Assembly (NCBI GenBank): GCA_963766335.1 | Contig: CAVXZA010000002.1 | Span: forward strand, 1,037,386-1,101,385 | DNA: 64,000 nt | Direction of reading: 5' to 3' | Source: an uncultured Clostridia bacterium | Lineage (GTDB): Bacteria > Bacillota > Clostridia > DUPQ01 | In this document: in pieces, positions 1 to 64,000 of the stretch | How positions within the stretch are numbered: position 1 is the first letter of the stretch | Layout of the letters: every line of letters starts with the position of its first letter | Program-made: the position numbers and the translations under genes | Notes under the pieces: generated by a model | Database searches by the model: none | What the model was told of the DNA's origin: nothing | What the model saw: only the letters and a program-made list of their open reading frames with translations

Positions 1-1
1 A

Positions 2-484
2 AAATTCAAGCGCATAACGTATTCAAAGGCAATAGATATCCTTATAAACAGCGGAGTTGAGTTTGATAATCCGGTTGAATGGGGAAGCGACCTTCAGACA
101 GAACATGAAAGATATATCACTGAGCAGCATTTTAAAAAACCGGTATTCGTAACTGATTATCCAAAGGAAATAAAAGCCTTCTATATGAGGCTGAACGATG
201 ATAACAAGACCGTCGCGGCCGTTGATCTGCTTGTGCCCGGGGTCGGGGAAATCATTGGCGGCAGCCAGCGTGAAGAACGTTATGATGTGCTTGTTGACAG
301 GATAAAGGAAACAGGAATGGATACTGAAGACTATTGGTGGTACCTGGATATCAGAAAGTTCGGGGGCACGGAACATGCCGGCTTCGGACTTGGATTTGAA
401 AGAGTGCTTATGTACATAACGGGCATGAGCAATATAAGGGACGTAGTGCCGTTCCCGAGGGTACCAAGGCACGCAGAGTTTTAG
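2..484 (+). CDS. asnS: asparaginyl-tRNA synthetase, C-terminal portion (5' end lies outside the window)
   Basis: ORF in frame from the window edge. The C-terminal motif GGSQREER...[14 protein letters not shown]...IRDVVPFPR is typical of the class IIb AsnRS C-terminus. Confidence 0.8.
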
Positions 485-493
485 GAGGAATGC

Positions 494-814
494 ATGAGTC
501 ATGATATACCCCTTAATGATGGCAATATAGAAATATCTGAAGCCGTTCTGGTTACATTCGTTGAAAAAACCGTCGGGGAGTTTGAAGGAATAGCCTTAAG
601 CAGACGAAGGAAATCAGTGAAGGTTTCGAGGTCTGATGCAGGTTGTACATTTGATCTTGGATTGGATGTAAACTACGGGACTAACATACCCGATGTTGTT
701 AAGGAAATTCAAGCTGCAGTTAAGGAGCGTATAACCAAACTGGCCGGTGTAAAGGTAAAGGAAGTCAATGTAGTGGTAGAAGGCCTGAATATAGAAGAGC
801 TTATCAAAAAATAA
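494..814 (+). CDS. Asp23/Gls24 family alkaline-shock/envelope-stress protein
   Basis: 106 aa with a GGAGGA RBS 5 nt upstream. The sequence pattern is typical of the Asp23 family (VKVKEVNVVVEGLNIE, charged C-terminus). Confidence 0.75.
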   Translation: MSHDIPLNDGNIEISEAVLVTFVEKTVGEFEGIALSRRRKSVKVSRSDAGCTFDLGLDVNYGTNIPDVVKEIQAAVKERITKLAGVKVKEVNVVVEGLNIEELIKK

Positions 815-822
815 GGCATTAT

Positions 823-1878
823 ATGAAAAAAATTGTTCTTAATTCCATAATAATTATTTCTACAAGCGTGGTGCTGGTACTGCTTGTGTTTTTTACTGAT
901 GGGGCACAGAACATGATAAGTTTGATTGTAAGGACTGAATACAAATGGCTGGCAGCAGCTTTGGCCTGTACCTTTCTTTTCTGGATTTTCGGCGCTCTTA
1001 CCGTTGGAATGCTTAAAAGGGGAATCGTAGGAAAGCATAGTGACCCTGGTCAAAACTTAAAAACTGTCATGGTGGGAATGTTTTTCAGCTCTGTAACCCC
1101 ATTTGCAACCGGGGGACAGCCGGCCCAGATTTTTATGTTAAAAAAAATGGGTATTGACGGAGGTACCGGAAGCAGCATAATCATTTTAAAATCTGTTTTT
1201 TTCCAAAGTTCAATTATGATGATATGTCTTGGTCTTTATATAGCGAACCGCCAGTTTCTGGTTATGAACATTCCCCAGTTTAATTTACTATTTGCAATCG
1301 GCTGCGTGGCGAATCTGTTTTTGTTGAGCCTTTATGCATTGTTTCTATTCAATTCCAAAGCTGCTGAACGGGCTGTATGGTATTTTTTAAAAATTATTAG
1401 CTTTTTCAAGATAATTAAAAATCCGGAAGAAAAAATGGAAGGCCTTCACATATCCCTTGGGCGGTTTAAGGACGGGGTAAGGAAATTATTAGAAAGAAAA
1501 AGATATATTTTGGGGGCATTGTTTATGCAGCTATTGCAGCATGGATTTCTTTTTTGTGTTCCTATTTTCATGATGCGTGCCATTGAAGGCTCTTTTACCA
1601 GTGTTTTCGGCGGAGTTTTTGACATTTTCGTGTGCACTGCCATGGTATCAATGATAGCCGCCCTTGTACCCACTCCAGGGACTACGGGTGGAGCGGAGGG
1701 CCTCAGTCTTTTATTTATTTCACCGTTCTTTTATGGATCACCCAAAATGTCAATAGTACTTATATGGAGGCTGCTGACCTATTATGCCAATGTGGTTGTC
1801 GGCGCTATATTCTGTCTGCTTGTCAAAGAAAAGCCGCTTAATTCAAAAGAAGTACGGGAGGATGCCATTGAAGCATAA
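823..1878 (+). CDS. flippase-like-domain (UPF0104/MprF-type) integral membrane protein
   Basis: 351 aa polytopic membrane protein. It resembles the lysylphosphatidylglycerol-synthase transmembrane/flippase-like family. Confidence 0.5.
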   Translation: MKKIVLNSIIIISTSVVLVLLVFFTDGAQNMISLIVRTEYKWLAAALACTFLFWIFGALTVGMLKRGIVGKHSDPGQNLKTVMVGMFFSSVTPFATGGQPAQIFMLKKMGIDGGTGSSIIILKSVFFQSSIMMICLGLYIANRQFLVMNIPQFNLLFAIGCVANLFLLSLYALFLFNSKAAERAVWYFLKIISFFKIIKNPEEKMEGLHISLGRFKDGVRKLLERKRYILGALFMQLLQHGFLFCVPIFMMRAIEGSFTSVFGGVFDIFVCTAMVSMIAALVPTPGTTGGAEGLSLLFISPFFYGSPKMSIVLIWRLLTYYANVVVGAIFCLLVKEKPLNSKEVREDAIEA

Positions 1879-2593
1879 ATTAATCAGCTGCGAGGTTCTC
1901 GAAAGAGAAACCGTTTATTGCACCATAAGTACCGATTTACATATTGAAATTGAATATACTGAAAAGGCAGCCCATGAAAAACCGGACATGCTTCAGCGCA
2001 GTATACAGAAAATAATTGACGATTCAATAGGATATGATGCCGTTTTACTGGGGTTCGGTTTATGTGGAAATGCGCTAAATGGTTTGAAGGCGACAAGGTG
2101 TAAATTAGTAGTTCCCAAAGCCCATGACTGCTGTACGCTATTTCTTGGTTCAAGGAAACGATTTAACGAAATATTCGATGGCAGGGAAAGCATGCAGTGG
2201 GGAAGCACGGGTTACTGTGAAAAAGGAGATGGATATCTTAGAAAGTCGGAGACAGGCGCTGTAATAGGTTATGACAGGACATATGAACAATATATTGAGG
2301 ATTACGGGGAAGAAAACGCAGAGTACATATGGAAGACCATACATCCGGAACGCGAATCCAACGATGTACTTTTTATTAAAATACCTGAAACCTACGACCA
2401 TTCTGTATTTATTGATTTTGAAAAAGAGATGACCGAAGAGGGCAAAAGCATCACCATTGAAGAGGGCAGTATATCTATCATCAGTAAATTGCTGAGCGGA
2501 AACTGGGATGATGATTTCTTAGTTGTGGAACAGGGTAGCATGATTTCAGCAGTATATGATAAAGAACAGGTAATATGTTCAAAGTTTGCATAA
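1862..2593 (+). CDS. DUF1638 domain protein
   Basis: ATG at 1862 is preceded by GGAGG and overlaps the upstream gene stop. The sequence has the DUF1638-like character (LGFGLCGNAL). The ORF-track start at 1784 was rejected as an N-terminal extension. Confidence 0.55.
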   Translation: MPLKHKLISCEVLERETVYCTISTDLHIEIEYTEKAAHEKPDMLQRSIQKIIDDSIGYDAVLLGFGLCGNALNGLKATRCKLVVPKAHDCCTLFLGSRKRFNEIFDGRESMQWGSTGYCEKGDGYLRKSETGAVIGYDRTYEQYIEDYGEENAEYIWKTIHPERESNDVLFIKIPETYDHSVFIDFEKEMTEEGKSITIEEGSISIISKLLSGNWDDDFLVVEQGSMISAVYDKEQVICSKFA

Positions 2594-2630
2594 AATGACA
2601 ATTTATGGTATTTTTATTCAGGAGGAATGA

Positions 2631-3200
2631 ATGGCCAGGCTAATACTTGCCTCAGGGTCCCCGCGAAGGGCTGAAATGATGGCAAGGATAACAAGTGAAT
2701 TCATGATAGTTATTCCCGATATTGACGAAACCATGCGTGACGGCGAAAGCCCGGAAAGAATGGTTGAAAGGCTTGCAATTGAAAAAGCCCATGCGGCAAT
2801 TAAAAAAAACGATGGAAAACTCCCTGTGGTTGCGGCGGATACGATTGTAGTTCATGAAAGGGTTCTCGGAAAACCGAAAAATGAAGAGGAGGCATGTAAA
2901 ATGCTTGATGAACTTTCAAATGACAGCCATTTTGTTATCACGGGAGTAGCTATAATAAATCCTCTGAATGGCAGGGAAGTATCTTTTATTGAAAAAACAG
3001 AAGTGTTTTTCGGTCCTATTGATGAAACTGAAATAAAAACATATGTTAAGGGCGGTGAACCTATGGACAAGGCGGGTGCATATGGAATTCAAGGAGATGC
3101 CGGCAGGTTCATAACTAAAATCAATGGATGTTTCTATAATGTTATGGGATTCCCGCTTAGCAGGATTTATACCGGACTTAAAGAACTGGACATACTTTGA
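2631..3200 (+). CDS. maf: Maf-like nucleoside triphosphate pyrophosphatase (septum formation protein Maf)
   Basis: The N-terminus LILASGSPRR is the Maf signature, the length is 189 aa, and there is a GGAGGA RBS. Confidence 0.85.
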   Translation: MARLILASGSPRRAEMMARITSEFMIVIPDIDETMRDGESPERMVERLAIEKAHAAIKKNDGKLPVVAADTIVVHERVLGKPKNEEEACKMLDELSNDSHFVITGVAIINPLNGREVSFIEKTEVFFGPIDETEIKTYVKGGEPMDKAGAYGIQGDAGRFITKINGCFYNVMGFPLSRIYTGLKELDIL

Positions 3201-3246
3201 CATTCCTCTGACGGCTTTCTGCCGCACTATATTACGGAGGGACAAA

Positions 3247-3942
3247 ATGGATAATCTAAGAATCAAGGATATGCCTGAGGAAGACAGGCCTTATGAAAAA
3301 CTGGAAAAATCCGGGGCTGAAAGCCTTACTGATGCTGAATTGTTGGCAATCATAATAAAAACAGGATGCAAAAATGACACATCCATAGACATTACAAGAA
3401 AAATAATCAATAGGCATTCAGAAGGAAAAGGACTGCTTTATCTTAAAAAAGCATCTATATCACAGTTATGTGAAATCCGCGGAGTGGGAAGGGTTAAAGC
3501 AATCCAACTAAAAGCAGCAGTGGAGCTGGGATGCCGCCTGACATGTGCGGGGAAAGAAAACGGAAGATATAAGATAGCGTCTCCTGAAGACATTAAAATG
3601 CTGTATATGGAACAGCTTAGGCATATGACAAAAGAAATTTTCATGGTTCTTGTCTTGAACACGAGAAATGAAGTAATAAAGGAACTTAGGATATCAACAG
3701 GAAGTCTCTCAGAAACCGTGGTGCATCCCAGGGAGGTTTTTTCAGAGGTCATTAAAGAGCCCGCAGCATCGGTAATTCTAATTCACAACCATCCAAGCGG
3801 CGATTCAAATCCCAGCGGAAACGACAAAAAAACGACCAGACGCTTGGTTGAGGCTGGAAAAATTCTGGGCATTAAAATACTTGACCATGTTATAATAGGA
3901 AATAGAAATATATTCAGCTTTAAAGAGAACGGCCTGATGTAA
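3247..3942 (+). CDS. radC: RadC-like JAB domain protein (UPF0758)
   Basis: Start chosen at ATG 3247 after GGAGGG. The HhH region LTDAELLAIIIKTG and the JAB motif HNHPSGDSNPS support the call. Confidence 0.8.
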   Translation: MDNLRIKDMPEEDRPYEKLEKSGAESLTDAELLAIIIKTGCKNDTSIDITRKIINRHSEGKGLLYLKKASISQLCEIRGVGRVKAIQLKAAVELGCRLTCAGKENGRYKIASPEDIKMLYMEQLRHMTKEIFMVLVLNTRNEVIKELRISTGSLSETVVHPREVFSEVIKEPAASVILIHNHPSGDSNPSGNDKKTTRRLVEAGKILGIKILDHVIIGNRNIFSFKENGLM

Positions 3943-3993
3943 TAAACCGAGGGATTATCATTCGGTTTAGTTATGGCTTTTACGGAGGATAAA

Positions 3994-5004
3994 ATGGCAC
4001 TATTTGGAAAAGATATCGGGATTGACCTTGGCACTGCCAATACAATTATATTCGAACGCGGAAAGGGCATTATATTAAGAGAGCCTTCAGTTGTAGCAGC
4101 TGATGAAAAGAAAAATGAAGTCATAGCTGTTGGTGAAGAAGCAAAAAGAATGGTGGGAAGAACACCCGGAACCATTAGTGCTGTAAGACCACTTAAAGAA
4201 GGAGTCATTGCGGATTACAGATGTACACTTCAGATGCTGAACCGTTTCATCAGAAAAGCAGTCGGAAAAAGGCTTTTTGCAAAACCTCGTCTTATAATAT
4301 GCGTGCCTGCAGGCGTAACCCAGGTTGAAAAAAAAGCTGTTATTGAAGCCGGTCTGGAAGCTGGTGCAAAGGAAGTCTTTGTTGCCGAGGAATCCATTAT
4401 GGCAGCAGTAGGGGCAGGTTTGCCGGTGCTTGAACCAATAGGGAATATGATTGTGGATATCGGAGGGGGAACATCAGAAGTGGCTGTCATATCCATGGGG
4501 AGGATCGTTACAAGCACAACCCTAAGAATTGCAGGAGACCGGTTTGATGAGGTAATAGCCCAGTATATTAGAAAAAAATACAGGCTGTTCATCGGCTCAA
4601 GAACAGCAGAAAATATAAAGATACAGATTGGTAATGTATTTCCTTCTGATTATTCTGAAGAAATGGAAATCAGAGGACGAAACATGACCCAGGGGCTTCC
4701 GGTTAACCTTACCATAACTTCGGATGAAATAGCCGAAGCTATGGAGGATATTGCAAATGAGCTTCTTGAAGCAATCAGAAGCACACTCGAAAAAACCCCT
4801 CCCGAATTATCGGCTGATATAATGACCAGCGGAATCTATCTCACCGGCGGCGGTGCGTTGATCAAAGGCATTGATAAATTCATAAGCACCAGGACGGGAG
4901 ATATTCCCGTTTATATAGCGGACAATCCCTTGGACTGTGTTGCCATCGGAACGGGAAAAGCACTTGAAAACCTGGATTATCTTAGTGGTGCAACCAAGAG
5001 GTAA
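3994..5004 (+). CDS. mreB: rod shape-determining protein MreB
   Basis: The actin-like ATPase N-terminus IGIDLGTANT is present, and the gene lies upstream of mreC/mreD. Start at ATG 3994 after GGAGG. Confidence 0.9.
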   Translation: MALFGKDIGIDLGTANTIIFERGKGIILREPSVVAADEKKNEVIAVGEEAKRMVGRTPGTISAVRPLKEGVIADYRCTLQMLNRFIRKAVGKRLFAKPRLIICVPAGVTQVEKKAVIEAGLEAGAKEVFVAEESIMAAVGAGLPVLEPIGNMIVDIGGGTSEVAVISMGRIVTSTTLRIAGDRFDEVIAQYIRKKYRLFIGSRTAENIKIQIGNVFPSDYSEEMEIRGRNMTQGLPVNLTITSDEIAEAMEDIANELLEAIRSTLEKTPPELSADIMTSGIYLTGGGALIKGIDKFISTRTGDIPVYIADNPLDCVAIGTGKALENLDYLSGATKR

Positions 5005-5015
5005 GGAGTCCGGTA

Positions 5016-5858
5016 TTGAACAAACTCCTGAGAAATCGAAAATTCCAGATAACTTCAGCCATTATCATATTGCTGGTTGTTGTTTTATTGTCCGCAGACC
5101 GTTTCAGTAAAATCAATATAATACGAAATATTGTTACAGCACCTGTTACTTTTGTACAAAAGGGTATTAATGCAGTTGGAAACTGGACTGAAGGCCTGGC
5201 ATCGAGTATCAGGAATTACAGTTCGGTTATAGAAGAAAATTCAAATTTAAAAGATGAGAACCTGCTGCTAAAAGAGCATATAGCCGTGCTTGCGGATGTA
5301 GAGGATGAGAATAAAAGACTTAGGGAAGCGGTAAAGCTAAAAGACAGATTCAGCAATTACGAGGTCATAGGCGCGAATATTGTTGGGACCGATCCCGGGA
5401 ACTTTCTTTATAACTATAGGATTGACATAGGTTCTTTGGACGGGGTAAAAATAGACGACCCGGTAATTGCTGCAAATAACATTTTGGTAGGCAGAATTTA
5501 TAGTGTTGGCCTTACATCTTCGGTTGTAATTCCGCTTATCGATGAACTCAGCGGAATAAGCGCCTGGACTTCGAAAGCTGATGGCGGCCATGCAGTTATT
5601 AAGGGAGATATTGAATTAAAGGCTGAAGGCCTGTGCATAATGGACACCATCAACGAAACCATGAATATTGAAGTCGGCGATATTGTAGAAACTTCCGGAA
5701 TGGGCGGAATATATCCCAAGGGCATCATTATTGGGGAAATTACTGAAATTCACAGAGAAACATCTCTAATTGAAAGACATGCCATAATCAAGCCGTTCAT
5801 AGACTTTAATGCCCTTGAGGAAGTTTATATACTTCAGGATAGAAGAGCGGGGGACTGA
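5016..5858 (+). CDS. mreC: rod shape-determining protein MreC
   Basis: TTG start, N-terminal TM segment, coiled-coil and a C-terminal beta domain. Located between mreB and mreD. Confidence 0.8.
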   Translation: MNKLLRNRKFQITSAIIILLVVVLLSADRFSKINIIRNIVTAPVTFVQKGINAVGNWTEGLASSIRNYSSVIEENSNLKDENLLLKEHIAVLADVEDENKRLREAVKLKDRFSNYEVIGANIVGTDPGNFLYNYRIDIGSLDGVKIDDPVIAANNILVGRIYSVGLTSSVVIPLIDELSGISAWTSKADGGHAVIKGDIELKAEGLCIMDTINETMNIEVGDIVETSGMGGIYPKGIIIGEITEIHRETSLIERHAIIKPFIDFNALEEVYILQDRRAGD

Positions 5859-5860
5859 TA

Positions 5861-6382
5861 ATGCGTGGATACAAGTGGTATATAATAGTATTCCTTGCCC
5901 TTATGGTAATCGCACAACCAAGTTTATCGGAGTGGTTTTCGGTAAAGGGAGCCGTTGTCAGTTTTGTGCTTTTTTTTATAATGCTGACCGCTTTTGGAAA
6001 AAAGAGCCCGGATATCTTTATAGTTGCACTGTCGCTTGGTTTTTTCTACGATATGATGTACAGCCCGTGGCTTGGAAGGATGACTTTAGTGCTTTTACTT
6101 GCTGTGCTTTCCGTAATGGCAGTGGGTAAAATCGTCTATAAAAACCATATGCCCGTTCTTACTGTTTTCTTTTTTGTTTCAACATACATAATGGAAAATA
6201 TTCGGACTGTTCTTGAGGTAGGCCTGCGGATATATTTTAGAAGCTTTGGTTATATCCAGGGGAATATTCTTAGTATTGCTTTGTATGCAGCCTTCCTTGC
6301 AGCTGTTTTTGGCACGGTTTTTTTCCTACAGTCGTTCTTAAGGGATAAAAAACTCGGAGCCAGGAAGAGCGGTGTCTTATGA
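5861..6382 (+). CDS. mreD: rod shape-determining protein MreD
   Basis: Small polytopic membrane protein immediately after mreC. Its stop overlaps the PBP2 start (ATGA). Confidence 0.7.
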   Translation: MRGYKWYIIVFLALMVIAQPSLSEWFSVKGAVVSFVLFFIMLTAFGKKSPDIFIVALSLGFFYDMMYSPWLGRMTLVLLLAVLSVMAVGKIVYKNHMPVLTVFFFVSTYIMENIRTVLEVGLRIYFRSFGYIQGNILSIALYAAFLAAVFGTVFFLQSFLRDKKLGARKSGVL

Positions 6383-8457
6383 ATAGAACGGGCTTTCTTG
6401 CAAGCAGATATATCATATTGACCATAATTATTATTTTGGCTGCAGCTGCAATGATAATTAAACTTTATGACATGCAGATTACCAAGGGAAGCGATTATGC
6501 CCTGCAGTCGTCAAAGAAAATAACCCATAGATTCGCAATAGAAGCTCCTAGGGGGATTATATATGACAGGGACGGGCGCCCTCTTGCTTATAACAGGGAA
6601 AGCAATGATCTTTACTTAACAAAAGCTTATTCATCTAATAATGAACTAAATGAATCCCTTCTTCGGTTGAGTCTTGTTCTAGAGGACAATGATGAAACTT
6701 ATCTGCATTCTTTTGATAAATATGTGCTTGGAAATCCGGTTATTTTTAACCCTGATCATACTATAGACGAAATAATCCAATGGCAGATGAATCCTGACCT
6801 CCTTAATATCGCAGCAAAATATACAAAAAATAGTGCAAAGGAGCTTATCCTGATACTTCGCAATGAATATAATATCGATGATAAATACACCGATGAAGAA
6901 GCATATAGAATTATCTGCATGCGTTATGAGATTATAAAAAACAGATGGAATTATATAACGGGGGGCAGGATTCCAATTGCTACGGATGTTAAAACTGAGA
7001 CTATAGCTGTTATTTCAGAGAACCGTCATAATATTCAAGGCGTTATAATTCAAAAAAGAATGGTAAGGGAATACGGCGATGTATCCAATGTGGCACATGT
7101 TCTTGGATATGTAGGAAACATAGCTCCGGATAAATTACCGGATTATGAGAAAGACGGTTATAACAACAAGGATGTAATCGGCTTAAGCGGAATTGAAGAA
7201 TATGCCGAAAACTTTCTAAGGGGCGCTGACGGATATTTGGAGGTTGAGGCGGACCAAAGAACCGGTAGAATTCTTGAACAAATTGACGGATATGCCGAAA
7301 CACCGGGGAATAATGTTGTTCTTACCATAGATACAGATCTTCAGAAAGTGGCAATGAAGGCAATGGAGAAAACAATTGCATCAATAATCGGTAAAGCTGA
7401 CGGTGAAATTAATTTCGGGGATGCCTCCGCCGGAGCTACAATTGTTATGGATGTTAAAACCGGTGAATTACTGGTCATGGCAAGTTACCCTACATATGAT
7501 CCGAATTGGTTTATTGCCAACGATGAAGAATCACAGGAAAAGCGCCTTGAAGCCATTTTTGATGAATACGGACGTCCTACTTTCAACCGGGCACTACAGG
7601 GTCAATATACACCAGGTTCCACTTTTAAGCCAATTATTGCAATTGCGGCATTGGAAGCTGAAGACAAAGATTATGACGCATTATCTGAGATAGTATGCGA
7701 GGGTCATTTTACAGATGACGGCTGGGAATATTTCTGCCATAGGTATATAGAATCCAGGGGTTCGCATGGTCCTTTGACTATTTCAAAAGGCATTGAAACC
7801 AGTTGTAATATTGTTTTTCATAAATTAGGTCTGGATATCGGCATTGACGAGATTGATAAGTGGGTAGGCCGATTTGGATTCGGACAGCCAACCGGCATTG
7901 ACCTTTTTGGAGAAGCTGTTGGAATACGTTCAAACCCTGAATATAAATATTCGCGTTTTGATGAAAAATGGTGGCCTGCAGATACAGGGCAGACGTCCAT
8001 TGGACAGCTGTATAATAACTTCACACCGCTGCAGATGGTTGTGTATACGGCGGCACTTGCAACAGGAGGGGAGAAGCTTACGCCATATTTGATTAAAGAA
8101 GTTACTTCCCCGGATGGCGAAATACTATTTAAAGGTGAAAAAAGTTTTGAACAGATGATTTGGTCTGATGAAACATTTGAAATTGTCCGCGAAGGTATGA
8201 ATAGTGTTACGTTGGATGGTACTGCAAGCAAGGTTTTTCCTGATGATTACCCAATCAGCGTAGCTGCCAAAACAGGTACTGCTGAAACAGGACGTGAATC
8301 CGAGGAATCTTCAAATGGCTTATTCATTTGCTACGCACCTGTTGAAGATCCTCAGATAGCAATTGTTACTGTAATCGAAAAGGGCGTCTGGGGGTCGTAT
8401 GCGGCACCGGTTGCCAAGGAAATACTTAATGCATATTTCGGATTAGAGGGATACTGA
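6379..8457 (+). CDS. mrdA: penicillin-binding protein 2 (class B transpeptidase)
   Basis: 692 aa with an N-terminal TM segment and the STFK, SCN and KTGTAE motifs. Canonical mreBCD-mrdA context. Confidence 0.85.
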   Translation: MNRTGFLASRYIILTIIIILAAAAMIIKLYDMQITKGSDYALQSSKKITHRFAIEAPRGIIYDRDGRPLAYNRESNDLYLTKAYSSNNELNESLLRLSLVLEDNDETYLHSFDKYVLGNPVIFNPDHTIDEIIQWQMNPDLLNIAAKYTKNSAKELILILRNEYNIDDKYTDEEAYRIICMRYEIIKNRWNYITGGRIPIATDVKTETIAVISENRHNIQGVIIQKRMVREYGDVSNVAHVLGYVGNIAPDKLPDYEKDGYNNKDVIGLSGIEEYAENFLRGADGYLEVEADQRTGRILEQIDGYAETPGNNVVLTIDTDLQKVAMKAMEKTIASIIGKADGEINFGDASAGATIVMDVKTGELLVMASYPTYDPNWFIANDEESQEKRLEAIFDEYGRPTFNRALQGQYTPGSTFKPIIAIAALEAEDKDYDALSEIVCEGHFTDDGWEYFCHRYIESRGSHGPLTISKGIETSCNIVFHKLGLDIGIDEIDKWVGRFGFGQPTGIDLFGEAVGIRSNPEYKYSRFDEKWWPADTGQTSIGQLYNNFTPLQMVVYTAALATGGEKLTPYLIKEVTSPDGEILFKGEKSFEQMIWSDETFEIVREGMNSVTLDGTASKVFPDDYPISVAAKTGTAETGRESEESSNGLFICYAPVEDPQIAIVTVIEKGVWGSYAAPVAKEILNAYFGLEGY

Positions 8458-8459
8458 TA

Positions 8460-8987
8460 ATGAAAAAAGGACTTGTACATATATATACAGGCGATGGCAA
8501 GGGAAAAACAACGGCTTGTGCAGGACTCGCTCTCAGAATGGCAGGAAGCGGGGGCAGGGTGCTTTACTCATTCATGCAAAAAGGCATAATGAGTTCGGAG
8601 GTTAGGTTGCTTGAAACAATACCGGGAGTTGATGTCATCCAAATATGCACAATGACTAAGTTTTCCTACCTTCAAAATGATGAAGAAAAAGCTGAATACA
8701 AAAAACAGCATACAGAAGGCCTTAGAGAAATTGTTAGTCTATGCAAAAGCGGCAAATATGCTATGGTGATTGTTGACGAGGCAATCGGAGCAATACATGA
8801 AAAAGCGGTCAATTTAAAAGATATTATTGAATTGATTGAAACCAGGCCTGAGAATTGTGAAATAGTTTTGTCCGGCAGAAAAGCACCTGCCGAACTAACA
8901 GAGATTGCTGATTATGTATCGGACATACATGCGGTTAAACACCCGTTCGACAGGGGAATCCCCGCCCGACGGGGCGTCGAATTTTAA
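8460..8987 (+). CDS. cob(I)yrinic acid a,c-diamide / cob(I)alamin adenosyltransferase (CobO/BtuR family)
   Basis: The N-terminus HIYTGDGKGKTTACAGLALRMAGSGGRV is typical of the CobA/CobO P-loop family. It starts 3 nt after PBP2. Confidence 0.7.
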   Translation: MKKGLVHIYTGDGKGKTTACAGLALRMAGSGGRVLYSFMQKGIMSSEVRLLETIPGVDVIQICTMTKFSYLQNDEEKAEYKKQHTEGLREIVSLCKSGKYAMVIVDEAIGAIHEKAVNLKDIIELIETRPENCEIVLSGRKAPAELTEIADYVSDIHAVKHPFDRGIPARRGVEF

Positions 8988-9067
8988 AACCATCAGGTTA
9001 TCCGACGGGTAACCTGACGAATTCATCAAAGTAAATCAAGGATAGATTGACAAAGGAAGGGAAGAAA

Positions 9068-9934
9068 ATGGCTGAGGTCAGGATTGCAAAGGACTGGAAA
9101 GATTATGAGCTGCTGATGACCGGCGACGGGCACAAGCAAGAGCGTTGGGGAAACTTTATTTTAAGGCGCCCGGAGCCCCAGGCAGTTTGGCCCGCGGCAA
9201 ATCCATGGGGTCGGGCCGATGCCGTTTACCATAGAAGCAAATCCGGGGGAGGGCATTGGGAATATAACCGTAAAATTCCTGCGAAATGGCAGATTTCATA
9301 TAAGCAGCTGAAATTCAATGTTGAACCAACCGGATTCAAGCATACCGGACTCTTTCCGGAGCAGGCAGTAAACTGGGATTTTCTAATGGATAAAATAGAA
9401 AAATCAGGAAGAAAAACTGAAATTCTCAATCTTTTCGCCTATACAGGCGGCGCTACAGCCGCATGTGCATCAGCGGGTGCTTCGGTATGTCATGTAGATG
9501 CTGCAAAGGGTATGGTTGCACGGGCTAAGGATAACCTGTTTTTATCAGGATTGAGTGAAAAACCCGTCCGTTTTATTGTTGATGATGCTATTAAATTTGT
9601 AAAACGCGAAATACGCCGCGGCAGGAAGTATGATGGGATAATAATGGACCCCCCGGCATATGGCAGGGGACCGTCCGGAGAATTATGGAAAATAGAAGAT
9701 ACTCTTTATGAGTTAGTTGAATTGTGTGCACAGCTTCTAAGCGAAGACCCTCTGTTCTTTATCATAAATTCATATGCTTCGACACTTTCTCCACTGTTAA
9801 TGGAAAATATTATGGGATTGTTGCTTAAAAATAAACTTGGCGGTCGGATTGAAACTTTTGAATTGGGGCTTGATATATCAGACAGCAGCATGGTTTTACC
9901 ATGCGGTTTCACCGGAAGGTGGGAAAATGATTAA
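9068..9934 (+). CDS. class I SAM-dependent methyltransferase, RlmI/RlmK-like
   Basis: The SAM-binding region NLFAYTGGATAACASAGA..VCHVDAAKGMVARAKDN resembles the PF10672-type rRNA methyltransferases. The start is ambiguous between 9047 and 9068. Confidence 0.6.
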   Translation: MAEVRIAKDWKDYELLMTGDGHKQERWGNFILRRPEPQAVWPAANPWGRADAVYHRSKSGGGHWEYNRKIPAKWQISYKQLKFNVEPTGFKHTGLFPEQAVNWDFLMDKIEKSGRKTEILNLFAYTGGATAACASAGASVCHVDAAKGMVARAKDNLFLSGLSEKPVRFIVDDAIKFVKREIRRGRKYDGIIMDPPAYGRGPSGELWKIEDTLYELVELCAQLLSEDPLFFIINSYASTLSPLLMENIMGLLLKNKLGGRIETFELGLDISDSSMVLPCGFTGRWEND

Positions 9935-10589
9935 AGTTCTTTATGAGGACAACCATACAATCGCAGTAGTCAAACCTCCCGGTGTTCCGGTGATGCCGGA
10001 CGGTTCCGGCGATGCCAGCATGATGGACCTGGTAAAAGATTTCATAAAAGATAAGTATAATAAACCGGGCAAGGTATTCCTGGGACTTGTCCATAGGATT
10101 GACAGGTCTACCGGTGGTGTGATGGTTTTTGCCAGAACATCAAAGGGTGCATCACGGCTTTCAAAGCAAATCAGGGAAAAAGAATTAAAAAAAACATATC
10201 TGGCAGTTGTGAACGGCAGACTTGGTGAAAAATCAGGCACCATGCGTAATTTTTTAGTTAAAGATACAAAAAATAATAAATCCGAAGCTGTACCGGAAGG
10301 AACTGCAGGATCTAGGGAAGCTGTTCTGGAATACAAAGTGCTATCGGAAAACAACGGCTTTTCATTGGTTGAAATTAAACTGATAACCGGAAGGCATCAC
10401 CAGATCAGGGTGCAGTTTTCTTCAAGGGGATATATATTGTACGGCGATATTAAGTATGGATCACCTCATAAAGCAAAACTTGGTTTATGGTCAAAAGAAT
10501 TAGTTTTTTCAAAACCTGTAGGCGGGGAGAGTATAAGTGTAAGCTGCGAACCCGATTATTTAACAGAACCCTGGAGGCGGTTCAGCTGA
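9927..10589 (+). CDS. RluA-family pseudouridine synthase
   Basis: The catalytic motif HRIDRSTGGVMVFART is present. ATG 9927 overlaps the upstream stop. Confidence 0.8.
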   Translation: MIKVLYEDNHTIAVVKPPGVPVMPDGSGDASMMDLVKDFIKDKYNKPGKVFLGLVHRIDRSTGGVMVFARTSKGASRLSKQIREKELKKTYLAVVNGRLGEKSGTMRNFLVKDTKNNKSEAVPEGTAGSREAVLEYKVLSENNGFSLVEIKLITGRHHQIRVQFSSRGYILYGDIKYGSPHKAKLGLWSKELVFSKPVGGESISVSCEPDYLTEPWRRFS

Positions 10590-11383
10590 TCCAGCTTTTT
10601 CTGCGCGTCCTTTTCAGTTATCGTAGATAAGCCGTTAAAAGGCAGTGTCATGCATTTCTTCATATATCTGAGACCGGTATCATAATCTTTCATCTGGCGC
10701 ATCAGTTCTGCGGCATTGTAGTATGCCTCAGGGAACCCTGGTGATTTAGCCAGTAATTTTTCATAGATGTCGAAAGCTTTATCATAATCTCCGGTTAAAA
10801 TATAGGTTAGTCCAATATTATCCAGTATCGCCTTGTCATTCGGGTTATATTTATAAGCAGCTTCATTGATTTCAAGTGTCTTGGATAGGTTTCCGCCGAG
10901 AGTCAGGATATAACCATAGCTGCCGTACAGTACGGTTGATTCGCCGTCCTTCATTAATTCGTCATATATTTCCAGGGATTCTGCAATACGATTTTTTTTC
11001 CAAAGGTACAGAGCCTTGTTGATATTAAGCTGGTGTGATTCCAAAGAGGTCATTTCACGGGCCTCGGTAGCTGCAATGATTTCACCGGCTTTGTCATATT
11101 TACCTGCCCGAAGAAGCATATAAATAAAAGCCAATGCAGAGTGTACCGTTGATTTTTTGGTTTTATACGCTTTATATATGTGCCTTAGGGCTTTATCGGT
11201 CTTGCCTCTTTTACTATTGTAGCCCGCCATAATTTTACGTATATTTTCATATTGGAAGATAGTGAAAACTGTGAAATAGATTGGTATCAGGAAAATTAGG
11301 AAGAACGATAATCCGGCAAATGTAAGTGCAATTATGGCAACAGGGAATAAGAAATAGATTATTATGTTTTTTAGTCTTTTCAT
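10556..11383 (-). CDS. membrane-anchored tetratricopeptide-repeat protein
   Basis: N-terminal TM helices are followed by several TPR-like repeats. Its 3' end overlaps the convergent RluA gene. Confidence 0.6.
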   Translation of the reverse strand: MKRLKNIIIYFLFPVAIIALTFAGLSFFLIFLIPIYFTVFTIFQYENIRKIMAGYNSKRGKTDKALRHIYKAYKTKKSTVHSALAFIYMLLRAGKYDKAGEIIAATEAREMTSLESHQLNINKALYLWKKNRIAESLEIYDELMKDGESTVLYGSYGYILTLGGNLSKTLEINEAAYKYNPNDKAILDNIGLTYILTGDYDKAFDIYEKLLAKSPGFPEAYYNAAELMRQMKDYDTGLRYMKKCMTLPFNGLSTITEKDAQKKLDQLNRLQGSVK

Positions 11384-11399
11384 GGAGTCTCCAATGGTT

Positions 11400-12158
11400 C
11401 TATTTTGATTTAATAATATCCTGCATGGAATATAGTCCTGCGGGTTTTCCTTTTATAAATTGTGCAGCCTTGATAGCACCGGAAGCAAAAATATCCCGTG
11501 ACATTGCTTCATGCCTTAGTTCTATGACTTCATCACGGCCTGCCAGAAGCACGGTATGTTCGCCTACAATCGTGCCTCCACGGACTGCGTGGATTCCAAG
11601 TTCGCCGCCGGTACGTTCTTTCCGGTATCCGGTTCTGTCATATACGGCTGTTTTTGGTTTTTCAAGGACGGAATTGATTCCGTCGGCAATTGCCAGGGCC
11701 GTGCCGCTTGGGGCATCGAGTTTTTTATTATGATGTTTTTCTATTATTTCTATATCAAAGAGTCCCTCTGTGAAAGCCGAAGCTGTTTTGGCAAGTTCAA
11801 TTAAAAGGTTTATCCCCATAGACATGTTTGCGCTATAAAAAACCGGAATAATTTTTGCTGCATTTGACAGGTCATCGACTTGTGTTCCCGAAAGCCCGGT
11901 TGTCGCCATTACCAGCGGGGTTTTGGTTTTCATGCAGTATGCAGTTACATTTGAAAAAGCTGAATGATGGGAAAAATCGATTACCACATCTGCTTCGGCA
12001 CCGCATTCGGATATATCGATGACTACAGGAATATCAAGATCTGTTGGAAGGTTGATATCGCAGCCTGCAATGATACTGACATTATTCATATCATTAACAA
12101 GATTCATTATGACGCGGCCCATCCTGCCGCCGCATCCGTTTAATAATATCTTAAGCAT
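11400..12158 (-). CDS. dapB: 4-hydroxy-tetrahydrodipicolinate reductase
   Basis: The N-terminus LNGCGGRMGR is a Rossmann fold, and the sequence is DapB-like throughout. Last gene of the asd-dapA-dapB operon. Confidence 0.9.
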   Translation of the reverse strand: MLKILLNGCGGRMGRVIMNLVNDMNNVSIIAGCDINLPTDLDIPVVIDISECGAEADVVIDFSHHSAFSNVTAYCMKTKTPLVMATTGLSGTQVDDLSNAAKIIPVFYSANMSMGINLLIELAKTASAFTEGLFDIEIIEKHHNKKLDAPSGTALAIADGINSVLEKPKTAVYDRTGYRKERTGGELGIHAVRGGTIVGEHTVLLAGRDEVIELRHEAMSRDIFASGAIKAAQFIKGKPAGLYSMQDIIKSK

Positions 12159-12166
12159 AATAACTC

Positions 12167-13051
12167 CTATAAAAGACCAAGGTTTTCCATAACTGCTTTA
12201 AGTGCTGCAGTATGGCCTTTTTCCATCTTAACCAAAGGCAACCTGACGTCACCGGTGCAAAGTCCCATTAGTTCAAGAGCTTTCTTTATCGGTATAGGAT
12301 TGACTTCCTGCCCAAGAGCTTTGATTAATGGAAAAATTTTATAATATCCCTCCATGGCTGATTGTGTATTGCCTTTAAGGAAAGTATTGGTAATGAATGC
12401 TGCTTGTGCCGGAATGACATTTGACATAACAGATATGAGTCCCTTGGCCCCAAGTGCCATAAATTCAAGGGTCATCTCGTCATTCCCCGACCAAACATAG
12501 AAATCATTACCCGTTCCATAGCCGACGTCTGCCATCTGGGAAAGATTGCATTCCTTGACACCGATGATATTCGGGACTTTGGATAACTCAATAATCGTAT
12601 CTGCATCTATGTTAATTACTGTTCTGGTAGGCACATTATACAGTATTATCGGAAGATCGACGCTTTTAGCGATAGCCGTATAATGAGCAATGAGACCTTT
12701 CTGGGTAGTTTTATTATAATATGGTGCTGCGGATAACAAGGCATCTGCACCTGCTTCCTGTGCCTTTTTACTGAGCTCTATAGAATGTGCGGTATCGTTG
12801 CTGCCGGTATTGGCAATTACCGGAACCCTTCCTGCTGTTTTTTTAATTCCGAAACGAACCACAGATAAATGCTCCGCGTCGGGCATTGTAGAAGATTCGC
12901 CCGTGGTACCGCAAAATAGCAGAGCATCGATGCCTTCCGCTATCTGGAATTCAATCATATTGCCAAGCGCCGTAAAGTCAACTGCACCTTCCCTGAATGG
13001 AGTTGCGACTGCCGTCGCAGTTCCTGTAAAAATCAAATTATTATTTCCCAT
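12167..13051 (-). CDS. dapA: 4-hydroxy-tetrahydrodipicolinate synthase
   Basis: The motif GTTGES and the DHDPS fold are present, with an RBS GGAG upstream. Confidence 0.9.
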   Translation of the reverse strand: MGNNNLIFTGTATAVATPFREGAVDFTALGNMIEFQIAEGIDALLFCGTTGESSTMPDAEHLSVVRFGIKKTAGRVPVIANTGSNDTAHSIELSKKAQEAGADALLSAAPYYNKTTQKGLIAHYTAIAKSVDLPIILYNVPTRTVINIDADTIIELSKVPNIIGVKECNLSQMADVGYGTGNDFYVWSGNDEMTLEFMALGAKGLISVMSNVIPAQAAFITNTFLKGNTQSAMEGYYKIFPLIKALGQEVNPIPIKKALELMGLCTGDVRLPLVKMEKGHTAALKAVMENLGLL

Positions 13052-13063
13052 TTTAATTAACTC

Positions 13064-14065
13064 CTAAGTATCTTCCCAAAACCTGATTAATTGCTGTGCT
13101 ATCTGAACTGCATTTGTAGCAGCACCTTTTCTTATGTTATCAGAAACAACCCACATGTTAAGACCATTGTCTACGCTTTCATCCCTTCGCAGACGTCCAA
13201 CAAAGGTTTCATCTTTTCCGGCGGCATCCCTCGCAAGAGGGTACACATTATTGGCCGGGTCATCCTGAACAACTATACCAGGAGACGATGCAAGAAGATT
13301 TCTCAATTCGTTCAGGTCGTAATTTTTGTCCAGCTCTACATTTATGGATTCACTATGGCTGCTAAAAACAGGAACACGGACTGTTGTAGCTGTAATCCGA
13401 AGATTAGGGGCATGCATAATCTTGCGGGTCTCCCATATCATTTTCATTTCTTCCTTGGTATAGCCGTTATCCATAAATACGTCGATATGCGGTATGCAGT
13501 TGCCTGCAATCGGATGAGGCATCAGGTAAGGTGCTTCACCGGCAAGCGACCTGCGTAGTTCATCCGTGCCTTTTTTGCCTGCGCCCGATACGGACTGATA
13601 AGTTGAATAAACGATTCTGTTTATTCCATATGCATCAAGCAGCGGCTTTAATGCAACGACCGCCTGTATTGTCGAGCAGTTCGGGTTTGCGATTATACCA
13701 TTGTGCATACCTATATCTTCCGGATTGACCTCGGGTACAACAAGCGGTACATCAGGATCCATCCTCCAGGCGCTGCTGTTATCTATTACCACTGTCCCTT
13801 TTGCAACGGCTGTCGGGGCATATTCCTTGCTGGTTCCCCCTCCTGCTGAAAAAAGTGCTATATCAATACCCCTGTCAAAAGAAGAGTGGGTAAGTTCTTC
13901 AACTATATACTCTTTTCCATTGAAAGATATTGACTGTCCGGCTGTCCTTGATGAAGCGAAAAAGTAAATATCCCCGATAGGAAGATTTCTTTCTTCCAGC
14001 ACTTTTATGAAGGTCCTTCCGACCATGCCGGTGGCACCTACTATTGCAAAACTGTATTTCTTCAT
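13064..14065 (-). CDS. asd: aspartate-semialdehyde dehydrogenase
   Basis: The N-terminus MKKYSFAIVGATGMVG and an active-site Cys region are present. Start chosen at ATG 14065 with GGAGG upstream; the longer track ORF was rejected. Confidence 0.9.
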   Translation of the reverse strand: MKKYSFAIVGATGMVGRTFIKVLEERNLPIGDIYFFASSRTAGQSISFNGKEYIVEELTHSSFDRGIDIALFSAGGGTSKEYAPTAVAKGTVVIDNSSAWRMDPDVPLVVPEVNPEDIGMHNGIIANPNCSTIQAVVALKPLLDAYGINRIVYSTYQSVSGAGKKGTDELRRSLAGEAPYLMPHPIAGNCIPHIDVFMDNGYTKEEMKMIWETRKIMHAPNLRITATTVRVPVFSSHSESINVELDKNYDLNELRNLLASSPGIVVQDDPANNVYPLARDAAGKDETFVGRLRRDESVDNGLNMWVVSDNIRKGAATNAVQIAQQLIRFWEDT

Positions 14066-14103
14066 CAGTTCCTCCCATACGCTACAATTATATACTAATT
14101 TAG

Positions 14104-14305
14104 TAAAAATAAAACCGGTACAGAGCACCGGCAAACACAAATCTGCGATAGTTCTCCATCATTTCGATGACAGTCGCAGGGCTGTTAACCCGGCAACCAG
14201 AACAGCATATCAGGATTATGCCTCCTTCGGCGGTTCCCCCTTTCACCATGCCGATGAAATCCTGATTTCCAAACATGGATACTGATAAAAACCGCGCCTC
14301 TACCA
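14104..14305 (-). promoter_or_regulatory. lysine riboswitch (L-box) with intrinsic terminator, leader of asd-dapA-dapB
   Basis: The minus strand reads GAGGCGC...GGTGAAAGGGGG...GCCGAAGGAGG...CTGTCA...TGGAGAACTATCG. This is followed by the hairpin GCCGGTGCTCTGTACCGGT plus a U-tract, matching the conserved L-box elements. Confidence 0.75.
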
Positions 14306-14379
14306 AATTTTATTAATTTTCATAGAGTATAACAAAATAGAGGAAAGCCTGCAACCTTTTATGGTGCTATAATCTTATT

Positions 14380-15492
14380 ATGTTGTTCACAGGAAGAAAA
14401 CGGCTTGAATATGCACTTGGTTTTAGGGAAGCGGATAGGGTTCCAATAGAGCTGTGGGTGCCGCCAAACCTAATGGATTATCCCGGTGCGCAGGGATTGA
14501 TTGAACTTGTTGATGAGTATTGCAGTTCATTTAAAGGTCCGGACATTGTAAATGGTGGTTTTTTCGGAGTTCCTTCAGAATATACATCAATCGAAGTCGG
14601 TAGGGATGATACTTACACATACACTGAAAATAGGTATACTATTGATGAAGGAAATTTCAATCAGATAGTGCAGCGGGATCGGTTGAATGTCCAGTACTGT
14701 CACTTTAAAAAGCAATTTTTCGATGAAATTGAAGACTTGGAGCGCTTTGCAGCGTGTGATTTTCCTGATATAAAAATCCCGGATGATTACAGGAAACAAA
14801 TCAATGATATCTGCAAGGATAGTTTCATGCCAACCATTGCATTCAGCCACCCGTTCGGTATGCTTGCGAGGAATGCACCTCCTGAGAAATTTTATATGTG
14901 GCTTTATACCCACTCCGGCTTAATCCACGAAATACTAGTGAAAATGTACAAGCAGATTAATAAAGCGATTGAAGATATTAATCTGCCATATGTTTACTAT
15001 TTCTGTGCATTGGAGATGGCCATAGAACCATGGCTAAGCAGGGATATGTTCGATGAATTCATATATGATTATGATGTCATTATGAATAAAAAGATTCATG
15101 ATAACCGAGGCATTGTCAGGCATCATGCCCATGGCCCGGTTTTTAAACACCTGGAGCATTGGGCTGATATGGGCATTGATTCGCTGGAACCAATGGAAAT
15201 GGCCCCGTTAGGGGATACAGTATTGTCAGAGGCAAAGGAGTTGATGGGGAAAAGAATGTCCTTCGGAGGGAATATTCCTTCACAGAAATTTGTTGACATT
15301 TCCAAGGATGAAATCGAGAGAGTGGTAGCGGAGGCAATAGAAGCCTGTGCGCCGGGTGGAGGGTTTATTTTAAAGGGCGCATCATCAGTGTGCGGCTTAA
15401 ACAGCTTCAAGACACTGGAACAGCTGGACAGGATAATAGAATCAACTGAGCACTTTATAAAATGCGGCCTTAAATATGGCAGCTATACCTGA
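14380..15492 (+). CDS. uroporphyrinogen-decarboxylase (URO-D) family protein (MtaA/CmuA-like corrinoid methyltransferase family)
   Basis: 370 aa. The N-terminus RKRLEYALGFREADRVPIELW and the overall architecture resemble URO-D/methylcobamide:CoM methyltransferase family members. This is a family-level call only. Confidence 0.45.
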   Translation: MLFTGRKRLEYALGFREADRVPIELWVPPNLMDYPGAQGLIELVDEYCSSFKGPDIVNGGFFGVPSEYTSIEVGRDDTYTYTENRYTIDEGNFNQIVQRDRLNVQYCHFKKQFFDEIEDLERFAACDFPDIKIPDDYRKQINDICKDSFMPTIAFSHPFGMLARNAPPEKFYMWLYTHSGLIHEILVKMYKQINKAIEDINLPYVYYFCALEMAIEPWLSRDMFDEFIYDYDVIMNKKIHDNRGIVRHHAHGPVFKHLEHWADMGIDSLEPMEMAPLGDTVLSEAKELMGKRMSFGGNIPSQKFVDISKDEIERVVAEAIEACAPGGGFILKGASSVCGLNSFKTLEQLDRIIESTEHFIKCGLKYGSYT

Positions 15493-15526
15493 TTTTAAAC
15501 AAAACCAACCGGAGTTTTTATAAAAT

Positions 15527-15555
15527 TTGCACAGCTTCGGCATACGTAATATAAT
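15527..15555 (+). promoter_or_regulatory. putative promoter upstream of the spoIID-like gene
   Basis: TTGCAC, then a 17-nt spacer, then TATAAT. The spacer contains CATACGTA, which resembles a sigma-E -10 element. Confidence 0.4.
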
Positions 15556-15614
15556 ATTGCCAGACAAGGGATACAAAAGATTAGTCACTTAGGTGTTAGT
15601 TTACGGAGGAAAAA

Positions 15615-17230
15615 ATGCTTTCTAAGTATAAAAAACATTTCACAGTCATTCTTGTTTTATTGATTTTTATAATCATGTCCGCACCCGGCAATCAGGCCGG
15701 TGCTTATGTAAGCACTCCAAAAAACATCAGAATCGGACTTTTTTATGCATCTGGATCAAAGGATACAACGCTTGAAACAGTTACAATGTCCGCCGTCGGC
15801 GGTATTGAAATAGGCTCCAACCAATATGGAAATTATACAAAATTAATTGAAACGCCTTATATAGTGAATGCTACGGTTGACGGCGGTATCAGCGGTTATC
15901 ATATCAGAATGGGAGAAGCAACCGCGGATGCAACAAAAATCTACATAGACTTAAATGAATACCTGAGCCATGGGCTGGAAGTATTCCCCATTTGCCTTGA
16001 GAATAATTTATGGCAGATCTGGGAAGGATGTTATCTGAGCAAAGATGATGCTGAAAGGGCTGTTTCTTCCAAGATTATCCCAAAGACCGGTGCCGGCAAC
16101 TATACGGTGGCACTACCGTCAGCAGACAGAATCATTATTAAATACTCGAACGGACTCGCAGCTGTTGCATCCGAAAGCGGAGTGTCGTTTTTAATGGTTA
16201 AAAGCACATTTAACGGCGATCCGAAAACCATAAATGTAAATGGAGACAGATACAGGACTTCAATAGAGCTTAGAAAATTTCCGGGCTCGAATATAACGGT
16301 AATCAATGAACTCAGTATGGGCGATTATCTCGATGGAGTGGTGCCGCTGGAAATCGGGACTACTGAAACCCCGTTTGAAGCACTGAAAGCACAGTCCGTT
16401 GCTGCAAGGACATATGCGGTTGCGAACCATAAGCATGAAGAGCTTGGATTTGATTTGTGTAATTCCACATGCTGCCAGGTGTACGGTGGATATGAGGTTG
16501 AAAACCTTGCTACAAACAATGCAATAAAAGCGACAGAGGGAATGGTTGTTACATACGGAGGGGCATTAGCCCAGCTATATTATTTTGCATCCAGCGGTGG
16601 GGCTACGGCTAATTCTGAAAACGTCTGGTCAAAGGCTGTACCATATCTGCAGAGCGTCGAAGACCCTTATGAAATAACTAAATACTGGTCCTATTCATTC
16701 AGTGCTGAGGAAATGACAACGCATATGGCCAATATGGGACGAAACATCGGCACGGTTACCGGAATTCAAGCTATAAGCACATCAGGATCAGGAAGGGTTA
16801 CAGAGCTTAAAATAACAGGAACCACAGGGACGGCAACTTTTAACCGAGTCAGCACCAGGTCGGCTTTCCCGACTTATCTCCCGTCACAGGTGTTTACTAT
16901 TGGTGGAGATACAGGGTATACGGTTAAGAGAGCCGGTAACGCACTTGAAAGCATAAGTATTTCAGGTGCATTGGTACGGACCGCATCAGGAACATCAACT
17001 GTATCTGCTGCCGGCTCGGTTTATGTCAGGGACGGAAATGGGAACCTTGTATCCCTTCAGGTCAACAGCTCCACATCGGGAGATTTTGTAATTACCGGTG
17101 CAGGTTCGGGGCATGGTGTGGGAATGAGTCAGCGCGGAGCAATGGGAATGGCCAGCGCCGGCTTTACTTATGAAGATATATTGAAGCATTACTTCACAGG
17201 GGTTGAAGTTGAAAAGGCAAACTTCTATTA

Positions 17231-17231
<1 letters not shown>
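15615..17231 (+). CDS. SpoIID/LytB domain protein (lytic transglycosylase-like amidase enhancer)
   Basis: Signal peptide present. The SpoIID motif [27 protein letters not shown] is present. Length is 538 aa. Confidence 0.8.
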
Positions 17232-19448
<2,217 letters not shown>

Positions 19449-19451
19449 ATA

Positions 19452-19727
19452 ATGGATAGTATTTGGTCAATAGTTTCGATAGTAGCAGTTTTCGGTATCA
19501 TGTATGCGGTGTTGATAATACCCCAGCGCAGAAAAGAAAAGAAAACCAAGGCAATGCTAAGCGCAATGAGGGAAGGCGACACGGTCACCAGCATCGGCGG
19601 AGTCTATGGAAAAGTTGTAAATATTAATGAAGACGACGTCATCGTAGCAACAAGTGTTGAAAACACACAGATTCACTTTAAGAAGTGGGCTATCAGAAGC
19701 GTTGAAACTCCGTCAATAGAAGAGTAA
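19452..19727 (+). CDS. yajC: preprotein translocase subunit YajC
   Basis: 91 aa with a single TM helix and a YajC-like sequence. Conserved tgt-yajC linkage. Confidence 0.85.
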   Translation: MDSIWSIVSIVAVFGIMYAVLIIPQRRKEKKTKAMLSAMREGDTVTSIGGVYGKVVNINEDDVIVATSVENTQIHFKKWAIRSVETPSIEE

Positions 19728-19771
19728 TTCAACTTAAGGACAAACTGAGCGAGAAAATTTGGGAGGGTGGC

Positions 19772-19912
19772 ATGAAACACATTAGAACTATAAATAAAGC
19801 TGAACTTAACAAGAACCTGGACAGCAAAGGCTGCGGCGAATGCCAGAATTCATGCCAGTCCGCCTGTAAGACTTCATGTACGGTAGCAAACCAGGAATGC
19901 AAAAACCAGTGA
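19772..19912 (+). CDS. scfA: SCIFF (six-cysteines-in-forty-five) ranthipeptide precursor
   Basis: 46 aa: MKHIRTINKAELNKNLDSKGCGECQNSCQSACKTSCTVANQECKNQ. This matches the SCIFF consensus closely. The GGGAGGG RBS is present. The ORF is missing from the track because it is shorter than 60 aa. Confidence 0.8.
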   Translation: MKHIRTINKAELNKNLDSKGCGECQNSCQSACKTSCTVANQECKNQ

Positions 19913-19936
19913 TGGTTTTGTTCGTTCTGAATAATG

Positions 19937-19967
19937 AAAAAAAGGCGGCCTTGTGCCGCTTTTTTGC
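19937..19967 (+). terminator. rho-independent terminator after SCIFF
   Basis: GGCGGCCttgtGCCGC hairpin followed by TTTTTTG. Confidence 0.5.
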
Positions 19968-19978
19968 AAGGAGATATT

Positions 19979-20488
19979 ATGATTGGAAAGTTTAAGGGGC
20001 AGGAACCGGTCATACATGAAACAGCTTATACTGCACCTTCAGCAGATATCATAGGCAGGGTTGTCATAGAGGAAGACTGCAGTATATGGCATAATTCAGT
20101 CATTCGCGGCGATGTGGATGAGATAATCATAAAAAAAGGTGCGAACATTCAGGATGGTTGTGTGCTTCATTGTAGTGAAAATATAAAAACTATTATAGGA
20201 AGAGGCTCCACGGTTGGGCATAAGGCAGTTCTTCATAGTTGCGTAATCGGGGAGAATTCCCTGATAGGCATGGGTGCGGTATTACTGGATAATGTTAAAG
20301 TTGGAGATAACTGCCTTATAGCTGCCGGAAGCTTATTAACTCCGGGAACCATAATACCTGATGGAAGCATGGTAATGGGAAGCCCCGGGAGGGTAAGGCG
20401 TGAATTAACAAATAAGGAAATTGAGGGCATCAGGCATAATGCCGTTGAATATATAGCCCTTAAAAATATATACAGAGGTGAAAAATGA
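19979..20488 (+). CDS. gamma-class carbonic anhydrase family / hexapeptide-repeat protein
   Basis: ATG 19979 after AGGAGA. Left-handed beta-helix hexapeptide repeats and YrdA-like His residues are present. Confidence 0.75.
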   Translation: MIGKFKGQEPVIHETAYTAPSADIIGRVVIEEDCSIWHNSVIRGDVDEIIIKKGANIQDGCVLHCSENIKTIIGRGSTVGHKAVLHSCVIGENSLIGMGAVLLDNVKVGDNCLIAAGSLLTPGTIIPDGSMVMGSPGRVRRELTNKEIEGIRHNAVEYIALKNIYRGEK

Positions 20489-21144
20489 TAACTCTTCAGG
20501 ATATAAAAAAGAATAACGAAGTCAAGCACCTGTTAAGATTTGCAGCACGGCAGCTCACTGAGATTGGATATACAGAACACTCCTTCAGGCATGTCGGTCT
20601 TACTGCAAAAACCGCAGGGAACATCCTTAGTGAACTTGGGTACGGAGAAAGAGAAATAGAATTGGCCCGAATAGCCGGGTATCTGCATGATATTGGAAAT
20701 GCGGTTAACCGTGTTGATCATGCACATACAGGAGCGACACTGGCTTATGATATTCTCATAAGAATGGGAATGCCGTTGGATGATGCACTTGAAATAATGC
20801 TTGCAATAGGTCAGCATGATGAACAGACAGGAACAGCAGTAAGTTTTATTTCAGCGGCTCTTATACTTGCTGATAAATCGGATGTTCACAGAAGTCGTGT
20901 GAATAATCCCGATAAAGAAAATTTCGGTATCCATGACAAAGTTAACTACGCTGTCGAAAGCTCCAGGATTGAGGTGAATCCTGAGGCAAAAACCGCGGAT
21001 TTAATTCTTACAATTGATACGGAAATATCACCGGTTATGGACTATTTTGAAATATTTCTCGGCAGGATGTCTATGTGCCGCAGCGCTGCAGAGTATCTCG
21101 GCCTAAGCTTCCACCTGGACATCAACGGAACCAGACTACTTTAA
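20485..21144 (+). CDS. HD-domain phosphohydrolase
   Basis: H...HD motif (GYLHDIGNAVNRVDHAHTGA). ATGA overlap with the upstream gene. Confidence 0.7.
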   Translation: MITLQDIKKNNEVKHLLRFAARQLTEIGYTEHSFRHVGLTAKTAGNILSELGYGEREIELARIAGYLHDIGNAVNRVDHAHTGATLAYDILIRMGMPLDDALEIMLAIGQHDEQTGTAVSFISAALILADKSDVHRSRVNNPDKENFGIHDKVNYAVESSRIEVNPEAKTADLILTIDTEISPVMDYFEIFLGRMSMCRSAAEYLGLSFHLDINGTRLL

Positions 21145-21247
21145 TGGGTAATTGGAATATCACCCCTCCTCTATCGTTCCGGTTTTGAAGTTTGGGGGGA
21201 TTTAGTGTATATTAATATGAGCAGAAATGTGTAAAGGAGACATAACA

Positions 21248-23176
21248 ATGTCAAAGGGAAACTACTATATCACGACAGCAATTGTCTATACATCCGGGAA
21301 ACCGCATATCGGGAATACTTACGAAGCAGTCCTCGCTGACAGCATCGCCCGTTTCATGCGAATGTCGGGATATGATGTTTTCTACATGACGGGAACGGAT
21401 GAACACGGCCAGAAAGTTCAGATAAAGGCAGATGAAGCGGGTAAAACCCCGAAGGAATTCGTGGATGAAGTTGCTGCGGAAATAAAACGCATCTGGAAAA
21501 TCATAGGCAGCAGCCATGATAAGTTCATCCGGACAACCGATCCTGACCATGAAAAAATCGTTCAAAAGATTTTTGAAAAATTATATAAACAAGGAGATAT
21601 ATATAAAGGCGTCTATGAAGGCTGGTACTGCACCCCATGCGAATCATTCTGGACCGAGACCCAGCTGATTGACGGCAAGTGCCCCGACTGCCACAGGGAT
21701 GTTGTGAAATCCAAGGAAGAATCGTATTTCTTTAAACTCAGCAAATACCAGGAAAGGCTAATGAAGCATATCGAGGAGAATCCGCACTTCATACAGCCCG
21801 AGTCCCGAAAAAACGAGATGATTAACAACTTTCTGAAACCAGGTCTTCAGGACCTTTGTGTTTCAAGGACCTCTTTTGACTGGGGCGTTAAGGTTCCTTT
21901 TAATAAGAATCACGTAATTTACGTTTGGATTGATGCTCTTAGCAACTACATCACCGGTCTTGGCTATGACCCTGATGGAAACCATGGTGAAATGTTTACA
22001 AAATACTGGCCTGCTGATGTCCATCTGATTGGAAAGGACATCCTTCGTTTCCATACGCTGTATTGGCCGATTATGCTTATGGCTCTTGAAGTAGAGCTTC
22101 CCAAGCAGGTTTTTGGTCATCCATGGCTTAACATGGGAGCAGGAAAAATGAGCAAGTCTAAAGGTAATGTAATGTATGCGGATGACCTTGTGGAATATTT
22201 CGGTGTTGATGCAATCAGATACTTTGTGCTTCATGAAACACCTTTTGCACAGGATGGGACGATTACTTATGAGCTTATAGTTGAACGGATTAATTCAGAC
22301 CTAGCCAACATACTCGGTAATTTGGTTAACAGGACCGTTACCATGGTCAATAAATATTTCGGAGGCGAAATACTTGAACCCGGTGAAAAAGAAGCGGTTG
22401 ATGATGAATTGATTCAGCTGGCCTTAAAAACACCTATTGCTGTTGAAGCTAAGATGGCGGAACTCCGTGTTGCCGATGCGATAAGCGAGATTTTCACATT
22501 GCTCAGAAGAAGTAATAAATACATTGATGAAACAATGCCATGGGTGCTGGGTAAAGATGAAAGCAAGAGGGGAAGACTTGCAACAGTACTGTTCAACCTT
22601 CTTGAAAGCATCAGATTCGCTGCAGTCATGCTTCAGCCTTATATGCCTGAAACTGCAGCTTCCATATTGGAACAGCTTAACACCTGTGTCAATACATGGG
22701 ATTCACTTGCGGAATTCAATGGAATCAAAGTAGGCGACAACGTTGGAAAGGCAAAGATTCTGTTTGCACGTTTGGATACTGAGAAGAAACTAAATGAAAT
22801 TAAAATAGCTGAAGAGGAAAAAGCAGAGTCAGTGCAAAAGCTTGATATTGAAGAACCTATTATAATGGAAGATTTCGCCAAGGTAAAACTACGTGCAGCC
22901 AAGGTGCTTGAAGTTGAAAAAATCAAAGGCACCGAAAAACTTCTTAAACTGATAGTTGACTCAGGAAGCGAAAAACGTCAGATAGTATCAGGTATTGCGA
23001 CTGATTATAGTGCAGAAGAACTGGTCGGTAAGAATATTGTTATTATTGCAAACCTGCTGCCTATTAAACTGAGGGGGGTCCTTTCTGAAGGGATGATATT
23101 GGCGGCTGAAGACGAAAAAGGGCTTAGTATAGTAACCCTTGATAAAGATGTCGAACCTGGTACTCCTGTCAGATAA
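21248..23176 (+). CDS. metG: methionyl-tRNA synthetase with C-terminal tRNA-binding (EMAP-like) domain
   Basis: HIGN and KMSKS motifs and zinc-knuckle Cys are present. The C-terminal domain GKNIVIIANLLPIKLRGVLSEGMILAAE is present. AAGGAGA RBS. Confidence 0.9.
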   Translation: MSKGNYYITTAIVYTSGKPHIGNTYEAVLADSIARFMRMSGYDVFYMTGTDEHGQKVQIKADEAGKTPKEFVDEVAAEIKRIWKIIGSSHDKFIRTTDPDHEKIVQKIFEKLYKQGDIYKGVYEGWYCTPCESFWTETQLIDGKCPDCHRDVVKSKEESYFFKLSKYQERLMKHIEENPHFIQPESRKNEMINNFLKPGLQDLCVSRTSFDWGVKVPFNKNHVIYVWIDALSNYITGLGYDPDGNHGEMFTKYWPADVHLIGKDILRFHTLYWPIMLMALEVELPKQVFGHPWLNMGAGKMSKSKGNVMYADDLVEYFGVDAIRYFVLHETPFAQDGTITYELIVERINSDLANILGNLVNRTVTMVNKYFGGEILEPGEKEAVDDELIQLALKTPIAVEAKMAELRVADAISEIFTLLRRSNKYIDETMPWVLGKDESKRGRLATVLFNLLESIRFAAVMLQPYMPETAASILEQLNTCVNTWDSLAEFNGIKVGDNVGKAKILFARLDTEKKLNEIKIAEEEKAESVQKLDIEEPIIMEDFAKVKLRAAKVLEVEKIKGTEKLLKLIVDSGSEKRQIVSGIATDYSAEELVGKNIVIIANLLPIKLRGVLSEGMILAAEDEKGLSIVTLDKDVEPGTPVR

Positions 23177-23191
23177 ATAATAATCAGAAGA

Positions 23192-23236
23192 AACAAGAAC
23201 AGGAAGACATTAATATTCCTGTTCTTTTTATTTGCA
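23192..23236 (+). terminator. rho-independent terminator after metG
   Basis: AAGAACAGGAA...TTCCTGTTCTT stem followed by TTTATTT. Confidence 0.5.
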
Positions 23237-23308
23237 GTGTATAAATATCAGGATTAGTGGGGAATTGCATAATTAGGGTAATAATAAAGAGTAGAACGGG
23301 AGAATATA

Positions 23309-23863
23309 ATGAAATTGATTAAATTAGTATTAGGTAGTGTCAGGGATGGCAGAGCCGGAGAAAAAGTAGCTACATGGCTACTGGGAAAAACAAGTGAATA
23401 TAGAGGCGATGTAAAGTTCGAGTTAATTGACCTGGCAGAGGTTAATCTACCGTTCATGAATGAACCGGTGCCCCCGGCCGGCAGCTCTGATTATAAATAT
23501 GAACATACAAAAAGATGGAGCAGGCTGATTGATGAAGCGGATGGGTTTATATTCATTACCCCTGAATATAACCACGGATATTCAGGGGTATTGAAAAACG
23601 CACTGGATTTTCTTTATAAAGAATGGAAGAATAAGCCTGTATTATTTGTAGGATATGGAGGAGGGGGAGCATCGAATTCGATCAGGCAATTAAAAGAGGT
23701 GGTTGAGTTTTTGGGTATGCATGCTTTATCCGGGCAAATTAATATAAGTAAAATTTGGGAAGCATTTGATAAAGACGGAAAAATTATAGAGTCTAATATT
23801 TCCGGAGACATTGAAAAATTACTGGCAGAGCTTGATAATAAGGCTGAACACCAGATAAATTAG
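23309..23863 (+). CDS. NAD(P)H-dependent FMN reductase (flavodoxin-like fold)
   Basis: 184 aa with an NADPH-dependent FMN reductase family pattern (LVLGSVRDGRAG...ITPEYNHGYSGVLKNALD). Confidence 0.75.
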   Translation: MKLIKLVLGSVRDGRAGEKVATWLLGKTSEYRGDVKFELIDLAEVNLPFMNEPVPPAGSSDYKYEHTKRWSRLIDEADGFIFITPEYNHGYSGVLKNALDFLYKEWKNKPVLFVGYGGGGASNSIRQLKEVVEFLGMHALSGQINISKIWEAFDKDGKIIESNISGDIEKLLAELDNKAEHQIN

Positions 23864-23895
23864 CTTAAAATGAACATAAATTTGAAAAAACTGTT

Positions 23896-25158
23896 CTAGG
23901 AAAGAGCAGTTTTTTCTTTTTCAGGTATTTCGGCTGATGGCACATGGAAGATTTTACGGGTTTTTCCGGAAATCATAATAACCACTGAAAAAACAGCCAG
24001 CACAATGAGGTTAAGAACAAGTACAATAATCGGTATACTGAAACTGTCTGAAAGCACGCCGCCTATCGCCATTCCCAGTGGTGTCAGTCCAGCTGATATG
24101 GATGAAGAGAATGCAAAGAATTTACCGCGCATTTCAGGTTCGATTATAAGTTGGAGTACAGCACCTATTATGACATTAACAATAACAATCAGGAAGCCTC
24201 CTATGAAGAATAATACAAGTATCATCGCAAAACCCCATAATAGTGAAAAAGAGAGGGAAAGAAGGCAGACGACCATGCTGACAAAGAATATTTTAAAGCG
24301 GTTCCGGTTTGTTACCTTAAGCATGGACATGACAAAGCCCCCGACGAACATCCCGACGGTGAATATTGACATTGCCACACCGTATCTCTCAGCACCGAGG
24401 GATGCCGTCCTTTGGAAATACGGCATAAGCGTTACAATCGAAGCTGTCAGCATAAAGTTCATGAAGGCAGCAAGAAGGAAAAAGTTCCTGATGCCGATAT
24501 GTGAAACAGCGTACCTAATTCCGCTTTTAAAATCAGCCCAGTAGTCATACTTTTCGCCGTCTTCCGGAACCTTTTTCTTTGATGTCTTTATGAATAGTTC
24601 TGAAATAGCGGATAAGATATAGGAAATCCCGTTTATAAGGAATAAAAGGGGAGCTCCGAATGCCGCATATAGAATACCGCCTGTCGGTGTCGCAAGGATT
24701 TCCGTAGCGGAATTCACCATGCTATTGACAGAGCCTGCATTCGTCATCTTCTCAGCCGGAATCAATTCGGGCACGATTGCCGATGATGCGGGGGCGAAGA
24801 AAGCGGATGCTATGCCGGATACAATTGCAACAATGAAAACCATCCAAACTTCAAGCAGATTCATATATATGATTGCTGTCGCGGCTAAAACTACGATACC
24901 ATTTACAATATCAGCCCAGACCAGTATCCTGCTCTTCCGCCACCTGTCGACGAATGGCCCGACAAATGGGGCAATGAGGACCCTGGGGAGCGAAGATGCA
25001 GCCATTATGGTTCCCATCAAAGTGCCGGAACCTGTTGTGTCCAGCACCCAAAAGCCAAGCGCCACACTGAACAGCACACTGCCGAACAGGGACACGAAGC
25101 GTCCCTGTGCAAGCAAAATAAAATTCTTATTCCAAAGCTTAGTAGGTTTATCAGACAT
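23896..25158 (-). CDS. MFS transporter
   Basis: 420 aa with about 12 TM segments and MFS-like loops. Last gene of the Gfo/Idh/MocA operon. Confidence 0.75.
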   Translation of the reverse strand: MSDKPTKLWNKNFILLAQGRFVSLFGSVLFSVALGFWVLDTTGSGTLMGTIMAASSLPRVLIAPFVGPFVDRWRKSRILVWADIVNGIVVLAATAIIYMNLLEVWMVFIVAIVSGIASAFFAPASSAIVPELIPAEKMTNAGSVNSMVNSATEILATPTGGILYAAFGAPLLFLINGISYILSAISELFIKTSKKKVPEDGEKYDYWADFKSGIRYAVSHIGIRNFFLLAAFMNFMLTASIVTLMPYFQRTASLGAERYGVAMSIFTVGMFVGGFVMSMLKVTNRNRFKIFFVSMVVCLLSLSFSLLWGFAMILVLFFIGGFLIVIVNVIIGAVLQLIIEPEMRGKFFAFSSSISAGLTPLGMAIGGVLSDSFSIPIIVLVLNLIVLAVFSVVIMISGKTRKIFHVPSAEIPEKEKTALS

Positions 25159-26305
25159 CTATCCACTGCCCTTCCTTAATTGAATTATCTATCGCGTCCA
25201 GAACGCTGCAGCACATATACCCGTCTTCGAAATCAGGGCTAGCCGCCGTCTTATTGCAGATTGACTGTACAAATGAGTACATCTCATGAACAAAAGTATG
25301 CTCATAACCGATTACATGCCCCGGCGGCCACCACGAGCCTGCAAATTCATGTTCGGATTCAGTAACGGATATGAGTTTGAAACCCTGCTGGTATGAAGGA
25401 TCGTCGTTATTATAATATTGCAGCTCATTCATGCGTTCAAATTCAAATTTCACGCTGCCCTTGCTTCCGTTTATTTCAAATGACATTCCGTTCCTACGGC
25501 CCGTTGCAAACCTGGTAGCTTCAAAAGTTCCTAATGCGTCGTTTTCAAATTCAGCAATAAAAATCGAAGCGTCATCAACTGTGACATCTCCCATTTTTCC
25601 TGAGCCGCTGCCTGAAGCGGATAATCCGTCCATAGATTCAACAAGGGGACGTTGCTTAACAAATGTTTTCTTCATGCCCATAACTTTTTTAAAATCACCT
25701 ATCAAGTACCTTGCCAAATCGATAATATGTGCATTTATATCGCCGTGGGCACCAGAGCCCGCAACATTTTTATCAAGTCTCCAGACCAACGGAAAATTGG
25801 GATCAACAATCCAGTCCTGGAGATACAGGCCCCTGAAGTGATATATAGTGCCTAGTTTTCCTTCTTCAATCAACCTTTTTGCCAGCCTGACTGCAGGAAC
25901 AAAGCGATAATTAAATCCTACCTGATGGACAATACCTGCAGATTCAGCTGCCTTCCACATAACTTTCGCATCATCAGATGTCATTGCAAGGGGTTTTTCA
26001 CAGAATATATGTTTTTTCTCCTCAGCAGCCATCAAAGCCATTTCCATATGTACGTTGCTTGGTGCAGTAATATCTACAAAATCAATATCATCTCGCCTTA
26101 TAAAAGCCTTCCAATCGGTGGCATAAGTTTCAAATCCAAATTTATTACAAGCAGCTTTAACGGATGCTTCATTTCTGCCGCAGATTGCCCTTGGTACAAC
26201 ATAAGCATCGGCATCAAAGAAATGATTTAACTGCCTATACGCGTTTGAATGGGCGCGGCCCATGAATTTATAGCCAATGAGACCCGCATTGATTTTTTTC
26301 ATCAT
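25151..26305 (-). CDS. Gfo/Idh/MocA family oxidoreductase
   Basis: N-terminal Rossmann GLIGYKFMGRAH and a C-terminal GFO_IDH_MocA domain. Overlaps the MFS start by 8 nt. Confidence 0.8.
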   Translation of the reverse strand: MMKKINAGLIGYKFMGRAHSNAYRQLNHFFDADAYVVPRAICGRNEASVKAACNKFGFETYATDWKAFIRRDDIDFVDITAPSNVHMEMALMAAEEKKHIFCEKPLAMTSDDAKVMWKAAESAGIVHQVGFNYRFVPAVRLAKRLIEEGKLGTIYHFRGLYLQDWIVDPNFPLVWRLDKNVAGSGAHGDINAHIIDLARYLIGDFKKVMGMKKTFVKQRPLVESMDGLSASGSGSGKMGDVTVDDASIFIAEFENDALGTFEATRFATGRRNGMSFEINGSKGSVKFEFERMNELQYYNNDDPSYQQGFKLISVTESEHEFAGSWWPPGHVIGYEHTFVHEMYSFVQSICNKTAASPDFEDGYMCCSVLDAIDNSIKEGQWIDV

Positions 26306-26313
26306 TTTACCTC

Positions 26314-27279
26314 CTATGCCCAGAACATTTCCCCGGTTTCCTCAAATATCATGGTTTCCTTTAGAAACGCCACGGCTTTTTCAAGTCCTTCGCCGGGGCT
26401 CATCAGGGAATCCTCATGTTCGATTGAAATTGCCCCGTCATATCCAACTGTCCTTAACGCAGAAAACATATCTTTCCAAATCCTATAGTCATTTCCATAC
26501 CCTACGGTTCTGAACAGCCATGCGCGATTGTATTCATCTCCGTAATGTTTAGTATCCAGAACACCGTTCACCTTGGAATTAAATTCTTGTACAACACTGT
26601 CTTTTGCATGGAAATGAAAAATGCAATCCTTAAGTTCCCTTATTGCTAAAACAGGATCAATTCCCTGCCAGAACAAGTGGCTTGGATCAAAATTTGCTCC
26701 GATTGAGCTGCCTGCGGCAGCTCTTAGCCTTAGCAGTGTTTCAGGGTTATAAACACAAAATCCAGGATGCATCTCAAGTGCTATTTTTTTAATTCCATGG
26801 GATTCTGCGAATGCAGCAGCTTCTATCCAATAGGGTATAAGAACTTCGTTCCACTGATATTCAAGGATTGTACCAAAATCATCAGGCCATGGACACGTGA
26901 CCCAGTTGGGGTATTTATCCATCGGCGAACCACCGGGACATCCTGAGAATGTTATTACGGTATCAATCCCTGCTCGTTCTGCCAACAGCACAGTATCCCT
27001 AAAATCTTTGTCAAATGATTCTGCAATATCTTTTTGAGGATGCACGGGATTGCCATGGCAGCTGAAAGCACTTATTTCCATTCCGAAATTCTCAACCAAT
27101 GTAAGAAGTTTATCCAGTTTTTCGGGATTCTTTAAAAAATCCGTGGCATCTGCGTGGGCCTTTCCGGGGTATCCGCCTGTTCCCAACTCGACAGTCTGAA
27201 CACCCATTTTACTGAGCTTTTCCAAAACCGATTCCAGCGGCATATCTGACATCATTACAGTCAATACTCCAAGTTTCAT
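26314..27279 (-). CDS. sugar phosphate isomerase/epimerase (xylose-isomerase-like TIM barrel)
   Basis: AP-endonuclease family 2 / inosose-isomerase-like TIM-barrel sequence pattern. Confidence 0.7.
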   Translation of the reverse strand: MKLGVLTVMMSDMPLESVLEKLSKMGVQTVELGTGGYPGKAHADATDFLKNPEKLDKLLTLVENFGMEISAFSCHGNPVHPQKDIAESFDKDFRDTVLLAERAGIDTVITFSGCPGGSPMDKYPNWVTCPWPDDFGTILEYQWNEVLIPYWIEAAAFAESHGIKKIALEMHPGFCVYNPETLLRLRAAAGSSIGANFDPSHLFWQGIDPVLAIRELKDCIFHFHAKDSVVQEFNSKVNGVLDTKHYGDEYNRAWLFRTVGYGNDYRIWKDMFSALRTVGYDGAISIEHEDSLMSPGEGLEKAVAFLKETMIFEETGEMFWA

Positions 27280-27281
27280 AA

Positions 27282-28304
27282 TTATCCCTCCAATATTTCT
27301 TTGATAGTAACTTCGCGGTTTTCTGCAGAACTTTTTATTGCTGCAAAAACCATTGCAAGACTTTTTATATTATCCCGGCAGTCGGTCGGTGCCCTTCTGC
27401 CGGCTTTTACACTTTCAACCATCTCATTTATACAGCCTTCATGGGCGGTAAGACCGCAGTGCACTTTCTCAACTCTGATTTTTTTATCGCCCGGGTGCCG
27501 AACTTGGTTATCATAAGAAACCTCAGCTGTTGGAAAATCAGCACCGTTCCAGCAGCATGTACCCAGCTTACCCCCTGCCCGCCAATTGGAATCCCATGAG
27601 GTTTTCACACCCGGAGCACACCATGAACCTGTATAGTTGAAAACGGTACCACCCTCAAATGTAAAAATACAAACAGCAGAGGCGTCGCCTTTGTACCAGG
27701 ACCAACCGGGATTATATTCTTTGCATATTACAGACACAGGGTCTTTGCCAAGTAAAAAACGTGCCTGGTCAAATGTGTGTATTGCCATGTCAATCAGTAG
27801 AGGCGAGTCCATTTCATCGCGGAAACCACCGAAATGGGGATCTCTGAAAAATTCAGCCCCGATATAGCCAACCTGTCCGATAAGCCCTGATTGAATTGCA
27901 TTTTTATATGAAAACATGCCGCTGTTATACCGACGGTTCTGCATTACAAAGAAATGCCTGTCGTATTTGTCAGACAATCTAATAATTTTTTTGGCATTGT
28001 TGATTGAGTCTGCAAGAGGTTTTTCGGAAAAAACATGCAAGCCCTTTGAAAGGCATAGTTCGGCGAAATCAAGCCGTTCTGCCGGCACTATATTATCAAT
28101 GGCGATATCAGGATTAAGTAAGTCAATCGCTTCCAAAACATTTGTGAATACAGGGCAATCCAGATTGTATTCCATAGCTTTTGTTGAAGCAGCTTTCATG
28201 TTGATATCTACAAGGCCGCAAATTTTGACATCGTTTCTCTTGGTCAAATTTGACAGCCATGCATTACTGATATTTCCGCATCCCACATGAAGAAGTTTAA
28301 GCAC
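27282..28304 (-). CDS. Gfo/Idh/MocA family oxidoreductase
   Basis: N-terminal Rossmann HVGCGNISNAWL. First gene of the operon. Confidence 0.8.
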   Translation of the reverse strand: MLKLLHVGCGNISNAWLSNLTKRNDVKICGLVDINMKAASTKAMEYNLDCPVFTNVLEAIDLLNPDIAIDNIVPAERLDFAELCLSKGLHVFSEKPLADSINNAKKIIRLSDKYDRHFFVMQNRRYNSGMFSYKNAIQSGLIGQVGYIGAEFFRDPHFGGFRDEMDSPLLIDMAIHTFDQARFLLGKDPVSVICKEYNPGWSWYKGDASAVCIFTFEGGTVFNYTGSWCAPGVKTSWDSNWRAGGKLGTCCWNGADFPTAEVSYDNQVRHPGDKKIRVEKVHCGLTAHEGCINEMVESVKAGRRAPTDCRDNIKSLAMVFAAIKSSAENREVTIKEILEG

Positions 28305-28397
28305 GTCCCAACCCCCGGAATTAATCAGGATAATTATATCATATAAAGGGAGTTGGATAAGATGCTCGCAGGCAGATAATCAGTGTATAATACATAT

Positions 28398-28844
28398 ATG
28401 AAAATAGTAGTAGATGCAGATGCCTGTCCGGTAAAGAATGAAATTGTTAAGATAGCAAAAAAACATAAGCTTGAAGTTATTATGGTATGCGATACTTCCC
28501 ATATAATTACCAGTGATTATGCAAAGGTCATAGTTGTTGACAAGGGTGCGGATTCCGTTGATTTTGCTTTAATTAATATTGTTAAAGCGGGAGATGTGGT
28601 GGTAAGCCAGGATTATGGGGTTGCCGCCATGGCACTCGCCAAAAAAGCTTCAGCGATAGGAAACACAGGTAAAATATATACACAGTTCAATATTGATTCA
28701 ATGCTGAACCAGCGCCATCTGGCAAAAGAAAACCGCCGCAAGGGCGGGAAATTCAGCCGGGGTCCAAAGAACCCCGGCATTGATAAAATTAAGTTTATAG
28801 AATCATTTAGGAAGCTCATACTCCCTAATGAGTTAATCCTTTGA
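28398..28844 (+). CDS. UPF0178 (YaiI/DUF188) family protein
   Basis: The N-terminus [12 protein letters not shown] is the UPF0178 family signature. Confidence 0.7.
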
Positions 28845-30779
28845 CTTTTTACTCTGCCACCTTTTCTTCTTTAAAATGCCTTTTACAAGTGCATATCCTC
28901 CAAGGGCGCCGGCTCCGCCGCCTAAAACTGCAAGCGAACCTCCCAGTATTTTAATTAAATCACTCTGTCTTTCCAATTCCTCTTCCATTTCTTTTGTTTC
29001 CTCCGGTGTAGGCGGTTTAATGGTAGGTGCCGGTGTTGGTGTGACTGTAGGTCCGGAAGTCGGTGTTGGCGTAGGGGCAGGTGTCGGTGTTGTATCTGAA
29101 GTTGCTGTTGGTGTGGGCTCAGGGGCGGATGTTGGTTCAGTTGTTGCCGTTGAAGTTGGCGTCGGAGTAGGACTTGGTGTTGGTGTCGGTGTGGGAGTCG
29201 AAGCAGGAGTCGGGGTAGGTGTGGGTGTTGGTGTTGGAGTAGGTGTTGGCGTAGTGCTAGGTGTAGGAGAAGGTTCCTCCTCTTCCTCTTCTCTTGTTAT
29301 ATTCAACTCATAATTTTGAATGGTAACCGTATCCTGTGCAATTACGGTTATGTTGAATACATTCAAACCGACCTGAAGCTGTACTTCGCCGGTCCCGAGT
29401 ACTGTAGCATTCGGATCTTGTGATATGGCGGAAATGATTCTGCCTACATGGTCATATGAGTAGTTTGAGTAATAAATATATGTGTTTGGATCAAATTCCG
29501 GAACTGTTTCGCCGTTTATCTGCAGGTCTTCCAACAGGGCATTGTCGGACAATTCCCTGGTCACATGGACTGTATATTCCTTCGGGAAGCCTGATTCGGA
29601 ATAGCAGGTGACGGGGAATATATTTTCACCGAAGGCAAGCGGGAAAAAACCTTCCCCGCTTACAGTACTGTAAGGGCAGGCCTTCTGTGTAAGTATATAG
29701 GCCTCATCCATGCTGCTTTCGACGGTATGGTAAATATCTGTCGCTAATCCCACCGGATAATCAGTTTTATTTATATTGAATAACATGATACTGTTTATAT
29801 CACATCGTTCCTTATAGATATTTCCAACTGCCGGATCACGGTAGAATATCTTATTATGGTCGTTGACCGCAATTTCCTCCGCAGTTCCATTGTTCGCGAT
29901 AAAACCCGGGCCGCTGCCGGTTGTGACATATGCGGTAAAAATCCCATCGGAGTATTTAACAATATTCTTAGCGAATCCATCAGTACTATAAACCCATGAT
30001 TCAATAAATAAATCCCCGCTGTCATTGACGTCGATATATGATGGATACCATAAGTATGTAGTATCCGACAACCTGTTCCAGAAAACCTCCATCGGGCTTT
30101 TATACCATATGCAGTGTCCCAGGTAATCAGTGATATATATTATATCGTTGTATATGCAGATATCCAGTGGATACAGCATATCCTGACCGGGAGTCGGTAG
30201 TATTGTCCACCCGCCTGCAGGATCAAGATACTGAACCCGGAAATTACCTGTGTCAACAACGAAAAGTTCTCCGGATTCATGGGAAAACATACCATTAGGA
30301 TTGATAAACTCACCCAAGCCGGAGCCCATCCATCCAATCTGAACCCATGAACGGGGACCTAGACCGGGGTCTGGGGTAACCCATATGGCATTGTCCACAT
30401 TATCAGAAGCATAAAGAACATCTTCCTCTATATTAGACCACTCAAGACCTGTGGGATGAAAAACAACATCATGTTCTTCCCAACCCTCTCCATCCCATGT
30501 CCTGACAGCCGGATCCTGATCGTCATTTCCTGCTGCGGTCCGCCCATTATGGGAGTCAAGTCCGCCGGATGAGGTGTTTCTTCCTGACCATCCTCCGGCG
30601 CCTGTATCCCTCCAGCCTCCGGGAGGAGGCACAGGAACGGGAGTGGGATAGGGAACAGGTGCAAACGTCCCCTGCGGTGGATAGGGAACAGGATGCGCAT
30701 AAACTGTAAAGACAATACCAATGGCAAAAGCAGCCACAATAATAAGTGAAACTATTAAAAAAACTTTGGATTTTTTCAT
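28833..30779 (-). CDS. cell-surface protein with NHL-repeat region, cadherin-like beta-sandwich domain and Pro/Thr-rich linker
   Basis: Start at ATG 30779 with a GGGGGA RBS. An N-terminal TM/signal anchor is followed by a Pro-rich segment. NHL-like motifs are present ([28 protein letters not shown]). A cadherin-like region follows. Then comes a PTPTPT linker of about 90 aa, and a C-terminal hydrophobic segment plus a KKKRW tail. Confidence 0.6.
29005..29275 (-). repeat. low-complexity Pro-Thr (PT) linker-coding repeat within the surface protein gene
   Basis: The plus strand reads GGTGTTGGTGTCGGTGTGGG... repeats. The spurious antisense ORF 28876..29313 (poly-GV) arises from this region. Confidence 0.8.
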
Positions 30780-30975
30780 AAGATACTCCCCCTTTTCGGA
30801 TTTTAAAAAAGCAGAAATACCCCGGATTGATTGAATGGGAAATCCGAAAACCTTTGATAGGGTTATTATACGCTTAAGCTTGTTGTTTCTCAAGAAAACG
30901 GTAGCTCTGCCAGTAAAACTATCCCCAAAAATATATTGAAAGATTAATATGCAATCTATTTCACTTTTATCTGTG

Positions 30976-30990
30976 AAAATGCTATAATGT
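30976..30990 (+). promoter_or_regulatory. extended -10 promoter (TGcTATAAT) driving the FMN riboswitch
   Basis: AAAATGCTATAATG sits immediately 5' of the riboswitch aptamer. Confidence 0.5.
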
Positions 30991-30994
30991 CTGT

Positions 30995-31140
30995 AAATTA
31001 ATAGATTCTTCAGGGCAGGGTGAAATTCCCGACCGGCGGTAGAGTCCGCGAGCGTAAGCTGAACCGGTTAGATTCCGGTACCGACAGTATAGTCTGGATG
31101 AAAGAAGTAATTTTTTTATACCCCTGAGGAGGGGTTTCTT
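30995..31140 (+). promoter_or_regulatory. FMN riboswitch (RFN element) with terminator
   Basis: TTCTTCAGGGCAGGGTGAAATTCCCGACCGGCGGTAGAGTCCGCGAGC...CCGACAGTATAGTCTGGATGAAAGAAG matches the RFN consensus. It is followed by the hairpin ACCCCTgaggAGGGGT plus a T-tract. Confidence 0.8.
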
Positions 31141-31164
31141 TATGCCCCGGGAAGGAAGGACCGT

Positions 31165-31812
31165 TTGGACAAGAGGAGACAAAAAACGATATGGATTGTA
31201 AAAGTTGCAATGCTTTCGGCAGTCGCAGCGATTCTTATGTATCTGGAAATACCCCTGCCGTTTGTCCCGCCGTTTTTAAGGTTGGATTTCAGCGATATCC
31301 CTGCACTGCTTGCAGGATTTGCAATGGGTCCGCTGGCGGGTGTCGCAGTATTGCTGGTAAAAAATGCAGTGCATGCAACAGCCTCATGGTCGTTTCTGGT
31401 GGGAGAACTGGCTAATTTCACAATAGGGGTGAGTTTTGTTCTGCCGGCGGCAATCATTTATCAAAGGCACAAAAACAAGAAAAGTGCAATTATAGGCATG
31501 CTGGTTGGAGGACTGACTATGGCTGTTACAGCTGGTTTTCTTAATGCATTTGTATTAATACCTCTATATGCTACCGTCCTGAATTTTCCGGTTGAAGCTA
31601 TTGTTGGAATGAGTAATGAAGTTAATCCTCTTATTACGGATTTAAAAACACTGATTTTCATTGGAATAACGCCGTTTAATATAGTGAAAGCGGCTGCAAA
31701 TATACTTATTGCGGCACTGATTTATAAACCGTTGTCGCCATACCTGCACCGCGATTCATTGAAAAAACCACCAAAATCCAGTCCGACAAATTATCCTACG
31801 GACACTAATTAA
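31165..31812 (+). CDS. ribU: ECF-transporter S component, probable riboflavin transporter RibU
   Basis: Small six-TM membrane protein directly downstream of an FMN riboswitch. The start is a tentative TTG at 31165 with AAGGAAGGA upstream; ATG 31210 is the alternative. Confidence 0.7.
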   Translation: MDKRRQKTIWIVKVAMLSAVAAILMYLEIPLPFVPPFLRLDFSDIPALLAGFAMGPLAGVAVLLVKNAVHATASWSFLVGELANFTIGVSFVLPAAIIYQRHKNKKSAIIGMLVGGLTMAVTAGFLNAFVLIPLYATVLNFPVEAIVGMSNEVNPLITDLKTLIFIGITPFNIVKAAANILIAALIYKPLSPYLHRDSLKKPPKSSPTNYPTDTN

Positions 31813-31858
31813 GTTGACAAGTTATCCGTATGATATAATGGCAAAAAGAGGTAATATC

Positions 31859-32947
31859 ATGACAGAATGTATTGCGGTTGCCGGACTTGGACTCATCGGG
31901 GGTTCCCTTGCGAAAGCTCTGAAACTGAAATCAGGTATAAAGAAGATTATCGGAATTGATCCTGACGAATCACAGTTAAACGAAGCTATAAAATCAGGTG
32001 TGATTGATGCCGGCTATCTCAAACCGGGTAATTTTCTTAATGAATGCAGTATGGTTTTCATATGTGCGCCTGTTCCTGTCTGCGGGGATGTTGCCTTAGA
32101 AGTTTCGGAATTTACCAATCCTGAATGCATTATTACCGATACAGCCAGTACAAAGAAAGAAATAGTAAAGAAGATAAATGATTCCAAAAGGAACATTCGT
32201 TTTATCGGCGGGCATCCTATGGCAGGTTCAGAACGCAGCGGATTCGCATATTCCAGGGAAGATATGTTTGAAAATGCATATTATGTAATCCTTGATGATG
32301 GAAAAGATGCCGATGCAGTTGAGACTGTAAGGAAGATAGCACTGTCTATAGGAGCCATCCCCATAATAACTGACTGCGAATCCCATGACAGGGCTGTGGC
32401 GGTAGTAAGCCATGTACCCCATGTAACAGCCGCTGCCCTGGTTAATCTGATGAATTCAGGAGAAAGTGAGCTTGGTAAAAAAATTGCAGCCGGAGGTTTT
32501 AGAGACATTACCAGGATAGCTTCATCACAACCTGCCCTTTGGAGAGATATAACCATCAGCAATCGTGAGTCTGTGACTGAAGGAATAGACCGGCTTGTGG
32601 ATATTTTATTAAGTGTCAAAGAATATATTAGTTCCATGAACAAAAATGAAATCGAAGATTTCTTTTCAATTGCCAAGGATGCCAGGGATATAATGTCCGG
32701 TGAAAAAGAGGGTCTGTTGCCCAGGAAATACCAGATTGTCATCCAGGTTCCTGACAAGCCGGGGGTCATTGCCCACGTCGCAAAAGTTCTTGGAGACAAT
32801 GACATCAATATTAAAAACATCAATGTTGCCCACAGCCGCGAGGATGTCGGCGGGGTTCTTGCAGTAGAGCTATATCATCTAGATGGCCGTGACCGGGCGC
32901 TTGAGATTCTGCGCAGAGAAGGCTACTCGGCGTCAAAAATTGACTAA
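31859..32947 (+). CDS. tyrA: prephenate dehydrogenase with C-terminal ACT domain
   Basis: N-terminal Rossmann AVAGLGLIGGSLA and a C-terminal ACT region are present. The RBS is AAAGAGG. TTGACA and TGaTATAAT elements lie upstream, with a short 14-nt spacer. Confidence 0.8.
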   Translation: MTECIAVAGLGLIGGSLAKALKLKSGIKKIIGIDPDESQLNEAIKSGVIDAGYLKPGNFLNECSMVFICAPVPVCGDVALEVSEFTNPECIITDTASTKKEIVKKINDSKRNIRFIGGHPMAGSERSGFAYSREDMFENAYYVILDDGKDADAVETVRKIALSIGAIPIITDCESHDRAVAVVSHVPHVTAAALVNLMNSGESELGKKIAAGGFRDITRIASSQPALWRDITISNRESVTEGIDRLVDILLSVKEYISSMNKNEIEDFFSIAKDARDIMSGEKEGLLPRKYQIVIQVPDKPGVIAHVAKVLGDNDINIKNINVAHSREDVGGVLAVELYHLDGRDRALEILRREGYSASKID

Positions 32948-33033
32948 TACCGGAAAACGGAACATATCTAATCATATTTTCGTATAACAGATAGACGGAT
33001 AAATTCCGTACTTTGATTTCACTAGGAGTGATT

Positions 33034-34278
33034 ATGATGTATAAGAGAATTATTGCAATTATGATTGCCATAATGCTATTAGGGACAGGTTTGGCGGGTT
33101 GTTCTAAAAATGGTGAAGGAAGTTTGACCAACATTCCGAAAGTTAAGGCAGATACCATAGGCGATGAAGTGGTTGATGCTAATTCGCGGTTTGCATTTGA
33201 CATTTTAAAGGCTGTCTATTCAACTGATACAGATGGCAATGTATTCCTGTCTCCGGCAAGCATATCCATGGCGCTTGCAATGACATGGAACGGCGCCAAT
33301 GGAAATACAAAGGAAGAAATGGCTAAGGCGCTTGGGTTCGATGGTGTGAATGACATGCTAATTAACGGCGGATTCGCATACCTGGTTGATGTCCTGAATA
33401 CTGATGCAGACGGCATCACGACCAACCTGGCCAATTCAATTTGGATCAGGGAAGGATTTCCGGTCCTGGACTCATTTAAAAAAACTAATTCCGACTATTT
33501 CGCAGCTGCAATTGAAGAACTTGATTTCTCAAAGGACGAGGCTTCGGATGTCATAAACGGCTGGGTAAAGAAAAATACCAAAGGCCTCATCGATTCAATA
33601 GTTGATGACGATATTCATCCGGCAACAATAATGTTTCTGATAAATACAATATATTTCAAAGGAAATTGGCAGGTAGAATTTGATCCTGACCAGACATATG
33701 TTTCAGATTTTTATAGTAGCGGCTTGCCTGATGGTAAAGTTGACATGATGTCCTATAAGCGGAATACGCTTTTTCATGAAGCTGATGAATATAAAATAAT
33801 CAGCCTGCCATACGGAGACGGAGGAATGTTCATGGACCTGATTCTGCCTGATGAAGGCACGATGATGGATGAATTTGTAAAGCAATTTAACTACGAAGAA
33901 TACATGACTGCACTTAGCAATATCAATGAAGAGCATGATGTAATTGTAGAGATTCCCAAATTCAAGACAGAATATGAGCTTTCGCTTAAAAATGCATTGA
34001 TAAGCCTTGGTGTGGAGGAGGCTTTCACAGGAGCAGCAGACTTTACCGGTATTAATGAGGGTGGCAATATTTTCATAAGCGATGTAAAACATAAGACTTA
34101 CATAGATGTGAACGAAAAGGGGACTGAAGCAGCAGCTGTAACATCAGTTGAAATGAAACTGACTGCAGCAATGGATCCTATTGTATTCAGGGCAGACAGG
34201 CCTTTCCTCTATACAATCCGGGAAGCTGAGACCGACTCAATATTATTTGCAGGAGTCTTTGATACTCCATCAGAATAA
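33034..34278 (+). CDS. serpin (serine protease inhibitor) lipoprotein
   Basis: Serpin signatures NTIYFKGNW and FRADRPFLYTIRE are present. The N-terminal lipobox is LLGTGLAGCS. Confidence 0.8.
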   Translation: MMYKRIIAIMIAIMLLGTGLAGCSKNGEGSLTNIPKVKADTIGDEVVDANSRFAFDILKAVYSTDTDGNVFLSPASISMALAMTWNGANGNTKEEMAKALGFDGVNDMLINGGFAYLVDVLNTDADGITTNLANSIWIREGFPVLDSFKKTNSDYFAAAIEELDFSKDEASDVINGWVKKNTKGLIDSIVDDDIHPATIMFLINTIYFKGNWQVEFDPDQTYVSDFYSSGLPDGKVDMMSYKRNTLFHEADEYKIISLPYGDGGMFMDLILPDEGTMMDEFVKQFNYEEYMTALSNINEEHDVIVEIPKFKTEYELSLKNALISLGVEEAFTGAADFTGINEGGNIFISDVKHKTYIDVNEKGTEAAAVTSVEMKLTAAMDPIVFRADRPFLYTIREAETDSILFAGVFDTPSE

Positions 34279-34288
34279 ACACTAAAAC

Positions 34289-34323
34289 AAAAAAAGCACC
34301 GTTTTGAAACGGTGCTTTTTTTA
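34289..34323. terminator. bidirectional rho-independent terminator between the serpin gene and the arg operon
   Basis: AAAAAAGCACCGTTTtgaaACGGTGCTTTTTTT: a perfect stem with A/T tracts on both sides. Confidence 0.65.
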
Positions 34324-34348
34324 TGCTGCGGCCCGGGTTTAAATCAAT

Positions 34349-34822
34349 TTAATAATCCTTGACAAGTTTAGCTCGGACATAACCCCGGTCAGTGGCAGTG
34401 CTTTCGACATAAAAGCCGCGCCCGTAATAAAAGCGAACTAAATCTGTGTAGTTTGAGGCTGAGTAAAGATATGCCTTTTTCAAGCCAAGTTCCTTAATTT
34501 CAGCATCTATCAGATTCATAAGTGATTTTCCAATGCCGATATTATGATAATCAAGCCTGACGCCAAAACGCGAGATATGTGCAATGTCACCTTCAATCTC
34601 AAAACGGATTGTACCAACCGGCACATCATTAACATACGCAATGAATACTTCCGACGACCTGATTGCAATTACAGTTTCTTCAATTGTCTCATCCAGGGCT
34701 TCCATGCTGCCTGAAAGTCCGGTATCTTCCATATATTTTGTGAAGGCTTCCTGCAGGATATCGATAATAGCAGCGGCATCTGCGGATTTTGCCTTCCTTA
34801 CGGTAAATGAATAAACCGGCAT
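34349..34822 (-). CDS. GNAT-family N-acetyltransferase (candidate short-form N-acetylglutamate synthase)
   Basis: 157 aa with an acetyl-CoA binding motif (RGFYV..G.G..L). Last gene of the arg operon, 2 nt after the argF stop. Confidence 0.7.
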   Translation of the reverse strand: MPVYSFTVRKAKSADAAAIIDILQEAFTKYMEDTGLSGSMEALDETIEETVIAIRSSEVFIAYVNDVPVGTIRFEIEGDIAHISRFGVRLDYHNIGIGKSLMNLIDAEIKELGLKKAYLYSASNYTDLVRFYYGRGFYVESTATDRGYVRAKLVKDY

Positions 34823-34824
34823 TG

Positions 34825-35748
34825 CTACTCTCCTCCCATTAATTTAACCATGACAGCTTTTTGAACATGCAGGCGGTTTTCCGCTTCGTCAAAAATACGC
34901 GACTGCGGTCCGTCCATGACTTCAGCAGATACTTCAAAGCCCCTGTAACCCGGCAGGCAATGAAGAAAAATTGCAGTTGCCTCAGCTTTTTTCATCAAAT
35001 CCTTATCAACTATAAAACCGGTGAAATCTTTAATCCTGCGTTCTTTTTCTTCTTCCATACCCATGCTGACCCAGGTATCTGTATAAACAGCGGATGCATC
35101 CTTTACAGCCTCTTCTGCATTATGCCCGACGCTGACCTTACTGCCGGATTCCTTAGCAAATTCATATGCTTTGGCAATAACATCCGCATCAGGTTCATAT
35201 CCCTTGGGCGTGGCAATCGATACATCCATTCCAACCTTTGCGCACCCATAAAGAAGTGAATTAGCCATATTGTTACCGTCGCCGACATATGCAAGCTTCC
35301 TGCCTTCAATATTTCCAAACTCTTCATATATGGTAAAGATATCAGCCAAAACCTGACAGGGGTGAAGCAAATCGGTAAGCGCATTTATGACAGGAATGCT
35401 GCCATATGCCGCAAGGTCTTCAACATCGCTCTGCTTAAACGTCCGGATCATGATGCCGTCAACATATCGTGACAGTACCTTTGCCGTATCTTCGATGGTT
35501 TCGCCCCGGCCAAGCTGTATGTCGTTTGAGCTTAGGAAAAGGGGATTGCCGCCTAATTGATACATACCTGTCTCAAAAGAAACCCGTGTCCTGGTAGATG
35601 ATTTCGTAAAAATCATAGCCAACGTCTTACCTTTGAGCAAATGGTGTTCAATACCATTCTTAGTCTCATATTTCAATTTTTCAGCAAGGTTGAATATGTC
35701 CAGGATTTCTTCTTTAGATAGATGATAAAGTCCAAGCAAATGTTTCAT
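34825..35748 (-). CDS. argF: ornithine carbamoyltransferase
   Basis: STRTR carbamoyl-phosphate site, HCLP motif, length 307 aa. Confidence 0.85.
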
Positions 35749-38700
35749 TGTATTTCTCCTTTAATATATTTAGAATAACTGTCAAGCGGCAGAACCCCGC
35801 AGGTTTTCTCGCCGGTGAAATAATCCACCACAGCCAGAGCCGCTCCTGCAGTATCCAGGTTTGTAATTGAAGGAACGTTATATTCTATTGATGTCCGCCT
35901 TAAAAGGAATCCGTCCCTTTCAGGAAGCTTTCCTCTTGTCGGTGTATTTATCATTAAGGCAATCTGACCCTTTTTAACAGCTTCTATTTCATCGGCATCA
36001 GTCATTTTTTCACATACAATGTCATTAGAATTAAAAAAGTCCGATGTTCCCGAGGTTGCGCAAAGGGAATATCCATGTTCAATAAGCCTTTTGGCTAACG
36101 GCAGGCATTCTTCCTTGTCCCTGTCGGTAATACTGAGGAGGACTTTTCCGGATGAAGGAATTGTCAGACCCGAAGCTAATAAAGCCTTGTATAGTGCTTC
36201 TTCATAAACCTTTGATACTCCCATGACTTCACCGGTGGATTTCATTTCGGGGCCGAGGAATGTATCGAGGGTCGTAATCTTCGAGAATGAGAAAACAGGA
36301 GCTTTCACAGCAGTAAATTCCGGTTCTTTCGCAAGGCCGGGCCTATATCCCAGGTCTCCGAGCTTCCTGCCCATAATGAGCTGGGTAGCGACATTAACCA
36401 TAGGAATGCCGGTTATTTTACTTAATACTGGTATTGTCCTGCTTGCGCGCGGGTTTACCTCGATGACATACACTTTTCCGGCTGCGTCTGCTACAAACTG
36501 TATATTGAAAAGACCTACAATCTTAAGCGCTTTTGCCAGGCGGACAGTATAATTTACTACTGTCTCTTTTACATGAGATGAAACATTTCTTGTTGGATAG
36601 ACGGCAATGCTGTCACCCGAATGGACGCCGGCTCGTTCAATATGTTCCATGATTCCCGGAATCAGGACATCCGTCCCGTCGCATATGCCGTCTACTTCAA
36701 TTTCCATTCCAATAATATATTTATCAATCAGTATAGGATGGACCGGGGAAATGTCTACAGCCATTGCCATATATTCTTCGAGAGTAGCGTTGTCATATAC
36801 GATTTCCATGGCCCTTCCCCCGAGGACATACGAAGGCCGTACAAGAACAGGAAATCCTATCTTAGATGCAATTTCATGTGCCTCGTCGTATGAAAAGGCC
36901 GTCTTTCCCGGCGGAATGGGAATTTCTTGTTCATCCAGCAGCATCAGAAACCTGTTCCTGTCTTCGGCCATATCAATGCTGTCCTTGGAGGTCCCGAGTA
37001 TCTTAACCCCTGCTTCGTGAAGCGGGGCGGCAAGATTAATGGAAGTCTGACCGCCGAACTGCAGGATGACTCCCAATGGATTCTCCTTTTCGACTATATC
37101 AAGGACGCCTTCTTTTGTGAGTGGGTCGAAATACAATTTATCGGATATATCAAAATCGGTGCTGACGGTCTCTGGATTGTTATTTATTATGACTGATTCT
37201 ATCCCCATGTTCCTAAGCGCCTCAACCGAATGAACGCTGCAGTAATCGAACTCTATTCCCTGGCCTATGCGGATAGGGCCTGAACCGATGACAAGGACTT
37301 TGTCGTTGTCATTGTATTCAATATCGTCCTTTTCTTCGTATGTAGAATAGTAATAGGGCGTTACAGCCTCAAATTCCCCCGCACAGGTGTCAACTAGTTT
37401 ATATACTGGCTTAATGGGATATTTTTCCCTTAGCTCAAGTATTTTCTGAAGAGGCACATTAACTAGATTGGCTATGTATGAGTCGCCGAAACCCACTTGC
37501 TTTGCTTTCAGGTAAAGAGGGTAGTCAAGCCATGCTATGCCGGCATTTTTTATTTCTTCTGCAACATCAACAATTTTTTTGAGTTTCATCAGGAAAAACA
37601 TATCAATACAGGTTATTTTGTGAATTGTTTCTGCTGCTATGCCTCTTTGGAGAAGCTTGAAAATTGCAAACAGCGATTCATCTTTAGGATGCTTAATATA
37701 TTCCATAAGAGTATCGATTGACGCATTGTCAAATAATTGCAAACCAAGCTGATAATTAAGTTTTATATCAAGGGAATCGATGGCCTTAAGAAGAGCTTCT
37801 TCAAAATTCCTTCCTATTGCCATAACCTCGCCTGTGGATTTCATCTGTGTCCCCACACTGCGGTCGGCGGAATTGAATTTATCAAAAGGCCAACGCGGCA
37901 CTTTTACCACAACATAATCCAGGCTGGGTTCAAAGCAGGCGTAAGTGTTGCCTGTAATGGGATTAAGAATTTCATCCAGGTTAAGCCCGATTGCAATTTT
38001 CGCTGCGGACCGAGCTATCGGATAGCCGGTGGCCTTGGATGCGAGGGCGGATGAACGGCTGACCCTTGGATTAACTTCGATTACTATATAATCAAAACTA
38101 TCAGGATCCAATGCGAACTGGATATTGCAGCCGCCCTTTATGTCCAGAGCCCTGATAATCTTTACAGAAGCTGTCCTGAGCATCTGATAATCCTTGTCGG
38201 AAAGAGTTTGGCTGGGGGCTACTACTATACTGTCGCCGGTGTGTATTCCGACAGGATCGAAATTTTCCATATTACATACAGTTATGCAGTTATCATTACC
38301 GTCGCGCATAACCTCATATTCAATTTCCTTCCATCCGGCAACGCTTCTCTCGAGAAGCACCTGGCTTATCATTGAGAGTTTAAGGCCTTTCCCGCAAATC
38401 TCCATCAATTCTTTGTGGTTATTGGCAATGCCTCCGCCGGATCCACCCATAGTATATGCAGGGCGTATGATTACAGGGTATCCTATCTCTTGAACAAATG
38501 CCGTTGCCTCCTCCAACGAATTAACTATCTCAGAAGGAGCTATTTTTTCATTTATGGATAACATTGTGTCTTTGAACATCTCACGGTCTTCTGCTTTCTT
38601 TATTGACTCAAGCGAAGTTCCGAGCAGCTCTATATCCATTTTATAAATTATGCCGTCTTCAGCTAGTTCAATGGCCATGTTAAGACCGGTCTGACCGCCA

Positions 38701-38969
38701 AGGGAAGCCAGGATACCATCAGGTTTTTCTTTGACGATTATTTTTTTTACATATTCCAGGGTTATTGGTTCTATATATACTTTGTCGGCCGTTTCCATGT
38801 CAGTCATAATAGTTGCGGGATTGCTATTGACCAATACTACTTCAATGCCTTCTTCCCTCAGGGCGCGGCAAGCCTGGCTCCCGGAGTAATCAAACTCTGC
38901 AGCCTGTCCGATTATGATGGGACCCGAGCCTATGACCAGGACTTTTTTTATGTCTTTTCTCTTAGGCAT
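35745..38969 (-). CDS. carB: carbamoyl-phosphate synthase large subunit
   Basis: 1074 aa with duplicated ATP-grasp domains and an MGS-like C-terminus. Confidence 0.95.
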
Positions 38970-40047
38970 CAGGTTCGCCTTTCTTCATCATGTCTATGAA
39001 ATCATCAAAAATATATGCCGAATCCTCCGGACCGGGAGCGGCCTCCGGATGATATTGTATGCTGAGAAGCGGAAGTTTATCATGCCTGAATCCTTCCACA
39101 GTCTTGTCATTAACATTTATATGGGTTAAATTGATTTTCGCCGGAACATCGGCAGGAAATACTGCATAATTATGATTCTGGCTTGTTATACAGCATTTAC
39201 CCGTAATCATATCCTTTACAGGGTGATTTCCTCCGTGGTGGCCGAACTTGAGTTTATATATTTTCATTCCCAAGGCAAGAGCCAGGAGCTGGTGCCCTAA
39301 ACAGATGCCAAGCAATGGTATTTCTTTTTGTGCGAGTTCCCGGACAACAGGTATGATTTCAGTCAGGACCCTGGGATCGCCCGGGCCGTTAGATAGTAAT
39401 ATACCGTCCGGGTTAACAGCTAATATATCTTTGACGGGAGCAGACGAGGGCATTATAGTGATTCTGCAGCCTCTTTTTTTCAAAGAGCGTAAAATATTGC
39501 TCTTAACTCCGAAATCCATCAGACATACGTGAAGGCCTTCTCCGGGTATTTCATATGCCTTATCAGCAGATACTTCTTCTACAAGATTACGTTCAATGAC
39601 AGCTTCGGCCTTAAGTTTATCAAGCAGTATTTCAACGTTTCCCGAGAGAGTGGAAATAACCCCATACATGCTTCCGAAATTGCGTATATGCTGGGTCAGG
39701 GAACGCGTATCCACTCCTTTGATTCCTATAATCCCGTTGTCCTCGAAATATTTATCAGGGGCGGATTCAGCTCTGAAATTACTATGATAGTCGCAAAGCT
39801 CCTTAACGATAAATCCCTCGATATGAGTCTTGTAGGATTCATCATCTTCAGAATTCATTCCGTAATTGCCTATAAGGGGATAGGTCATGCACACCATCTG
39901 CCCATTGTAGGAAGGATCGGTGGTGATTTCCTGATAACCTGTCATGCAGGTATTGAAAACAACTTCGCCAAATGCATCGCCCGAAGCACCGAATGATTCT
40001 CCTGTATAGTAAGTGCCGTCTTCAAGGACGAGAACAGCTTTCATCAA
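38962..40047 (-). CDS. carA: carbamoyl-phosphate synthase small subunit (glutaminase)
   Basis: CPSase small-chain N-domain plus a class I GATase with the catalytic LGICLGHQ motif. Confidence 0.9.
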
Positions 40048-41255
40048 GATTCCTCCCCGGAAATTTCCTCAAGTATATCTTCAAGCATATCGCATACTAA
40101 ATCAACATGCTTCTTTTTGAGAATCAGTGGAGGAAGAAGGCGTATTATTGATGATTTCACACTGCCGATGAGTATATTATTTTCGAACATTTTATCTTTT
40201 ACTTCAATGGCAATCTCTTTATTAAATTCAATACCTATCATAAGGCCCAGACCCCGGACGTCCTTTATAATGTCATAGTGCATCTTAAGCCCATTCAGCT
40301 TGCCAATCAGGTATTTCCCCATATATTCGCTGTTTTCAACCAGTTTTTCATCTTTAAAAGCCCTGAAGACCGCAAGACCTGCCGCACATGCCAGGGGGTT
40401 GCCGCCGAAAGTCGATCCATGGTCGCCGGGTTCAAAGTATCTGGCGACATAGTCTTGTGCACAAACGGCACCTATGGGGAAACCTCCCCCCAGTGCCTTG
40501 GCCAATGTGAATATGTCGGGTTTGACATCAAAATGCTCATATCCGTACATCTTGCCGGTTCTGCCCATTCCAGACTGGACTTCGTCAAATATAAGGATTA
40601 TATCATTGGCAAAACATAAACTTCTAACGCCTTTTATATAATCATATGTTGCGGGATTCACACCGCTTTCCCCCTGTATTGGTTCAAGCATGACAGCGCA
40701 GGTATTCTCATCGACTGCATCCTTAAGTGCCTGAAGGTCGTTCATAGGAACGGATTTAAATTTCGGTGTCAGGGGGCTGAAGGGTTCCTTATATTTAGGT
40801 TGCCCGGTTGCGGCTATAGTGGCAAGCGTCCTCCCGTGGAATGAGTTTTCAAGGGTAATAATCTCATACCTTTTGTCGTTGCCTTTTTTCTTGTGATACA
40901 AACGGGCTAGTTTTATAGCGCCTTCATTGGCCTCGGCACCGCTGTTTGAGAAAAACACTTTGTCTGCGCATGACGACCTGCATATTGTCTTGGCAAGATT
41001 AGCCTGGTTTTCAATGTAATAAAGGCTTGAACAATGAATAAGCTTTCTGGCTTGCTCAGTTATAGCGTCAACCAGCAAAGGATGGCTGTGGCCAAGGGCA
41101 TTTACGGCGATACCGCCGAGAAAATCGAGGTATTGTTTATTATTGTTTGTATATAGATACATACCATTGCCGTAATTGAACGCCACCGGTGTCCTGTCTC
41201 CGAAAGTGTTCATAAAAAATTGTTTGTCCCTGAAAATAATTTCGCTAAGTTCCAT
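40044..41255 (-). CDS. argD: acetylornithine aminotransferase
   Basis: Class III PLP aminotransferase. The arg operon context supports the ArgD assignment. Confidence 0.85.
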   Translation of the reverse strand: MELSEIIFRDKQFFMNTFGDRTPVAFNYGNGMYLYTNNNKQYLDFLGGIAVNALGHSHPLLVDAITEQARKLIHCSSLYYIENQANLAKTICRSSCADKVFFSNSGAEANEGAIKLARLYHKKKGNDKRYEIITLENSFHGRTLATIAATGQPKYKEPFSPLTPKFKSVPMNDLQALKDAVDENTCAVMLEPIQGESGVNPATYDYIKGVRSLCFANDIILIFDEVQSGMGRTGKMYGYEHFDVKPDIFTLAKALGGGFPIGAVCAQDYVARYFEPGDHGSTFGGNPLACAAGLAVFRAFKDEKLVENSEYMGKYLIGKLNGLKMHYDIIKDVRGLGLMIGIEFNKEIAIEVKDKMFENNILIGSVKSSIIRLLPPLILKKKHVDLVCDMLEDILEEISGEES

Positions 41256-41352
41256 TGTGCTTCCTCCTGTAATAGTAATCCGGGCATCCGCCTGGCCATA
41301 ATGTCAACTATGCTTATTTTTTAAAATAACCGTACTGGGTTCTATTTAAAAA

Positions 41353-43221
41353 TCATGTTGCAGTGGCCTTTTTTAGCTTGAATTTCATTTTTATTCGGTT
41401 TGAATTTTTCACCGCAATGTATTTTTTGTATTTGCCGTTCCTGTTTCCGAGAATATCTGTTGAGGCTTGGAAATTTCCATCTGTTTCGATAGTGTAAATC
41501 CATCCTAATGCCGAAATTGTAAGACGGTTGTCCTCCTCTTTTATAATAGACTTATCACGGCCGTTTGTCATGAAAGCCGGCGTCAGAAAATAAATTTTAT
41601 CTTCTTCCGGGTTGTTTAAAATTGATTCAATTTCAACCCCTTCGCCGGTAATTTTATAAATTTCTGTAACACCGTCAATCCCTTTAAGAGCTTCCCCTGA
41701 ATAGCTTAATGACAGCACTGTTTTGTCAGGGGATTCTTCAATTACCTCAGTTTTGTGTAATAATCCATTATTGAACGAGTCTTTGAATGCTTCAAAGGAT
41801 CCTTTGCTGTCAAAATTATCCTTAATATAATCAAAGCTATGGCTGCTTTTATTGCTTGCGGTTGCCAGAAATTCTATATCGTTTGATTTATTCCAGCCGG
41901 GCGAAAGCGCCATGGCTTCGGGCACGCAACCCGGCGTGCCGTACCTGTGATGACGAAGAATCCCGGCTGAACCCGAGATAGCCAGCTCAGTTGGAACCCC
42001 GTTTTTATGAATCCGCCCGAGACCGGTGGAATCGTAAAAGAAATCTGCCGCTGTGTCCAATTCTATGGAATATGAAGCGCAGTTTGCAAATACCTTATGG
42101 AAGTGTTCCGTGGTTTCAAATACATATCCGCCCAACTCAGCAGGGCAGGGGAACTCATCTATCGTGTCATCTGCAAAAGGCATTCCTATGAAAAGGAAAA
42201 CACCCATTGTCATCATATATTTGTCAAAATAGCCATAACCTTCAACGCCGAATTTGCTTTCCACAGGGTAGAAATTTTTCATATGTCGGGCGCCGTCATC
42301 AGCTTTAAGCCACCTTGAGATTGATTTTATTGCCAGCCTGGCTGCCCTTTTATACATCCCTGCAAGTTTTAGGTTCCCTTCTTTCTTCCATCTTGTGGCT
42401 TCGTATTCAAAATTGGATGTCAGCAAAGACTCATTAAAAAGATATTGGTTGCTGCGGCCTCCGAATGGGAGCTGGAAAGCCGAAGATTGATAGAATAAGG
42501 CTGTTAATGCTCCTTTTTTAAGATTGTCATCAAGCTTTTTTGCATATTTCCCGTTATAACCGTAGCCAGTAATAAGTTGTGCCTGGACACGGGTCGTAAG
42601 GTCGTAAAGCATTGGATTGTAAGGGTCCATATACATCCCATTATCGTCGAAATACTTAAACTGATGGTCCCAGTATTTATCAAAGAACTCTTCTGTATCT
42701 GTATATCCCTCTGTTTCCAGCAGCCACGAACCGGCCATGGCATATATATTCCAGTTGCGTATGTGATCCCAGCTTTTGCGGTGCGTTTCAGTGTTGCTAT
42801 ACTGTGTTTCAGGGTCAACCTTTCCTAAAAGGGTCAACCACTCTTTTTGTTTTTCATCACTAACAAACGGCTTCATGGCTTTGAAACCAAGCATTGTTTC
42901 TTTTAATGCGAAATCCAGTGTATTTGGAGGAACCTGCCGGTAAAAATCATTACACAGTGCTTCCATCATTGAAAACCACAGCTCTTTATATTCCGGTATC
43001 CGCCCATTGGAAAGCAGGCCCGCGATTCCGCAGGCTATACGTGAATAAGCATGGATGTCGTCAACCATCCCGCCGGGTTCCGGAAGACGGTCTTCAAGCG
43101 ATTTTTTATCATATGCTTTTACACAGAGCTCAATTACATCAAGATAATCTTTTTTTCCAACTCCGGATGTTGTGAAATTCTCAGGCATTTCTGCGTTTTC
43201 TACATATTTGAAAAAATCCAT
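41353..43221 (-). CDS. hypothetical cytoplasmic protein (about 620 aa), family not recognised
   Basis: Long intact ORF inside the arg operon with no signal peptide and no confidently recognisable motif. Start chosen at ATG 43221 with AAGGAAGGG upstream; a GTG at 43236 is the alternative. Confidence 0.5.
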   Translation of the reverse strand: MDFFKYVENAEMPENFTTSGVGKKDYLDVIELCVKAYDKKSLEDRLPEPGGMVDDIHAYSRIACGIAGLLSNGRIPEYKELWFSMMEALCNDFYRQVPPNTLDFALKETMLGFKAMKPFVSDEKQKEWLTLLGKVDPETQYSNTETHRKSWDHIRNWNIYAMAGSWLLETEGYTDTEEFFDKYWDHQFKYFDDNGMYMDPYNPMLYDLTTRVQAQLITGYGYNGKYAKKLDDNLKKGALTALFYQSSAFQLPFGGRSNQYLFNESLLTSNFEYEATRWKKEGNLKLAGMYKRAARLAIKSISRWLKADDGARHMKNFYPVESKFGVEGYGYFDKYMMTMGVFLFIGMPFADDTIDEFPCPAELGGYVFETTEHFHKVFANCASYSIELDTAADFFYDSTGLGRIHKNGVPTELAISGSAGILRHHRYGTPGCVPEAMALSPGWNKSNDIEFLATASNKSSHSFDYIKDNFDSKGSFEAFKDSFNNGLLHKTEVIEESPDKTVLSLSYSGEALKGIDGVTEIYKITGEGVEIESILNNPEEDKIYFLTPAFMTNGRDKSIIKEEDNRLTISALGWIYTIETDGNFQASTDILGNRNGKYKKYIAVKNSNRIKMKFKLKKATAT

Positions 43222-43232
43222 TACCCTTCCTT

Positions 43233-44240
43233 TCACGACTGTGTCATCATGACTGCTTTTTCTGCTGTAATTTCAAATTCGAGTGGTTTTTCTTCAATAA
43301 TATTGCTGATTTCTTTTATCATAGCTTCTGCATATTCCAATACAACGCTGGAGCCGGACACATGAGGCATGCAAATTACGTTTGGAAGATTTCTTAGCTC
43401 ACTATCCGGTGCAAGGGGTTCTTCTTCAAAAACATCAAGTGCGGCATATATTCTGCCGGATTTTAACACTTCTGTTAAATAGGCTTCGTCAATTATGCTG
43501 CCCCTGGCAGTATTAACAAGAAGAGCATTGTTTTTAATGGTGTCAATCCGGTCTTTTCCTATCAGTCTTTGTGAGCCGGGGTTCCGGGAAGCGTGAATTG
43601 AAATTATATCGGCTTTTCTAAACGCAGCATCCAGGTCATGTATGAAATCTACATCGGAATATGCATTGATTACTTCTTTTGTTAAATAGGGATCATATAC
43701 TTTCAGGTTTATATTGAAAGGAACAAGAAGTTCGTATAGGAATTTTGCAATGTCACCGAATCCAATAAAAAGCACATCGGCTCCGTGGAGGCTTTTCATG
43801 TCCCCGTACTCTCCAATACCACTTTTCCAGCCGCCGTTCCTTGTTATATTTGTATATTTAAAGAGTTTTAAACGCGACGCAAGGAAATAAGCCAGCGTGC
43901 TTTCAGCTACGGCCTTCGCCATGACTTTATTTGAGCTTGATACCCGGATTCCCTTTTTATATACTTCGGGACATACTATGTTATATACGCTTCCGGCACA
44001 GTGTCCTATGAACTTAAGGCTATCAGCATTTTCAAGGACCTTTGGTGTAATCTGCGGCGATTGCCAGTGGGTTATGCATACGTCCATGCCTTTGATTTCC
44101 TCCGCTAGCTCTTCTTCTGTCCACGGGCGGTCAAGCATGTTTTGTTTAACATGTCCGAGTGCTTCCAGTTTTTTCATGATTTTACGGGGAAAATATTTTT
44201 CTTTAATCATTCCTTCACAAACACTTAAAAGAATATTCAT
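43233..44240 (-). CDS. D-isomer-specific 2-hydroxyacid dehydrogenase family protein
   Basis: NAD-binding motif GIGEYGDMKSLHGADVLFIGFGDIAKFL and a catalytic His/Glu/Arg region are present. The start overlaps the argB stop (TGATG). Confidence 0.75.
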   Translation of the reverse strand: MNILLSVCEGMIKEKYFPRKIMKKLEALGHVKQNMLDRPWTEEELAEEIKGMDVCITHWQSPQITPKVLENADSLKFIGHCAGSVYNIVCPEVYKKGIRVSSSNKVMAKAVAESTLAYFLASRLKLFKYTNITRNGGWKSGIGEYGDMKSLHGADVLFIGFGDIAKFLYELLVPFNINLKVYDPYLTKEVINAYSDVDFIHDLDAAFRKADIISIHASRNPGSQRLIGKDRIDTIKNNALLVNTARGSIIDEAYLTEVLKSGRIYAALDVFEEEPLAPDSELRNLPNVICMPHVSGSSVVLEYAEAMIKEISNIIEEKPLEFEITAEKAVMMTQS

Positions 44241-45154
44241 CACGATTCCTCCCATACTTTCTCGTCTTCAAAGTACTTATCTTTTGCCTGGGAAATCATT
44301 GTTCCTATTCCTTTGTTAGTGAATATTTCCAGTAGTATGCAGTGTGGGATTCGACCGTCAATTATATGGGTGCGGCCAACGCCGTTTTCGATTGCATGGA
44401 CGCAGCCGAGAACCTTTGGTATCATGCCGCCTTCAATTACGCCCTCGCCGATGAGGGTATGAACTTCATCTGTTGAAAGGGCATGAAGTATATCACCATC
44501 GTCTTTTGAAGTTTTAACACCTTCAACATCGGTCAGCAGGATTAGTTTTTCAGCCTTCATTGCACTTGCTATTTTCCCGGCGACTGTATCAGCGTTTATA
44601 TTATATGCCTTGCCCTCTGGACCCGATCCGATAGGTGCAATAACAGGTATATATTCATAAGATGACAAACGGGCTAATGCAGCAGCATCAATTTCAGTAA
44701 TATCTCCGACATAGCCGATGTCAACAGCTTCACCGTTAACTTCTGCATAATGCTTTTTGCATTTTATTATGCCTGCATCAATTCCCGAGATGCCGATGGC
44801 CTTGCCGCCTTTTTTATTCATCCGTGAAACTATATCCTTATTTGTTTTGCCAACAAGCACCATCTGCACCACTTCCATTGTGGCTTCATCGGTAACCCTT
44901 AGGCCATTTATGAAATTTGATTCTATGCCTGAATCCTTTAATGTACTTGATATGGCCGGACCTCCGCCGTGTACTATAATAGGATTCATACCGATATACT
45001 TAAGAAGCGTGACGTCTTCCATCACTGAATCTTTCAGTGTTTCATTTATCATTGCGTTTCCACCGTACTTTATGACGACTGTTTTCCCGTAAAGCCGCTG
45101 TATATAAGGCAGTGCTTCAATCAGTATTTCTGCTTTTTTAATTAATTTTTCCAT
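44240..45154 (-). CDS. argB: acetylglutamate kinase
   Basis: Amino-acid kinase fold with an ArgB-like sequence ([17 protein letters not shown]). Confidence 0.9.
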
Positions 45155-45200
45155 AATTTACCTCATTCCGGATTTCATCATTTCCTGATTCAGGTTGAAA

Positions 45201-46241
45201 TCATATGTATAGTCCGGCGCTTAGCAAACCGTCGGTTTCCGGGTATCCGTGCATTAAGTTCAGGTTCTGTACAGCTTGTGAAGCCGCCCCTTTGCCAAGG
45301 TTGTCAATGGCTGAAATCACAATAATCCTGTTCATTCGTTCGTCGTAAAAGGGGGCGATGTCCGCAAAATTCGTTCCGGCGACGGCTTTAACTGACGGTA
45401 TGTCTCCATCTTCCTTGATCCTTATAAAAGTCTCTCCTTTATAATACATATTATATATATCAATTAAATCCTTGGTTTTCAGTGGCTTTTTTGCATTAGT
45501 ATAAATCGTAGCCGACATACCCCTTTTAAAGGGAGCCAGGTGGGGTGTGAATCCCGCGGTTACGGTTTTGCCTGCCAACAGTGACAGCTGCTCTTCAATT
45601 TCGGTTGTATGCCTGTGACCGGTTATTTTATACGGAGCAAAATTTCCGTCAACCTCACAGTAGGAGTAAGGTAGGCTGGCTTTTCGCCCGGCGCCTGAAA
45701 CACCGGATACTGCGCTTATATTAATAGTATTGATATCTATCAGATTATTTTCCAGCAGCGGTGCGAGGCCAAGGATTGAACAGGTGGGATAACAGCCGGG
45801 ATTAGCTATTAATGCCGCATCTTTGATTTTCTCGCGGTTAAGTTCCGGCAATCCGTAGACAGCCTTTTCAAGAAGGTCAGGGTATCCATGTGGAAGTCCA
45901 TATGTTTTTTCATATAATTCCGCTGAAGTGTACCGGTAGTCGGCGCTGAGGTCAACGACCTTTTTACCGGATGATATCAGTTTGAAGACGGCTTCCTGGC
46001 TTGCCGCATGAGGGAGTGCAGTAATAAAGCAATCTGCTTTCCCTGATATAACATTATAGTCAGTGGCTTCGCACACAAGGTCGCAGATACCGCTCAAACT
46101 GGGATAAACATCAGAAATTTTCCTGTCTTTGAAGGTTTTGGAAACAACGCAGGTTATCAAAAAACCGGGATGACCGGCAAGGAGCCTTATGCATTCAGCC
46201 CCTGCATAACCCGTAGCACCGATGATTCCTACTTTTATCAT
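45201..46241 (-). CDS. argC: N-acetyl-gamma-glutamyl-phosphate reductase
   Basis: Semialdehyde dehydrogenase fold with an active-site Cys (NPGCYPT). First gene of the operon. Confidence 0.9.
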   Translation of the reverse strand: MIKVGIIGATGYAGAECIRLLAGHPGFLITCVVSKTFKDRKISDVYPSLSGICDLVCEATDYNVISGKADCFITALPHAASQEAVFKLISSGKKVVDLSADYRYTSAELYEKTYGLPHGYPDLLEKAVYGLPELNREKIKDAALIANPGCYPTCSILGLAPLLENNLIDINTINISAVSGVSGAGRKASLPYSYCEVDGNFAPYKITGHRHTTEIEEQLSLLAGKTVTAGFTPHLAPFKRGMSATIYTNAKKPLKTKDLIDIYNMYYKGETFIRIKEDGDIPSVKAVAGTNFADIAPFYDERMNRIIVISAIDNLGKGAASQAVQNLNLMHGYPETDGLLSAGLYI

Positions 46242-46323
46242 TATTTTATCCTCCCGCTTGTTATTATACCAAATAGCATATTTTATAACTAAATTAAATA
46301 ATTTTTCATAATTATACAGAATT

Positions 46324-46339
46324 ATGCATAAAAATGCAA
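46324..46339. promoter_or_regulatory. putative ArgR/AhrC operator (ARG-box-like) upstream of argC
   Basis: ATGCATAAAAATGCAA resembles the TGnATwwwwATnCA ARG-box core. It lies about 85-100 bp upstream of the argC start in an AT-rich promoter region. Confidence 0.25.
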
Positions 46340-46500
46340 CATATTTTTATATCGGTTTTTCAAAATTTACTGTGCTTGGATAGTTTATGCAATTCATACA
46401 AATAGGTAATTGTTTTTTTGTAATAATCAACACTTATAACATAATAGTAAAAGTGTTAAGATTAAGTAGAAGTTTTTATAGAAAAACGGGAGGAATTAAA

Positions 46501-47625
46501 ATGGCAAAAGTTATAGTAAGAAACGTATATAAAAAGTATGAACCTTCACGTGGTGGAATTACCGCTGTATCCGACTTCAATCTTTCAATTGAAGACAAGG
46601 AATTCTTGGTTCTGCTAGGCCCATCAGGTTGTGGTAAAACAACAACACTCAGAATGATAGCCGGACTTGAAGATATAACCGCCGGTGAAATCTATATCGG
46701 AGATAAACTCGTTAATGACGTACAGCCAAAAGACAGAGACATCGCAATGGTTTTCCAGAATTATGCACTGTATCCCCATATGACGGTTTTCGACAATATG
46801 GCATTCGGACTTAAACTCAGAAGAACACCTAAAGATGAAATTAAACAGAGAGTTCATGAAGCCGCCAGGATTCTTGAAATCGAACATCTTCTTGACAGAA
46901 AACCAAAAGCACTATCCGGCGGGCAGCAGCAGAGGGTTGCACTCGGTCGTGCTATAGTCCGAGAACCAAAAGTATTCCTCATGGACGAACCGCTTTCTAA
47001 CCTTGACGCCAAGCTGAGGGGACAGATGAGGGTTGAGCTCACAAAACTTCACCAGAGATTGCATACAACGATTATCTTCGTTACACATGACCAGGTTGAA
47101 GCCATGACAATGGGTACCAGGATTGTTTGTATGAAGCTCGGATTCATCCAGCAGGTTGACATACCGCAGGTAATGTATGAAAATCCGGTTAATATGTATG
47201 TTGCAGGATTCATCGGAACTCCTCAGATGAACTTTATTGACGGTCTGATTACCGAAGACGGTAAAACTGTTTACCTCACCTTAGGCAATTCAAAGATTAA
47301 GCTTCCCGAAAGCAGGGCAGCTAAAATTACCGGCCAGGGTTACGACTTGAAGGAAGTTGTTATCGGCATGAGACCGGAGCATCTACATGATGAGCAAATG
47401 TATATTGATTCAATGCCCGGTGCAGTTGTTGATGCAAGCGTAGAAGTTGTGGAATTGATGGGACCCGAAGCACTTGTATATTGTGTAATTGAAGGAACAA
47501 ACATGATTGCACGTGTTAAACCTCATACAAAAGCAAGACCCGGCGATTCTATCAAAATGGCCATCGATACAAGCAGGATTCATATATTTGATAAAGAAAC
47601 AGAAAACGTGCTCTTCAACGAGTAG
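46501..47625 (+). CDS. sugar ABC transporter ATP-binding protein (MalK/MsmX/UgpC family), stand-alone
   Basis: Walker A GPSGCGKTT, LSGGQQQRVALGRA signature, a C-terminal TOBE/MalK regulatory domain, and a GGAGGAA RBS. Confidence 0.8.
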   Translation: MAKVIVRNVYKKYEPSRGGITAVSDFNLSIEDKEFLVLLGPSGCGKTTTLRMIAGLEDITAGEIYIGDKLVNDVQPKDRDIAMVFQNYALYPHMTVFDNMAFGLKLRRTPKDEIKQRVHEAARILEIEHLLDRKPKALSGGQQQRVALGRAIVREPKVFLMDEPLSNLDAKLRGQMRVELTKLHQRLHTTIIFVTHDQVEAMTMGTRIVCMKLGFIQQVDIPQVMYENPVNMYVAGFIGTPQMNFIDGLITEDGKTVYLTLGNSKIKLPESRAAKITGQGYDLKEVVIGMRPEHLHDEQMYIDSMPGAVVDASVEVVELMGPEALVYCVIEGTNMIARVKPHTKARPGDSIKMAIDTSRIHIFDKETENVLFNE

Positions 47626-47666
47626 TTTGTTAATTTGACTTCATCGCCAGATACATGAAAAATACA

Positions 47667-47707
47667 GCCACCGATATGCTAAAAAATCATTCGGTGGCTT
47701 TCTTTAT
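47667..47707 (+). terminator. rho-independent terminator after the ABC ATPase gene
   Basis: AGCCACCGA...TCGGTGGCT stem followed by TTCTTTAT. Confidence 0.5.
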
Positions 47708-47775
47708 GGAATGCTGCCCCTCCTCCGTTGTTCCAAATGTGTGGTATAATAGTCAGGAAGGATTTCGCGGGTGAT

Positions 47776-48339
47776 ATGGACAAGTTTTTAATTGCAGGAC
47801 TGGGGAATCCCGGGATAAGATACCGGAAAACACGCCATAACATGGGTTTTATGGCGCTTGACTATGTCTCGGAAAAATTTTCAGTAAAAGTTAAAAAATT
47901 AAAATGCCGCGCCCTGACAGGTGAAATTAACATCGACGGGGCGAAAGTTATCCTGGCAAAACCTCAGACATATATGAATGCAAGCGGCGAAAGCATCAGG
48001 GAGCTTCTAGCGTACTATAATTTAACCACGGATAACCTGATTGTCATCTATGATGATATGGACATACCTCTTGGGAAAGTCCGAATTCGAAAAAAAGGAG
48101 GGGCGGGAACCCATAACGGAATGAAATCACTCCTGTATCATCTGAAAACAGAGAACTTTATTAGAATACGCATCGGCATTAATGCAAATGAAGGTGAAGA
48201 TACAATCAGATATGTACTTAGCAAAATCACAAAAGACCAGCGCAAAGAAGCTTTCACAGGAATAGAAAAAGCCGCACAGGCATCTGTTGAAATCGTAAAA
48301 AACGGAATCAATGCAGCAATGAATAAATTTAATAAGTAA
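47776..48339 (+). CDS. pth: peptidyl-tRNA hydrolase
   Basis: The N-terminus LIAGLGNPG..Y..TRHNMGF is the Pth signature. Confidence 0.85.
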   Translation: MDKFLIAGLGNPGIRYRKTRHNMGFMALDYVSEKFSVKVKKLKCRALTGEINIDGAKVILAKPQTYMNASGESIRELLAYYNLTTDNLIVIYDDMDIPLGKVRIRKKGGAGTHNGMKSLLYHLKTENFIRIRIGINANEGEDTIRYVLSKITKDQRKEAFTGIEKAAQASVEIVKNGINAAMNKFNK

Positions 48340-48422
48340 TCAATATAGTTTTACTGAAGAACATTAAATTATTCAGCGTTGTTTGCGTCCTTGTAATATT
48401 AGAAAAGAAAGTCAAAAACATA

Positions 48423-51400
48423 ATGAAAATATTACTCAAACCGCTGCAGGACATCCCGCAGTTCGACGGGATTATAAAGACCATTTCAGCCGGAAAAGGA
48501 CCCGTTGGAGTCAACGGCCTGGTTGATCCGGCAAGGGCTATTTTCGCATATGCGCTTTTTCAGAAAACCGGAAGACGATGTCTAATACTAACCCACAGCC
48601 GGGTCAAGGCAAAAAAAATATATGAAGGACTGCGTATATTTGATTCCGACGGTGCATTGCATTTTCCCACAAGGGAACTGATGCCTTTCGAAATAGAAGC
48701 TCGAAGCCACGGTTATGAGACTGAAAGAGTAAATGCACTTTACAGATTCGCCATAAATGATTACTCGGTTGCCGTCGCTCCTATTGAAGCAATGTGCATA
48801 AGAATTCGGCAAAAAGGAGGAATTTCTTAAAAAAGTCATAAACATAGAGAAAGCAAAAGAGTATGAAAGGGACAAACTGTCCGAAGAGCCTTACTGGCAT
48901 CCGGTTATGAAAAATGCGACATGGTTGAAAGCGAAGGCCAGTTCGCGGTTCGCGGAGACATCTTTGATATATATTCACCCGGCAGCGACAGGCCATGCAG
49001 AATTAATTTTTTCGGAGATGAGGTAGAAAATATCAAATTTTTTGACCCGGGCACCCAGCTGTCGGATGAAGAAACTGCAATCTGTATTAATATTGCCTTG
49101 CAGCGAGCAGACCGGCTCACTAAAAGATATCATTGAAAAGTTAAAAGCAGTTCCAAATCCGCCAGCGCCGATTTCCTCGGATATAGAAAAGATTGAAAAC
49201 GGTCTTTTGCATTTTCCGATGGACAAACATTTCGCCTTGGTGGACGGAACCTGTTTTGCCACATCATATATAGATGAAGATACAATCATTATCCTTGATA
49301 ATGATAAACGCTGCCTGCGAAAAATGAATACCGTTCTTGAAAGAATACGGCACCACATGTGAAAAACTTCTTGAAACACAATCCGCCGTGCCTGAATCAT
49401 GCATGATGGTAGCCGGTCTGTTTGAATCAATGGGGAAAAGGGAACCTGGGATTATTATCCCCGACATAACCGGTCCGGATGACGAGTTTAGCCTTTACAG
49501 GCAATTTAGCATACTTACAAGGGAAAACCCGTCTTACGGCGGCAGGATGGACCTGCTTCTAGAGGACATCAGGAAATGGAAATCAAAAGGGCGCAGAACA
49601 GCTCTTATTGCACCGTCAAAAAAGAGCAGCCATATATTATCCGATTACCTTGCATCCAATAATATAGACATACACGGCCGAAACAATTATAACGGAGACA
49701 TACACGCAGGAACAGTTGTCATGCTGGACAACGGACCTGCTGAAGGATTTGAAATACTTGAAGCCGGCCTTTGTGTGGTCGGGAGCGGTAAAATTTTCAG
49801 AAAAAGCAAGAAAGAGCAGACAGAACGGAAAAAGCAAAAAGGCATGGATTTATTCGCTGACTTAAAACCAGGGGATTTCGTTGTCCATGATTACCATGGA
49901 ATAGGCAAATACATAGGTATAGAGAATATCAAAGCCGCGGGAATACGCCGCGATTATGTAAAGGTTGAATATAAAAAGAGCGACTACGTATATATACCGG
50001 TAGATAAACTTGATTCAATCCAAAAATACATTGGAAGCGGGGGAAGGGCCCCGAGGCTGTCAATACTGGGCGGCAAAGAGTGGGAGAATACAAAAGCGCG
50101 GGTTAAGGAATCCGTCAAGAACATTGCCAAAGAACTTGTTGAACTATATGCCAAACGTAAAGCTAACAAGGGGCACAGATATTCTGCCGATACAATATGG
50201 CAGGTGTCATTTGAAGAAGAATTCCCGTTTGAAGAGACAAACGACCAACTGCGCTGCATTGATGAAATAAAAGGGGATATGGAATCCGATATCATAATGG
50301 ACAGGCTTCTCTGCGGGGATGTAGGCTATGGAAAAACGGAAGTGGCGCTGCGGGCTGCATTTAAGGCGGTTATGGATGGAAGACAGGTGGCATTCCTGGT
50401 TCCTACAACTGTGCTTGCCTACCAGCATTACAATACATTTAAAAGCAGGATGAAGAATTTCCCTGTTAACATCGAACTTATGTGCCGTTTCAGAAGCAAA
50501 AAACAGCAGCAGCGGACATTAGAGGGTTTAAGGGCGGGAAGCGTTGACATTGTGGTCGGCACGCACAGGCTGCTTCAAAAAGACATTGTGTTCAAAAAGC
50601 TTGGACTGCTTGTAGTAGACGAAGAGCAGAGGTTCGGTGTAGAGCATAAAGAAACAATTAAGAACTATAAAAACGACATTGATGTCCTTACCCTGACTGC
50701 AACTCCCATTCCGCGGACGCTTCACATGTCGCTGTCAGGTATACGTGACATAAGCGTCATTGAAGATCCGCCTGCAAAGCGGTTCCCCGTCCAGACATAT
50801 GTAATGGAATATGACCCGGATGTAATAAGGGATGCAGTCGACCGTGAAATCAGCAGGGGAGGCCAGGTTTTCTACCTTTATAACCGTGTCAGGGAAATGG
50901 ACAGCAAGTATGCTAAACTTAAACAACTCCTGGGCGATGAGGTAAGGATAGGAATCGCCCACGGGCAGATGGATGAAAATAAGCTTGAAAATGTAATGGT
51001 TGATTTCATCAAAGGCGATTATGATGTCCTTCTATGTACAACAATTATAGAATCAGGCCTGGATATCCCGAATGTCAATACAATGATTATTGAAGACTCG
51101 GACAGGATGGGACTGTCGCAGCTCTACCAGATAAGGGGCAGGGTAGGCAGGTCCGACAAAGTCGCCTATGCATACATAACCCATAAACATGGGAAAGTTA
51201 TAACAGAGGACGCATCTAAAAGACTTGAAGCAATAAGGGAATTCACGGAGTTCGGTTCAGGATTCAAAGTGGCAATGCGCGACCTTGAAATCAGGGGCGC
51301 CGGAAATCTTCTCGGCGCAAACCAGCATGGACATCTTGAAAGGATTGGCTACGATCTATATGTAAGGATACTTAAACAGGGCTGTCAAGGAACTCGGCGG

Positions 51401-51915
51401 GGAAAGTTGAAGAAGAAGAGATTCGGACAGCTGCACTGTTGAACTTAATATAAATGCATTTATTGACAAAGAATACATCAGCAATGACCTGATGCGAATG
51501 GAAATGTATAAGAAAATAGCGGTTGTTTCAGATGAAAAACAGAAAAAGAGACTGCTTAGATGAAATGACAGACCGTTTCGGAACACCGCCTGCACGAAAC
51601 TATGGTGCTGCTTGAAGCGGCTCTTGTAAAAAACCTTGCAGCGGCATGTGGTATTGAATCCGTAACTAAGAAACAAATCAGATATAATATTCACTTTTGC
51701 AGAAGGACAGATTCCCGCCTCCTGAAATTCTTGCCAGGCTTCCTGAAATCCTGCCGGGAAGGGCGGTGGTCAGTATGGGAGTTAAGCCCGGAATCAGGCT
51801 TAATAATTTCAAACGGGAAGATGTAGATTTTTCGGCAATATATAAATTGCTGGCATGTATTGAAAATCAGCAAATCATAATATATAGAAACAGTATGTTA
51901 TCTTGCAAAAGATGA
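48423..51915 (+). pseudogene. mfd: transcription-repair coupling factor Mfd, disrupted by multiple frameshifts
   Basis: Mfd-homologous segments occur in alternating frames (48423-48830 f0, about 48815-48915 other frame, 48921-49136 f0, 49042-49362 f1, 49337-51442 f2, then at least four more frame changes to 51915). The helicase motifs DVGYGKTEVALRAAF and the GDFVVHDYHGIGKY RID region are recognisable. Confidence 0.8.
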
Positions 51916-52151
51916 TTATAAAACTATATTTATGATTAGAAATGTGCACAAAATCATTAGAAAAATCCTATATTTAACAAAAAGACAACATTTGTTACAA
52001 AATTGTAAAATTATTAATACATAATTATATAAAAATATCGCAAAAACACAATATTTTGTGGTATATTAGGGTATATAAAACACAAGTATTAGTGGTTCAT
52101 TCAAACTGTTGTCAATACAAGATTGGTCAATTTGCTTTATAGAATCTAAAA

Positions 52152-52177
52152 ATTGTTAAAAATTGTTAAAATATGTT
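52152..52177. repeat. short tandem direct repeat (AAAAATTGTTA x2) in the AT-rich intergenic region upstream of the pilin gene
   Basis: The sequence aaaaattgttaaaaattgttaaaat is seen directly. Confidence 0.6.
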
Positions 52178-52298
52178 ATTATAAGTTGCATTTTTTTTAT
52201 CGAAGTGTAATAATTAGTAGTAGATAAATGGGGATGTTAGCATAGATAAAACCCGGAAAGCATAATCCGGGACAACAAATTTTATGGAGGGTTACAAA

Positions 52299-52676
52299 AT
52301 GCTACAGAATTTAATGAGGAAAATGAAAAAAGGAAACAAGGGGTTCACTCTTGTTGAATTGATGATTGTTGTTGTAATCATCGGTATCTTGATTGCAATT
52401 GCAATTCCTATATACAGAATATCCAGACAACTGCAGAAAGAGAGCATGTCAGGCTAACATAAGAGCAATTATGTCACAGCTTGAAGTTTATAAAGCGGAT
52501 ACTAGATGCTGGAGACGGTATTATATCCATTAACAGCTGAATATGCAGACTTTCATAGACCATGCTATTTCGAGGGAGCAACACCTGAATGTCCAACTAG
52601 CTGACCAGGATATACTTATACCAGTGCAGTGGGGCAACTTATTCATTGACTTGTCCAAATGGACACACTAAGCTGT
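52299..52676 (+). pseudogene. pilA: type IV major pilin (PilA-like), frameshifted
   Basis: Class III signal MRKMKKGNKG/FTLVELMIVVVIIGILIAIAIP is followed, in other frames, by CQANIRAIMSQLEVYKADT and a C-terminal YQCSGATYSLTCPNGHTKL. There are at least 3 frame changes. Confidence 0.65.
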
Positions 52677-52769
52677 AAGTAGCAATGTACTTGTTAGTCA
52701 TTTAGTAATTTTATTTTCCCGGCGAGGTTATCCCGCCGGGGAATAAGTTTTATATTTCAGAACGGGTGG

Positions 52770-53283
52770 GGTATTTTTATGGATGAAAAAGAAAAAAAAT
52801 CCGGTTTTAAGAAGTTTTTAAAAGAAAACCGTTCCCTTGTATTTACCATTCCGGTATTTATAGTATTAGTAGTTGCTGTAATTTTGGTCTATGTTTTAAC
52901 AGGATAATAAGACAGCCGATAATCAGCCGGCTGCCACACCTACTCCTACTGCAACTGAGCAGCAGACTGAACCTACGCCTGCGCCTTCACAATCCGCATC
53001 AGAATCAAGTGGAACAGAAGTCACTACGCTTCCCCAGGATGAGCGCGATAAAGATGATTCTGAAATAATGCGGAATCCTTTTGCAGCCCCATACAAGGTA
53101 AGCGGCATCATATATGATGAAAAAGGCGGAAGCATTGCCATAATTGAAGCAGAAAACAAGACTTTCATTGTAAAAGCCGATGATCAGGTCGGCGAATATT
53201 TTAAAGTTTTAAATATAGAATCAGACAAGGTAGTTTTGGAAATAGAGGGCCAGGAAATTGTACTGGCCATTTCCGGTGAATGA
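52770..53283 (+). pseudogene. PilP-like pilus assembly protein (TM anchor + linker + beta domain), one frameshift
   Basis: MDEKEKKSGFKKFLKENRSLVFTIPVFIVLVVAV in frame 0 continues in frame +1 as a Pro/Thr/Gln linker and ...RNPFAAPYKVSGIIYDEKGGSIAIIE.... Confidence 0.4.
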
Positions 53284-53301
53284 ATATTGGAGGTGTTCTA
53301 A

Positions 53302-54182
53302 TTGGGACGCAGTAAAAAAACCAACACGATGATGAAAACGCTTGCCGTTGTTTTGGCAATGGCTGTTATTGTCGCTTTCGGAGGAACCGCCGCAGCAGCT
53401 ACGGGAGCTGTGCCGGCGGGCATCAGCTACCATGACGACACGGTATTCAAAGCTGACAAGGGTGCTGATGTATCTATTGAAATAGAAGATGCCGATATCA
53501 GGGACATACTGTCCCTTTTTGCGACTAAACTCGGTGTTAATATGGTATATCTTGGCCAAAGTTTTAAGACAAGTTATACCATATCTGAAGTTGATGCCAC
53601 GACAGCATTTGAGATATTTATCAAAAGCTCCGGTGTTAACGGGGAAGCGCTTAGCTTTATCCGCGACGGCGACCTTCTTTTGGTAGGTCCGGCCGGGGAC
53701 ATGGCCAATAGTTTTTCAGATATGCTGGTGTTCACAAGTTTTGAACTTGAGTACATGACGGCACAGGAACTTTCCGGATTATCTGAGCCAGCTGGGGATT
53801 TATGTTAACGAGCTTTACCATAGACCAGATGACTGACAGAATTTTTGTACAGGGTTTCCCATATGAAGTCGCAAAAGTTAATGAAGTGGTTAATATGCTG
53901 GACAATGATGCCTTTTATCCGGACGGCGGCACGGCATTTAACCTTGTTGCATATAACTTGAATTATATCAGCGCATCTACACTTGACGGCGTAATCGGCG
54001 AACTGGGAATAGAGGCTGATACCATTGAATTGGGATCAAGTCCTTCAACCTTATGGGTAAGTGCGGATACCGACCAGCATACAGTAATATCCCAGTTAAT
54101 AACAAAACTTGATACAGCAGCGAATATAAGCGATAACGAATTCGGTGTATACAGACTAAAATATATTAATATAGACTTGTAA
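53302..54182 (+). pseudogene. secretin-N-domain-like (PilQ/GspD N0/N1-like) protein, frameshifted near 53800
   Basis: Signal peptide present. IEIEDADIRDILSLFATKLGVNMVY resembles the secretin N0/STN domain. The second half, ending VYRLKYINIDL, is N1-like. The ORFs 53302-53808 and 53802-54182 are in different frames. Confidence 0.4.
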
Positions 54183-54190
54183 ACAATGCA

Positions 54191-54817
54191 ATGAGTGAGT
54201 TGGGTTTATGGACCACTGCAGAAGGTGAATCGGGCATGGTCACTGTAATACCGAATACAGTTTTAAGTGAAGACCCTTATGCAATACTGGTTAATTTCAA
54301 ATATATAGATAAAGAAATGGTAGATTTCCTGATTGCAGAGCTGGATACACCTTCAAATAATCCTGAAGACCCGGCATTCTTTATTTATACATTTACGAAT
54401 ATGTCTGCTGAAACAGCCCTCGGCAGGATTGATGCATTCGGTGGGAAAAAAGCGTTTGATTCAGATGAAGTTGAATTCAAGGAATTTTCATTCTCAGGAC
54501 TTGGCAAACAGCTTATGGTGCTTTGCACTAAGAGTGAAGAGGCTGATGTAAGAGCATTTCTTGCAGAGATTGATACTCCGGGTACAACGATGATAGTTGT
54601 TGTTGACACAAACGGCGGAGATATTCAGGCAAGAATCCGGCTGATTGACCGAATACCGCTTATTTCATATATATCCGGAGTGCCGGAAAATCATTTTAAA
54701 GTATCAGGAGACATATCAAAAAGCGCTTCACCGCAATATGTAATGTGGGTTGAGGATACACCTGAAAATATTGAAAAGGTTAAGGCTGCAATAGCAAATA
54801 TTGATTCAGGCGAATAA
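54191..54817 (+). CDS. hypothetical protein with secretin-N-like repeats (no beta-barrel secretin domain)
   Basis: 208 aa. It has similar short alpha/beta N-domain-like segments (EADVRAFLAEIDTP...IQARIRLIDRIPL). Confidence 0.35.
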   Translation: MSELGLWTTAEGESGMVTVIPNTVLSEDPYAILVNFKYIDKEMVDFLIAELDTPSNNPEDPAFFIYTFTNMSAETALGRIDAFGGKKAFDSDEVEFKEFSFSGLGKQLMVLCTKSEEADVRAFLAEIDTPGTTMIVVVDTNGGDIQARIRLIDRIPLISYISGVPENHFKVSGDISKSASPQYVMWVEDTPENIEKVKAAIANIDSGE

Positions 54818-54835
54818 TGACCGGCTGAGGATAAA

Positions 54836-56014
54836 ATGACAATATACCAAAGAAACGAAAGTGATAAATATGTGACATCCATTGTGGAAATGCTCCGGCC
54901 GATGACTGAAAGAAAGATTTCTGACCTTCATCTTGTTGCCGGAGTTCCACCCTGTTATAGAGTAAACACAGACCTTGAGCAGCAGGACATGCCTAAGCTT
55001 ACGCCGGAGAACCTGAACTATCTTCTATCCGATATATTATCGCCTATTGACTGGGAACGTCTGGATAAGGAAATGGAATTGGATTTTTCGTATTCAATAC
55101 CCGGCATAGCCAGATACAGAGGAAATGTTATGAAGCAGAGAGGTTCATATGCAGTTGTTTTCAGGGCAGTTCCTTATGAAACTCCTCAGTTCGGAACCCT
55201 TGGACTTCCGGATCAGTAAGGGAGTTATGTAACTTAAAAAGGGGCTTGGTACTCGTTACCGGGCCAACCGGAAGTGGGAAATCCACAACACTGGCTGCCA
55301 TGATTGATATAATCAACAGAACAAGGAAGCTTAAATATTGTAACAATTGAAGATCCCATAGAGTATCTTCACAGGCACAAAAAATCAACAGTCAGGCAGA
55401 GAGAAATAGGGGCAGATACACACTCTTTCGGAAAGGCACTAAGGCATGTATTACGACATGACCCGGATGTAATACTGATTGGTGAAATGCGTGACCTTGA
55501 CAGTATATCCATTGCCTTGACAGCAGCAGAAACGGGACATCTTGTTTTTTCAACATTGCACACCCAGACGGCACCGCTTACTATAAACAGGATAATTGAT
55601 GCATTTGGTGAAAATGAAAGAAAGCAGATAAGACAGCAGCTGGCATCTACGGTTCAGGGAGTTGTGTCACAGCAGCTTATGACGAGAAAAGGCGGCGGCA
55701 GGATAGTCGCATGTGAAATGATGAAAGGTGTTCCGGCAATAAGAAACCTAATAAGAGAAGGAAAGGAACACCAGCTATACAGTGTTATGCAGACGGGCCA
55801 GGAATACGGAATGCAGACAATGGACTATGCTTTGGTTGATATATATAGAAAAGGAAAAATCAGTGAAAAAACACTGTATGAACATTGCATTGACATCAGG
55901 AAGTTGAAAGACTTCTTGACCAAGAAAAGCATAATCCAGTCCAGACGGATGGCGATTGGTAAAGGAGCAATAGATGCCCATATACAAGTACAAATGCATA
56001 ACAAGAAACAGTGA
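54836..56014 (+). pseudogene. pilT: twitching-motility ATPase PilT, frameshifted (at least 2 sites near 55210 and 55315)
   Basis: PilT N-domain in f1. Walker [23 protein letters not shown] in another frame. EDPIEYLH...REIGADTHSF...DPDVILIGEMRD...AAETGHLVFSTLHT in a third frame. Confidence 0.7.
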
Positions 56015-57180
56015 AACCATATTGGGCAAGATAAGTGCTACCAGCACCAATGCTGCTATTGACAGACTGCGGAAAATGAACTTACACTGTAAATATAAAG
56101 CAATCACGCTTTGATGGATTGCAGGGTTTTTTAAAAATGAAAGACCTGTTAAAGTAGGTGATCTTGGTCTTTTCAGCAGGCAGCTTGCATCTATGATTGG
56201 TGCAGGTATTCCGGTTACCAGGGCAATATCAACAATAGCAAGGCAGACAAAAAATCCATCATTTAAAAAAGCTCTTGAAAATATAGCATCAAATGTTGAA
56301 AGCGGAATGAATCTGACTGATTCATTCAGTGGTTATCCGCATATATTTGATGATTTATATGTAAAACTAATTGAATCGGGTGAAATAGGCGGAATGCTTG
56401 AAGGTTCACTGCTCAGAATTGCAGAACAGTTGCAAAAAGACAAAAGCTTAAAGACAGTATTAAATCAGCGACATTTTATCCCAAGATGGTACTTGGCTTT
56501 GCAGTTGTGGTAGCTATCGGAATGATGCTGTTTCTTGTTCCGACTTTCAAGGGAATGGTTAAAGCTGAAGCAGAGATTCCGGGTATAACTCAATTTGTAT
56601 TTGGTCTTTCGGATTCATTTAGAGCCAACTGGTATTGGTATATTATCGGAGTAATTGTTATATTTGCAGCAATTAAAATATTTATATCAAGTAAAATTGG
56701 CAAAAAAATCTGGGATAAAATCAAACCTAAAATACCTGTTTTCGGGCAGATAACAAAAAAAACCATAATTGCCCGTTTTTCAAGAACTTTTTCAACTTTA
56801 CTTGATGGAGGTATACCTGTAATTCAGGCAATGCAAAGTGCCGGAGATACTGCCGGAAGCACAGTTGTCGCAATAAAAATAAGAGAAGCCAGTTTGAACG
56901 TAGAACAGGGTAATAGAATTTCAGATGAACTTGAAAAGCAGGATATATTTCCCGGTACAGTTATACATATGATAGCGGTAGGTGAAGAAACAGGGCAGCT
57001 TCCTGAATTACTGGAAAGGGTTGCCGGGTTTTATGAAGAAGAGGTTGGAACTTTATCAAAGACACTTTCGTCCGTAATAGAACCACTTATGCTTGTGGTT
57101 GTTGGTCTTATTGGTAGGAGGGATACTGATATCCTTGTACCTTCCGATATTCACAGCTGTATCGATCAAATGTAATGAGG
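55978..57180 (+). pseudogene. pilC: type IV pilus platform protein PilC (GspF family), frameshifted (at least 4 sites)
   Basis: The N-terminus MPIYKYKCITRNSETILGKISATSTNAAIDRLRKMNLH and two GspF domains lie in different frames. The C-terminal LVGGILISLYLPIFTAVSIK is recoverable only in a third frame. Confidence 0.7.
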
Positions 57181-57187
57181 TGTTGAT

Positions 57188-58127
57188 ATGATTATAAAAA
57201 GAATAGCAGGGGTTGAGTTCAACGATGATACTGCTAAGGCGGTAGAAATTTATGGTTCTGAAAAGTCGCATAAGATTACTGCTCTTGGCAATGTTATATA
57301 TCTGAGAATGTCATAACTGACGGTGTCTTGGTAAATAATGAAGCCGCTATTGCTGTATTGAAGGAATTATGGAAAAAATATTCTTTTAAAACCAAGGAAG
57401 TAATATTTGGTGTTGACAATAAATATGTGCTTGTCAGATATGCAGATATTGTAAGAACAGCTGATAAAAAGTTTCAAAATGATGTAGAGGCTCAGATACA
57501 GCAGTTTCTGCCTGTTGATAAAAATTCAGTAGAGACCGATTACTTCCCCTGAATGAACACCGAAGACGAGGAAGGTAAAAAGAAAACAAAAACACTAATT
57601 GTTGCTGCAGGGAAGAAAATGCTGAGTGAATATATTGAGATATTCAAAGGAGCAAACTTAGAATAGAGGATATTGATGTTAATACATTGGCAATATACAA
57701 ATTGATTCCGGAAATGAAAAAGACAAAGGAACGGTTATAATTAATTTAAAAAAGATATGTTCAATCTTCTGATTGTAAGAGATGGTCAGCCGTTACTGGC
57801 AAGAAATATAATGATTGATACAAGCAGTGCACTTAATGAAACCGAATTTGTTCAGGAATATTTTGAAGCAATAAACAAAGACATAATATCTTCCCTTGCA
57901 TATTACAATTCAATTACCAGGATTATATTGAGAATATATATATAACCGGATATGGTGTATGGAACGAGGGAATGGTACAGTTCCTAAGAGAAACAACCAA
58001 AGCAGATGTAAAAGTTGTTAATCCTTTCATAAATGAAAAAAACAAGTCGGGAACACCTGACGTGCCAAGACCCTATGAATTTGCTGTTGCATATGCACTG
58101 GCACAGAGGGGATTGGAGAGTGAATGA
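57188..58127 (+). pseudogene. pilM: pilus assembly protein PilM (actin-like ATPase), frameshifted (at least 6 sites)
   Basis: PilM-like pieces are scattered over three frames: MIIKRIAGVEFNDDTAKAVEI, LVNNEAAIAVLKELWKK, EEGKKKTKTLIVAAGKKMLSEYIEIFKGANL, IENIYITGYGVWNEGMVQFLRETTKADVKVVNPF. Confidence 0.65.
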
Positions 58128-58128
58128 T

Positions 58129-58583
58129 ATGACAAGATTAGAATCAGCCTTCTTCCTGCTGAACTAAAAAGACAATCCTCCATGATGAAGATATGGACAA
58201 TACTTGCCCTTGTATTGGCAATACTAGCCTTAATCATGTTGGCTGGAAACATTCTCATTAATTTCTGGTTGAAAATACCGGTTGCAGAACTGGAGTCTTT
58301 GAAGAATCAGAACAAAAGCATGACTGAAAATATTGGTAGGTTGTACTATATACAGGAAATGTTTGATGCGATAGAACTCAACAATAGAATTATTAAAGAA
58401 TTAAGCGGGAATAATCCCGATTGGTCTTATCTCTTAGATGAAACTCGCGACATGACAGTATATGGTATAAATATGAGTCGAATGGAAATTATCACAGTCG
58501 GAGAAGGACAGGGATGTTCCATAACCGGAAACACGAGGAATGTAGACAATTTGAATGTTTGGATCAAACATATGGAATCTTGA
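58129..58583 (+). pseudogene. pilN: pilus assembly protein PilN, frameshift immediately after the start codon
   Basis: KIRISLLPAELK (PilN INLLP-type motif) plus a TM helix and coiled coil. ATG 58129 is in a different frame from the body (58131 onward). Confidence 0.55.
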
Positions 58584-58708
58584 TGGCGTAGAATCGGTTT
58601 CCATATGATAAATATAACAACCACGCCTTCATCCGGCGGTGGATTAATTTTCCATTTTGATGCGATGGTAATCATTGCACGTTGGAACCAGGAATAGGAG
58701 GAAGAGAG

Positions 58709-59288
58709 ATGCCGAAGTATAAAAAGAAAAATACTGTTATGAAATCAGATAATAAAAACGGCAAAAAAGGGTCTGCTATTGGGAACCGTGGTATTTCTAC
58801 TGTCGACATTATAATAATCATAGTCGCCGGTATTGTTATAATTGTATCCGGAATATTTCTCTTCATGAATTTCAGAACATTGAAGCAGGTAAACGAGGAC
58901 ATTACTGAAATGAAACAGATTATTGATGCAAAAGCAGGATACCCTTGATAAACTGATTGAACTTGGTCAAAACGAGGACGCCTTAAAGGAAAATTACGAG
59001 CGGAATAAAATGTTTGTTCCGGAAGAAAAAGATGAAGTAGGAATAATAGCAGATGTTACAGGAATAGTGGAGAATGACGGAGGAATTTTCAGAACAATAA
59101 CCTATAGTGCAGAAATTGTTAAGGAAAACGGAGTTACTGATGTCCCATTCACAATAAGGATAAACAGCACTTATGAACAATTAAGTGAGATTGTTAAAAA
59201 CTTGGGCAGAACCAACAGGTTGTATGTAATTGATTCAATTACATATTATAGAAACAAGCAGCGAAATTCCATTTTAAGCACGATATAG
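58709..59288 (+). pseudogene. pilO: pilus assembly protein PilO-like, one frameshift near 58930
   Basis: AGGAGGAAG RBS. An N-terminal TM helix and coiled coil (58709-58948) continue in another frame as the C-terminal domain (58923-59288). Confidence 0.5.
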
Positions 59289-59332
59289 AGATGCATGCAT
59301 ACTATAAAAAACCATAAATAGGAAGCGAATTA

Positions 59333-61026
59333 ATGCAAGGAAGAATAAGAAGTCAGAAACTCGGGGAAGTGCTAATCCAGAAGGGCACCATAACGGCGGA
59401 CCAACTGGAAGAGGCGCTTTCTTTGGTAAAGAACACAACAGATAAGTCCATGCTTGTTGGCGAGGCTCTTGGTTGAACTTGGTTATTGTTCTGAAAAACA
59501 TATTGCCAGGACCATGGCGCATAAATCCAAAGCCAAGTATGCTAATCTTAATGATGTTAAGATTAACATGCAGGCATCCAATCTGCTGTCGCCTGGCCTT
59601 GCTTTAAGATATGGCGCTCTTCCCATTGGATTTCAGCAGAAGACAATGAGAAACTCATTGTTGCCATGCAGAATCCCACGGATCTTATGACAATAGATGA
59701 CTTGATTCTTTTAACAGGTTATGATATAGAACCTGTAGTGGTAGAGGACAGGCAGCTGCGTAACAGCCTTAGAAAATTTTACAAACATGAGCACCGCTGA
59801 CATTGATGCATATGATGAAGAAGATTTTAATACAGCTGAGGAAGAAGAAGATACACTGGCCCGGCCGGCTGTAAAGCTTGCCAATCAGGTATTAAACCAA
59901 GCCATGAAATCCCTTGCAAGTGATGTTCACATAGAACCACACGAAAAAAAATTAAGATAAGATATAGAATTGACGGTGTATCTGCATGACATCATGCAGC
60001 AGTCCGATAAGGATGTCCGCTTCAATAGTATCCCGATTTAAGGTTCTGGGCAATATGGATATTGCGGAACGCAGGGTTCCGCAGGACGGCAGGATGACTT
60101 TCAGAAGCGAAGGCCGTATTGCTGATATAAGGATAGCTACTCTGCCTACTGTTTTTGGAGAAAAAGTTACGCTTAGGATTGTTGACAGGAACTCCAAGCT
60201 TTTAACATTAGATAAATTGGGAATGCCGGAGAAACAACGCGAAGCTTTTTATCAGACAATAAAAGCGCCATATGGCTTTATATTGATTACCGGACCAACA
60301 GGAAGCGGAAAAAGCACAACGCTTTATGCAGCTCTTACGAGATTGAATTCAGCGGATAAAAACATTATTACACTAGAAGATCCGGTTGAAAGACGAATTG
60401 ACGGGCTTAATCAGATACAGATAAACGAAAGAGCAGGGCTGATTTTTTCTTCCGGCCTTAGGTCTATATTAAGAAGTGACCCGGATATAGTTATGATTGG
60501 TGAAATCAGGGACCGTGAAACTGCTAAGATTGCAGTTGAGTCTGCATTGACAGGCCATTTGGTTTTGTCAACCCTTCACACTAATAATTCAGCGGGTGCA
60601 TTAACAAGACTAGGGGAAATGGGTGTAGAACCATACCTTACTTCATCTTCCTTAATAGGGGTAATAGCCCAAAGGTTACTAAGGGTTCTTTGCGATGATT
60701 GTAAAAAGGAGTATACTATAAGCAGGAATGACCTGCTAAAGACATTCCCGGATTTTCCGATAGAGGACAAAGAGAAGGAGATTAAAATATATAAAGCCGA
60801 AGGTTGCGTTCAATGTAACAATACAGGCTATAAAGGCAGAATGGGTGTTTATGAATTCCTTACTGTAACGGATACAATGCAGGAACTTATATTAAAAAAA
60901 GCATCTACCCTGGATATTGAGGAAACTGCCATAAATGAAGGGATGGTCACTCTAAGGGCCGACGGTATGAACAAGATTAAAGAAGGTCGTACGTCGATTG
61001 AAGAATTCTTCAGGGTCATAGTCTAA
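59333..61026 (+). pseudogene. pilB: type IV pilus assembly ATPase PilB (GspE family), frameshifted in the N-terminal 650 nt (at least 5 sites); ATPase core intact
   Basis: The N1 domain MQGRIRSQKLGEVLIQKGTITADQLEEALSL... is broken over three frames. The ORF 59986-61026 has Walker [13 protein letters not shown], His box and tetracysteine motifs. Confidence 0.75.
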
Positions 61027-61043
61027 CGATTGGAGTGATGATT

Positions 61044-62084
61044 ATGAAAAAATATCTTGGAAACAACAAAGGATGGGCAATGGCGCTTGTCATTGTGTTG
61101 CTTGCAATAGTACCGATTTTTGTGGTTGCATTATACACATATTCGTCAACATCAACCAAAATTGTTCTTAAGCAGATTGAAATAGAAAGGGCAAGGTATC
61201 TTGCGCGTTCGGGTATGGAGGCCGCTGTTTATGTTTGGCAGGATTCGGAACTTGATGCCAAGCCAACCGGCAGCCTGGAGCGCGTTTATCTTACAGCTGA
61301 TGGTGTTTTTGCCAGACAGTCCACTTTGGGCGCTGATGCTATTGCGGCAAGTCTTGGCTATGTGGATGTTACCATTACATTTAATAATGATAATTCCAGC
61401 GATGAATATTTAACAACCAAAATTGAAGCTGAAGGCATTGCAGAAGGTACAGGTTCCAGAATGACTGCAACATCCTTACCCTATTTGGATGGTGATTCAA
61501 CGGGCTGGTACAATAACAACTCAGGTGAATTTAACACTAGCAACGGAGACATCAGCAGGACTATTGCGGACCCAATTGGTGCCACAGTAACATATTTTGA
61601 TTTAGAGGGTGTAGTCACCTGTGATGCAAATGGTGCCTTTACTTTCCAGGATGGGGAGACAGGTATACTTGTTGATACAATTTTCTTTAATGACCCGGTG
61701 GATCTTACGGACGGAAATGACAAATTATTATTCATTACTGCAAAGAAAGTAATCTTCCGGGATGAAGTTAATTTATCAGATGGAGGAGATTATGAATCCC
61801 TGATTCTCCATGCAGCTGCTTTAAATGCTATAGAGGTAGCTGGAAAAACAGGAAAATACGGTGCTGTATATTTCGGCGGAGATGTTACATTAAATGGTTC
61901 AACCATAATTCCCGCCGGAACAAATTACTATTATAAGAGCCGGACAGATGGCGTTGATTTAGTCTCGTGGGCAAACGGGGTATATTCCGCTGATGACAGT
62001 ATCTTTTGGATGATACCTTCATCGGGAGATCAAAATGCTTTTACCCCGAGTGAGGCATCCAGCATATATTTTATATATGAATAG
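61044..62084 (+). CDS. PilX-N-like minor pilin / pilus-associated protein
   Basis: N-terminal NKGWAMALVIVLLAIVPIF plus IEIERARYLARSGMEAAV resembles the PilX_N domain. Intact ORF with a GGAG RBS. Confidence 0.45.
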   Translation: MKKYLGNNKGWAMALVIVLLAIVPIFVVALYTYSSTSTKIVLKQIEIERARYLARSGMEAAVYVWQDSELDAKPTGSLERVYLTADGVFARQSTLGADAIAASLGYVDVTITFNNDNSSDEYLTTKIEAEGIAEGTGSRMTATSLPYLDGDSTGWYNNNSGEFNTSNGDISRTIADPIGATVTYFDLEGVVTCDANGAFTFQDGETGILVDTIFFNDPVDLTDGNDKLLFITAKKVIFRDEVNLSDGGDYESLILHAAALNAIEVAGKTGKYGAVYFGGDVTLNGSTIIPAGTNYYYKSRTDGVDLVSWANGVYSADDSIFWMIPSSGDQNAFTPSEASSIYFIYE

Positions 62085-62097
62085 GAGATGATTTAAA

Positions 62098-63885
62098 ATG
62101 AAAAGGATTTTAAAAAATAATTTAGGAATGACACTGGTAGAAGTCTTGTTGGCTATTCTGATATTTGTTCTAATGATTTGGACTTTCGCGCCCTTTGTAG
62201 CAGCTACTTTTAAACAAATAGCCCAGGCAGGCACACTGCATGTTGAGCTTTCTGAAGATGTTAGCAATATAGACGGCCAGCTTGCCGATGAATTTTTCGG
62301 GGCCCCTAGTACATTTCCCGTGAAGGTTGGGGGCGATGATAACATAGATGTTAATGGAGTTCATCTTACCAGCGGACAACTCCATACTTTCTATTCCGGC
62401 ATAACATCATATATCACCACTGATGACATACTATATGAGGGATATGGGTCCGATGACTTTTACACCGGGTTTTATTCAATTGGCTTCCTTCCGGAAGTAT
62501 CTAATAAAAAGTTTTTCAAAAACCAGCATACTTGGGTTGTTGAGCTAGTCGGTAAGGATGGATTTATATATATGGTGGATGAGGAGATTGATGTGGTTCA
62601 ACAGGATGGAAATCCTCCGGGATTTGATAAAAATGATATAGATCCTGACACTGTTGATGACTTGTCAGGCGTATTCATTGTAGCAAGCCAGTTTCCCGAT
62701 GGTGCAGGAGGTAATCCTGACAAGATTGCTTATATATGCATAGTTCCGGATAAGTACGGGTTGGATAATACCAACTCTCCATATGGATTAGCAATAAAAT
62801 CAAAAGACAAGGGACAGACTTTTGTTGATGAACAAATACCAATTAACGTCATGCTGCCCCTGTATCAGGCCGTTGGCGAAGATGGTTGGGAAAGGATTGC
62901 AAGTCATATCGATTACTGGGTTGATAAGCATGAGTACCATGATCCCGATTACGGGGACGAGGGTATTGATGTAATAAGACTTCCGGAGAATGTCGATTTT
63001 TATGATGTCATGTGGTATGAAGATGATTCTATAGGATTATACATAACTGTCGGAGACGACGGCAATCTCTGGTACAGATACCATGAATCAGACTGGATTG
63101 AAATGGATTTAGTTGTCTCAGGCGACCTCAACAGGATTAAACGCCTCGGAGGTATGTTTGTAGCAATCGGATCGAATGGTACTGTTATAACATCAAATGA
63201 TTTGTCAATATCAACAGACCCTGCAGATATGGGAACAGACCCTTCAGACCCAATGTCATGGGGAACTAACATGGTTACAATTTCGGGAACACCGTCAACA
63301 AAGGATTTAACCGCATTTTCGTATAATTCATCCGTCGGTTATGTAATTATGGCTTCCGATGGCACGGTTTATACTTCATCGGATTTGTCGACCTACACAG
63401 AACATAGTACCGCTGCATCAGGAATAACAGATGCTTCTGTCACTTCGGTTATAATAAATGACATGGTATGGATGGGAAGCCACTTTATTGCCGTAGGCGA
63501 CGACAATTATATAGCTGTTTCTCCAGACGGAACAAACTGGACTATACTTGAACCGTCATCTACAATTGATTCGCCGAACGGATTTGATGATTTTAACTGT
63601 GTATTCGTTAATAGAAGCCAGGGATTTATACTCGGCGACAGCGGCCAGATTCACATGATTGGTCTTGGCGGTGATGTAGGGTCATGGACATGGACAACTG
63701 TTAGAGCCCATAGTGAAGGCGGGGAAAATCTTTATGACATGTCATATTCCCGAAGGGCTTATGTAGTTGTCGGAGAAGACGGCAAGGTAATGTATTCATT
63801 AAACGGAACGACATGGACGGACACAAACAAGATGGATGGCTTTGATACCGAAAAAGATATATTTGCAGTTGCAGGCAGGGAATAA
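62098..63885 (+). CDS. large prepilin-type (class III signal) protein with C-terminal BNR/Asp-box-like repeats, candidate pilus tip adhesin
   Basis: N-terminal NNLG/MTLVEVLLAILIF prepilin cleavage/methylation-type segment. The C-terminal half has repeated S-x-D/N-G-T-x-W(T) motifs (SPDGTNWT, SLNGTTWT, GSWTWTT) and D/NGTV(I/Y)TS repeats. Confidence 0.55.
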   Translation: MKRILKNNLGMTLVEVLLAILIFVLMIWTFAPFVAATFKQIAQAGTLHVELSEDVSNIDGQLADEFFGAPSTFPVKVGGDDNIDVNGVHLTSGQLHTFYSGITSYITTDDILYEGYGSDDFYTGFYSIGFLPEVSNKKFFKNQHTWVVELVGKDGFIYMVDEEIDVVQQDGNPPGFDKNDIDPDTVDDLSGVFIVASQFPDGAGGNPDKIAYICIVPDKYGLDNTNSPYGLAIKSKDKGQTFVDEQIPINVMLPLYQAVGEDGWERIASHIDYWVDKHEYHDPDYGDEGIDVIRLPENVDFYDVMWYEDDSIGLYITVGDDGNLWYRYHESDWIEMDLVVSGDLNRIKRLGGMFVAIGSNGTVITSNDLSISTDPADMGTDPSDPMSWGTNMVTISGTPSTKDLTAFSYNSSVGYVIMASDGTVYTSSDLSTYTEHSTAASGITDASVTSVIINDMVWMGSHFIAVGDDNYIAVSPDGTNWTILEPSSTIDSPNGFDDFNCVFVNRSQGFILGDSGQIHMIGLGGDVGSWTWTTVRAHSEGGENLYDMSYSRRAYVVVGEDGKVMYSLNGTTWTDTNKMDGFDTEKDIFAVAGRE

Positions 63886-63888
63886 GAT

Positions 63889-64000
63889 ATGAAGAAAAGC
63901 ATAAGTGAAAAGTATAATATTCTAAAGAACAGCAAAGGCTTTTCGATTGTTGAGCTATTACTGGCACTTGCCCTTCTTCTTATCGCAATTGGACTTGGTT
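63889..64000 (+). CDS. prepilin-type N-terminal domain protein (3' end lies outside the window)
   Basis: MKKSISEKYNILKNSKG/FSIVELLLALALLLIAIGLG is a class III signal with a hydrophobic helix. Confidence 0.5.
   Translation, partial: MKKSISEKYNILKNSKGFSIVELLLALALLLIAIGLG

Follow-up and report, generated by a model that had tools for sequence, protein, structure and literature searches.

The 64-kb stretch of DNA that we analysed (hereafter the window) carries, on its plus strand, the gene order queA, tgt, yajC, scfA, a hairpin that runs into six T residues, a gene for a gamma-carbonic-anhydrase-like protein (gamma-CA), a gene for an HD/HDIG-domain protein (HD) and metG. The features of this locus are the following:

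17231-18256, plus strand: queA (NF001140, 498 bits)
18285-19448, plus strand: tgt, with the start probably at 18306 (TIGR00430, 561 bits)
19347-19375, plus strand: sigma-70-like site TTGATG-17-TATAAT, candidate promoter for yajC-scfA (consensus match only, 10/12)
19452-19727, plus strand: yajC (TIGR00739, 66.8 bits), ending 44 nt before scfA
19761-19767, plus strand: strong ribosome-binding site GGGAGGG, 4 nt before the scfA ATG, read from the sequence
19772-19912, plus strand: scfA, encoding a 46-aa SCIFF ranthipeptide precursor (TIGR03973, PF13165; dN/dS 0.02-0.07 against relatives)
19939-19965, plus strand: terminator-like hairpin GGCGGC / loop CUUGU / GCCGCU (fold and consensus scan)
19979-20488, plus strand: gamma-CA-like hexapeptide-repeat protein (NF050158, 182.9 bits, below the cutoff of 250; synteny)
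20485-21144, plus strand: HD/HDIG-domain protein (TIGR00277, 28.7 bits; PF01966 on orthologues)
21227-23176, plus strand: metG (ORF; Pfam tRNA-synt_1g and related families on the orthologue of contig L084)

The initial annotation had named gamma-CA, HD and metG as the genes that follow the peptide gene, and both the ORFs and their family matches agree with this order.

The scfA reading frame extends from an ATG at position 19772 to a TGA at positions 19910-19912 of the plus strand and its product is MKHIRTINKAELNKNLDSKGCGECQNSCQSACKTSCTVANQECKNQ. This 46-aa ORF is a genuine SCIFF (ScfA) precursor: the NCBIfam model TIGR03973 (six-cysteine ranthipeptide SCIFF) aligns with it from end to end (model positions 1-43 of 43) at 82.6 bits, well above the cutoff of 50, with an E value (1.4e-23) that rules out a chance ORF, and PF13165:SCIFF is recorded on an identical peptide from a metagenome contig. 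All six cysteines (positions 21, 24, 28, 32, 36 and 43) are present in the spacing CGECQxSCQSACKTSC, and so are the donor Cys32 and the acceptors Thr34 and Thr37, the positions that are cross-linked in the peptides CteA and Tte1186a (PMC8326336). The leader comprises about residues 1-20 and its N-terminus, MKHIRTINK, fits the conserved MKHI(K/R)T start. Hence, the earlier description of the peptide as a textbook SCIFF is borne out by the model score, the six cysteines and Thr34/Thr37; that the ORF was unannotated is consistent with the database records, in which the exact peptide appears solely on an ENA contig and is missing from the NCBI genome where the proteins of the adjacent genes are recorded. 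The host belongs to the Clostridia, given that its close relatives are named 'Clostridia bacterium' at NCBI and that spoIID lies nearby. SCIFF peptides are nearly universal in Clostridia, yet their biological role is unsettled. The evidence on this role so far consists of one in-vitro cross-link and a proposed function in quorum sensing (PMC8326336).

A consensus scan of the 44-nt gap between yajC and scfA detected no promoter-like site, so that the yajC transcription unit probably ends with scfA. The hairpin downstream of scfA has an 11-pair stem with an A-run on one side and six T residues on the other; its core of five G-C pairs and one G-U pair is extended by A-U pairs and then followed by UUUUUU, and it ends 13 nt before the start of the gamma-CA gene. 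With these properties, the 19939-19965 segment is predicted to be an intrinsic (Rho-independent) terminator. The start of the HD gene overlaps the stop of the gamma-CA gene.

Neither scfB, the gene for the radical-SAM/SPASM maturase of SCIFF peptides, nor any other radical-SAM/SPASM gene, nor an scfB remnant was found within the 64-kb window. The motif CxxxCxxC occurs in only two antisense ORFs, which are located inside the PBP2 and spoIID genes; a tblastn search of the window with two ScfB proteins gave a best E value of 0.45, and a hidden Markov model built from 130 ScfB sequences gave a best E value of 0.15 against every window ORF with a length of 25 aa or more. In about 46 of the approximately 60 long window ORFs, scans with Pfam and NCBIfam revealed no PF04055 domain, the matches being to housekeeping genes only; the other long ORFs include those for carA, carB, an FMN reductase and MFS, GFO and DUF188 proteins, and several of these are covered through the annotation of their L084 orthologues. 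These four lines of evidence uphold the previous statement that the window contains no radical-SAM protein. The spacing between scfA and the gamma-CA gene is 66 nt, which leaves no room for a remnant of scfB. No TIGR03974 (ScfB) gene is present within about 500 bp of scfA, and there is no TIGR04086 (DUF3792) gene directly upstream of it; tblastn searches failed to detect a TIGR04086 gene either in the window or at the corresponding loci of the clade described below. Genes for secDF are likewise absent from the window.

Several other features of the window were recorded in the course of this analysis. A lysine riboswitch (RF00168, 87 bits; 14141-14310, minus strand) lies upstream of an asd-dapA-dapB operon (11400-14140), and an FMN riboswitch (RF00050, 113 bits; 31002-31113, plus strand) precedes a gene for an ECF-transporter S-component (31165-31812). 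A bacterial serpin (PF00079, 372 bits) is encoded at 33013-34278 on the plus strand and is also present in L084. The gene mfd for the transcription-repair coupling factor (48336-51912, plus strand) is split into at least six or seven reading-frame pieces, with breaks near 48830, 49130, 49340, 51430, 51540 and 51600, while the 48 kb upstream read cleanly; it is either a pseudogene or the site of local indel errors in the assembly. A cluster resembling type IV pilus or type II secretion (T2SS) genes (53302-59288, plus strand) seems fragmented as well and comprises a fragment of 175 aa whose match to T2SSE is limited to positions 220-279, a T2SSF fragment of 229 aa and a PilO-like ORF, together with several short ORFs that match no family; it is followed by a gene for an intact 346-aa T2SSE ATPase at 59986-61026. 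Three long ORFs at 41353-43236 (minus strand), 61035-62084 (plus strand) and 62098-63885 (plus strand), encoding 627, 349 and 595 aa, respectively, had no Pfam match at E <= 1e-3.

The closest lineages with a complete SCIFF cluster are represented by contigs L090-L092, L096-L098 and L099, whose Tgt proteins are 76-77% identical to that of the window. In L090 (ERZ27245378), L099 (GCA_026414765.1) and L096 (GCA_974330325.1), the gene order is yajC-TIGR04086-scfA-scfB-(gammaCA)-HD-secD-secF; the ScfB proteins score 706-708 bits against TIGR03974 (cutoff 425), and the TIGR04086 proteins score 92-98 bits. Among the best 120 of more than 8000 matches, the ScfB of the sister lineage is closest to those of Acetivibrio and Pseudoclostridium. 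In the more distant Clostridia L038, L041, L033 and L029, which come from a Tgt-anchored contig scan (the best among the matches listed being 74% identical), scfB begins 4-54 nt after scfA. Collectively, scfB immediately follows scfA in 12 of the 12 canonical contigs examined, with gaps of 4-193 nt, and adjacency has been reported for 234 of 234 cases (PMC5300114); the assertion that scfB normally lies immediately downstream of scfA is thus well founded. The gamma-CA gene, which follows scfB in canonical relatives (synteny in L090, L099 and L038), occupies the place of scfB in the window, and metG stands where the canonical relatives have secD-secF after the HD gene.

Two further constituents of these loci deserve mention. 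TIGR04086 (DUF3792) is matched at 43-98 bits (cutoff 30) by genes of L090 (7758-8189), L099 (7163-7606), L096 (7198-7662), L033 (4936-5319) and L029 (16336-16737), and no such gene is present in the segment 19452-19772 of the window. By its position directly 5' of scfA in each of the canonical loci examined and across distant Clostridia, the small membrane protein of this family looks like a third SCIFF component. The gamma-CA and HD genes form a pair (window 19979-21144; L090, 10001-11220; L099, 9390-10635; L087, 1577-2744) whose ends overlap or nearly abut, and which is positioned directly 3' of the SCIFF genes in canonical and scfB-less loci alike.

In the initial annotation, the terminator behind the peptide gene had been taken as a sign that scfA is uncoupled from its maturase. 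This argument does not hold. A hairpin with a U-run also separates scfA from scfB in each of the four canonical loci that we folded (L090, L099, L096 and L038), and these hairpins, among them that of L090 with its 14-bp stem, are stronger than the one in the window; the terminator therefore says nothing about uncoupling. L084, L093 and L087 have a hairpin in the corresponding place too. The structure is ancestral and belongs, as an attenuator-like element, to the inherited make-up of the SCIFF operon. Such an element after the precursor gene is to be expected if more precursor than enzyme is produced.

An scfA gene without an adjacent maturase gene was present on twelve contigs from twelve samples, which represent five species-level lineages: the window and L001; L084-L086; L093-L095 (including GCA_035405405.1); L087-L089 (including GCA_016938455.1); and L100. 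No ScfB-like ORF was found on the DNA fetched for them. The lineages of the window, L084-L086 and L093-L095 share the order spoIID-queA-tgt-yajC-scfA-hairpin-gammaCA-HD-metG. In L087-L089 and L100, a gene for an NlpC/P60 protein on the opposite strand is situated between yajC and scfA and FGGY kinase genes follow HD, with the scfA-gammaCA-HD triad unchanged. The inserted gene encodes an NlpC/P60-SH3 peptidase (L087, 73-1302; L088, 365-1609; L100, 4318-5565), and the gamma-CA/HD pair thus persists beside the SCIFF gene in spite of changes on both outer flanks. In L087 and L100, scfA is preceded by a strong promoter of its own, TTGTAA-18-TATAAT with an upstream TG. This promoter-like site would mean that, in the L087/L100 sub-lineage, expression of scfA was re-established after the gene had been cut off from the yajC transcript.

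A neighbour-joining tree of Tgt and QueA rooted on L038 placed the window, L084, L093 and L100 in one clade, with the canonical group as its sister. The tree is matched by the SpoIID identities, which amount to 53-84% inside the clade versus 33-40% outside of it. Because the sister lineages are canonical and the scfA-only loci form one clade, scfB and TIGR04086 would have left the locus once, in a common ancestor; the simplest reading is a single ancestral change that removed scfB, TIGR04086 and also secDF and was inherited clade-wide. Within the clade, gamma-CA proteins are 51-77% and QueA proteins 68-83% identical. The clade is a family-level group of uncultured Clostridia, and the arrangement in it is old and, on the simplest reading, of one origin. 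The view that the peptide is uncoupled from its maturase is therefore correct insofar as scfB is missing from both locus and window; it needs to be amended in that the situation is not peculiar to this genome but clade-wide and that the TIGR04086 gene is missing as well. Similarly, the suggested check for an scfB gene between scfA and gamma-CA in relatives gave a divided answer: the gene is there in sister lineages (L090 and L099), but absent from 12 of 12 clade contigs. In the literature on orphan SCIFF peptides, we found nothing relevant.

Despite the separation from scfB, the scfA gene has been maintained under strong purifying selection of housekeeping grade. Its dN/dS ratio (Nei-Gojobori) between the window and L084, L093 and L087 is 0.044, 0.070 and 0.020, respectively, with synonymous sites near saturation in these comparisons; the corresponding values for tgt and yajC are 0.026 and 0.072. 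Within the Cys-rich core, eight codon changes between the window and L084 are synonymous and none is non-synonymous. It is the most conserved gene at the locus, as illustrated by the pN values against L087 (scfA 0.07, HD 0.20 and gamma-CA 0.33). The leader of the window peptide is identical to that of L087 at 15 of 20 positions, with HD proteins that are 71% identical, whereas the leaders of the canonical L090 and L099 agree at only 10 of 20 positions, with HD proteins that are 81% identical. Hence, the leader is better conserved in the orphan clade than in its canonical relatives, even though the clade is the more divergent group. The orphan peptides (window, L084, L093, L087 and L100) also have derived features in common, namely a leader of the type TINK[AP]ELNxNL..KG and Asn26, which gives CQNSC in place of the canonical CQ[TA]SC with Thr or Ala. 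Leader segments of such precursors bind the RRE domain of the maturase (PMC6231123), so that the conserved orphan leader suggests that a recognizing partner still exists. Taken together, the strong purifying selection on leader and core, as read from these alignments, favours a trans-acting maturase over a maturase-less relic.

We are moderately inclined to the explanation that scfA, still at its ancestral site, encodes a functional SCIFF precursor on which a ScfB protein encoded elsewhere acts in trans, and we regard this as the most likely mechanism. According to this proposal, scfA would have been left 3' of queA-tgt-yajC once scfB and TIGR04086 had been removed in the ancestor of the clade. 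The gene would be transcribed together with yajC, with most transcripts stopping at the hairpin and read-through feeding the gamma-CA and HD genes. Residues 1 to about 20, which make up the leader, might then form a beta-strand that docks onto the RRE domain belonging to a distant ScfB that would be encoded elsewhere in the 2.45-Mb genome, and this radical-SAM/SPASM enzyme could install the thioether from Cys32 to Thr34/Thr37 in trans, as CteB does on CteA. Every ScfA is expected to have a ScfB, the two forming a strictly paired system (PMC5300114), and this expectation, along with the conserved leader, supports the proposal. What speaks against it is that the searches described below showed no ScfB of this genome or clade, that TIGR04086 and scfB are both gone while the 141-bp gene between them has stayed, which needs two events, and that at most one ranthipeptide cluster has been reported per species (bioRxiv 10.1101/2025.02.12.637840). 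The loss of both partners from the locus fits a loss of the system as well as a relocation.

The main rival to modification in trans is a genome-wide loss of ScfB and TIGR04086, after which the SCIFF peptide was kept for a ScfB-free role, for instance as an unmodified Cys-rich or metal-binding peptide, or as a substrate for some unrelated enzyme; we hold this to be possible but rather unlikely. In 12 of 12 clade contigs, the locus lacks both partner genes, and Asn26 and the TINK[AP]ELNxNL leader could mark a changed partner or function. Moreover, no clade ScfB was seen among the best 120 of more than 8000 matches, whose entries describe cluster representatives only, to the ScfB proteins of L038 and L090, and none was found on known clade contigs among the members of ten multi-member ScfB clusters. 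Two ScfB candidates, P0302 and P0273, were considered as relocated copies and rejected since both belong to canonical loci by context. These negative results carry little weight: ScfB diverges about as fast as QueA (74% and 71% identity, respectively, between L090 and L099), so that a clade ScfB would be expected to share roughly 64-70% identity with the query, no more than the lowest listed matches (69-72%), and the matches listed, being the best 120 of more than 8000 and representatives only, could not reliably show it. Genome-wide loss has to contend, in addition, with the unusually conserved leader, whose only known role is the binding to the RRE domain of the maturase, with the invariance of the cross-link residues and with the strict pairing of ScfA and ScfB in curated knowledge (PMC5300114).

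The remaining explanations fare worse. A takeover of the role of ScfB by the gamma-CA and HD pair, as a new SCIFF tailoring system, is improbable: scfA, gamma-CA and HD do stay together in L087 and L100 although both flanks have changed, and the gap between scfA and the gamma-CA gene is just 36-66 nt, but the same pair also follows scfB in the canonical loci of L090 and L099 and is hence an inherited neighbour and not a replacement, and the queA-tgt-yajC-secDF neighbourhood represents housekeeping synteny. To our knowledge, neither family modifies peptides. Decay of scfA as a relic after an operon deletion would accord with the lack of an adjacent maturase gene and with the gene being uncalled on the NCBI record; yet scfA has stayed intact across five species-level lineages that share no more than 51-77% identity in their gamma-CA proteins, has retained its ribosome-binding site and terminator, and possesses its own promoter in L087 and L100, and the dN/dS of 0.02-0.07 at saturated synonymous sites rules out a pseudogene, which makes this explanation very improbable. 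An assembly artefact that removed scfB might be suspected, as the source is a single 2.45-Mb contig and the mfd region shows several frameshifts. The same junction nonetheless recurs in independent assemblies, short-read as well as metagenomic (ENA, JGI, Logan and NCBI), and some of these are 99.3-99.9% identical to the window; with twelve independent contigs an artefact of this kind is ruled out for practical purposes.

A precursor that has been retained alone at its ancestral site for a long time and under very strong selection amounts to a natural experiment. Should ScfB act in trans, mining tools for ranthipeptides that rely on adjacency would miss or mis-score such systems, and the clade would offer a clean case for the co-evolution of leader and RRE domain; the pairing of ScfA and ScfB has been used to train family models (PMC5300114). 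If ScfB is absent, the clade points to a maturase-independent function of SCIFF. Were ScfB and TIGR04086 indeed lost genome-wide, an outcome that we consider doubtful, the role of SCIFF would be essential without a dedicated maturase or would have been captured by a different enzyme, and Asn26 and the frozen leader would be signs of a new partner. The practical consequence is modest either way.

The characterized SCIFF ranthipeptide systems are CteA/CteB of Acetivibrio thermocellus (PDB 5WGG and 5WHY) and Tte1186a/Tte1186 of Caldanaerobacter subterraneus. The window peptide shares with CteA and Tte1186a the MKHI(K/R)T N-terminus, the CGECQxSCQSACKTSCTV core and Cys32, Thr34 and Thr37, and the ScfB of the sister lineages is about 72% identical to CteB. 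In both characterized systems, the maturase gene is located directly 3' of the precursor gene; in contrast, the window is free of scfB over at least 19.7 kb to the 5' side and 44 kb to the 3' side of scfA, and a TIGR04086 gene is absent as well. A mirror image of this situation is given by the model NF040492 ('ScfB-related radical SAM/SPASM orphan maturase'), which describes a ScfB-like enzyme without an adjacent SCIFF; none of 63 representative ScfB matches reached this model at E <= 1e-215, and no connection between the model and the clade of the window emerged.

Precursors encoded at a distance from their enzyme have a precedent in the prochlorosins, whose ProcA precursors are encoded away from the single maturase ProcM and are recognized through a conserved leader. 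The ProcA peptides are multi-copy lanthipeptide precursors with hypervariable cores, whereas the window encodes a single ranthipeptide precursor with an invariant core, for which the trans-acting enzyme is only proposed. Another comparison is that with L090, L099 and L096, which are syntenic with the window for asd-dapA-dapB, spoIID, queA, tgt, yajC, scfA, the hairpin, gamma-CA and HD; unlike these lineages, the clade of the window is without TIGR04086, scfB and secDF at the locus, and its SCIFF peptides carry Asn26 and a distinct, more conserved leader. The locus thus presents a known peptide family in an orphan arrangement that extends across a whole clade and is undescribed, and as such a variant of a known system and not a new one.

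Follow-up and report, generated by a model that had tools for sequence, protein, structure and literature searches.

Organization of the locus

The window analysed here, a 64-kb stretch of DNA from an uncultured Clostridia bacterium related to Ruminiclostridium, contains an arginine and carbamoyl-phosphate operon, probably of the ArgR type, that is ordinary except for two genes of other families. Nine minus-strand genes lie in the order argC-argB-2HADH-UNK-argD-carA-carB-argF-GNAT (Table 1), where 2HADH stands for a D-isomer-specific 2-hydroxyacid dehydrogenase and UNK for a 622-aa protein. The same order had been given in an earlier note on this DNA; the coordinates stated there were confirmed, and the order is borne out by model matches, with argC, argB, argD, carA, and carB all exceeding the curated NCBIfam cut-offs. 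By the same kind of comparison, the argF product is a classical ornithine carbamoyltransferase, neither of the acetylornithine nor of the succinylornithine type; assignment as an acetylornithine carbamoyltransferase was rejected, the score against model NF003384 (204 bits) being under its cut-off of 288. The argB product has the N-terminal helix of the arginine-sensitive hexameric type, as judged from its structural relatives, and its inhibition by arginine is predicted. The best solved relatives are the enzymes of P. aeruginosa (2buf, 311 bits) and T. maritima (2bty, 300 bits), and the alignment to both begins at residue 7 to 8, with EALPYI included.

Table 1. Features of the arginine operon, by position in the 64-kb window
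Feature	Product or description	Length (aa)	Coordinates	Strand	Basis
Promoter/operator region	Control region of the arg operon		46243..46402	-	Sequence read and alignment
argC	N-acetyl-gamma-glutamyl-phosphate reductase	346	45201..46241	-	TIGR01850, 421.9 bits (cut-off 233.6)
argB	N-acetylglutamate kinase	304	44240..45154	-	TIGR00761, 246 bits
2HADH	D-isomer-specific 2-hydroxyacid dehydrogenase	335	43233..44240	-	PF02826 and PF00389
UNK	Cytoplasmic heparinase-like-fold protein	622	41353..43221	-	No Pfam or NCBIfam match
argD	Acetylornithine aminotransferase	403	40044..41255	-	TIGR00707, 495 bits
carA	Carbamoyl-phosphate synthase small subunit		38962..40047	-	TIGR01368, 482.6 bits
carB	Carbamoyl-phosphate synthase large subunit		35745..38969	-	NF003671, 1543.9 bits
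argF	Ornithine carbamoyltransferase		34825..35748	-	NF001986, 452 bits (cut-off 306)
GNAT	GNAT acetyltransferase	157	34349..34822	-	PF00583, PF13673, PF13508
Intrinsic terminator	17-bp stem and T-run, directly after GNAT		34287..34324	-	

The most likely start of the 2HADH gene is the ATG at 44240, which overlaps the argB stop codon (TGATG) and gives a product identical to record P0122. With this start, the coupling to argB proposed earlier holds; the insert had been described as co-translated with the arg genes, for which translationally coupled, or co-transcribed, is the better wording. The unknown gene had been assigned 627 codons; its start is most likely the ATG at 43221 behind AGGAAGGG, which yields 622 aa (record P0001).

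Control region and transcription

Upstream of argC lies a sigma-70-like promoter (-35 TTGCAT at 46339-46334, a 17-nt spacer, and -10 TATAAT at 46316-46311), which is overlapped by a perfect 14-bp palindrome, TGCATTTTTATGCA, at 46338-46325. The palindrome resembles an ARG box and is a putative ArgR control site. A second element, TGGTATAAT, is found at 46271-46263, and a conserved block lies farther upstream, around 46402-46384. These blocks are conserved in the alignment of the argC upstream regions of six related loci (L088, L003, L005, L006, L008, and L083), and TGMATWWWWATKCA occurs in exact form nowhere in the window but in the arg promoter region. At the other end of the operon, the minus strand has its single strong intrinsic terminator, the hairpin at 34324-34287 directly after the GNAT gene.

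This arrangement suggests that the whole operon is co-transcribed. An unlikely alternative is that the locus comprises two or three transcription units, with a promoter for the 2HADH-UNK pair inside argB and an internal promoter from which argD through the GNAT gene are expressed. Consistent with separate units, promoter-like hexamers occur within argB, the 97-nt spacer ahead of argD contains a TTGACA hexamer, the argB-argD spacer of Ruminiclostridium sufflavum is 250 nt long, and a PilZ-domain gene that occupies the argB-argD junction in another lineage is flanked by spacers of ~210 to 350 nt. However, promoter-like matches barely exceed those in shuffled sequence (40, compared with 29.4 expected; standard deviation, 5.7), no terminator was found between argC and the GNAT gene, the argB stop is overlapped by the 2HADH start, and in five of the six relatives checked the distance between the 622-aa gene and argD ranges from an overlap to ~33 nt.

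The argJ-less operon and its terminal GNAT gene

The earlier observation that the operon has no argJ was confirmed. Only 46 nt separate argC from argB, with no argJ between them, and a scan for ArgJ motifs returned nothing in the window or in 90 related loci. Pfam annotation of the remaining open reading frames in the window revealed no argJ, argE, or further arg genes, and a literature search yielded nothing specific on argJ or N-acetylglutamate synthase (NAGS) in thermocellum or Ruminiclostridium.

The same gap is present in operons that carry no insert. In R. sufflavum (L082), the order is argC-argB-argD-carAB-argF-GNAT, with the same flanking gene; this locus and two from JGI data (L083 and L084) lack the pair yet have the same divergent MalK-like ATPase and the terminal GNAT. 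An operon with a terminal GNAT and neither argJ nor the insert was also found in most of 79 metagenomic loci and in most of L099 to L166. The argJ-less, GNAT-terminated operon is therefore ancestral and common to a much wider group, and the insertion was a later, separate event. The individual observations of the earlier note thus stood, but the connection that it implied among the absence of argJ, the GNAT, and the insert is unsupported.

The terminal gene encodes a single GNAT domain with the acetyl-CoA motif HNIGIGK at residues 93 to 99. Its homologues number more than 700, and the 120 closest are 59 to 100% identical to it. The gene lies directly behind argF or carB in 56 of the 57 metagenomic loci whose upstream sequence reaches far enough to tell, as well as in L082 to L084, and because it is so constant as the last gene, its product is a strong candidate for a stand-alone NAGS, as had been suggested earlier. 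There are precedents for NAGS enzymes of the GNAT type, namely S-NAGS (M. tuberculosis ArgA), O-NAGS (C. jejuni ArgO, 146 aa), and C-NAGS (C. glutamicum) (PMC4490483). Like these stand-alone enzymes, the protein has one GNAT domain of ~150 aa and is encoded among arg genes in an operon from which the classical ArgA is missing. The candidate ArgA2 of Bacteroidetes arg operons was proposed by the same genome-context logic (PMC9026213). In contrast to proteins recognized by the existing models, the GNAT scores far below the cut-offs of the S-NAGS equivalog NF005921 (21.3 bits; cut-off, 180) and of NF005840 (20 bits; cut-off, 154). When its structural model was compared with solved structures, the closest folds were those of generic GNATs, and the best 50 included no NAGS; this fold ranking does not discriminate function.

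The 2HADH and 622-aa genes as an inserted cassette

The predicted model of the 622-aa protein (pLDDT, 93.3) consists of an (alpha/alpha) toroid (residues 1 to 363) followed by an antiparallel beta-sandwich (residues 364 to 622). Foldseek matched it to PL35, PL15, PL17, PL33, heparinase II, and heparinase III with E values of 1e-10 to 1e-7, and the nearest folds are those of heparinase III, the PL35 and PL17 lyases, and dermatan-sulfate epimerase. The protein listed previously as an unknown thus has a heparinase III/PL35/PL17-like fold and, as set out below, a family setting in carbohydrate metabolism. The architecture is shared with PL12 heparinase III, the PL35 GAGases and chondroitinase, the PL17 and PL15 oligo-alginate lyases, and dermatan-sulfate epimerase, and the protein, in which no signal peptide is predicted from the sequence, is cytoplasmic, as are the oligo-uronide lyases of PL15 and PL17. 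It differs from the heparinase II/III-like lyases in that sequence identity is only ~7 to 12% and in that it is paired or fused with a 2HADH and, in the arg clade, resides in an amino-acid operon. When 36 members of the family were compared with Pfam (E ≤ 1), no Pfam family was matched by more than two of them and no lyase model was matched; the family profile, when run against PDB sequences, gave chance matches only.

The family is sizeable, at ~1,100 clusters at 50% identity, and is without a Pfam model. Nine residues are invariant across it (N156, Y206, R211, Y222, R256, H313, N316, Y329, and H405). Lyases of the heparinase II/III type use a Tyr/His base-acid pair and an Asn/Arg neutraliser of the carboxylate in the cleft of the toroid, roles that some of the invariant residues may fill. 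The genes of the family occur in sugar-uptake loci, where they neighbour sugar ABC binding proteins and permeases, AraC-type regulators, and SDR, OYE, and FAD enzymes. Its domain fusions include those with CBM96, GDSL esterase, DUF4861, beta-helix, aldose epimerase, and 2HADH domains. The context of the family is that of carbohydrate metabolism, and the fold of the model points to a putative uronate-acting lyase or C5-epimerase.

Its partner shares PF02826 and PF00389 with the GHRB/SERA-like D-2-hydroxyacid dehydrogenases (glyoxylate/hydroxypyruvate reductases and short phosphoglycerate dehydrogenases), together with the GxGxxA nucleotide motif, the Asp for NAD, and the Arg/Glu/His catalytic set, all of which are intact (GFGDIA at 160 to 165, D183, R246, E272 to 274, and H293). 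Its best solved relative is 1wwk. All NCBIfam equivalog scores were under cut-off, the best being for phosphoglycerate dehydrogenase and glyoxylate reductase, and the protein falls in a separate subfamily that recurs beside, or fused to, the heparinase-like family. The closest 2HADH homologues outside the arg clade (L089 and L090) do not adjoin a member of the 622-aa family.

The pair occupies the same position between argB and argD in L001 to L008, L088, L095, and L097/L098, and was seen on at least 11 distinct contigs of one subclade. Across the family, the two genes recur side by side in several separate branches, and one protein (P0085) is a fusion of them. For both proteins, identity drops from 60% or more among arg-clade members to 47% or less with homologues outside the clade, and a neighbor-joining tree joins the arg clade to a sister branch that includes its closest outgroup, the L009/L070 pair. 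This pair has a Cys-type sulfatase and an amidohydrolase as neighbours. Elsewhere, family members are accompanied by a transporter and downstream enzymes, which the cassette in the arg operon lacks. Since the GC and GC3 values of the pair resemble those of the neighbouring genes, recent horizontal transfer was rejected. The dN/dS values, estimated from the comparison with L088 only because dS was saturated for every other relative, were 0.040 for 2HADH and 0.062 for the 622-aa gene, compared with 0.026 to 0.078 for argC, argB, argD, and carA. The two genes entered the operon together in one subclade, have been compositionally ameliorated, and are under purifying selection like that on the arg genes. 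The PilZ-domain gene found between argB and argD elsewhere indicates that this junction tolerates insertions. A literature search found no lyase and 2HADH genes in arg operons.

Discussion

In comparison with the Bacillus subtilis-type argCJBD-carAB-argF operon, the Clostridia locus retains argC, argB, argD, carA, carB, and argF in the same order on one strand, an ARG-box-like palindrome that overlaps the promoter, and an arginine-specific carAB within the operon; it differs in that argJ is missing, a GNAT gene has been added at the 3' end, and a two-gene cassette with no counterpart in arginine synthesis lies between argB and argD. The explanation that we favor, and to which we would give slightly better than an even chance, is that the insert is a sugar-acid cassette that rides on the arg transcript and plays no part in arginine synthesis, that the GNAT serves as NAGS, and that the deacetylation step is encoded elsewhere. 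In this view, the ancestral form was argC-argB-argD-carA-carB-argF-GNAT, and in the ancestor of the subclade a pre-formed two-gene cassette entered the argB/argD junction and gained translational coupling to argB. As for the substrates that we infer for the pair, the 622-aa enzyme would most likely take the C5 proton from a uronic-acid residue of an oligosaccharide taken up by the cell and would be an exolytic lyase or, with lower probability, a C5-epimerase. The NAD-dependent D-2HADH would most likely reduce the 2-oxo-acid produced by opening of the unsaturated uronate. The cassette would then be a working sugar-acid module, expressed with the arg genes and standing outside their pathway. The GNAT would most likely form N-acetylglutamate from acetyl-CoA and glutamate, and acetylornithine would be deacetylated by an ArgJ or an ArgE-type deacetylase encoded at another site.

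If this explanation is correct, the 622-aa proteins constitute an undescribed and fairly large cytoplasmic family of heparinase-like proteins with a recurrent 2HADH partner, and possibly a new family of polysaccharide lyases or epimerases. The GNAT would be a well-supported candidate for a further non-orthologous NAGS in cellulolytic Clostridia, which bears on how the metabolism of Ruminiclostridium and Acetivibrio-type organisms is modelled. The locus would also provide a clean natural case of a foreign cassette fixed within a core biosynthetic operon; in another lineage, the same junction took a different gene.

A major surprise would arise only if the pair acted in arginine metabolism. It may have been recruited there, either as a replacement for the ArgJ/ArgE step or to feed or protect the pathway by way of a 2-oxo or 2-hydroxy acid related to glutamate or ornithine; we consider this improbable. 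The pair is embedded in the operon and translationally coupled in all members of the clade, it is constrained as strongly as the arg genes, and the operon encodes neither a deacetylase nor an ornithine acetyltransferase although a classical ArgF needs free ornithine. Tight packing in most relatives and long retention, as expected for genes of shared function, also mean that a link to arginine may exist. However, sister operons that have no such pair share the gap, glycans are indicated by the fold and by each context in which the family occurs, and the unrelated PilZ gene sits at the same junction elsewhere. Arginine-sensitive hexameric ArgB, the type encoded here, has been linked to organisms that use ArgJ. 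We know of no amide hydrolysis or acetyl transfer chemistry in the heparinase-like fold, and neither the fold, the family context, nor the loci compared revealed a link between the pair and arginine chemistry. The broader proposal that the pair now functions in arginine or ornithine metabolism, through replacement of deacetylation or processing of a 2-oxo acid, and that the GNAT independently represents a new NAGS sequence type across the Ruminiclostridium-like Clostridia, appears to us similarly improbable.

That the pair is a decaying passenger without present function is very improbable: the absence of a biochemical link to the neighbouring genes and a split in the large open reading frame of one metagenome-assembled genome (L008) are as expected for decay, but each of the eight remaining clade loci that cover the whole gene has unbroken frames, and pseudogene status was rejected on the strength of the low dN/dS values and the retention of the family-wide invariant residues in arg-clade members. 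The break in L008 is probably an assembly error, because carB is split in the same genome.

Organization of the arginine operon

The arginine operon consists of nine open reading frames arranged head to tail on the minus strand, from 46241 to 34349, and the genes were assigned with NCBIfam, at its curated cut-offs, and Pfam. The ORF listing, gene models and junction reads confirmed the locus as the earlier note had described it, an operon without argJ that carries a D-isomer-specific 2-hydroxyacid dehydrogenase (2HADH) and a large unknown protein between argB and argD and ends in a GNAT gene; the starts of both inserted genes were corrected. The 2HADH start overlaps the argB stop (...GAATCGTGATGAAT) and gives the 335-aa product recorded in public assemblies, AGGAAGGG precedes the start of the 622-aa gene, and a 97-nt spacer precedes argD. 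The argF product scored under the cut-off of the acetylornithine-type carbamoyltransferase model (204 versus 288 bits), all specific NCBIfam equivalogs were under cut-off for the 2HADH, and the 622-aa gene had no match in NCBIfam or Pfam.

Features of the arginine operon, its surroundings and related loci
Feature	Position (strand)	Assignment
argC	(-)	TIGR01850, 422 bits, over curated cut-off
argB	(-)	TIGR00761, 246 bits, over curated cut-off
2HADH gene, 3' of argB	ATG 44240 (-)	335 aa; PF02826, PF00389
622-aa gene, 3' of 2HADH	ATG 43221 (-)	P0001
argD	(-)	TIGR00707, 495 bits, over curated cut-off
carA	(-)	TIGR01368, 483 bits, over curated cut-off
carB	(-)	NF003671, 1544 bits, over curated cut-off
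argF	(-)	Ornithine carbamoyltransferase, NF001986, 452 bits (cut-off 306)
Terminal gene	ends 34349 (-)	Generic GNAT (NCBIfam, Pfam)
Terminator	34324-34287 (-)	17-bp hairpin and T-run
Sugar-ABC ATPase	46387-47625 (+)	MalK/MsmX-like
Serpin	33013-34278 (+)	PF00079, E 4e-111
PilZ-domain genes	L128:2927-3601; L105:4085-4759	
P0085 locus	L086:1854-9561	
Oxidoreductase gene set	23896-28304 (-)	
mfd/TRCF fragments	48423-48830, 49042-49362, 49337-51442, then short ORFs (+)	
Type II/IV secretion ATPase and T2SSF fragments	55487-56014, 56486-57175 (+)	
FMN riboswitch	31002-31113 (+)	
ECF-transporter S component	31165-31812	
Lysine riboswitch	14141-14310 (-)	
asd-dapA-dapB	13064-14140, 12167-13051, 11400-12158	

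The -35 element of the promoter 5' of argC (TTGCAT-17-TATAAT) is overlapped by the perfect palindrome TGCATTTTTATGCA, which is the sole exact match to an ARG-box-like pattern within the window and is kept in the matching regions of related contigs. The only strong terminator on the minus strand lies 3' of the GNAT gene, and a bacterial serpin gene converges on it. Divergent from argC is a sugar-ABC ATPase gene with no adjoining permeases, whose true start is likely the ATG at 46498; it is kept beside the arg operon in L082 to L084 and L088.

Ancestral state of the operon

In Ruminiclostridium sufflavum (L082) and two JGI contigs (L083 and L084), a divergent MalK-like ABC ATPase is followed by argC-argB-argD-carA-carB-argF-GNAT, which is the layout of the window but without both extra genes; argJ is likewise missing. 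More than 700 GNAT homologues were retrieved; the top 120 were 59-100% identical, and some of these carry names from Ruminiclostridium and Pseudobacteroides. Scanning metagenomes with the GNAT alignment yielded 79 loci; 57 of them have at least 1.2 kb upstream, and in this subset the GNAT gene lies directly 3' of argF in 52 and of carB in 4, the single exception being a partial match. The ArgJ motif did not occur in any of the related loci scanned. These layouts show that lacking argJ and ending in GNAT is normal for the operon throughout a wide Ruminiclostridium-related group, independently of the insert. The locus of the earlier note is real and accurately described, but its three oddities do not make one story. 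In part of the insert-bearing clade (L003, L005, L008, L094, L095, L097, and L098), argF is gone from the operon and the GNAT gene comes ~20-100 nt after carB; thus, GNAT has been retained more faithfully than argF.

The terminal GNAT as a candidate N-acetylglutamate synthase

Residues 93-99 of the GNAT (HNIGIGK) form a standard acetyl-CoA motif, and its S-NAGS equivalog score was 21 bits, far under the cut-off of 180. Its best solved sequence relatives were Naa50 and archaeal acetyltransferases, with no tie to known N-acetylglutamate synthases (NAGS), and a fold search with its model (pLDDT 91.9) returned generic GNATs; the top 50 matches included no NAGS. Stand-alone GNAT NAGS exist in several unrelated sequence types, S-, O-, H- and C-NAGS (PMC4490483), and arg-operon GNATs have been proposed as ArgA substitutes from context alone (PMC9026213). 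The near-invariant position of the GNAT in the arg operon is evidence of the same kind, and strong of its kind, which makes the GNAT a good candidate NAGS of a new type.

The carbamoyltransferase encoded by argF is of the classical ornithine type, so the pathway requires deacetylation of acetylornithine; Pfam annotation of the window ORFs gave no candidate gene for this step within the 64 kb. The alignment of ArgB with the arginine-inhibited hexameric kinases of P. aeruginosa and T. maritima begins at the N-terminal helix of ArgB. This ArgB type is associated with acetyl recycling by ArgJ, which hints that argJ may lie elsewhere in the genome.

Spread and maintenance of the insert

When one genome per species was scanned with the alignment of the 622-aa family, 139 relatives emerged. 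Among the 80 kept, arg genes surround the match only in L002 to L008, which are Clostridia MAGs with 60-75% identity and the gene order of the window; further insert-bearing members are L088 (83% identity) and the metagenomic loci L095 and L097/L098. The argB and 2HADH genes of these relatives overlap or lie 2-3 nt apart, and the spacing from the 622-aa gene to argD ranges from an overlap to ~33 nt; only in L088 may the gap be longer, at 18-110 nt according to which argD start is chosen.

Compared with L088, dN/dS was 0.040 for the 2HADH gene and 0.062 for the 622-aa gene, alongside 0.026 for argB, 0.046 for argD, 0.074 for argC and 0.078 for carA; dS was saturated for more distant relatives. 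Members of the arg clade retain the invariant columns of the whole 622-aa family, the 2HADH motifs are intact (GFGDIA160-165, D183, R246, E272-274, and H293), and the GC (0.41-0.42) and GC3 (0.38-0.42) of the pair are like those of neighboring genes. Together, these sequence features indicate that the insertion is old and that both genes have been maintained.

A lyase-like protein and its dehydrogenase partner

The AlphaFold model of the 622-aa protein, built from a 36-sequence alignment (pLDDT 93.3; pTM 0.93), folds into a helical toroid over residues 1-363 and a beta-sandwich over residues 364-622. Its best Foldseek matches in the PDB were all polysaccharide lyases (GAGase VII, PL15 Atu3025, PL17 Alg17c, PL33 BT4410, and heparinases II and III; E 1e-10 to 1e-7; ~10% identity). 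The protein lacks an N-terminal signal peptide. The family comprises ~1,100 clusters at 50% identity (E <= 0.001) and has no Pfam model.

Outside the arg clade, recurrent neighbors are a large sugar-ABC binding lipoprotein (21 loci), the two permeases of that system (19 and 18 loci), AraC-type regulators, sensor kinases, SDR and OYE proteins, and a 645-aa FAD protein; family members are fused to CBM96, GDSL esterase, DUF4861, right-handed beta-helix, aldose 1-epimerase or AraC domains. On the basis of this context, the 622-aa family belongs to glycan/uronate metabolism.

In a neighbor-joining tree, 2HADH adjacency recurs in several separate branches, and the arg clade is monophyletic, its sister being the branch with L009/L070. 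The latter are the nearest outgroup with an adjoining 2HADH (43-44% identity for the large protein and 41-42% for the 2HADH), and the genes flanking their pair encode an amidohydrolase and a divergent Cys-type sulfatase. One family member, P0085, has a C-terminal 2HADH fused to it, and the 2HADH identity gap mirrors that of its partner (at least 61% inside the arg clade, at most 47% outside). The recurring adjacency and fusion, with the common identity gap, argue that the two genes function as a pair and were moved together. A plausible division of labor is that the 622-aa protein, as a putative lyase, would release a 4,5-unsaturated uronate, which would open to a 2-oxo acid that the 2HADH could reduce. 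The P0085 locus contains a xylose-isomerase-like TIM barrel, an OYE-type FMN oxidoreductase, an SDR, a 647-aa FAD_binding_2 protein and AraC regulators; similar clusters recur in L044, L045, and L051.

A permissive argB-argD junction

A 224-aa PilZ-domain gene, flanked by spacers of ~210-350 nt, separates argB from argD in at least nine metagenomic loci that belong to this operon family (L105, L113, L120, L127, L128, L131, L133, L134, and L148). Its product is of the c-di-GMP-binding type, an odd guest in the arginine operon of another lineage; in L105 the gene lies between argB and argF. With the pair in one subclade and the PilZ gene in another lineage, the junction has accepted unrelated genes at least twice, and the spacer without an insert also varies (250 nt in L082 and 40 nt in L083), which favors a permissive insertion site over pathway-driven recruitment. 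The pair is a conserved, selected heparinase-fold and 2HADH cassette of carbohydrate origin, fixed at this junction in one subclade; a role in arginine metabolism would be an interesting outcome but is improbable. The most useful by-products are the candidate NAGS type and a previously undescribed lyase-like family that has a dehydrogenase as its dedicated partner.

Other features of the window

The oxidoreductase gene set comprises two Gfo/Idh/MocA oxidoreductases with a xylose-isomerase-like TIM barrel between them and an MFS transporter, a combination that typifies oxidation pathways of the sugar or C-glycoside/inositol type. Gene calls at 48423-59900 (+) are fragmented, with many 70-130-aa ORFs and mfd split over several frames, and GC falls to 0.36-0.39 at 56-60 kb; the fragmentation reflects either indel-type errors in the local assembly or a series of pseudogenes. 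The FMN riboswitch is followed by the ECF-transporter gene, and the lysine riboswitch lies 5' of asd-dapA-dapB.

Follow-up and report, generated by a model that had tools for sequence, protein, structure and literature searches.

A protein with the predicted fold of heparinase II/III-type polysaccharide lyases and its 2-hydroxyacid dehydrogenase partner, apparently inserted in an arginine operon of a Clostridia bacterium

Polysaccharide lyases (PLs) composed of an (alpha/alpha)n-toroid and an antiparallel beta-sandwich form a class that includes PL8, PL12, PL15, PL17, PL21, PL35, and PL39. The heparinase III enzymes of PL12 (PDB 4FNV, 4MMH, and 5JMF) are heparan-sulfate-degrading lyases that are secreted or periplasmic and act on polymers. 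The exo-type oligo-uronate lyases of PL15 (Atu3025, 3A0O; exoHep, 6LJL) and PL17 (Alg17c, 4NEI; 9IRQ) are close known systems for the gene described here, and the reductases downstream of these lyases are of the SDR type and not D-isomer-specific 2-hydroxyacid dehydrogenases (2HADH). PL35 contains glycosaminoglycan lyases such as GAGase II/VII (PDB 8KHV/8KHW) and a chondroitinase (9O3Q), and human dermatan-sulfate epimerase 1 (PDB 6HZN) is a eukaryotic Golgi enzyme that is also compared below. The catalytic triplets of the fold class have been tabulated in the PL35 structure paper (PMC12088678, Table 4) as N192/Y246/H401 in PL35, N240/Y294/H424 in PL12, N201/Y258/H413 in PL17, N186/Y239/H405 in PL39, and N336/Y390/H555 in the PL15 enzyme exoHep. 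The Asn and Tyr are separated by 53–57 residues in these five families, and the catalytic His of the tabulated lyases lies approximately 50 residues into the beta domain; for instance, the PL35 toroid ends at W350, and its catalytic His is H401 (PMC12088678).

Gene X was found in an uncultured Clostridia bacterium, in a stretch of DNA of 64 kb that was analysed as a whole (the window). It can be read in two forms.

41353..43221, minus strand: gene X, 622 amino acids from the ATG at 43221, with a predicted toroid at residues ~1–350 and a predicted beta-sandwich at ~360–620
41353..43236, minus strand: gene X with the alternative start GTG at 43236, giving 627 amino acids

The shorter form is the better gene model because its ATG is preceded by the Shine-Dalgarno sequence AAGGAAGGG and its product matches the database protein P0001 exactly (100% identity). 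The original prediction had placed a long, intact open reading frame at 41353–43221, which is indeed present on the minus strand; it named no strand, and its coordinates are those of the 622-residue form, while its title gave the 627 residues of the longer one. Translation of the plus strand over the same interval gave no open frame, with stop codons throughout. On direct reading, the N-terminus of X (MDFFKYVENAEMPENFTTSG) has no hydrophobic segment resembling a signal peptide, in agreement with what had been claimed, and X is predicted to be a cytoplasmic protein. Two promoter-like sites, which are consensus matches only, occur inside the 3' end of the gene (41678-41651 and 41571-41543).

A word-indexed search found at least 375 homologs of X, and the family spans 414 species-level genomes; an exhaustive HMMER search gave 1,102 cluster representatives (clusters at 50% identity), of which 473 were found at E<=1e-30. 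The hosts include Clostridia, Paenibacillus, Saccharibacillus, Lentisphaerae, Kiritimatiellia, Verrucomicrobia, Aminicenantes, and Thermoprotei MAGs; the Clostridia are from gut and environmental settings, and some of the hosts are archaea. Since the homologs are many and approximately 95 positions are conserved at >=90%, X is regarded as a genuine gene and not a chance open reading frame. The claim that no family could be assigned also held: X had no match in Pfam, even at E<=10, none in NCBIfam, and none among PDB sequences by phmmer or with a 60-sequence profile, which returned chance coiled-coil matches only. Similarly, the X region carries no Pfam domain in any of the 120 listed homologs of the word-indexed search, and X does not belong by sequence to the existing PL-family Pfam models (Hepar_II_III_C/_N, Lyase_8, Alginate_lyase, and DUF4962). 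Alignment by hhalign of the X family profile with a Hepar_II_III_C protein of Paenibacillus that is encoded beside an X homolog gave a probability of 0.2%, i.e., no similarity. The literature held nothing relevant on a characterised X member, on new PL families (PL43-46), or on a uronate route with 2HADH and xylose-isomerase-like proteins. Set apart by the Pfam, NCBIfam, and PDB searches, X probably represents a new family within a known enzyme class.

The class is indicated by structure. An AlphaFold2 model of X, computed with 60 homologs, has very high confidence (pLDDT 95.4, pTM 0.94); a helical alpha/alpha toroid takes up residues ~1-350 and a beta-sandwich residues ~360-620. This is the two-domain fold of the lyase class introduced above and exactly the arrangement, lyase- or epimerase-like, that had been guessed. 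Foldseek comparison of the model with the PDB gave 56 matches at E<=1e-3, the top 43 of which are all polysaccharide lyases of the toroid and beta-sandwich class, while the matches listed beyond them are GH154/glucuronate-dehydratase and cyclic-glucan-synthase entries. X is thus assigned with high confidence, in fold and in family, to the heparinase-type lyase/epimerase fold class. The likeness is structural, as identity to the known members is low. PL35 lyases share 9-12% identity with X and have no sequence or profile match to it, and X differs from them in its cytoplasmic location and its 2HADH partner. Heparinase III shares 9% identity; X has no match to the Hepar_II_III_C or _N models and, unlike these secreted or periplasmic enzymes, lacks a signal peptide. 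The PL15 and PL17 exo-lyases are larger than X (700-770 amino acids) and without sequence similarity to it, and PL15 has an additional N-terminal domain. Dermatan-sulfate epimerase 1, with 8% identity, illustrates another possibility, in which X would share the fold and the initial chemical step of the lyases but work as a C5-epimerase, dehydratase, or hydrolase on a terminal or internal acidic sugar, its product being processed by 2HADH and other oxidoreductases. The top full-length structural matches are nearly all lyases, which speaks against this alternative, even if they are compatible with an epimerase still.

The following positions of X are of interest for its chemistry.

42754..42756, minus strand: codon of N156, candidate carboxylate neutraliser, assigned by position only
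42604..42606, minus strand: codon of Y206, candidate general acid/base, assigned by position only
42007..42009, minus strand: codon of H405, candidate general base, in the motif GRIHK
42718..42729, minus strand: codons of S165 to L168, the clade replacement of the family residues Glu165 and Arg168

Asn is found at position 156, the first residue of a helix that covers 156-169, in 328 of 329 homologs, and Tyr at position 206, 50 residues further on, is equally frequent (328/329). His occupies position 405 in 286/329 homologs and is replaced by Gln in 23/329; it lies ~50 residues inside the beta-sandwich, as deep in that domain as H401 of PL35 (PMC12088678). The Tyr-to-His distance is longer in X, with 199 residues compared with 155 in PL35 and 130-166 in the tabulated lyases (PMC12088678). 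From the order and spacing, which resemble the published ones, we infer N156/Y206/H405 as a candidate Asn/Tyr/His triplet. Other strongly conserved residues are R256 (329/329), Y335 (328/329), R211 (325/329), D207 (324/329), N593 (323/329), N316 (321/329), R61 (320/329), Y329 (319/329), and H313 (293/329), and the many invariant Arg residues among them (R61, R211, and R256) would suit an acidic substrate.

The members of the family that lie in arginine operons form a clade (the arg clade) with replacements of their own. In a first alignment of 60 sequences, E165 and R168 were present in all 51 sequences from outside the clade and replaced in all nine from within it, Glu165 by Ser, Tyr, or Leu and Arg168 by Leu; Asn161 is replaced by Ala. 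Among the 329 homologs, 33 lack Glu165, and the arg clade accounts for 27 of these 33. The two positions are 9 and 12 residues down the helix that starts at N156, where they may either line the cleft or take part in a salt bridge at the surface or an interface, and arg-clade proteins otherwise keep the conserved core residues. Because E165 and R168, otherwise invariant, are lost in the arg clade, its substrate specificity may differ from that of the rest of the family.

The gene immediately upstream of X encodes the partner enzyme.

43233..44240, minus strand: 2HADH, D-isomer-specific 2-hydroxyacid dehydrogenase, 335 amino acids, or 340 amino acids from the ATG at 44255

Both domains of the dehydrogenase family are present (2-Hacid_dh_C, PF02826, 4e-41; 2-Hacid_dh, PF00389, 2e-11), and the scores to the NCBIfam equivalogs (SerA, glyoxylate reductase, GhrB, and others) are all far under the cut-offs. 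ORFs were called in 89 loci (numbered L001 onward) and searched with the proteins of the window. Outside the arg clade, 2HADH is next to X in three loci, namely, L016 (X, 2HADH, sulfatase), L023 (X, xylose-isomerase-like TIM barrel, 2HADH, GH88), and L073 (OYE, SDR, FAD_binding_2, TIM barrel, 2HADH, X, a 758-aa unknown protein, KDPG aldolase, KDG kinase), and the two are fused in a fourth, where P0085 of L089 is a protein of 962 amino acids composed of X and 2HADH. The identity of the dehydrogenase is 61-100% inside the clade and <=47% outside, with the same gap as for X. Its closest relatives outside the clade occur in loci with sugar ABC and AraC genes; one adjoins a TIM-barrel protein, and none of those checked is adjacent to X. 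These arrangements indicate that 2HADH is a recurrent, true partner of X.

The neighbours of X outside the arg clade were counted in ~75 loci. The most frequent are AraC-type regulators (33 loci), extracellular solute-binding proteins (23), and ABC permeases (17-18), followed by YesM-like histidine kinases (8), OYE flavoenzymes (6), FAD_binding_2 flavoproteins (6), GFO/IDH/MocA oxidoreductases (5), and SDRs (5). GH88 proteins resembling unsaturated glucuronyl hydrolases were found near X in six of these loci; GH88 needs the unsaturated uronate that a lyase makes, which also counts against the epimerase, dehydratase, or hydrolase alternative. This observation, too, would be compatible with an epimerase; the alternative is considered rather unlikely. 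In Paenibacillus, an X homolog is flanked by an ABC sugar transporter and the Hepar_II_III_C protein mentioned above. Multidomain members of the family carry CBM96, dockerin/cohesin, DUF5722, GDSL esterase, beta-helix, aldose 1-epimerase, DUF4861, or DUF4962 domains, and a polysaccharide deacetylase (CE4) domain is also fused to X in some members. Taken together, the contexts and fusions carry the signature of a carbohydrate-active family that would act on acidic glycans; the link to acidic-sugar import and breakdown holds for the X family and not for the window.

The same neighbourhoods also bear on a different explanation, in which X would belong to an undescribed oxidoreductase-dependent route of sugar or glycoside breakdown instead of the classical lyase-GH88-KduI/KduD one, its substrate being oxidised before, or reduced after, the action of X by the neighbouring 2HADH, TIM barrel, OYE, SDR, FAD_binding_2, and GFO/IDH/MocA proteins. 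A block of X, OYE, SDR, and FAD_binding_2 genes recurs in L051, L058, L073, L081, and L089, and L052 has the OYE and FAD_binding_2 genes without the SDR of that cluster; AP_endonuc_2 proteins accompany X and 2HADH in L023, L073, and L089 and the nearest 2HADH relative in L094, and the five loci with GFO/IDH/MocA proteins would fit as well. However, such neighbours occur in just ~5-6 of the ~75 loci, most loci have transporter and regulator genes only, and the window has 2HADH alone of all these neighbours, which makes this route quite improbable as an account of X.

In the window, X is located in an operon with the minus-strand order argC-argB-2HADH-X-argD-carA-carB-argF-GNAT.

45201-46241, minus strand: argC, Pfam Semialdhyde_dh
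44240-45154, minus strand: argB, Pfam AA_kinase
40044-41255, minus strand: argD, assigned by Pfam
38962-40047, minus strand: carA, assigned by Pfam
35745-38969, minus strand: carB, assigned by Pfam
34825-35748, minus strand: argF, assigned from its own translation and from the OTCace_N/OTCace matches of the syntenic counterpart in L090
34349-34822, minus strand: GNAT, assigned from weak NCBIfam acetyltransferase matches and from Acetyltransf Pfam matches of the counterparts in L002/L003/L090
34287..34324, minus strand: intrinsic-terminator-like hairpin with a 17-bp stem and a T run, 3' of GNAT
46325..46338, minus strand: palindrome TGCATTTTTATGCA, upstream of argC and overlapping the promoter, candidate ArgR operator

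The stop codon of argB and the start codon of 2HADH overlap in TGATG, 9 nt separate the 2HADH stop from the ATG of X, and the gap between X and argD is 97 nt in the window compared with 2 nt in relatives, whose gene gaps are 2-3 nt. Between 34000 and 46600, the minus strand has no strong terminator-like site other than the hairpin after GNAT; no internal terminator or riboswitch was found around X, and Rfam gave no regulatory RNA in the arg operon. The palindrome occurs once in the 64-kb window, with 0.08 occurrences expected, and is kept upstream of argC in L002 and in L090, which lacks the 2HADH-X pair, with one mismatch in L003/L004. It resembles an ARG box. As the genes overlap or abut, a single strong terminator follows GNAT, and one operator-like palindrome precedes argC, X probably shares a transcript with the arg genes, made from the promoter and operator that already served them.

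The arg neighbours of X are confined to the clade of >=60% identity, i.e., to 11 of the 89 loci (L001-L004 and L009-L015), and no association of X with arg genes was found in independent lineages among these 89. Close relatives keep the order argC-argB-2HADH-X-argD-carA-carB-(argF)-GNAT, and their non-arg flanks (MsmX-like ATPase, HTH_30 regulator, FtsE/FtsX, M23 peptidase, serpin, and prephenate dehydrogenase) are also syntenic, so the linkage of X to arg genes is inherited synteny and not an independent association. The relatives that come next to ArgB, at 74% identity, are those of a sister lineage represented by L090, which has the same upstream flanks and the order argC-argB-argD-carA-carB-argF-GNAT without 2HADH-X, with a gap of 12 nt between argB and argD. 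Because the sister locus has the operon and the flanks without the pair, 2HADH-X is read as a two-gene insertion between argB and argD of an already complete operon. A recent horizontal transfer of the pair was also considered and was rejected; there is no GC break across 2HADH-X, and the insertion is therefore not recent.

This history has to be weighed against the possibility that the pair was recruited to an arginine-linked function, acting on arginine, ornithine, or an N-acetyl intermediate or supplying a missing argJ/argE step. The pair lies within the arg operon, is probably transcribed with it, and stays intact there across divergence down to ~61% identity, a retention that need not be expected of a neutral passenger, and the arg clade has lost the two residues, E165 and R168, that are invariant elsewhere. 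Furthermore, argJ and argE are absent from the operon, with none found by motif in the window, where a motif scan for argJ, argG, and argH was also negative. However, the operon of L090 likewise lacks argJ and ends in the same GNAT gene, so the pair replaces nothing, and replacement of argJ by it was rejected. In its fold and its ~95 conserved residues, the candidate triplet among them, X is of a sugar-acid enzyme type, it is tied to arg genes in no other lineage, and Pfam and NCBIfam give it no homology to a known arginine-pathway enzyme (ArgA-H, ArgJ, and CarAB). To our knowledge, 2HADH has no place in the known arginine pathway (ArgA-H/ArgJ). Recruitment to arginine metabolism is accordingly given only a slim chance, and it is likely that X is not an arginine-pathway enzyme.

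The placement of X between the 2HADH gene and argD in the original prediction agrees with the Pfam-annotated gene order, and its idea of co-regulation is likely in so far as the gene overlaps, the terminator, and the operator-like palindrome suggest co-transcription with the arg genes; the proposed role in arginine or carbamoyl-phosphate metabolism found no support. The view of X as a novel enzyme of that metabolism is at odds with the pair-free operon of L090, with arg neighbours confined to one clade, and with the carbohydrate-utilisation loci that the X family and the nearest 2HADH relatives occupy elsewhere. Conservation of the gene neighbourhood across genomes, which had been suggested as a check, is seen within the clade, where the arg linkage is kept, and not in other lineages. 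A confident hit to a class unrelated to amino-acid metabolism, combined with independent transcription, had been named as grounds for giving up the idea; the structural link to such a class is confident, and no sign of independent transcription was seen.

The overall explanation favoured here, with a probability of roughly 0.55, is that X is a uronate-lyase-type protein that forms a sugar-acid pair with 2HADH, both being inserted passengers of the arg operon. X would bind an imported uronic-acid-containing oligosaccharide in the cytoplasm, with Asn156 neutralising the carboxylate of the uronate and with His405 and Tyr206 serving in C5 proton abstraction and leaving-group protonation. The beta-elimination would yield a 4,5-unsaturated uronate that rearranges to an alpha-keto acid, and the NAD(P)-dependent 2HADH would reduce a keto-acid intermediate en route to the KDG pathway. 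The specific beta-elimination mechanism and the role of the dehydrogenase are put at about even odds. 2HADH and X would have been inserted together into an existing operon under ArgR-type control and would now be transcribed as its passengers, not as a step of arginine synthesis. A more speculative extension, regarded as distinctly unlikely, is that the X family and 2HADH, often with TIM barrel, OYE, SDR, and FAD flavoproteins, constitute an undescribed cytoplasmic route for acidic sugars, of which the arg clade would hold a variant without E165 and R168 that ArgR-type control ties to arginine status in the use of an acidic substrate.

The locus is moderately interesting to carbohydrate enzymology and less so to the study of arginine metabolism, for which it brings a caution, as the position of X in a biosynthetic operon appears here to reflect an insertion event rather than a part in the pathway. 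How an essential operon tolerates a foreign cassette could be studied on the natural pair of operons with and without the insertion. The unusual 2HADH partner hints at a non-canonical downstream pathway, and if the activity is confirmed, X would represent a new lyase or epimerase family of ~1100 sequence clusters that are unrecognised by Pfam and NCBIfam.

The predicted cytoplasmic enzyme X, encoded between argD and the gene of its partner, a D-isomer-specific 2-hydroxyacid dehydrogenase (2HADH), is distinguished in the arg-operon clade (homologs of at least 60% identity with arg neighbours) by substitutions at Glu165, Arg168, and Asn161, within codons 161–168 (window 42718–42741). Glu165 and Arg168 are kept in all 51 non-clade sequences of A1, the first alignment of X homologs, and the clade accounts for 27 of the 33 sequences that lack Glu165 among 329 homologs. 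These substitutions may reflect an altered specificity or interface.

Elsewhere, homologs of X adjoin a recurring block composed of an OYE-type Fe-S flavoenzyme, an SDR, and an FAD_binding_2 flavoprotein (loci L051, L052, L058, L073, L081, and L089), found in Clostridia of gut and rumen. The L052 version is devoid of the SDR, and L073 and L089 additionally possess a xylose-isomerase-like TIM barrel and 2HADH. To our knowledge, this block matches no known pathway.

The spacer between X and argD (window 41256–41352) is 97 nt long, compared with 2 nt in the relatives L002–L004. It contains TTGACA together with a short inverted repeat that is GC-rich; no convincing promoter or terminator was found in it. 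The 3' end of X contains consensus matches 300–400 nt upstream of argD:

41543–41678 (-), two sigma-70-like matches, 10/12 each

By their sequence, these could serve as internal promoters for argD-carAB.

The arg operon and its surroundings comprise the following features:

34349–46241 (-), whole arg operon
34349–34822 (-), GNAT of 157 aa, last gene of the operon
33013–34278 (+), ORF of 421 aa with a lipoprotein-like N-terminus, just beyond the operon end
31002–31113 (+), FMN riboswitch (113 bits)
31165–31812, multi-pass membrane protein of 215 aa, downstream of the FMN riboswitch
14141–14310 (-), lysine riboswitch (87 bits), directly upstream of ORF 13064–14140

At the position corresponding to the 421-aa ORF, L002 and L003 have genes of 411–413 aa with a Serpin domain (PF00079); a serpin of bacterial origin flanking the operon is conserved in the arg-operon clade. 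The 215-aa membrane protein is presumably a riboflavin transporter. Nearby, a predicted secreted protein of 686 aa (28833–30893, -) carries an extended linker rich in Pro and Thr (TPTPTPTP...) as well as a hydrophobic anchor at its C-terminus. On the other side of the operon, the successive ORFs 48423–48830 and 49337–51442 (+) look by eye like fragments of a single long repair protein of the helicase type (Mfd-like) interrupted by frame changes or stops. The interruption may be due to a frameshift or a sequencing error, or the gene may be a pseudogene.

The arg operon of the window (34349–46241) lacks argJ and ends with the GNAT, a layout identical in both respects in the sister lineage (L090). 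Models of amino-acid N-acetyltransferases match this GNAT only weakly, with E about 1e-4 and scores far short of the cut-off. A short N-acetylglutamate synthase is one possible identity; the arginine pathway would then be linear, with its deacetylase encoded outside the window.

Follow-up and report, generated by a model that had tools for sequence, protein, structure and literature searches.

Gene content of the locus

The window, that is, the whole stretch of DNA analysed, comprises 64,000 nt from an uncultured Clostridia bacterium. Toward its end, the gene of peptidyl-tRNA hydrolase is followed on the forward strand by the gene of the transcription-repair coupling factor and by a type IV pilus locus. 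The features are as follows, in window coordinates:

47776..48339, + strand: pth (peptidyl-tRNA hydrolase), intact, the left clean flank; full-length match to Pfam PF01195
48423..51873, + strand: mfd (transcription-repair coupling factor), full length and colinear; 11 indels at 48810, 48889, 49077, 49336, 51371, 51405, 51427, 51555, 51595, 51665 and 51711
52299..52670, + strand: pilA (type IV pilin with a GFTLVE N-terminus), 3' end approximate; at least 4 frameshifts, at 52416, 52439, 52507 and 52532
52779..53283, + strand: pilP-like gene, 165 aa; 1 frameshift at about 52905
53302..54817, + strand: 504-aa pilus-operon protein with weak Secretin_N similarity; 3 frameshifts at about 53779, 53810 and 54174
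54836..55962, + strand: pilT (retraction ATPase); 3 frameshifts at about 55214, 55330 and 55895
55974..57180, + strand: pilC (platform protein); 5 frameshifts at about 56085, 56125, 56451, 57107 and 57167
57188..58127, + strand: pilM; 7 indels at about 57296, 57550/57561 (a compensating pair), 57652, 57711, 57743 and 57919
58128..58697, + strand: pilN; 3 frameshifts at about 58137, 58578 and 58606
58709..59317, + strand: pilO; at least 2 frameshifts, at about 58925 and 59283
59333..61026, + strand: pilB (assembly ATPase); 6 frameshifts at 59468, 59634, 59762, 59949, 59981 and 60006
61035..62084, + strand: first gene 3' of pilB, intact, the right clean flank; no Pfam family

The sites in pilA were placed by three-frame translation and alignment with the pilin of L002, and that in the pilP-like gene by alignment with the orthologues of L162 and L081. 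An Rfam search of the pilA leader matched no family. The genes named in the earlier note (mfd, pilA, pilT, pilC, pilM, pilN, pilO and pilB) are all present; its list was nevertheless incomplete, as it omitted the 165-aa pilP-like protein and the 504-aa Secretin_N-like one.

Extent and type of the frameshifts

Frameshift-aware protein-to-DNA alignment with intact relatives (L001 and L161 for Mfd, L081 and L162 for the pilus locus) revealed at least 45 frame-breaking indels between 48,810 and 60,006. They are distributed over 10 consecutive genes: mfd, pilA, the pilP-like gene, the gene of the 504-aa Secretin_N-like protein, pilT, pilC, pilM, pilN, pilO and pilB. The description of mfd and the pilus genes as shattered by more than 25 reading-frame changes was thus confirmed and extended. 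The indel density is about 0.4% across the 11.2-kb patch (48.8-60.0 kb). In the ORF listing, only fragments occur within 48.4-60.0 kb, and long ORFs tile the remainder of the window. The public record holds the fragments P0001 (679 aa) and P0121 (346 aa), both on the 2,450,829-nt contig; the frameshifts are therefore a property of the deposited assembly.

All indels in the 10 genes are of 1-2 nt without exception (24 insertions and 21 deletions). No sequence has been lost from these genes, and all of them are colinear with their orthologues. For Mfd, all 1143 of 1143 codons could be aligned with P0005 of L001 without in-frame gaps, P0002 of L161 being aligned as well; the intact Mfd proteins of the relatives comprise 1107-1216 aa. 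The frame-corrected PilT shares 91% identity with PilT of L162. If the indels are artefacts, correction would yield single ORFs of about 1146 aa (Mfd), 165 aa (pilP-like), 504 aa (Secretin_N-like), 375 aa (PilT), 401 aa (PilC), 315 aa (PilM), 186 aa (PilN), 204 aa (PilO) and 562 aa (PilB). Insertions and deletions did not cluster significantly relative to each other along the block.

The frameshifts are distributed unevenly over the block. The mfd core, 49337-51370, is frameshift-free (P = 0.008 for the 2,035-nt indel-free gap in the conserved part of Mfd), and so are the last 340 codons of pilB, 60007-61026, encoding the ATPase domain.

The block contains no unambiguous nonsense substitutions, in line with the earlier claim that the disruptions are indels rather than in-frame stops. 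The apparent in-frame stop at 51408 was better read, in the alignment with a closer reference, as a nearby pair of compensating indels. On direct reading of the sequence, the apparent TGA at 57550 was likewise better accounted for by the compensating indels 57550/57561. A further candidate, an N-terminal pilC frameshift at 55973 in the alignment with L081, was rejected as an artefact of the upstream extension of the L081 ORF.

Flanking genes and relatives

The same alignment test was applied to 9 genes upstream (38,980-48,336) and 2 genes downstream (61,044-62,595). Each gave one full-length single-frame match to relatives with zero frameshifts, so that the flanks are indeed intact, as had been stated. 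The pth product is a 187-aa single-frame match to pth of L161 and L001. The gene at 61035..62084 matches its L163 orthologue in a single frame, all length differences being in-frame. Overlapping ORF pairs further upstream correspond to distinct complete Pfam domains.

In the comparison with the orthologous locus in relatives, proposed in the earlier note as a check, all the syntenic pilus loci fetched consist of unbroken single ORFs. Nearly all of the Mfd and PilB homologues listed are full length. The relatives appear, judging from the sample names, to originate from soda-lake samples. Searches of genome, metagenome and protein collections found no sequence of the same species; the best amino-acid matches reach 92%, 89% and 92% (Mfd core 92%, PilB 89%).

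The sharp boundaries of the patch and its length of about 11 kb, near the typical size of a long read, could arise from a spliced-in piece of lower quality whose source is a different assembly, a different strain or just one read, introduced for example when a gap was filled, a scaffold patched or a path bridged through a minor strain. This would be a sub-type of artefact distinct from a polishing error on the same data. In L165-L168, the closest relatives by the ABC protein, synteny breaks directly after the ABC gene, which would agree with splicing at this place; the neighbourhood is therefore rearranged within the group. Against such a piece, the ABC-pth-mfd gene order is common to L001 and L002, and no repeats or junction signatures were found at the patch edges. 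Furthermore, identity to relatives is similar within and outside the patch, and the clean 2-kb Mfd core would be unexpected from a single spliced-in read. A spliced-in piece is considered very unlikely.

Conservation of the frame-corrected proteins

In the frameshift-dense segments of Mfd, none of 35 columns conserved at 95% or more deviates. At the 80% columns, 12 of 85 deviate, which equals the level of the intact relatives. Lineage-specific changes in these segments (3/140 and 0/58) are below those of most intact relatives compared and exceed those of no clade. The N-terminus of PilB shows no deviations at 41 conserved columns, and its differences are common to more distant relatives. Frame-corrected Mfd and PilB are conserved like their intact relatives, invariant columns included. 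An excess of non-synonymous change on the lineage, which would indicate relaxed constraint, was not found.

These data bear on the possibility that the indels are real and that Mfd and the type IV pili have been lost by recent pseudogenisation. The frameshifts are present in the deposited assembly, cultured bacteria can often do without pilus and competence genes, and sequence by itself proves no error. However, such decay would leave nonsense substitutions, of which 8.7 would be expected and none was found (P(0) = 1.7e-4); this expectation uses the substitution-to-indel ratio of about 5:1 from a published regression (PMC4978911). No deletion exceeds 2 nt, and neither a deletion bias nor a long tail of sizes is seen among the 24 insertions and 21 deletions. 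Among 396 deletions in real bacterial pseudogenes, the average size is about 19 nt, and 131 remove a single nucleotide (PMC6054270). Conserved sites carry no extra amino-acid change. A single gene takes up to 11 indels, yet none falls in pth, which lies 84 nt upstream, or in any of the other genes outside the block, and two unrelated functions are affected solely through their adjacency.

The reductive-genome pseudogenes of the leaf-nodule symbionts Ca. Burkholderia (PMC6054270) likewise have multiple frameshifts per gene. Unlike the present block, real pseudogenes display deletion bias, long-tailed indel sizes, nonsense mutations, faster amino-acid change and genome-wide scatter, none of which occurs here. 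Genuine decay is accordingly regarded as very unlikely. Of the two origins offered in the earlier note, local consensus error is strongly favoured. Real coordinated decay with loss of Mfd is disfavoured because of the indel-only spectrum of 1-2 nt, the full-length colinearity and the undiminished conservation of the frame-corrected proteins.

Recent loss of Mfd and the pilus might also follow from a localised burst of indel-only mutation across the 11-kb tract, for example during error-prone repair or recombination synthesis. Such a burst would have to leave behind no substitutions and no larger deletions, and the chance of it is slim.

Sequence context of the indel sites

The earlier note placed several of the indels at short homopolymers. 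This association is not borne out: 3 of 39 sites adjoin runs of at least 4 nt vs 6.2 expected by chance, and the mean longest run is 2.38 at the sites vs 2.52 at random positions. Contact with an A5-A8 or T6 run is limited to a few sites. Local GC content was not significant as a driver of the sites.

In some bacteria, phase variation of pilus genes is a classic phenomenon. Here, slipped-strand mispairing would find its simple repeats in the few A5-A8 or T6 runs touched by sites. The deficit of sites at runs of 4 nt or more (3/39 vs 6.2) points in the opposite direction, and a repeat search of the block detected no tandem or simple-sequence tracts. Moreover, there are many sites per gene, and mfd is hit too. 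Phase variation can be given next to no weight here.

The tetranucleotide CTTA is enriched at the sites (8 vs 1.5 expected, family-wise P = 0.013) on the coding strand only. For CTT[AG], 12 of the 39 sites have a copy no more than 5 nt away vs 4.05 expected, again on the coding strand only. The inserted base copies its neighbour in 3 of 18 insertions vs a fraction of 0.53 in simulated random insertions. In 10 of 18, it forms a transition pair with the next base (0.20 in the simulation). The CTT[A/G] and transition-pair statistics partly depend on aligner tie-breaking; CTT|A|AAC, for example, is also readable as the extension of an A-run. The pattern of inserted bases and the site context are unlike spontaneous slippage and would fit a collapse of strain variants or a failure of polishing. 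That the inserted bases are mostly not neighbour duplications, unlike slippage mutations, also argues against genuine decay.

The coding-strand motif raises the question of recoding, in which programmed +1/-1 ribosomal frameshifting or transcriptional slippage would restore the proteins, for instance by a +1 slip of tRNA-Leu on CUU-A or CUU-G. Six of the DP-called +1 sites read N-CTT-R, where a slip from CUU to UUR would restore the conserved protein; the site at 51555, CTT-AGA, resembles the CUU-AGG of Ty1. About 33 other sites, however, are without the motif, and 21 would have to be shifted in the other direction. A gene with as many as 11 sites would yield hardly any product. Known programmed frameshifts are limited to one per gene and show conservation. 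None of the present sites is conserved, the orthologues being unbroken (nearly all of the listed Mfd and PilB homologues and all syntenic pilus loci fetched), and a stimulatory context common to the sites is absent. Several sites share CTT-A or CTT-G, with Leu, with the programmed +1 CUU-N sites of prfB (CUU-UGA) and Ty1 (CUU-AGG). The latter are single in their gene, conserved and provided with a slow A-site codon, whereas the block has many unconserved sites of both signs. The probability of recoding is close to nil.

The sites prefer the less conserved parts of the proteins (P = 0.003 for all genes, P = 0.02 within the patch only). A flank-identity test for indels at synonymous positions gave no support, the reduced conservation around the sites acting as a confounder.

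Origin of the frameshifts

In all likelihood, the frameshifts are errors in the deposited consensus and not mutations of the organism, which very probably possesses intact Mfd and pilus genes. Short indels far outnumber substitutions (at least 45 indels, 0 unambiguous nonsense substitutions and no excess of amino-acid change), and the coding sequence is otherwise full length and conserved in all 10 genes. As mfd and the pilus operon have unrelated functions and both lie in the block, its cause is tied to position rather than function.

Some observations count against an artefact. The best-known consensus errors of nanopore and HiFi data typically show the homopolymer enrichment that is lacking here. 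For a faulty patch with such sharp limits to occur in 64 kb of otherwise clean sequence, a special circumstance is needed, which can only be guessed at.

The size of the 2.45-Mb source contig suggests a long-read or hybrid assembly. The 11.2-kb patch would have retained uncorrected 1-2 nt indels while the rest of the contig was polished to high accuracy. This could arise from two diverged variants of the segment in the sequenced population: either the variant reads would have been collapsed or the polishing reads would have remained unmapped, and misaligned variant sites would turn into insertions and deletions. Collapse of such putative variants would account for the scarcity of sites in conserved stretches, for the CTT[A/G] context at the codon level and for the transition pairs of inserted and next bases. 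Alternatively, coverage of the patch may have been low, or a small number of long reads may have served to fill a gap or form a bridge here. Both causes are plausible as the exact mode of failure.

It is well known that long-read errors can split genes (PMC12007338). The block resembles the errors of long-read and hybrid assemblies addressed by Kastor (PMC12007338) in having 1-2 nt indels and essentially no substitutions, in adjacent fragments that jointly cover the full orthologue, and in lying on a megabase contig. Such errors are usually genome-wide and concentrated in homopolymers, whereas here they are limited to 11 kb and not associated with homopolymers. In long-read assemblies, the collapse of alleles is a documented source of precisely this kind of indel error and of seeming frameshifts (PMC8445201). 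In Trypanosoma brucei Tb427, nearby variants shift the read alignments, which leads to indel errors in the collapsed consensus (PMC8445201). Tb427 is a diploid eukaryote; in the present case, two co-existing putative strain variants or reads from a non-identical population would be required.

The feature is thus most likely a flag of sequence quality and not of biology, and it matters mainly for quality control. Genome annotation would call Mfd and the whole pilus machinery pseudogenes, which would mislead claims about the loss of transcription-coupled repair, motility or competence in a lineage of Clostridia. Were the indels real, it would be remarkable for an indel-only process to have removed the pili along with Mfd, which is nearly universal; the sequence evidence argues otherwise. 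If haplotype collapse is the true cause, the patch would mark local population diversity around the pilus locus, a modest biological lead.

Frameshifted block and its intact counterparts

According to the ORF listing, the plus strand carries only fragments from 48.4 to 60.0 kb, and long ORFs tile the rest of the window. Pfam and homology identified an ABC ATPase gene and pth upstream of the block and the ATPase half of PilB in its final fragment. Intact references were provided by three Mfd loci of relatives (L001, L002 and L161) and by complete pilus loci (L081 and L162/L163). The comparison with orthologous loci suggested in the earlier note was run with these references. Past mfd and pilA, the relatives carry eight genes in the order tabulated below, from pilP-like to pilB, each as a single ORF.

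Table. Genes of the block: protein length in relatives and number of indels in the window
Gene; length in relatives; indels
mfd; –; 11
pilA; –; at least 4
pilP-like; 165 aa, single ORF; 1
Secretin_N-like; 504 aa, single ORF; 3
pilT; 375 aa, single ORF; 3
pilC; 401 aa, single ORF; 5
pilM; 315 aa, single ORF; 7
pilN; 186 aa, single ORF; 3
pilO; 204 aa, single ORF; 2
pilB; 562 aa, single ORF; 6

The Secretin_N-like gene lies at these coordinates:
53302-54817 (+), 575-2089 in L162: 504-aa pilus-operon protein conserved among these Clostridia relatives, with weak Secretin_N similarity and without the secretin pore domain

Indels were mapped by a purpose-written banded protein-to-DNA aligner permitting 1- and 2-nt insertions and deletions, and the calls were cross-checked against nucleotide alignments. 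At least 45 indels were found between 48,810 and 60,006 (24 insertions and 21 deletions, every one of 1-2 nt). All genes of the block are colinear with their orthologues, and Mfd aligns over 1143/1143 codons with no in-frame gaps. In the same test, nine genes in 38,980-48,336 and two in 61,044-62,595 each matched relatives over the full length in a single frame; where ORFs overlap in pairs further upstream, each member is a complete domain of its own. With such clean like-for-like controls on both flanks, the block of frameshifts is confirmed far beyond chance. The deposited protein fragments P0001 (679 aa) and P0121 (346 aa) sit on the public 2,450,829-nt contig, so the frameshifts were already present in the deposited sequence rather than created in the window.

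The disruptions had been described as indels rather than in-frame stops, and this holds. Apparent stops at 51408 and 57550 are better read as nearby compensating indel pairs, the former with the closer reference L161 and the latter by direct reading of the sequence, which leaves no unambiguous nonsense substitution in the genes of the block.

Evidence against natural mutation

The block, real as an observation, most probably does not reflect real biology. The earlier note left the choice between consensus error and genuine decay of mfd and the pilus genes; the former is most likely, with uncorrected errors left in one local stretch of a long-read-derived or hybrid contig, and decay is very unlikely. 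Natural mutation is disfavoured by several independent features. A published regression of indel rates against base-substitution rates (PMC4978911) corresponds to one indel for roughly every five substitutions, so that 45 indels would be accompanied by about 225 substitutions in the patch. A stop would result from 4.3% of the substitutions possible in these codons, and about 8.7 nonsense mutations were expected versus 0 observed (P = 1.7e-4). Bona fide bacterial pseudogenes carry more deletions than insertions; only 131 of 396 deletions are 1 nt long, and deletion length averages about 19 nt (PMC6054270), whereas the indels here never exceed 2 nt.

Decay should also have eroded conserved positions, and this was not seen. 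In the frameshift-dense segments of frame-corrected Mfd, deviations occur at 0/35 columns conserved at ≥95% and at 12/85 at the 80% level, as in intact relatives. Lineage-specific changes there (3/140 and 0/58) are below most intact relatives compared and not above any clade. The frame-corrected PilB N-terminus deviates at 0/41 conserved columns, and where it differs from the nearest clade, more distant relatives share the difference, so these changes are phylogenetic signal rather than damage. Nearly all Mfd and PilB homologues listed are full length. Finally, mfd and the pilus operon are unrelated units affected because they are adjacent, that is, by position and not function; no disruption reaches pth, 84 nt upstream, or the genes that follow pilB. 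The Mfd and pilus genes of this genome should therefore not be scored as lost.

Sequence context of the indel sites

Short homopolymers, to which several indels had been attributed, do not explain the sites: 3/39 touch a run of ≥4 versus 6.2 expected. Phase variation was excluded, the sites being without repeats. CTTA was enriched (8 versus 1.5 expected, family-wise P = 0.013), as was CTT[AG] (12 versus 4.05, P = 6e-4). The reverse complement showed no enrichment, so the context is that of the coding strand at the codon level (leucine). Programmed frameshifting at CUU-A/G could be considered, and six sites resemble the motif appealingly; however, it is missing at about 33 sites, the opposite shift would be required at 21, and none is conserved.

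Spontaneous +1 insertions mostly duplicate a neighbouring base. Calibrated against simulated random insertions put through the same aligner, the called inserted base matched a neighbour in only 3/18 cases (0.53 in simulation), a pattern unlike slippage. It and the following base made a transition pair in 10/18 (0.20), and it was C before T in 6/18 (0.04). With references at about 76% nucleotide identity, however, the exact inserted base is ambiguous, some CTT|A|AAC sites being equally readable as A-run extensions. The sites avoid the conserved Mfd core (2,035-nt gap, P = 0.008) and lie preferentially in protein parts of lower conservation (P = 0.003 for all genes; P = 0.02 for the patch only). 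Neither GC content nor the way insertions and deletions follow one another stood out.

Collapsing two diverged alleles into one consensus is known to let nearby variants shift the alignment of reads, with indel errors and apparent frameshifts as the outcome (PMC8445201). The site-context features appear to fit this scenario: where the alleles differ by C/T in the first base of a leucine codon (CTR/TTR), CTTR could arise, and stretches identical between alleles would remain clean. The other plausible cause is a stretch that had low coverage or was gap-filled or bridged. Splicing-in of the patch from another strain is less likely, as relatives show comparable identity within the patch and beyond it; a search for junction repeats at the patch found none.

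Neighbouring genes and regulatory elements

Two riboswitches lie upstream of the block, the first probably forming a riboflavin uptake unit with the gene that follows it:
31002-31113 (+): FMN riboswitch (113 bits), immediately 5' of the gene for an ECF-transporter S component (31165-31812)
14141-14310 (-): lysine riboswitch (87 bits), upstream of the minus-strand gene 13064-14140

A further element precedes the pilin gene:
52150-52298 (+), 5330-5460 in L161: pilA leader, strongly conserved across four relatives (including L001 and L002) above the surrounding intergenic DNA

Its hairpin ACCCGG...CCGGG has arms varying in compensatory fashion in L001 and L002. The leader has no Rfam match, even at E ≤ 1, and may act on pilA as a regulatory element of an unclassified kind.

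The window gene order is common to L001 and L002. In L165-L168, the closest relatives by ABC ATPase protein (91% identity), synteny is kept upstream from carB to the ABC gene and ends right after it (window 47625-47776; L165-L168 from about 11125), where genes for a PucR-like regulator, ftsE, ftsX, an M23 peptidase and ctpB replace pth-mfd-pilus. The closest Mfd relative, L161, carries at 119-532 an IS200/IS605-type Y1 transposase gene just upstream of pth, at the place of the window's ABC ATPase.

Two long intact ORFs without a Pfam family follow pilB:
61035-62084 (+): conserved in L163, with a hydrophobic, pilin-like N-terminus and several in-frame length changes relative to the L163 orthologue
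62098-63885 (+): second long ORF

Both may encode pilus-associated proteins.

Follow-up and report, generated by a model that had tools for sequence, protein, structure and literature searches.

Results

The mfd gene lies downstream of pth and is deposited in a dozen frame segments

The window, by which we mean the whole stretch of 64,000 nucleotides that was analyzed from an uncultured Clostridia bacterium, carries an intact pth gene followed on the same strand by an interrupted mfd gene. The features of the locus are as follows.

47776-48339, plus strand: pth (peptidyl-tRNA hydrolase), intact, the clean flank upstream of mfd.
48423-51884, plus strand: mfd (transcription-repair coupling factor), whole gene; about 12 frame segments in the deposited form, and a full-length Mfd of 1,146 aa when the extra bases are removed.
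48423-48809, plus strand: mfd segment 1, codons 1 to ~129, in frame and 5' of the first indel.
48808-49337, plus strand: mfd frameshift zone 1, UvrB-homology module; five single-base insertions (~48808, 48879, 48896, 49077 and 49336).
49337-51371, plus strand: mfd clean block, RNAP-interaction domain and SF2 translocase; part of a 701-aa ORF that matches database protein P0001.
51371-51884, plus strand: mfd frameshift zone 2, linker and C-terminal TRCF/D7 domain; six single-base insertions (~51371, 51555, 51595, 51666, 51708 and 51855) and an ambiguous -2/+2 at 51405/51425.

The pth gene gave a full-length tblastn match to the pth genes of relatives in a single frame, and a frameshift-aware alignment returned zero frameshifts. 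The pth-mfd order is shared with relatives L001, L084 and L085. Over mfd, the ORF map consists of frames that rotate along the plus strand (48423-48830, 48921-49136, 49042-49362 and 49337-51442, followed by 51523-51615, 51602-51826 and 51697-51915). The 701-aa ORF at 49337-51442 is 100% identical to P0001, a 679-aa product of the source genome, and 87-92% identical to the intact Mfd proteins P0002-P0005 (1,131-1,148 aa) of uncultured Clostridia, with P0002 at 92%. In a search of 5.8 billion protein clusters, the closest non-self match to the mfd ORF had 92% protein identity and ~76% DNA identity, and the searched collections yielded no same-species assembly with which mfd could be compared (best non-self protein identity, 92%). 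Within the window, intact Mfd proteins used as tblastn queries matched this locus alone, with no second mfd copy.

Frame breaks in mfd were mapped by DNA alignment to the intact orthologous genes of L001 and L002 and by frameshift-aware protein-to-DNA alignment against three orthologues. Taken together, these alignments resolve the gene into about 12 frame segments that are separated by 11-12 single-base insertions, with zero deletions. Three of the extra bases are placed to within a few positions (~48808-10, 51371-4 and 51555-8), and the placement of the additional local -2/+2 is ambiguous. The insertions fall into two clusters, 48808-49337 and 51371-51855, and the intervening 2,035 bp contain none. 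No insertion site in mfd lies in a homopolymer run of four or more. The initial annotation had located mfd downstream of pth and had counted at least nine frame segments; both statements hold, the first through the TIGR00580 score of the corrected protein given below, the intact pth and the synteny in relatives, and the second through the ORF map and the alignments.

Frame correction yields a complete Mfd

Once the extra bases are removed, mfd encodes a protein of ~1,146 aa with zero internal stops; from end to end it is ~87-88% identical to P0002, an intact orthologue. With the last insertion taken out, the true stop most likely lies at ~51882-51884; the final ORF that runs on to 51915 is out of frame. 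The corrected protein scored 1084.1 bits against TIGR00580, the mfd equivalog model (curated cutoff, 800 bits), in an alignment that spans profile positions 2-906 of 907. Every RecG model scored below its own cutoff.

Pfam searches of the raw fragments detected UvrB_inter, CarD_TRCF_RID, DEAD and Helicase_C, and searches of the corrected protein detected these four together with TRCF, all five complete. The UvrB_inter domain (PF17757) is partial in the raw fragment 48921-49133 (positions 28-79 of 91) and complete after correction (1-89 of 91). The RNAP-interaction, DEAD and Helicase_C domains (PF02559, PF00270 and PF00271) are each complete inside the uninterrupted 701-aa ORF. The C-terminal TRCF domain (PF03461, D7) was not detected by Pfam in the raw fragments and was recovered at positions 1-88 of 95 (E = 1.2e-21) after frame correction. 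The earlier statement that the Mfd domains are recognizable is accurate; four were detected in the raw sequence, and TRCF solely in the corrected frame.

Judged by its sequence, the frame-corrected gene is unremarkable within the Mfd/TRCF family. It resembles the proteins covered by TIGR00580 and the pth-mfd arrangement of Bacillota in its full architecture (UvrB-homology module, RNAP-interaction domain, SF2 translocase and C-terminal TRCF domain), in its 87-92% identity to the intact orthologues found in MAGs of uncultured Clostridia and in its place directly downstream of pth. All defining features of the family are present except an uninterrupted deposited ORF, which here is divided into about 12 frame segments; beyond the 11-12 single-base insertions that break it, no difference from the family was found.

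The corrected gene retains selective constraint

Synonymous sites are saturated between the window and its relatives (pS 0.72-0.86), so pN and counts of changed invariant residues were used instead of dN/dS. Residues invariant among nine intact relatives were scored in the corrected mfd, and each relative was scored likewise by leave-one-out. No invariant residue is changed in either of the shifted zones (0/51 in zone 1 and 0/32 in zone 2, or 0/83 together) or in the clean core (0/397). The N-terminal segment has kept 35 of 36, and the whole gene has thus changed at one of 516 invariant positions. Every intact relative carries at least as many private changes as the mfd of the window.

Between the window and its relatives, pN ranges from 0.11 to 0.19 in zone 1 and from 0.13 to 0.28 in zone 2, no higher than the values of 0.21 and 0.31 for L001 against L002, whose genes are both intact. 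The nonsynonymous branch derived from pN for the window lineage is the shortest in both shifted zones. Relaxed constraint, sought in mfd as nonsense codons, excess nonsynonymous change and loss of invariant residues, was not observed.

The frame breaks belong to a tract that crosses ten genes

The frame breaks continue beyond mfd into a type IV pilus operon, through the following features.

48810-60006, plus strand: indel-rich tract; ~42 frame-breaking indels of 1-2 bases in 11.2 kb, from mfd codon ~129 to pilB codon ~223.
52284-52690, plus strand: type IV pilin-like gene with an N_methyl motif; at least three frameshifts; an intact 126-aa gene in L084.
52779-54814, plus strand: a gene of 165 aa (+1 at 52905) and one of 504 aa that matches Secretin_N faintly; both intact in L084, L005 and L086.
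54836-57173, plus strand: PilT-like ATPase (-1 at 55213, +1 at 55333 and -1 at 55895) and PilC (four to five indels).
57188-59314, plus strand: PilM (five deletions), a PilN-like gene and PilO; all frameshifted, and intact in L086 and L088.
59333-61023, plus strand: PilB (562 aa in relatives); six indels in the N-terminal ~223 codons, the last at ~60006, and a clean C-terminal 346 aa (P0122).

The tract runs through mfd and nine type IV pilus genes, and both of its ends lie inside genes. The pilus genes that are broken here are intact and syntenic in relatives, and the proteins of the syntenic relatives L005, L084, L086 and L088 match the operon in shifting frames. The 504-aa gene carries +1 changes at 53779 and ~53807 and a -1 at ~54175; in the PilT-like ATPase, the Walker A motif is lost from the reading frame through the -1/+1 pair at 55213/55333. 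When the frame is followed through nine genes of the tract, the corrected path contains zero nonsense codons in 3,839 and its products are 70-91% identical to intact orthologues. The indel load amounts to ~0.4% of tract length, with no detectable substitution damage.

No frame break was found in the remaining ~53 kb, and every gene tested there has full-length domain coverage. Between 43.9 and 48.4 kb, the proteins of relatives match in single frames, and all genes tested at 1-48 kb and 60-64 kb have end-to-end domain coverage. Pairs of overlapping ORFs within 1-48 kb (724/1778, 2631/3115, 9035/9801, 31111/31763 and others) were considered as candidate frameshifts and rejected, as Pfam assigned each ORF to a separate complete gene. 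Structured RNA was likewise rejected as a cause of the tract, the only Rfam hits being two riboswitches far from the locus. No meaningful repeats, IS or mobile elements were found in the tract.

Sequence context was scored for 20 single-base insertions in mfd and downstream whose placement is unambiguous with both references. Fourteen have no adjacent identical base, four lie in runs of two and two in runs of three, with none in a longer run; singleton bases make up 50% of the tract overall.

Three further properties of the tract are unexplained. The direction of the indels is locally one-sided, with only insertions in mfd and only deletions in pilM. Indels favor stretches that are less conserved among intact relatives, with a local identity of 0.69 at the sites compared to a background of 0.77 (permutation P ~0.001). 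Finally, a 2-kb core of mfd is clean within the tract; clean stretches of 0.9-1 kb also separate the indel clusters in the pilus genes.

Discussion

We examined an mfd gene that is deposited in about 12 frame segments and found that the removal of single bases yields a conserved, full-length Mfd. Based on our results, it is very likely that the frame breaks are consensus or assembly errors in one poor stretch of 11.2 kb, and not mutations. Several observations favor this reading. The genes are restored by the removal or addition of single bases, with no accompanying substitution damage. The errors cluster by position in the assembly and not by gene, with ~42 in 11.2 kb and zero detected in the other ~53 kb. 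If intact genes underlie a poor consensus, Mfd and the type IV pilus operon are very probably both functional in this organism, as the sequence of the corrected genes would predict.

The initial annotation had called mfd a pseudogene and had proposed that, if the frameshifts are real, the organism lacks transcription-coupled repair. The first proposal is not supported by the corrected gene, which has no stops and no changed residue among the 83 invariant positions of the shifted zones, nor by the insertion-only, non-homopolymer spectrum and the regional extent of the damage. The second depended on the first and is very probably wrong, given that the indels are read here as an artefact.

Genuine and very recent pseudogenization of mfd and the adjacent pilus operon, which would leave the organism without Mfd-dependent transcription-coupled repair, is an alternative that we consider unlikely. 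The frameshifts do stand in the sequence as deposited and carry over to the proteins derived from it (P0001, 679 aa, and P0122, 346 aa), and mfd and pili are generally known to be dispensable in many laboratory settings. However, drift that had gone on until a dozen frameshifts were fixed would also be expected to leave nonsense codons and substitutions at constrained sites, and mfd shows neither. The corrected tract contains no nonsense codons, the shifted zones of mfd have lost none of their 83 invariant residues, and in both zones the nonsynonymous branch that leads to the window is shorter than any other. A dozen fixed frameshifts without any substitution are not what neutral decay would produce.

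The kind and the distribution of the indels argue against this alternative as well. Indel mutation in bacteria is deletion-biased and driven by slippage, and it is concentrated in homopolymers or repeats. The mfd gene shows the opposite spectrum, 11-12 insertions and zero deletions with none in homopolymers, and 14 of the 20 insertions scored in mfd and downstream have no identical base next to them. Furthermore, the damage is not specific to a gene. The ~42 indels form a continuous tract through ten genes that is confined to 11.2 kb and has both ends within genes, with none detected in the remaining 53 kb. For all ~42 indels to be real, the lineage would need to have lost both Mfd-dependent repair and its type IV pilus very recently through a localized burst of indel-only, non-slippage mutation. 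A process of this kind has, to our knowledge, not been reported from bacteria, and we regard this history as highly unlikely.

Comparison with known losses of mfd leads in the same direction. The reduced genomes of host-restricted bacteria include cases of true mfd loss, as is generally known, and these share with the window an mfd locus that has no intact ORF. In contrast to the window, true loss is accompanied by substitutions, nonsense codons, deletions and genome-wide erosion; none of these was seen here, and the flanking 53 kb are intact.

It could also be proposed that the 701-aa central ORF (49,337-51,442), with its RNAP-interaction domain and translocase, is a stand-alone truncated Mfd whose flanking modules have decayed. 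Such a core would be able to displace RNA polymerase but would not recruit UvrA. The ORF is the sole long clean block in mfd and contains complete RID, DEAD and Helicase_C domains, and loss of autoinhibitory modules is generally known to de-repress E. coli Mfd. The flanks, however, have not decayed, since they contain no stops and have kept all 83 of their invariant residues, and no Shine-Dalgarno-like sequence precedes either the ATG at ~49403 or the TTG at 49337. The clean blocks of 0.9-1 kb in the pilus genes indicate, moreover, that the block in mfd is not special. We therefore find both a truncated Mfd and the activity that it would have very improbable. Programmed ribosomal frameshifting or transcriptional slippage that yields full-length Mfd from the deposited sequence has next to nothing in its favor apart from the perfectly conserved corrected frame, as the 11-12 sites share no slippery motif and have no A/T run of four or more anywhere, the ORFs of relatives are continuous at all of these positions, and the same random indels occur in both directions in nine unrelated neighboring genes; the contexts of the sites in effect rule this reading out.

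Taken at face value, the annotation of this region would suggest that a lineage of uncultured Clostridia has lost both a repair factor that is near-universal and an entire pilus operon, and it would lower completeness estimates for the genome. The main value of the mfd case is one of caution, and if the frame breaks are errors as we propose, it holds no new biology. The combination of invariant-site conservation after frame correction, the direction and context of the indels, and the extent of the tract compared with the limits of genes provides a means of separating artefact from pseudogene that requires no reads.

The technical cause proposed for the indels is inferred from the sequence. The proteins P0001 (679 aa) and P0122 (346 aa) both derive from a single contig of 2,450,829 bp, which is typical of long-read assembly. 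Positions 48,810-60,006 are most likely a segment of low base-level accuracy inside an otherwise accurate single-contig assembly of 2.45 Mb. As a conjecture, its source could be a long-read consensus of low depth or of mixed strains, or a bridge that was left unpolished when a hybrid assembly was made. Either a low-depth or strain-heterogeneous consensus or an unpolished hybrid bridge might also fit the one-sided direction of the indels and their bias toward less conserved sites, although this too is conjectural. Classic homopolymer error of the nanopore, 454 or Ion type was considered and rejected, since homopolymers are not where the insertions lie.

Long-read assemblies are documented to contain indel errors that break genes apart (PMC12007338, PMC8574707). 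As in the errors described in the Kastor (PMC12007338) and ARAMIS (PMC8574707) studies of long-read and hybrid assemblies, small indels here split proteins into apparent pseudogenes while the codons stay gene-like, and intact homologues expose them. Error-prone reads carry random small indels (PMC8574707), and the spectrum of the tract resembles these. Residual long-read errors are reported to be mostly associated with homopolymers (PMC8574707). The insertions in the tract are of the non-homopolymer kind, and a low-depth or mixed consensus would therefore fit them better than ordinary residual error. Furthermore, published residual errors are spread genome-wide. Those in the window suggest a consensus that is locally of low depth, mixed or unpolished, rather than systematic base-calling error, in that they are gathered in one 11.2-kb tract, avoid homopolymers and are locally one-sided in direction.

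Genes downstream of mfd

Directly 3' of the transcription-repair coupling factor gene, mfd, lies a complete type-IV-pilus-like operon, and the pth-mfd-pil synteny is common to several uncultured Clostridia relatives (loci L084, L005, L086 and L088). Within the window, all genes of this operon are frameshifted as far as pilB codon ~223.

52284-61023, plus strand: pilus operon, in the order pilin, 165-aa gene, 504-aa gene, PilT-like ATPase, PilC, PilM, PilN-like, PilO, PilB
53302-54814, plus strand: ~504-aa protein of this operon (L084, 13225-14742; L086, 575-2089)
61002-63882, plus strand: two large intact genes after pilB

The ~504-aa protein displays a weak to faint match to Secretin_N, and no secretin C-domain match was found in the proteins of the window, L084 or L086. 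Both genes that follow pilB lie beyond the tract of frame-breaking indels. For the first, of 360 aa, no Pfam match was found, and the second, of 597 aa, carries a prepilin methylation motif at its N-terminus and is probably a large minor pilin.

Distribution of the indels

Within the tract (48810-60006), the direction of the indels is one-sided locally, as mfd contains 11-12 insertions and no deletions whereas pilM contains no insertions and five deletions. Additionally, the indels favour stretches that are less conserved among intact relatives (local identity of 0.69 versus 0.77; permutation P ~0.001). The one-sided direction and the low-conservation bias may stem from a consensus called on mixed strains or at low depth.

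Other features

At the equivalent position 5' of pth, the window encodes an ABC-transporter ATPase, whereas L001, the contig of the closest relative, carries an IS200-type Y1 transposase gene (119-532), ~0.5 kb from pth. Two riboswitches were also identified in the window.

31002-31113, plus strand: FMN riboswitch (113 bits, full-length model)
14141-14310, minus strand: lysine riboswitch (87 bits)
13067-14158, minus strand: semialdehyde-dehydrogenase-like gene
12170-13063, minus strand: 294-aa gene
11403-12197, minus strand: dapB

Immediately 3' of the FMN riboswitch is a gene for an ECF-transporter substrate-specific component (31111-31809), probably a riboflavin uptake gene. The lysine riboswitch precedes the minus-strand operon containing dapB, which looks like a lysine-biosynthesis operon.

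Follow-up and report, generated by a model that had tools for sequence, protein, structure and literature searches.

A putative modular minor pilin with a Ycf48-like beta-propeller in a type IV pilus cluster of an uncultured Clostridia bacterium

An open reading frame near the end of the 64,000-nucleotide stretch of Clostridia DNA analysed here (the window) raises two questions: what a prepilin-type protein with a bulky C-terminal domain might do for a type IV pilus, and how its gene comes to be intact beside pilus genes that are broken in the deposited sequence. The gene occupies positions 62098..63885 of the forward strand, stop codon included; as read from the window, its 595 codons run without interruption, and a candidate ribosome-binding site, GGAG, lies 9 nt 5' of the ATG at 62098, which bears out the claim of an earlier note that the 595-aa protein is intact. 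The next gene starts after a gap of only 3 nt. In sample ERR11523668, a separate metagenome contig from short reads (L002) agrees with window positions 60903-64000 at 99.77% identity without a gap and carries a 99.8% identical copy of the gene; the two copies differ at 6 positions, 5 of them synonymous and the sixth giving A232V, a difference owing to which an exact search with the window protein misses this copy. The 5:1 excess would be unlikely without purifying selection if, by our own rough estimate, about 1/4 of neutral changes are synonymous. Homologues that span the full length of the protein show 51-68% identity, with one more at 28%, and a scan of genome contigs returned only two loci. 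The interval 62098-63885 is a real, well-formed gene, and its product joins the modular type IV pilins, an established class, as a new, putative and uncharacterised member.

A pilin module, a connector and a beta-propeller

The protein opens with a class III (prepilin) leader of ten residues (62098..62127, forward strand), basic and ending in glycine. Its N-terminal sequence reads MKRILKNNLG/MTLVEVLLAILIF, with G-1, M+1 and E+5 around the site KNNLG/MTLVE. G10, M11, T12, L13, E15 and P32 are invariant among the six closest homologues, and in an alignment of 54 family members G10, L13, E15 and P32, the last being P22 of the mature protein, are conserved at 90% or more; the earlier note's description of a canonical class III signal followed by a hydrophobic helix thus holds for G-1 and E+5 on both alignments. 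A proline at position 22 typifies the alpha-1 helices of pilins. The window protein itself scores below the cutoffs of the prepilin motif models, with 17.9 bits against Pfam N_methyl (PF07963; cutoff 21.2) and 10.8 bits against TIGR02532 (cutoff 16.3); three relatives (P0003, P0005 and P0006) lie above the threshold, and 44 of the 54 family members match N_methyl at E<=1e-3. No prepilin peptidase gene is found within the window; the related cluster L001 encodes PilD (Peptidase_A24).

Residues 11-110 (62128..62427, forward strand) form the pilin module, in which an alpha-1 helix bearing E+5 and P+22 is followed by a four-stranded sheet, as drawn from the second AF2 model and the family profile. 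A first AF2 run with 18 sequences left aa 47-245 unmodelled; a second, with the 54-sequence alignment, reached a mean pLDDT of 79.6 and a pTM of 0.78 and resolved the pilin module, but not the connector that follows it. The second model places a helix at residues 13-63 (about 50 residues) and strands at 70-75, 83-92, 95-100 and 104-106, with pLDDT of about 80-90. The predicted fold is that of an alpha/beta pilin, with a long alpha-1 helix lying on a small antiparallel sheet, and the family profile matches the N-terminal helices of pilins in the PDB, Geopilin first (4.5e-6) and then MshA and PilA. The connector, aa 111-250 (62428..62847, forward strand), is beta-rich as judged from conservation and AF2 and is marked by EGY and N..SPY motifs, of which E114, G115, Y116, N224, S227, P228 and Y229 are invariant in eight sequences; AF2 confidence for this segment is low to medium, and no profile matches it.

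The rest of the protein, aa 251-595 (62848..63882, forward strand), is modelled by AF2 as a propeller of seven four-stranded blades over about 345 residues, with pLDDT mostly 85-97 and with the last strand (588-593) completing the first blade. The best Foldseek matches in the PDB are Ycf48 (E 2e-9 to 4e-9, target TM 0.6-0.65), and the family profile finds PDB Ycf48 at E 1e-20. Among the 54 members, 21 match DUF6242, 11 match PSII_BNR (PF14870) and 5 match HVO_0234; the window protein alone matches the NCBIfam Ycf48 model weakly (19 bits, cutoff 326, E 5.6e-4). Ycf48/Hcf136 (PDB 2XBG and 5OJP) and the DUF6242/HVO_0234 propellers are accordingly its closest solved fold and closest sequence relative. 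Ycf48 and the window propeller share seven blades and an AVGxxGxIxxSxDGxxW repeat, yet are only about 15% identical, and Ycf48 is a lipoprotein that acts in photosystem II assembly, whereas the host of the window is a non-photosynthetic Clostridia MAG. The Ycf48 equivalog is defined by score and photosynthetic context; the window protein, at 19 against 326 bits and encoded in a Clostridia pilus cluster, lies outside it.

The earlier note had called this region both BNR/Asp-box-like and Ycf48-like, and the two labels part company here: the second holds on the Foldseek and family-profile homology, and the first fails because the strict motif is absent. A regular-expression search for the strict Asp-box S-x-D-x-G-x-[TS]-[WFY] (SxDxGxTW) finds none in aa 251-595, its sole match in the protein being SKDKGQTF at aa 235, outside the propeller, and Pfam BNR, PSII_BNR and Sortilin do not match the window protein even at E<=1; with neither canonical motif nor profile match in the propeller, we ruled out the BNR/Asp-box/sialidase reading. 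The repeat that is present, a hydrophobic-VGxxG followed at a distance by SxDGxxW, is shorter than an Asp-box. The repeated SxD/NGTxWT motifs that had been noted come down to two clean copies of SxDGxxW type (aa 475, SPDGTNW; aa 567, SLNGTTW) among degenerate ones; they are not canonical Asp-boxes. The data give no reason either to favour or to dismiss a role in glycan binding.

The propeller is also the most divergent segment of the protein, at 47-50% identity compared with 60-81% for the pilin module and connector, and blades 2-3 are its least conserved part. Propellers of this class have varied roles. Across the propellers of the 54 members, the only near-invariant residues are Gly, Trp and Pro, a pattern that favours a binding scaffold over an enzyme; no catalytic-type or other polar residue is conserved, and profile searches with the window protein and with family members match no hydrolase family. 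These observations bear on whether the protein is a pilin at all. It might be a membrane-anchored surface protein or enzyme, its propeller perhaps a hydrolase, that borrows a prepilin-type signal and is never polymerised; archaeal substrate-binding proteins with class III signals are a precedent, and the sub-threshold prepilin motif of the window protein points the same way. We regard this as very unlikely, given the conserved E+5 and P+22, which serve filament assembly and not anchoring, the position of the gene strictly among pilus genes, and the lack of a conserved polar residue or hydrolase match in the propellers.

The combination is not peculiar to this genome. A profile of the N-terminal 250 residues retrieves 88 representatives (50% identity clusters) at E<=1e-10, and the propeller is also present in about 65 of the first 90 examined, most of these with a signal that can be recognised as G[FM][TS]L[IV]E. 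A pilin fused to a propeller is an architecture common to at least 60 clusters at 50% identity, all uncharacterised; our literature search found no experimental work on the family.

The minor-pilin trio and its replacement in a close relative

The propeller pilin is the middle gene of a conserved trio directly after pilB. The first gene of the trio (61044..62084, forward strand) encodes, from the ATG at 61044, a PilX/GspK-like protein of 346 aa without Glu at +5; its N-terminus is prepilin-like, with a PilX/GspK-like helix, and reads KG/WAMALVIV, with ARSGMEAA further on, and its match to GspK is weak. It is 69% identical to its counterpart in L001, the product of 346 aa recurs in L002, and its orthologues in distant relatives carry PilX_N and DUF7305. 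The third gene starts at 63889 and is cut by the window end at 64000 (forward strand). Its complete product, 312 aa in L002, has a prepilin signal, KNSKG/FSIVE, scores 23.7 bits against N_methyl, and ends in a CFI_box_CTERM segment (NF041770; 93 bits, cutoff 40); a literature search on CFI-box-CTERM found no papers.

The order of the whole cluster is pilA, gspC-like, secretinN-like, pilT, pilC, pilM, pilN, pilO, pilB, the trio and pilT2, and the order of genes in the window is the same as in the intact clusters of relatives. In L001, pilT, pilC, pilM, pilN, pilO and pilB are followed by a gene of about 350 aa, the propeller pilin, a prepilin of about 300 aa, pilT2 on the opposite strand and the prepilin peptidase; L007 and L008/L009 repeat this order with the machinery intact, L006 shows the trio cassette with pilT2, and the upstream part, with major pilin, GspC-like gene and Secretin_N-only gene, is seen in L005 and L008. 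Distant relatives retain the trio as a PilX_N/DUF7305 protein, a propeller pilin and a small pilin.

L005 departs from this pattern at one point. Its pil genes are 83.5% identical to those of the window at the nucleotide level up to the end of pilB; there follow a GspK-like protein of 158 aa, a 558-aa pilin with N_methyl and vWA domains, and a 456-aa pilin, a trio unrelated in sequence to that of the window save for the N-terminal helix of the first gene. The presence of a vWA trio at the same site suggests that the middle position of the cassette holds alternative effector-bearing pilins, and the replacement of the cassette, together with the fastest-evolving propeller, fits a trio that is a swappable pilus-tip binding module. 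Close relatives that swap a whole tip cassette, propeller trio against vWA trio, offer a natural system for studying the exchange of tip complexes, and one that bears on what environmental Clostridia bind by their pili. We saw no GC anomaly in the cassette, and a signal of horizontal transfer was dropped on that account.

The same comparison weighs on a second way of explaining the propeller, namely as a biogenesis factor that primes or caps assembly, as PilY1 also does, with no specific external ligand. The propeller pilin is conserved alongside the PilX-like pilin without E5 in all relatives examined, and complexes of PilY1 and minor pilins are reported to prime pilus assembly in Myxococcus (PMC7541494). 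However, the closely related L005 cluster has a completely different trio, so that the propeller would be dispensable for the core machine, and fastest evolution is not expected of a pure assembly interface; we consider a role confined to biogenesis improbable. A binding role at the pilus tip, which the earlier note had proposed, emerges as the best reading from the position of the trio after pilB and from the replacement by the vWA trio in a close relative.

Apparent disruptions in the genes upstream of the trio

In the deposited sequence every gene is disrupted from mfd, the transcription-repair coupling factor (from 48423), through the first third of pilB (to 60007), all on the forward strand. 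The indel patch starts in mfd (48423..51915), which the list of open reading frames shows in at least four pieces; the fragments match positions 11-63 and 196-820 of the 907 of the model, the C-terminal part carries five 1-bp insertions relative to L005, and the damage is patchy, with 2.1 kb clean. Next come a truncated major pilin (N_methyl E 1.7e-10), a GspC-like gene and a Secretin_N-only gene of about 504 aa spread over three frames (together 52284..54817); the intact orthologues in L005 match Secretin_N at 60.8 bits and GspC weakly. The genes pilT, pilC, pilM, pilN and pilO (54836..59288) are all broken by small indels, as seen from tblastn frames, stop codons and an indel map against L005. 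The gene for the assembly ATPase, pilB (59333..61026), was located by tblastn with PilB of L001 and L005 and matches T2SSE at E 3e-121; its reading frame is broken as far as position 60007 and undisturbed from 60008.

The earlier note had said that the machinery upstream appears broken and that the propeller pilin is intact nonetheless. The description is true of the deposited sequence, and it invites the view that the pil genes and mfd are true pseudogenes and the trio an orphan survivor of a dead pilus system, kept for a pilus-independent role or simply not yet decayed. Frameshifts are numerous in each of the genes from mfd through pilB, which speaks for this view, as do the clean last 3 kb and the 5:1 ratio of synonymous to non-synonymous differences from L002 in the 595-aa gene. 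If the frameshifts were real, they would leave the propeller pilin without an assembly machine.

The nature of the disruptions argues otherwise. The alignment of the window with L005 has 99 gap openings, 64 of them of 1 bp, with insertions about as frequent as deletions and with contexts that are mostly non-homopolymeric in the listed cases, as read by eye and not counted. Mismatches against L005 are strongly biased to third codon positions, as in pilT, where they number 24/13/130. Projecting the window onto the reading frame of L005 takes out the indels, and no stop codon is then left in the six pil genes; with L001 as outgroup they show 65 amino-acid changes specific to the window and 87 specific to L005. 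With no stops left and with these counts of changes, nothing points to relaxed selection. The disruption reaches mfd, a housekeeping gene, as well, and the source sequence is a single contig of 2.45 Mb; single large contigs are typical of long-read assemblies. Decay of the pil cluster into pseudogenes was judged unlikely after the indel-removal and relative-rate tests. The want of any sign of relaxed selection, the damage to a housekeeping gene, its patchiness and the origin from one 2.45-Mb contig together make it very likely that the breakage upstream reflects a part of a long-read assembly that was left unpolished and rich in indels. We found no independent assembly or copy of the damaged zone: an exact search with the PilB fragment yielded no contig, and the members of the 90% clusters of the window's PilT, PilB and Secretin_N fragments come no closer than about 90-95% in undamaged stretches.

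What remains of the earlier description is thus a disruption by indels only, which extends to mfd and carries no mark of evolutionary decay, and the implied paradox of an intact gene beside broken machinery loses its support, there being neither stop codons nor an excess of amino-acid changes once the indels are removed. With the breakage most likely an artefact, the pilus system is probably functional and the intact trio needs no special explanation. The practical lesson is that the look of a pseudogenised pilus cluster is here probably due to a stretch dense with errors in a publicly available long-read genome.

A proposed place at the pilus tip

We return to the reading that we favour and hold to be probable: the product of the gene is a type IV minor pilin of the modular kind, the trio primes or caps the pilus at its tip, and the propeller is an exposed putative effector. 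The prepilin peptidase PilD would cleave the precursor after G10. On the model of GspK-I-J, PilVWX-PilY1 and Streptococcus sanguinis PilA-PilB-PilC, the three minor pilins would assemble into a priming complex that comes to lie at the tip of the pilus, and the PilX-like pilin without E5 may sit on top of this complex. The propeller, displayed at the tip, could bind a putative ligand on a surface, a polymer or a partner cell, and retraction driven by PilT would then pull the bound target.

To our knowledge, only vWA and lectin modules have been studied among the modular pilins of monoderms. Modular pilins consist of an N-terminal pilin module and an extra domain that is not peculiar to pili (Raynaud et al. 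2021, PMC8179133), and the window protein, with its pilin module at aa 11-110 and its propeller at aa 251-595, has this make-up. The prototypes come from Streptococcus sanguinis, in which PilB, a pilin module with a vWA domain, is an adhesin by experiment (PMC8179133) and PilC joins a pilin module to a lectin (Raynaud et al. 2021, PMC8179133; Shahin et al. 2023, PMC9934059). In the window protein, as in these two, a bulky domain foreign to the pilus is joined to a small pilin module with a class III signal, and the gene belongs to a monoderm-type pilus cluster that encodes further minor pilins, presumed to make up a tip complex; a vWA pilin of the PilB type occupies exactly the middle position of the window trio in L005. 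Unlike them, its effector is a seven-bladed Ycf48-like propeller, preceded by a connector of about 140 aa. We take IPR028203 to be the Ycf48/Hcf136-like domain. The combination IPR012902-IPR028203 is listed, for one protein, in a survey of modular pilins that counts 264 architectures (PMC8179133). Modular pilins account for the acquisition of new functions by simple filaments, and the present family adds a Ycf48-like propeller to their effectors.

A wider proposal would make the trio a swappable tip cassette in which the propeller pilin and the pilin with the CFI-box-CTERM sorting tail cooperate, and would turn the propeller pilins, with their 60 or more clusters at 50% identity, into a widespread and unstudied group of tip adhesins; we think it improbable. 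If it were true, anaerobic Clostridia would have an undescribed way to process or tether the tip, or the priming complex, of a type IV pilus. The third pilin with its CFI-box-CTERM tail and the cassette swap are what we consider most worth following up.

Two other kinds of propeller linked to pili invite comparison. PilY1/PilC of diderm type IVa pili resembles the role proposed here, as a tip-presented beta-propeller that works with minor pilins in adhesion and priming, but it is a non-pilin without a class III signal that docks onto minor pilins, whereas the window protein carries such a signal. Membership of the PilY1/PilC tip adhesin family (IPR008707) was ruled out, as the protein has a class III signal and no match to the Neisseria_PilC/PilY1 Pfam model. 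In the Saccharibacteria strain TM7x, PilX2 is a minor pilin with a seven-bladed propeller that is needed for host binding, and deletion of pilX2 lowers this binding and does not abolish the filaments (PMC11623550). The PilX2 propeller is of the RCC1-repeat type and PilX2 has no predicted PilD signal, whereas the propeller of the window protein is Ycf48-like and is preceded by a signal with G-1 and E+5.

A cassette exchanged beyond pilB

Comparison of the window with L005, a relative's contig whose pil genes are 83% identical to those of the window at the nucleotide level, reveals that homology between the two stops at the pilB stop codon and that the entire minor-pilin cassette differs beyond it (L005 9625-13174 versus window 61035-64000). 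The L005 cassette encodes a GspK-like protein (158 aa), a vWA pilin (558 aa), and a further pilin (456 aa), whereas that of the window encodes a PilX-like protein, the propeller pilin, and a CFI-box pilin. Blade 2 of the propeller carries an Asp/Pro/Ser-rich insertion of about 22 residues (LSISTDPADMGTDPSDPMS; window 63196-63261, aa 367-388), which has low pLDDT in the predicted structure; apart from the window protein, only P0002, the relative nearest to it, has this insertion.

The CFI-box pilin and a second PilT

Only the start of the third cassette gene, with the prepilin signal KNSKG/FSIVE, lies in the window (63889-64000); the gene is complete in L002 (2987-3925), a near-identical metagenome contig. 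At its C-terminus the product carries a CFI-box-CTERM domain (93 bits; cutoff 40), after which come a hydrophobic helix and then a basic tail; roughly 13 clusters at 90% identity combine a pilin with a CFI-box. In other settings the CFI-box tail is found on varied surface proteins, e.g. DUF11 proteins, S8 peptidases, and lactonase-like propellers; a C-terminal sorting-type anchor on a pilin is an unusual combination, and our literature search for a pilin with such an anchor found nothing. Just past the window end, directly after the trio and convergent to it, all relatives have a gene for a PilT-like retraction ATPase (L002 3977-4291 and L001 10363-11412, both minus strand); there are therefore two PilT paralogues per cluster.

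Indels between mfd and pilB

An indel-rich patch at window 48423-60007 disrupts mfd, pilA, a gspC-like gene, the Secretin_N gene, pilT, pilC, pilM, pilN, and pilO, as well as pilB over its first third. Alignment to L005 as reference gives 99 gaps in the patch, the majority of 1 bp; with the indels taken out, six pil genes contain zero stop codons and show no excess of amino-acid change. The damage is patchy, since 49337-51442 within it is clean. The patch looks like an error of unpolished long-read assembly in the public 2.45-Mb contig.

A Secretin_N protein with a GspC-like neighbor

The stretch with the Secretin_N gene and its GspC-like neighbor (window 52779-54817) is uninterrupted in L005 (1255-3291) and has its counterpart in L008 at 296-2617. 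The Secretin_N gene product, of about 504-595 aa, has two Secretin_N domains and gives weak matches to GspD/PilQ N-domains; the secretin C-domain is absent from this protein. The gene upstream encodes a weakly GspC-like protein of about 167-170 aa. This arrangement might be a pilus conduit across the wall in a host without an outer-membrane secretin. The L008 orthologue of the Secretin_N protein has an additional LysM.
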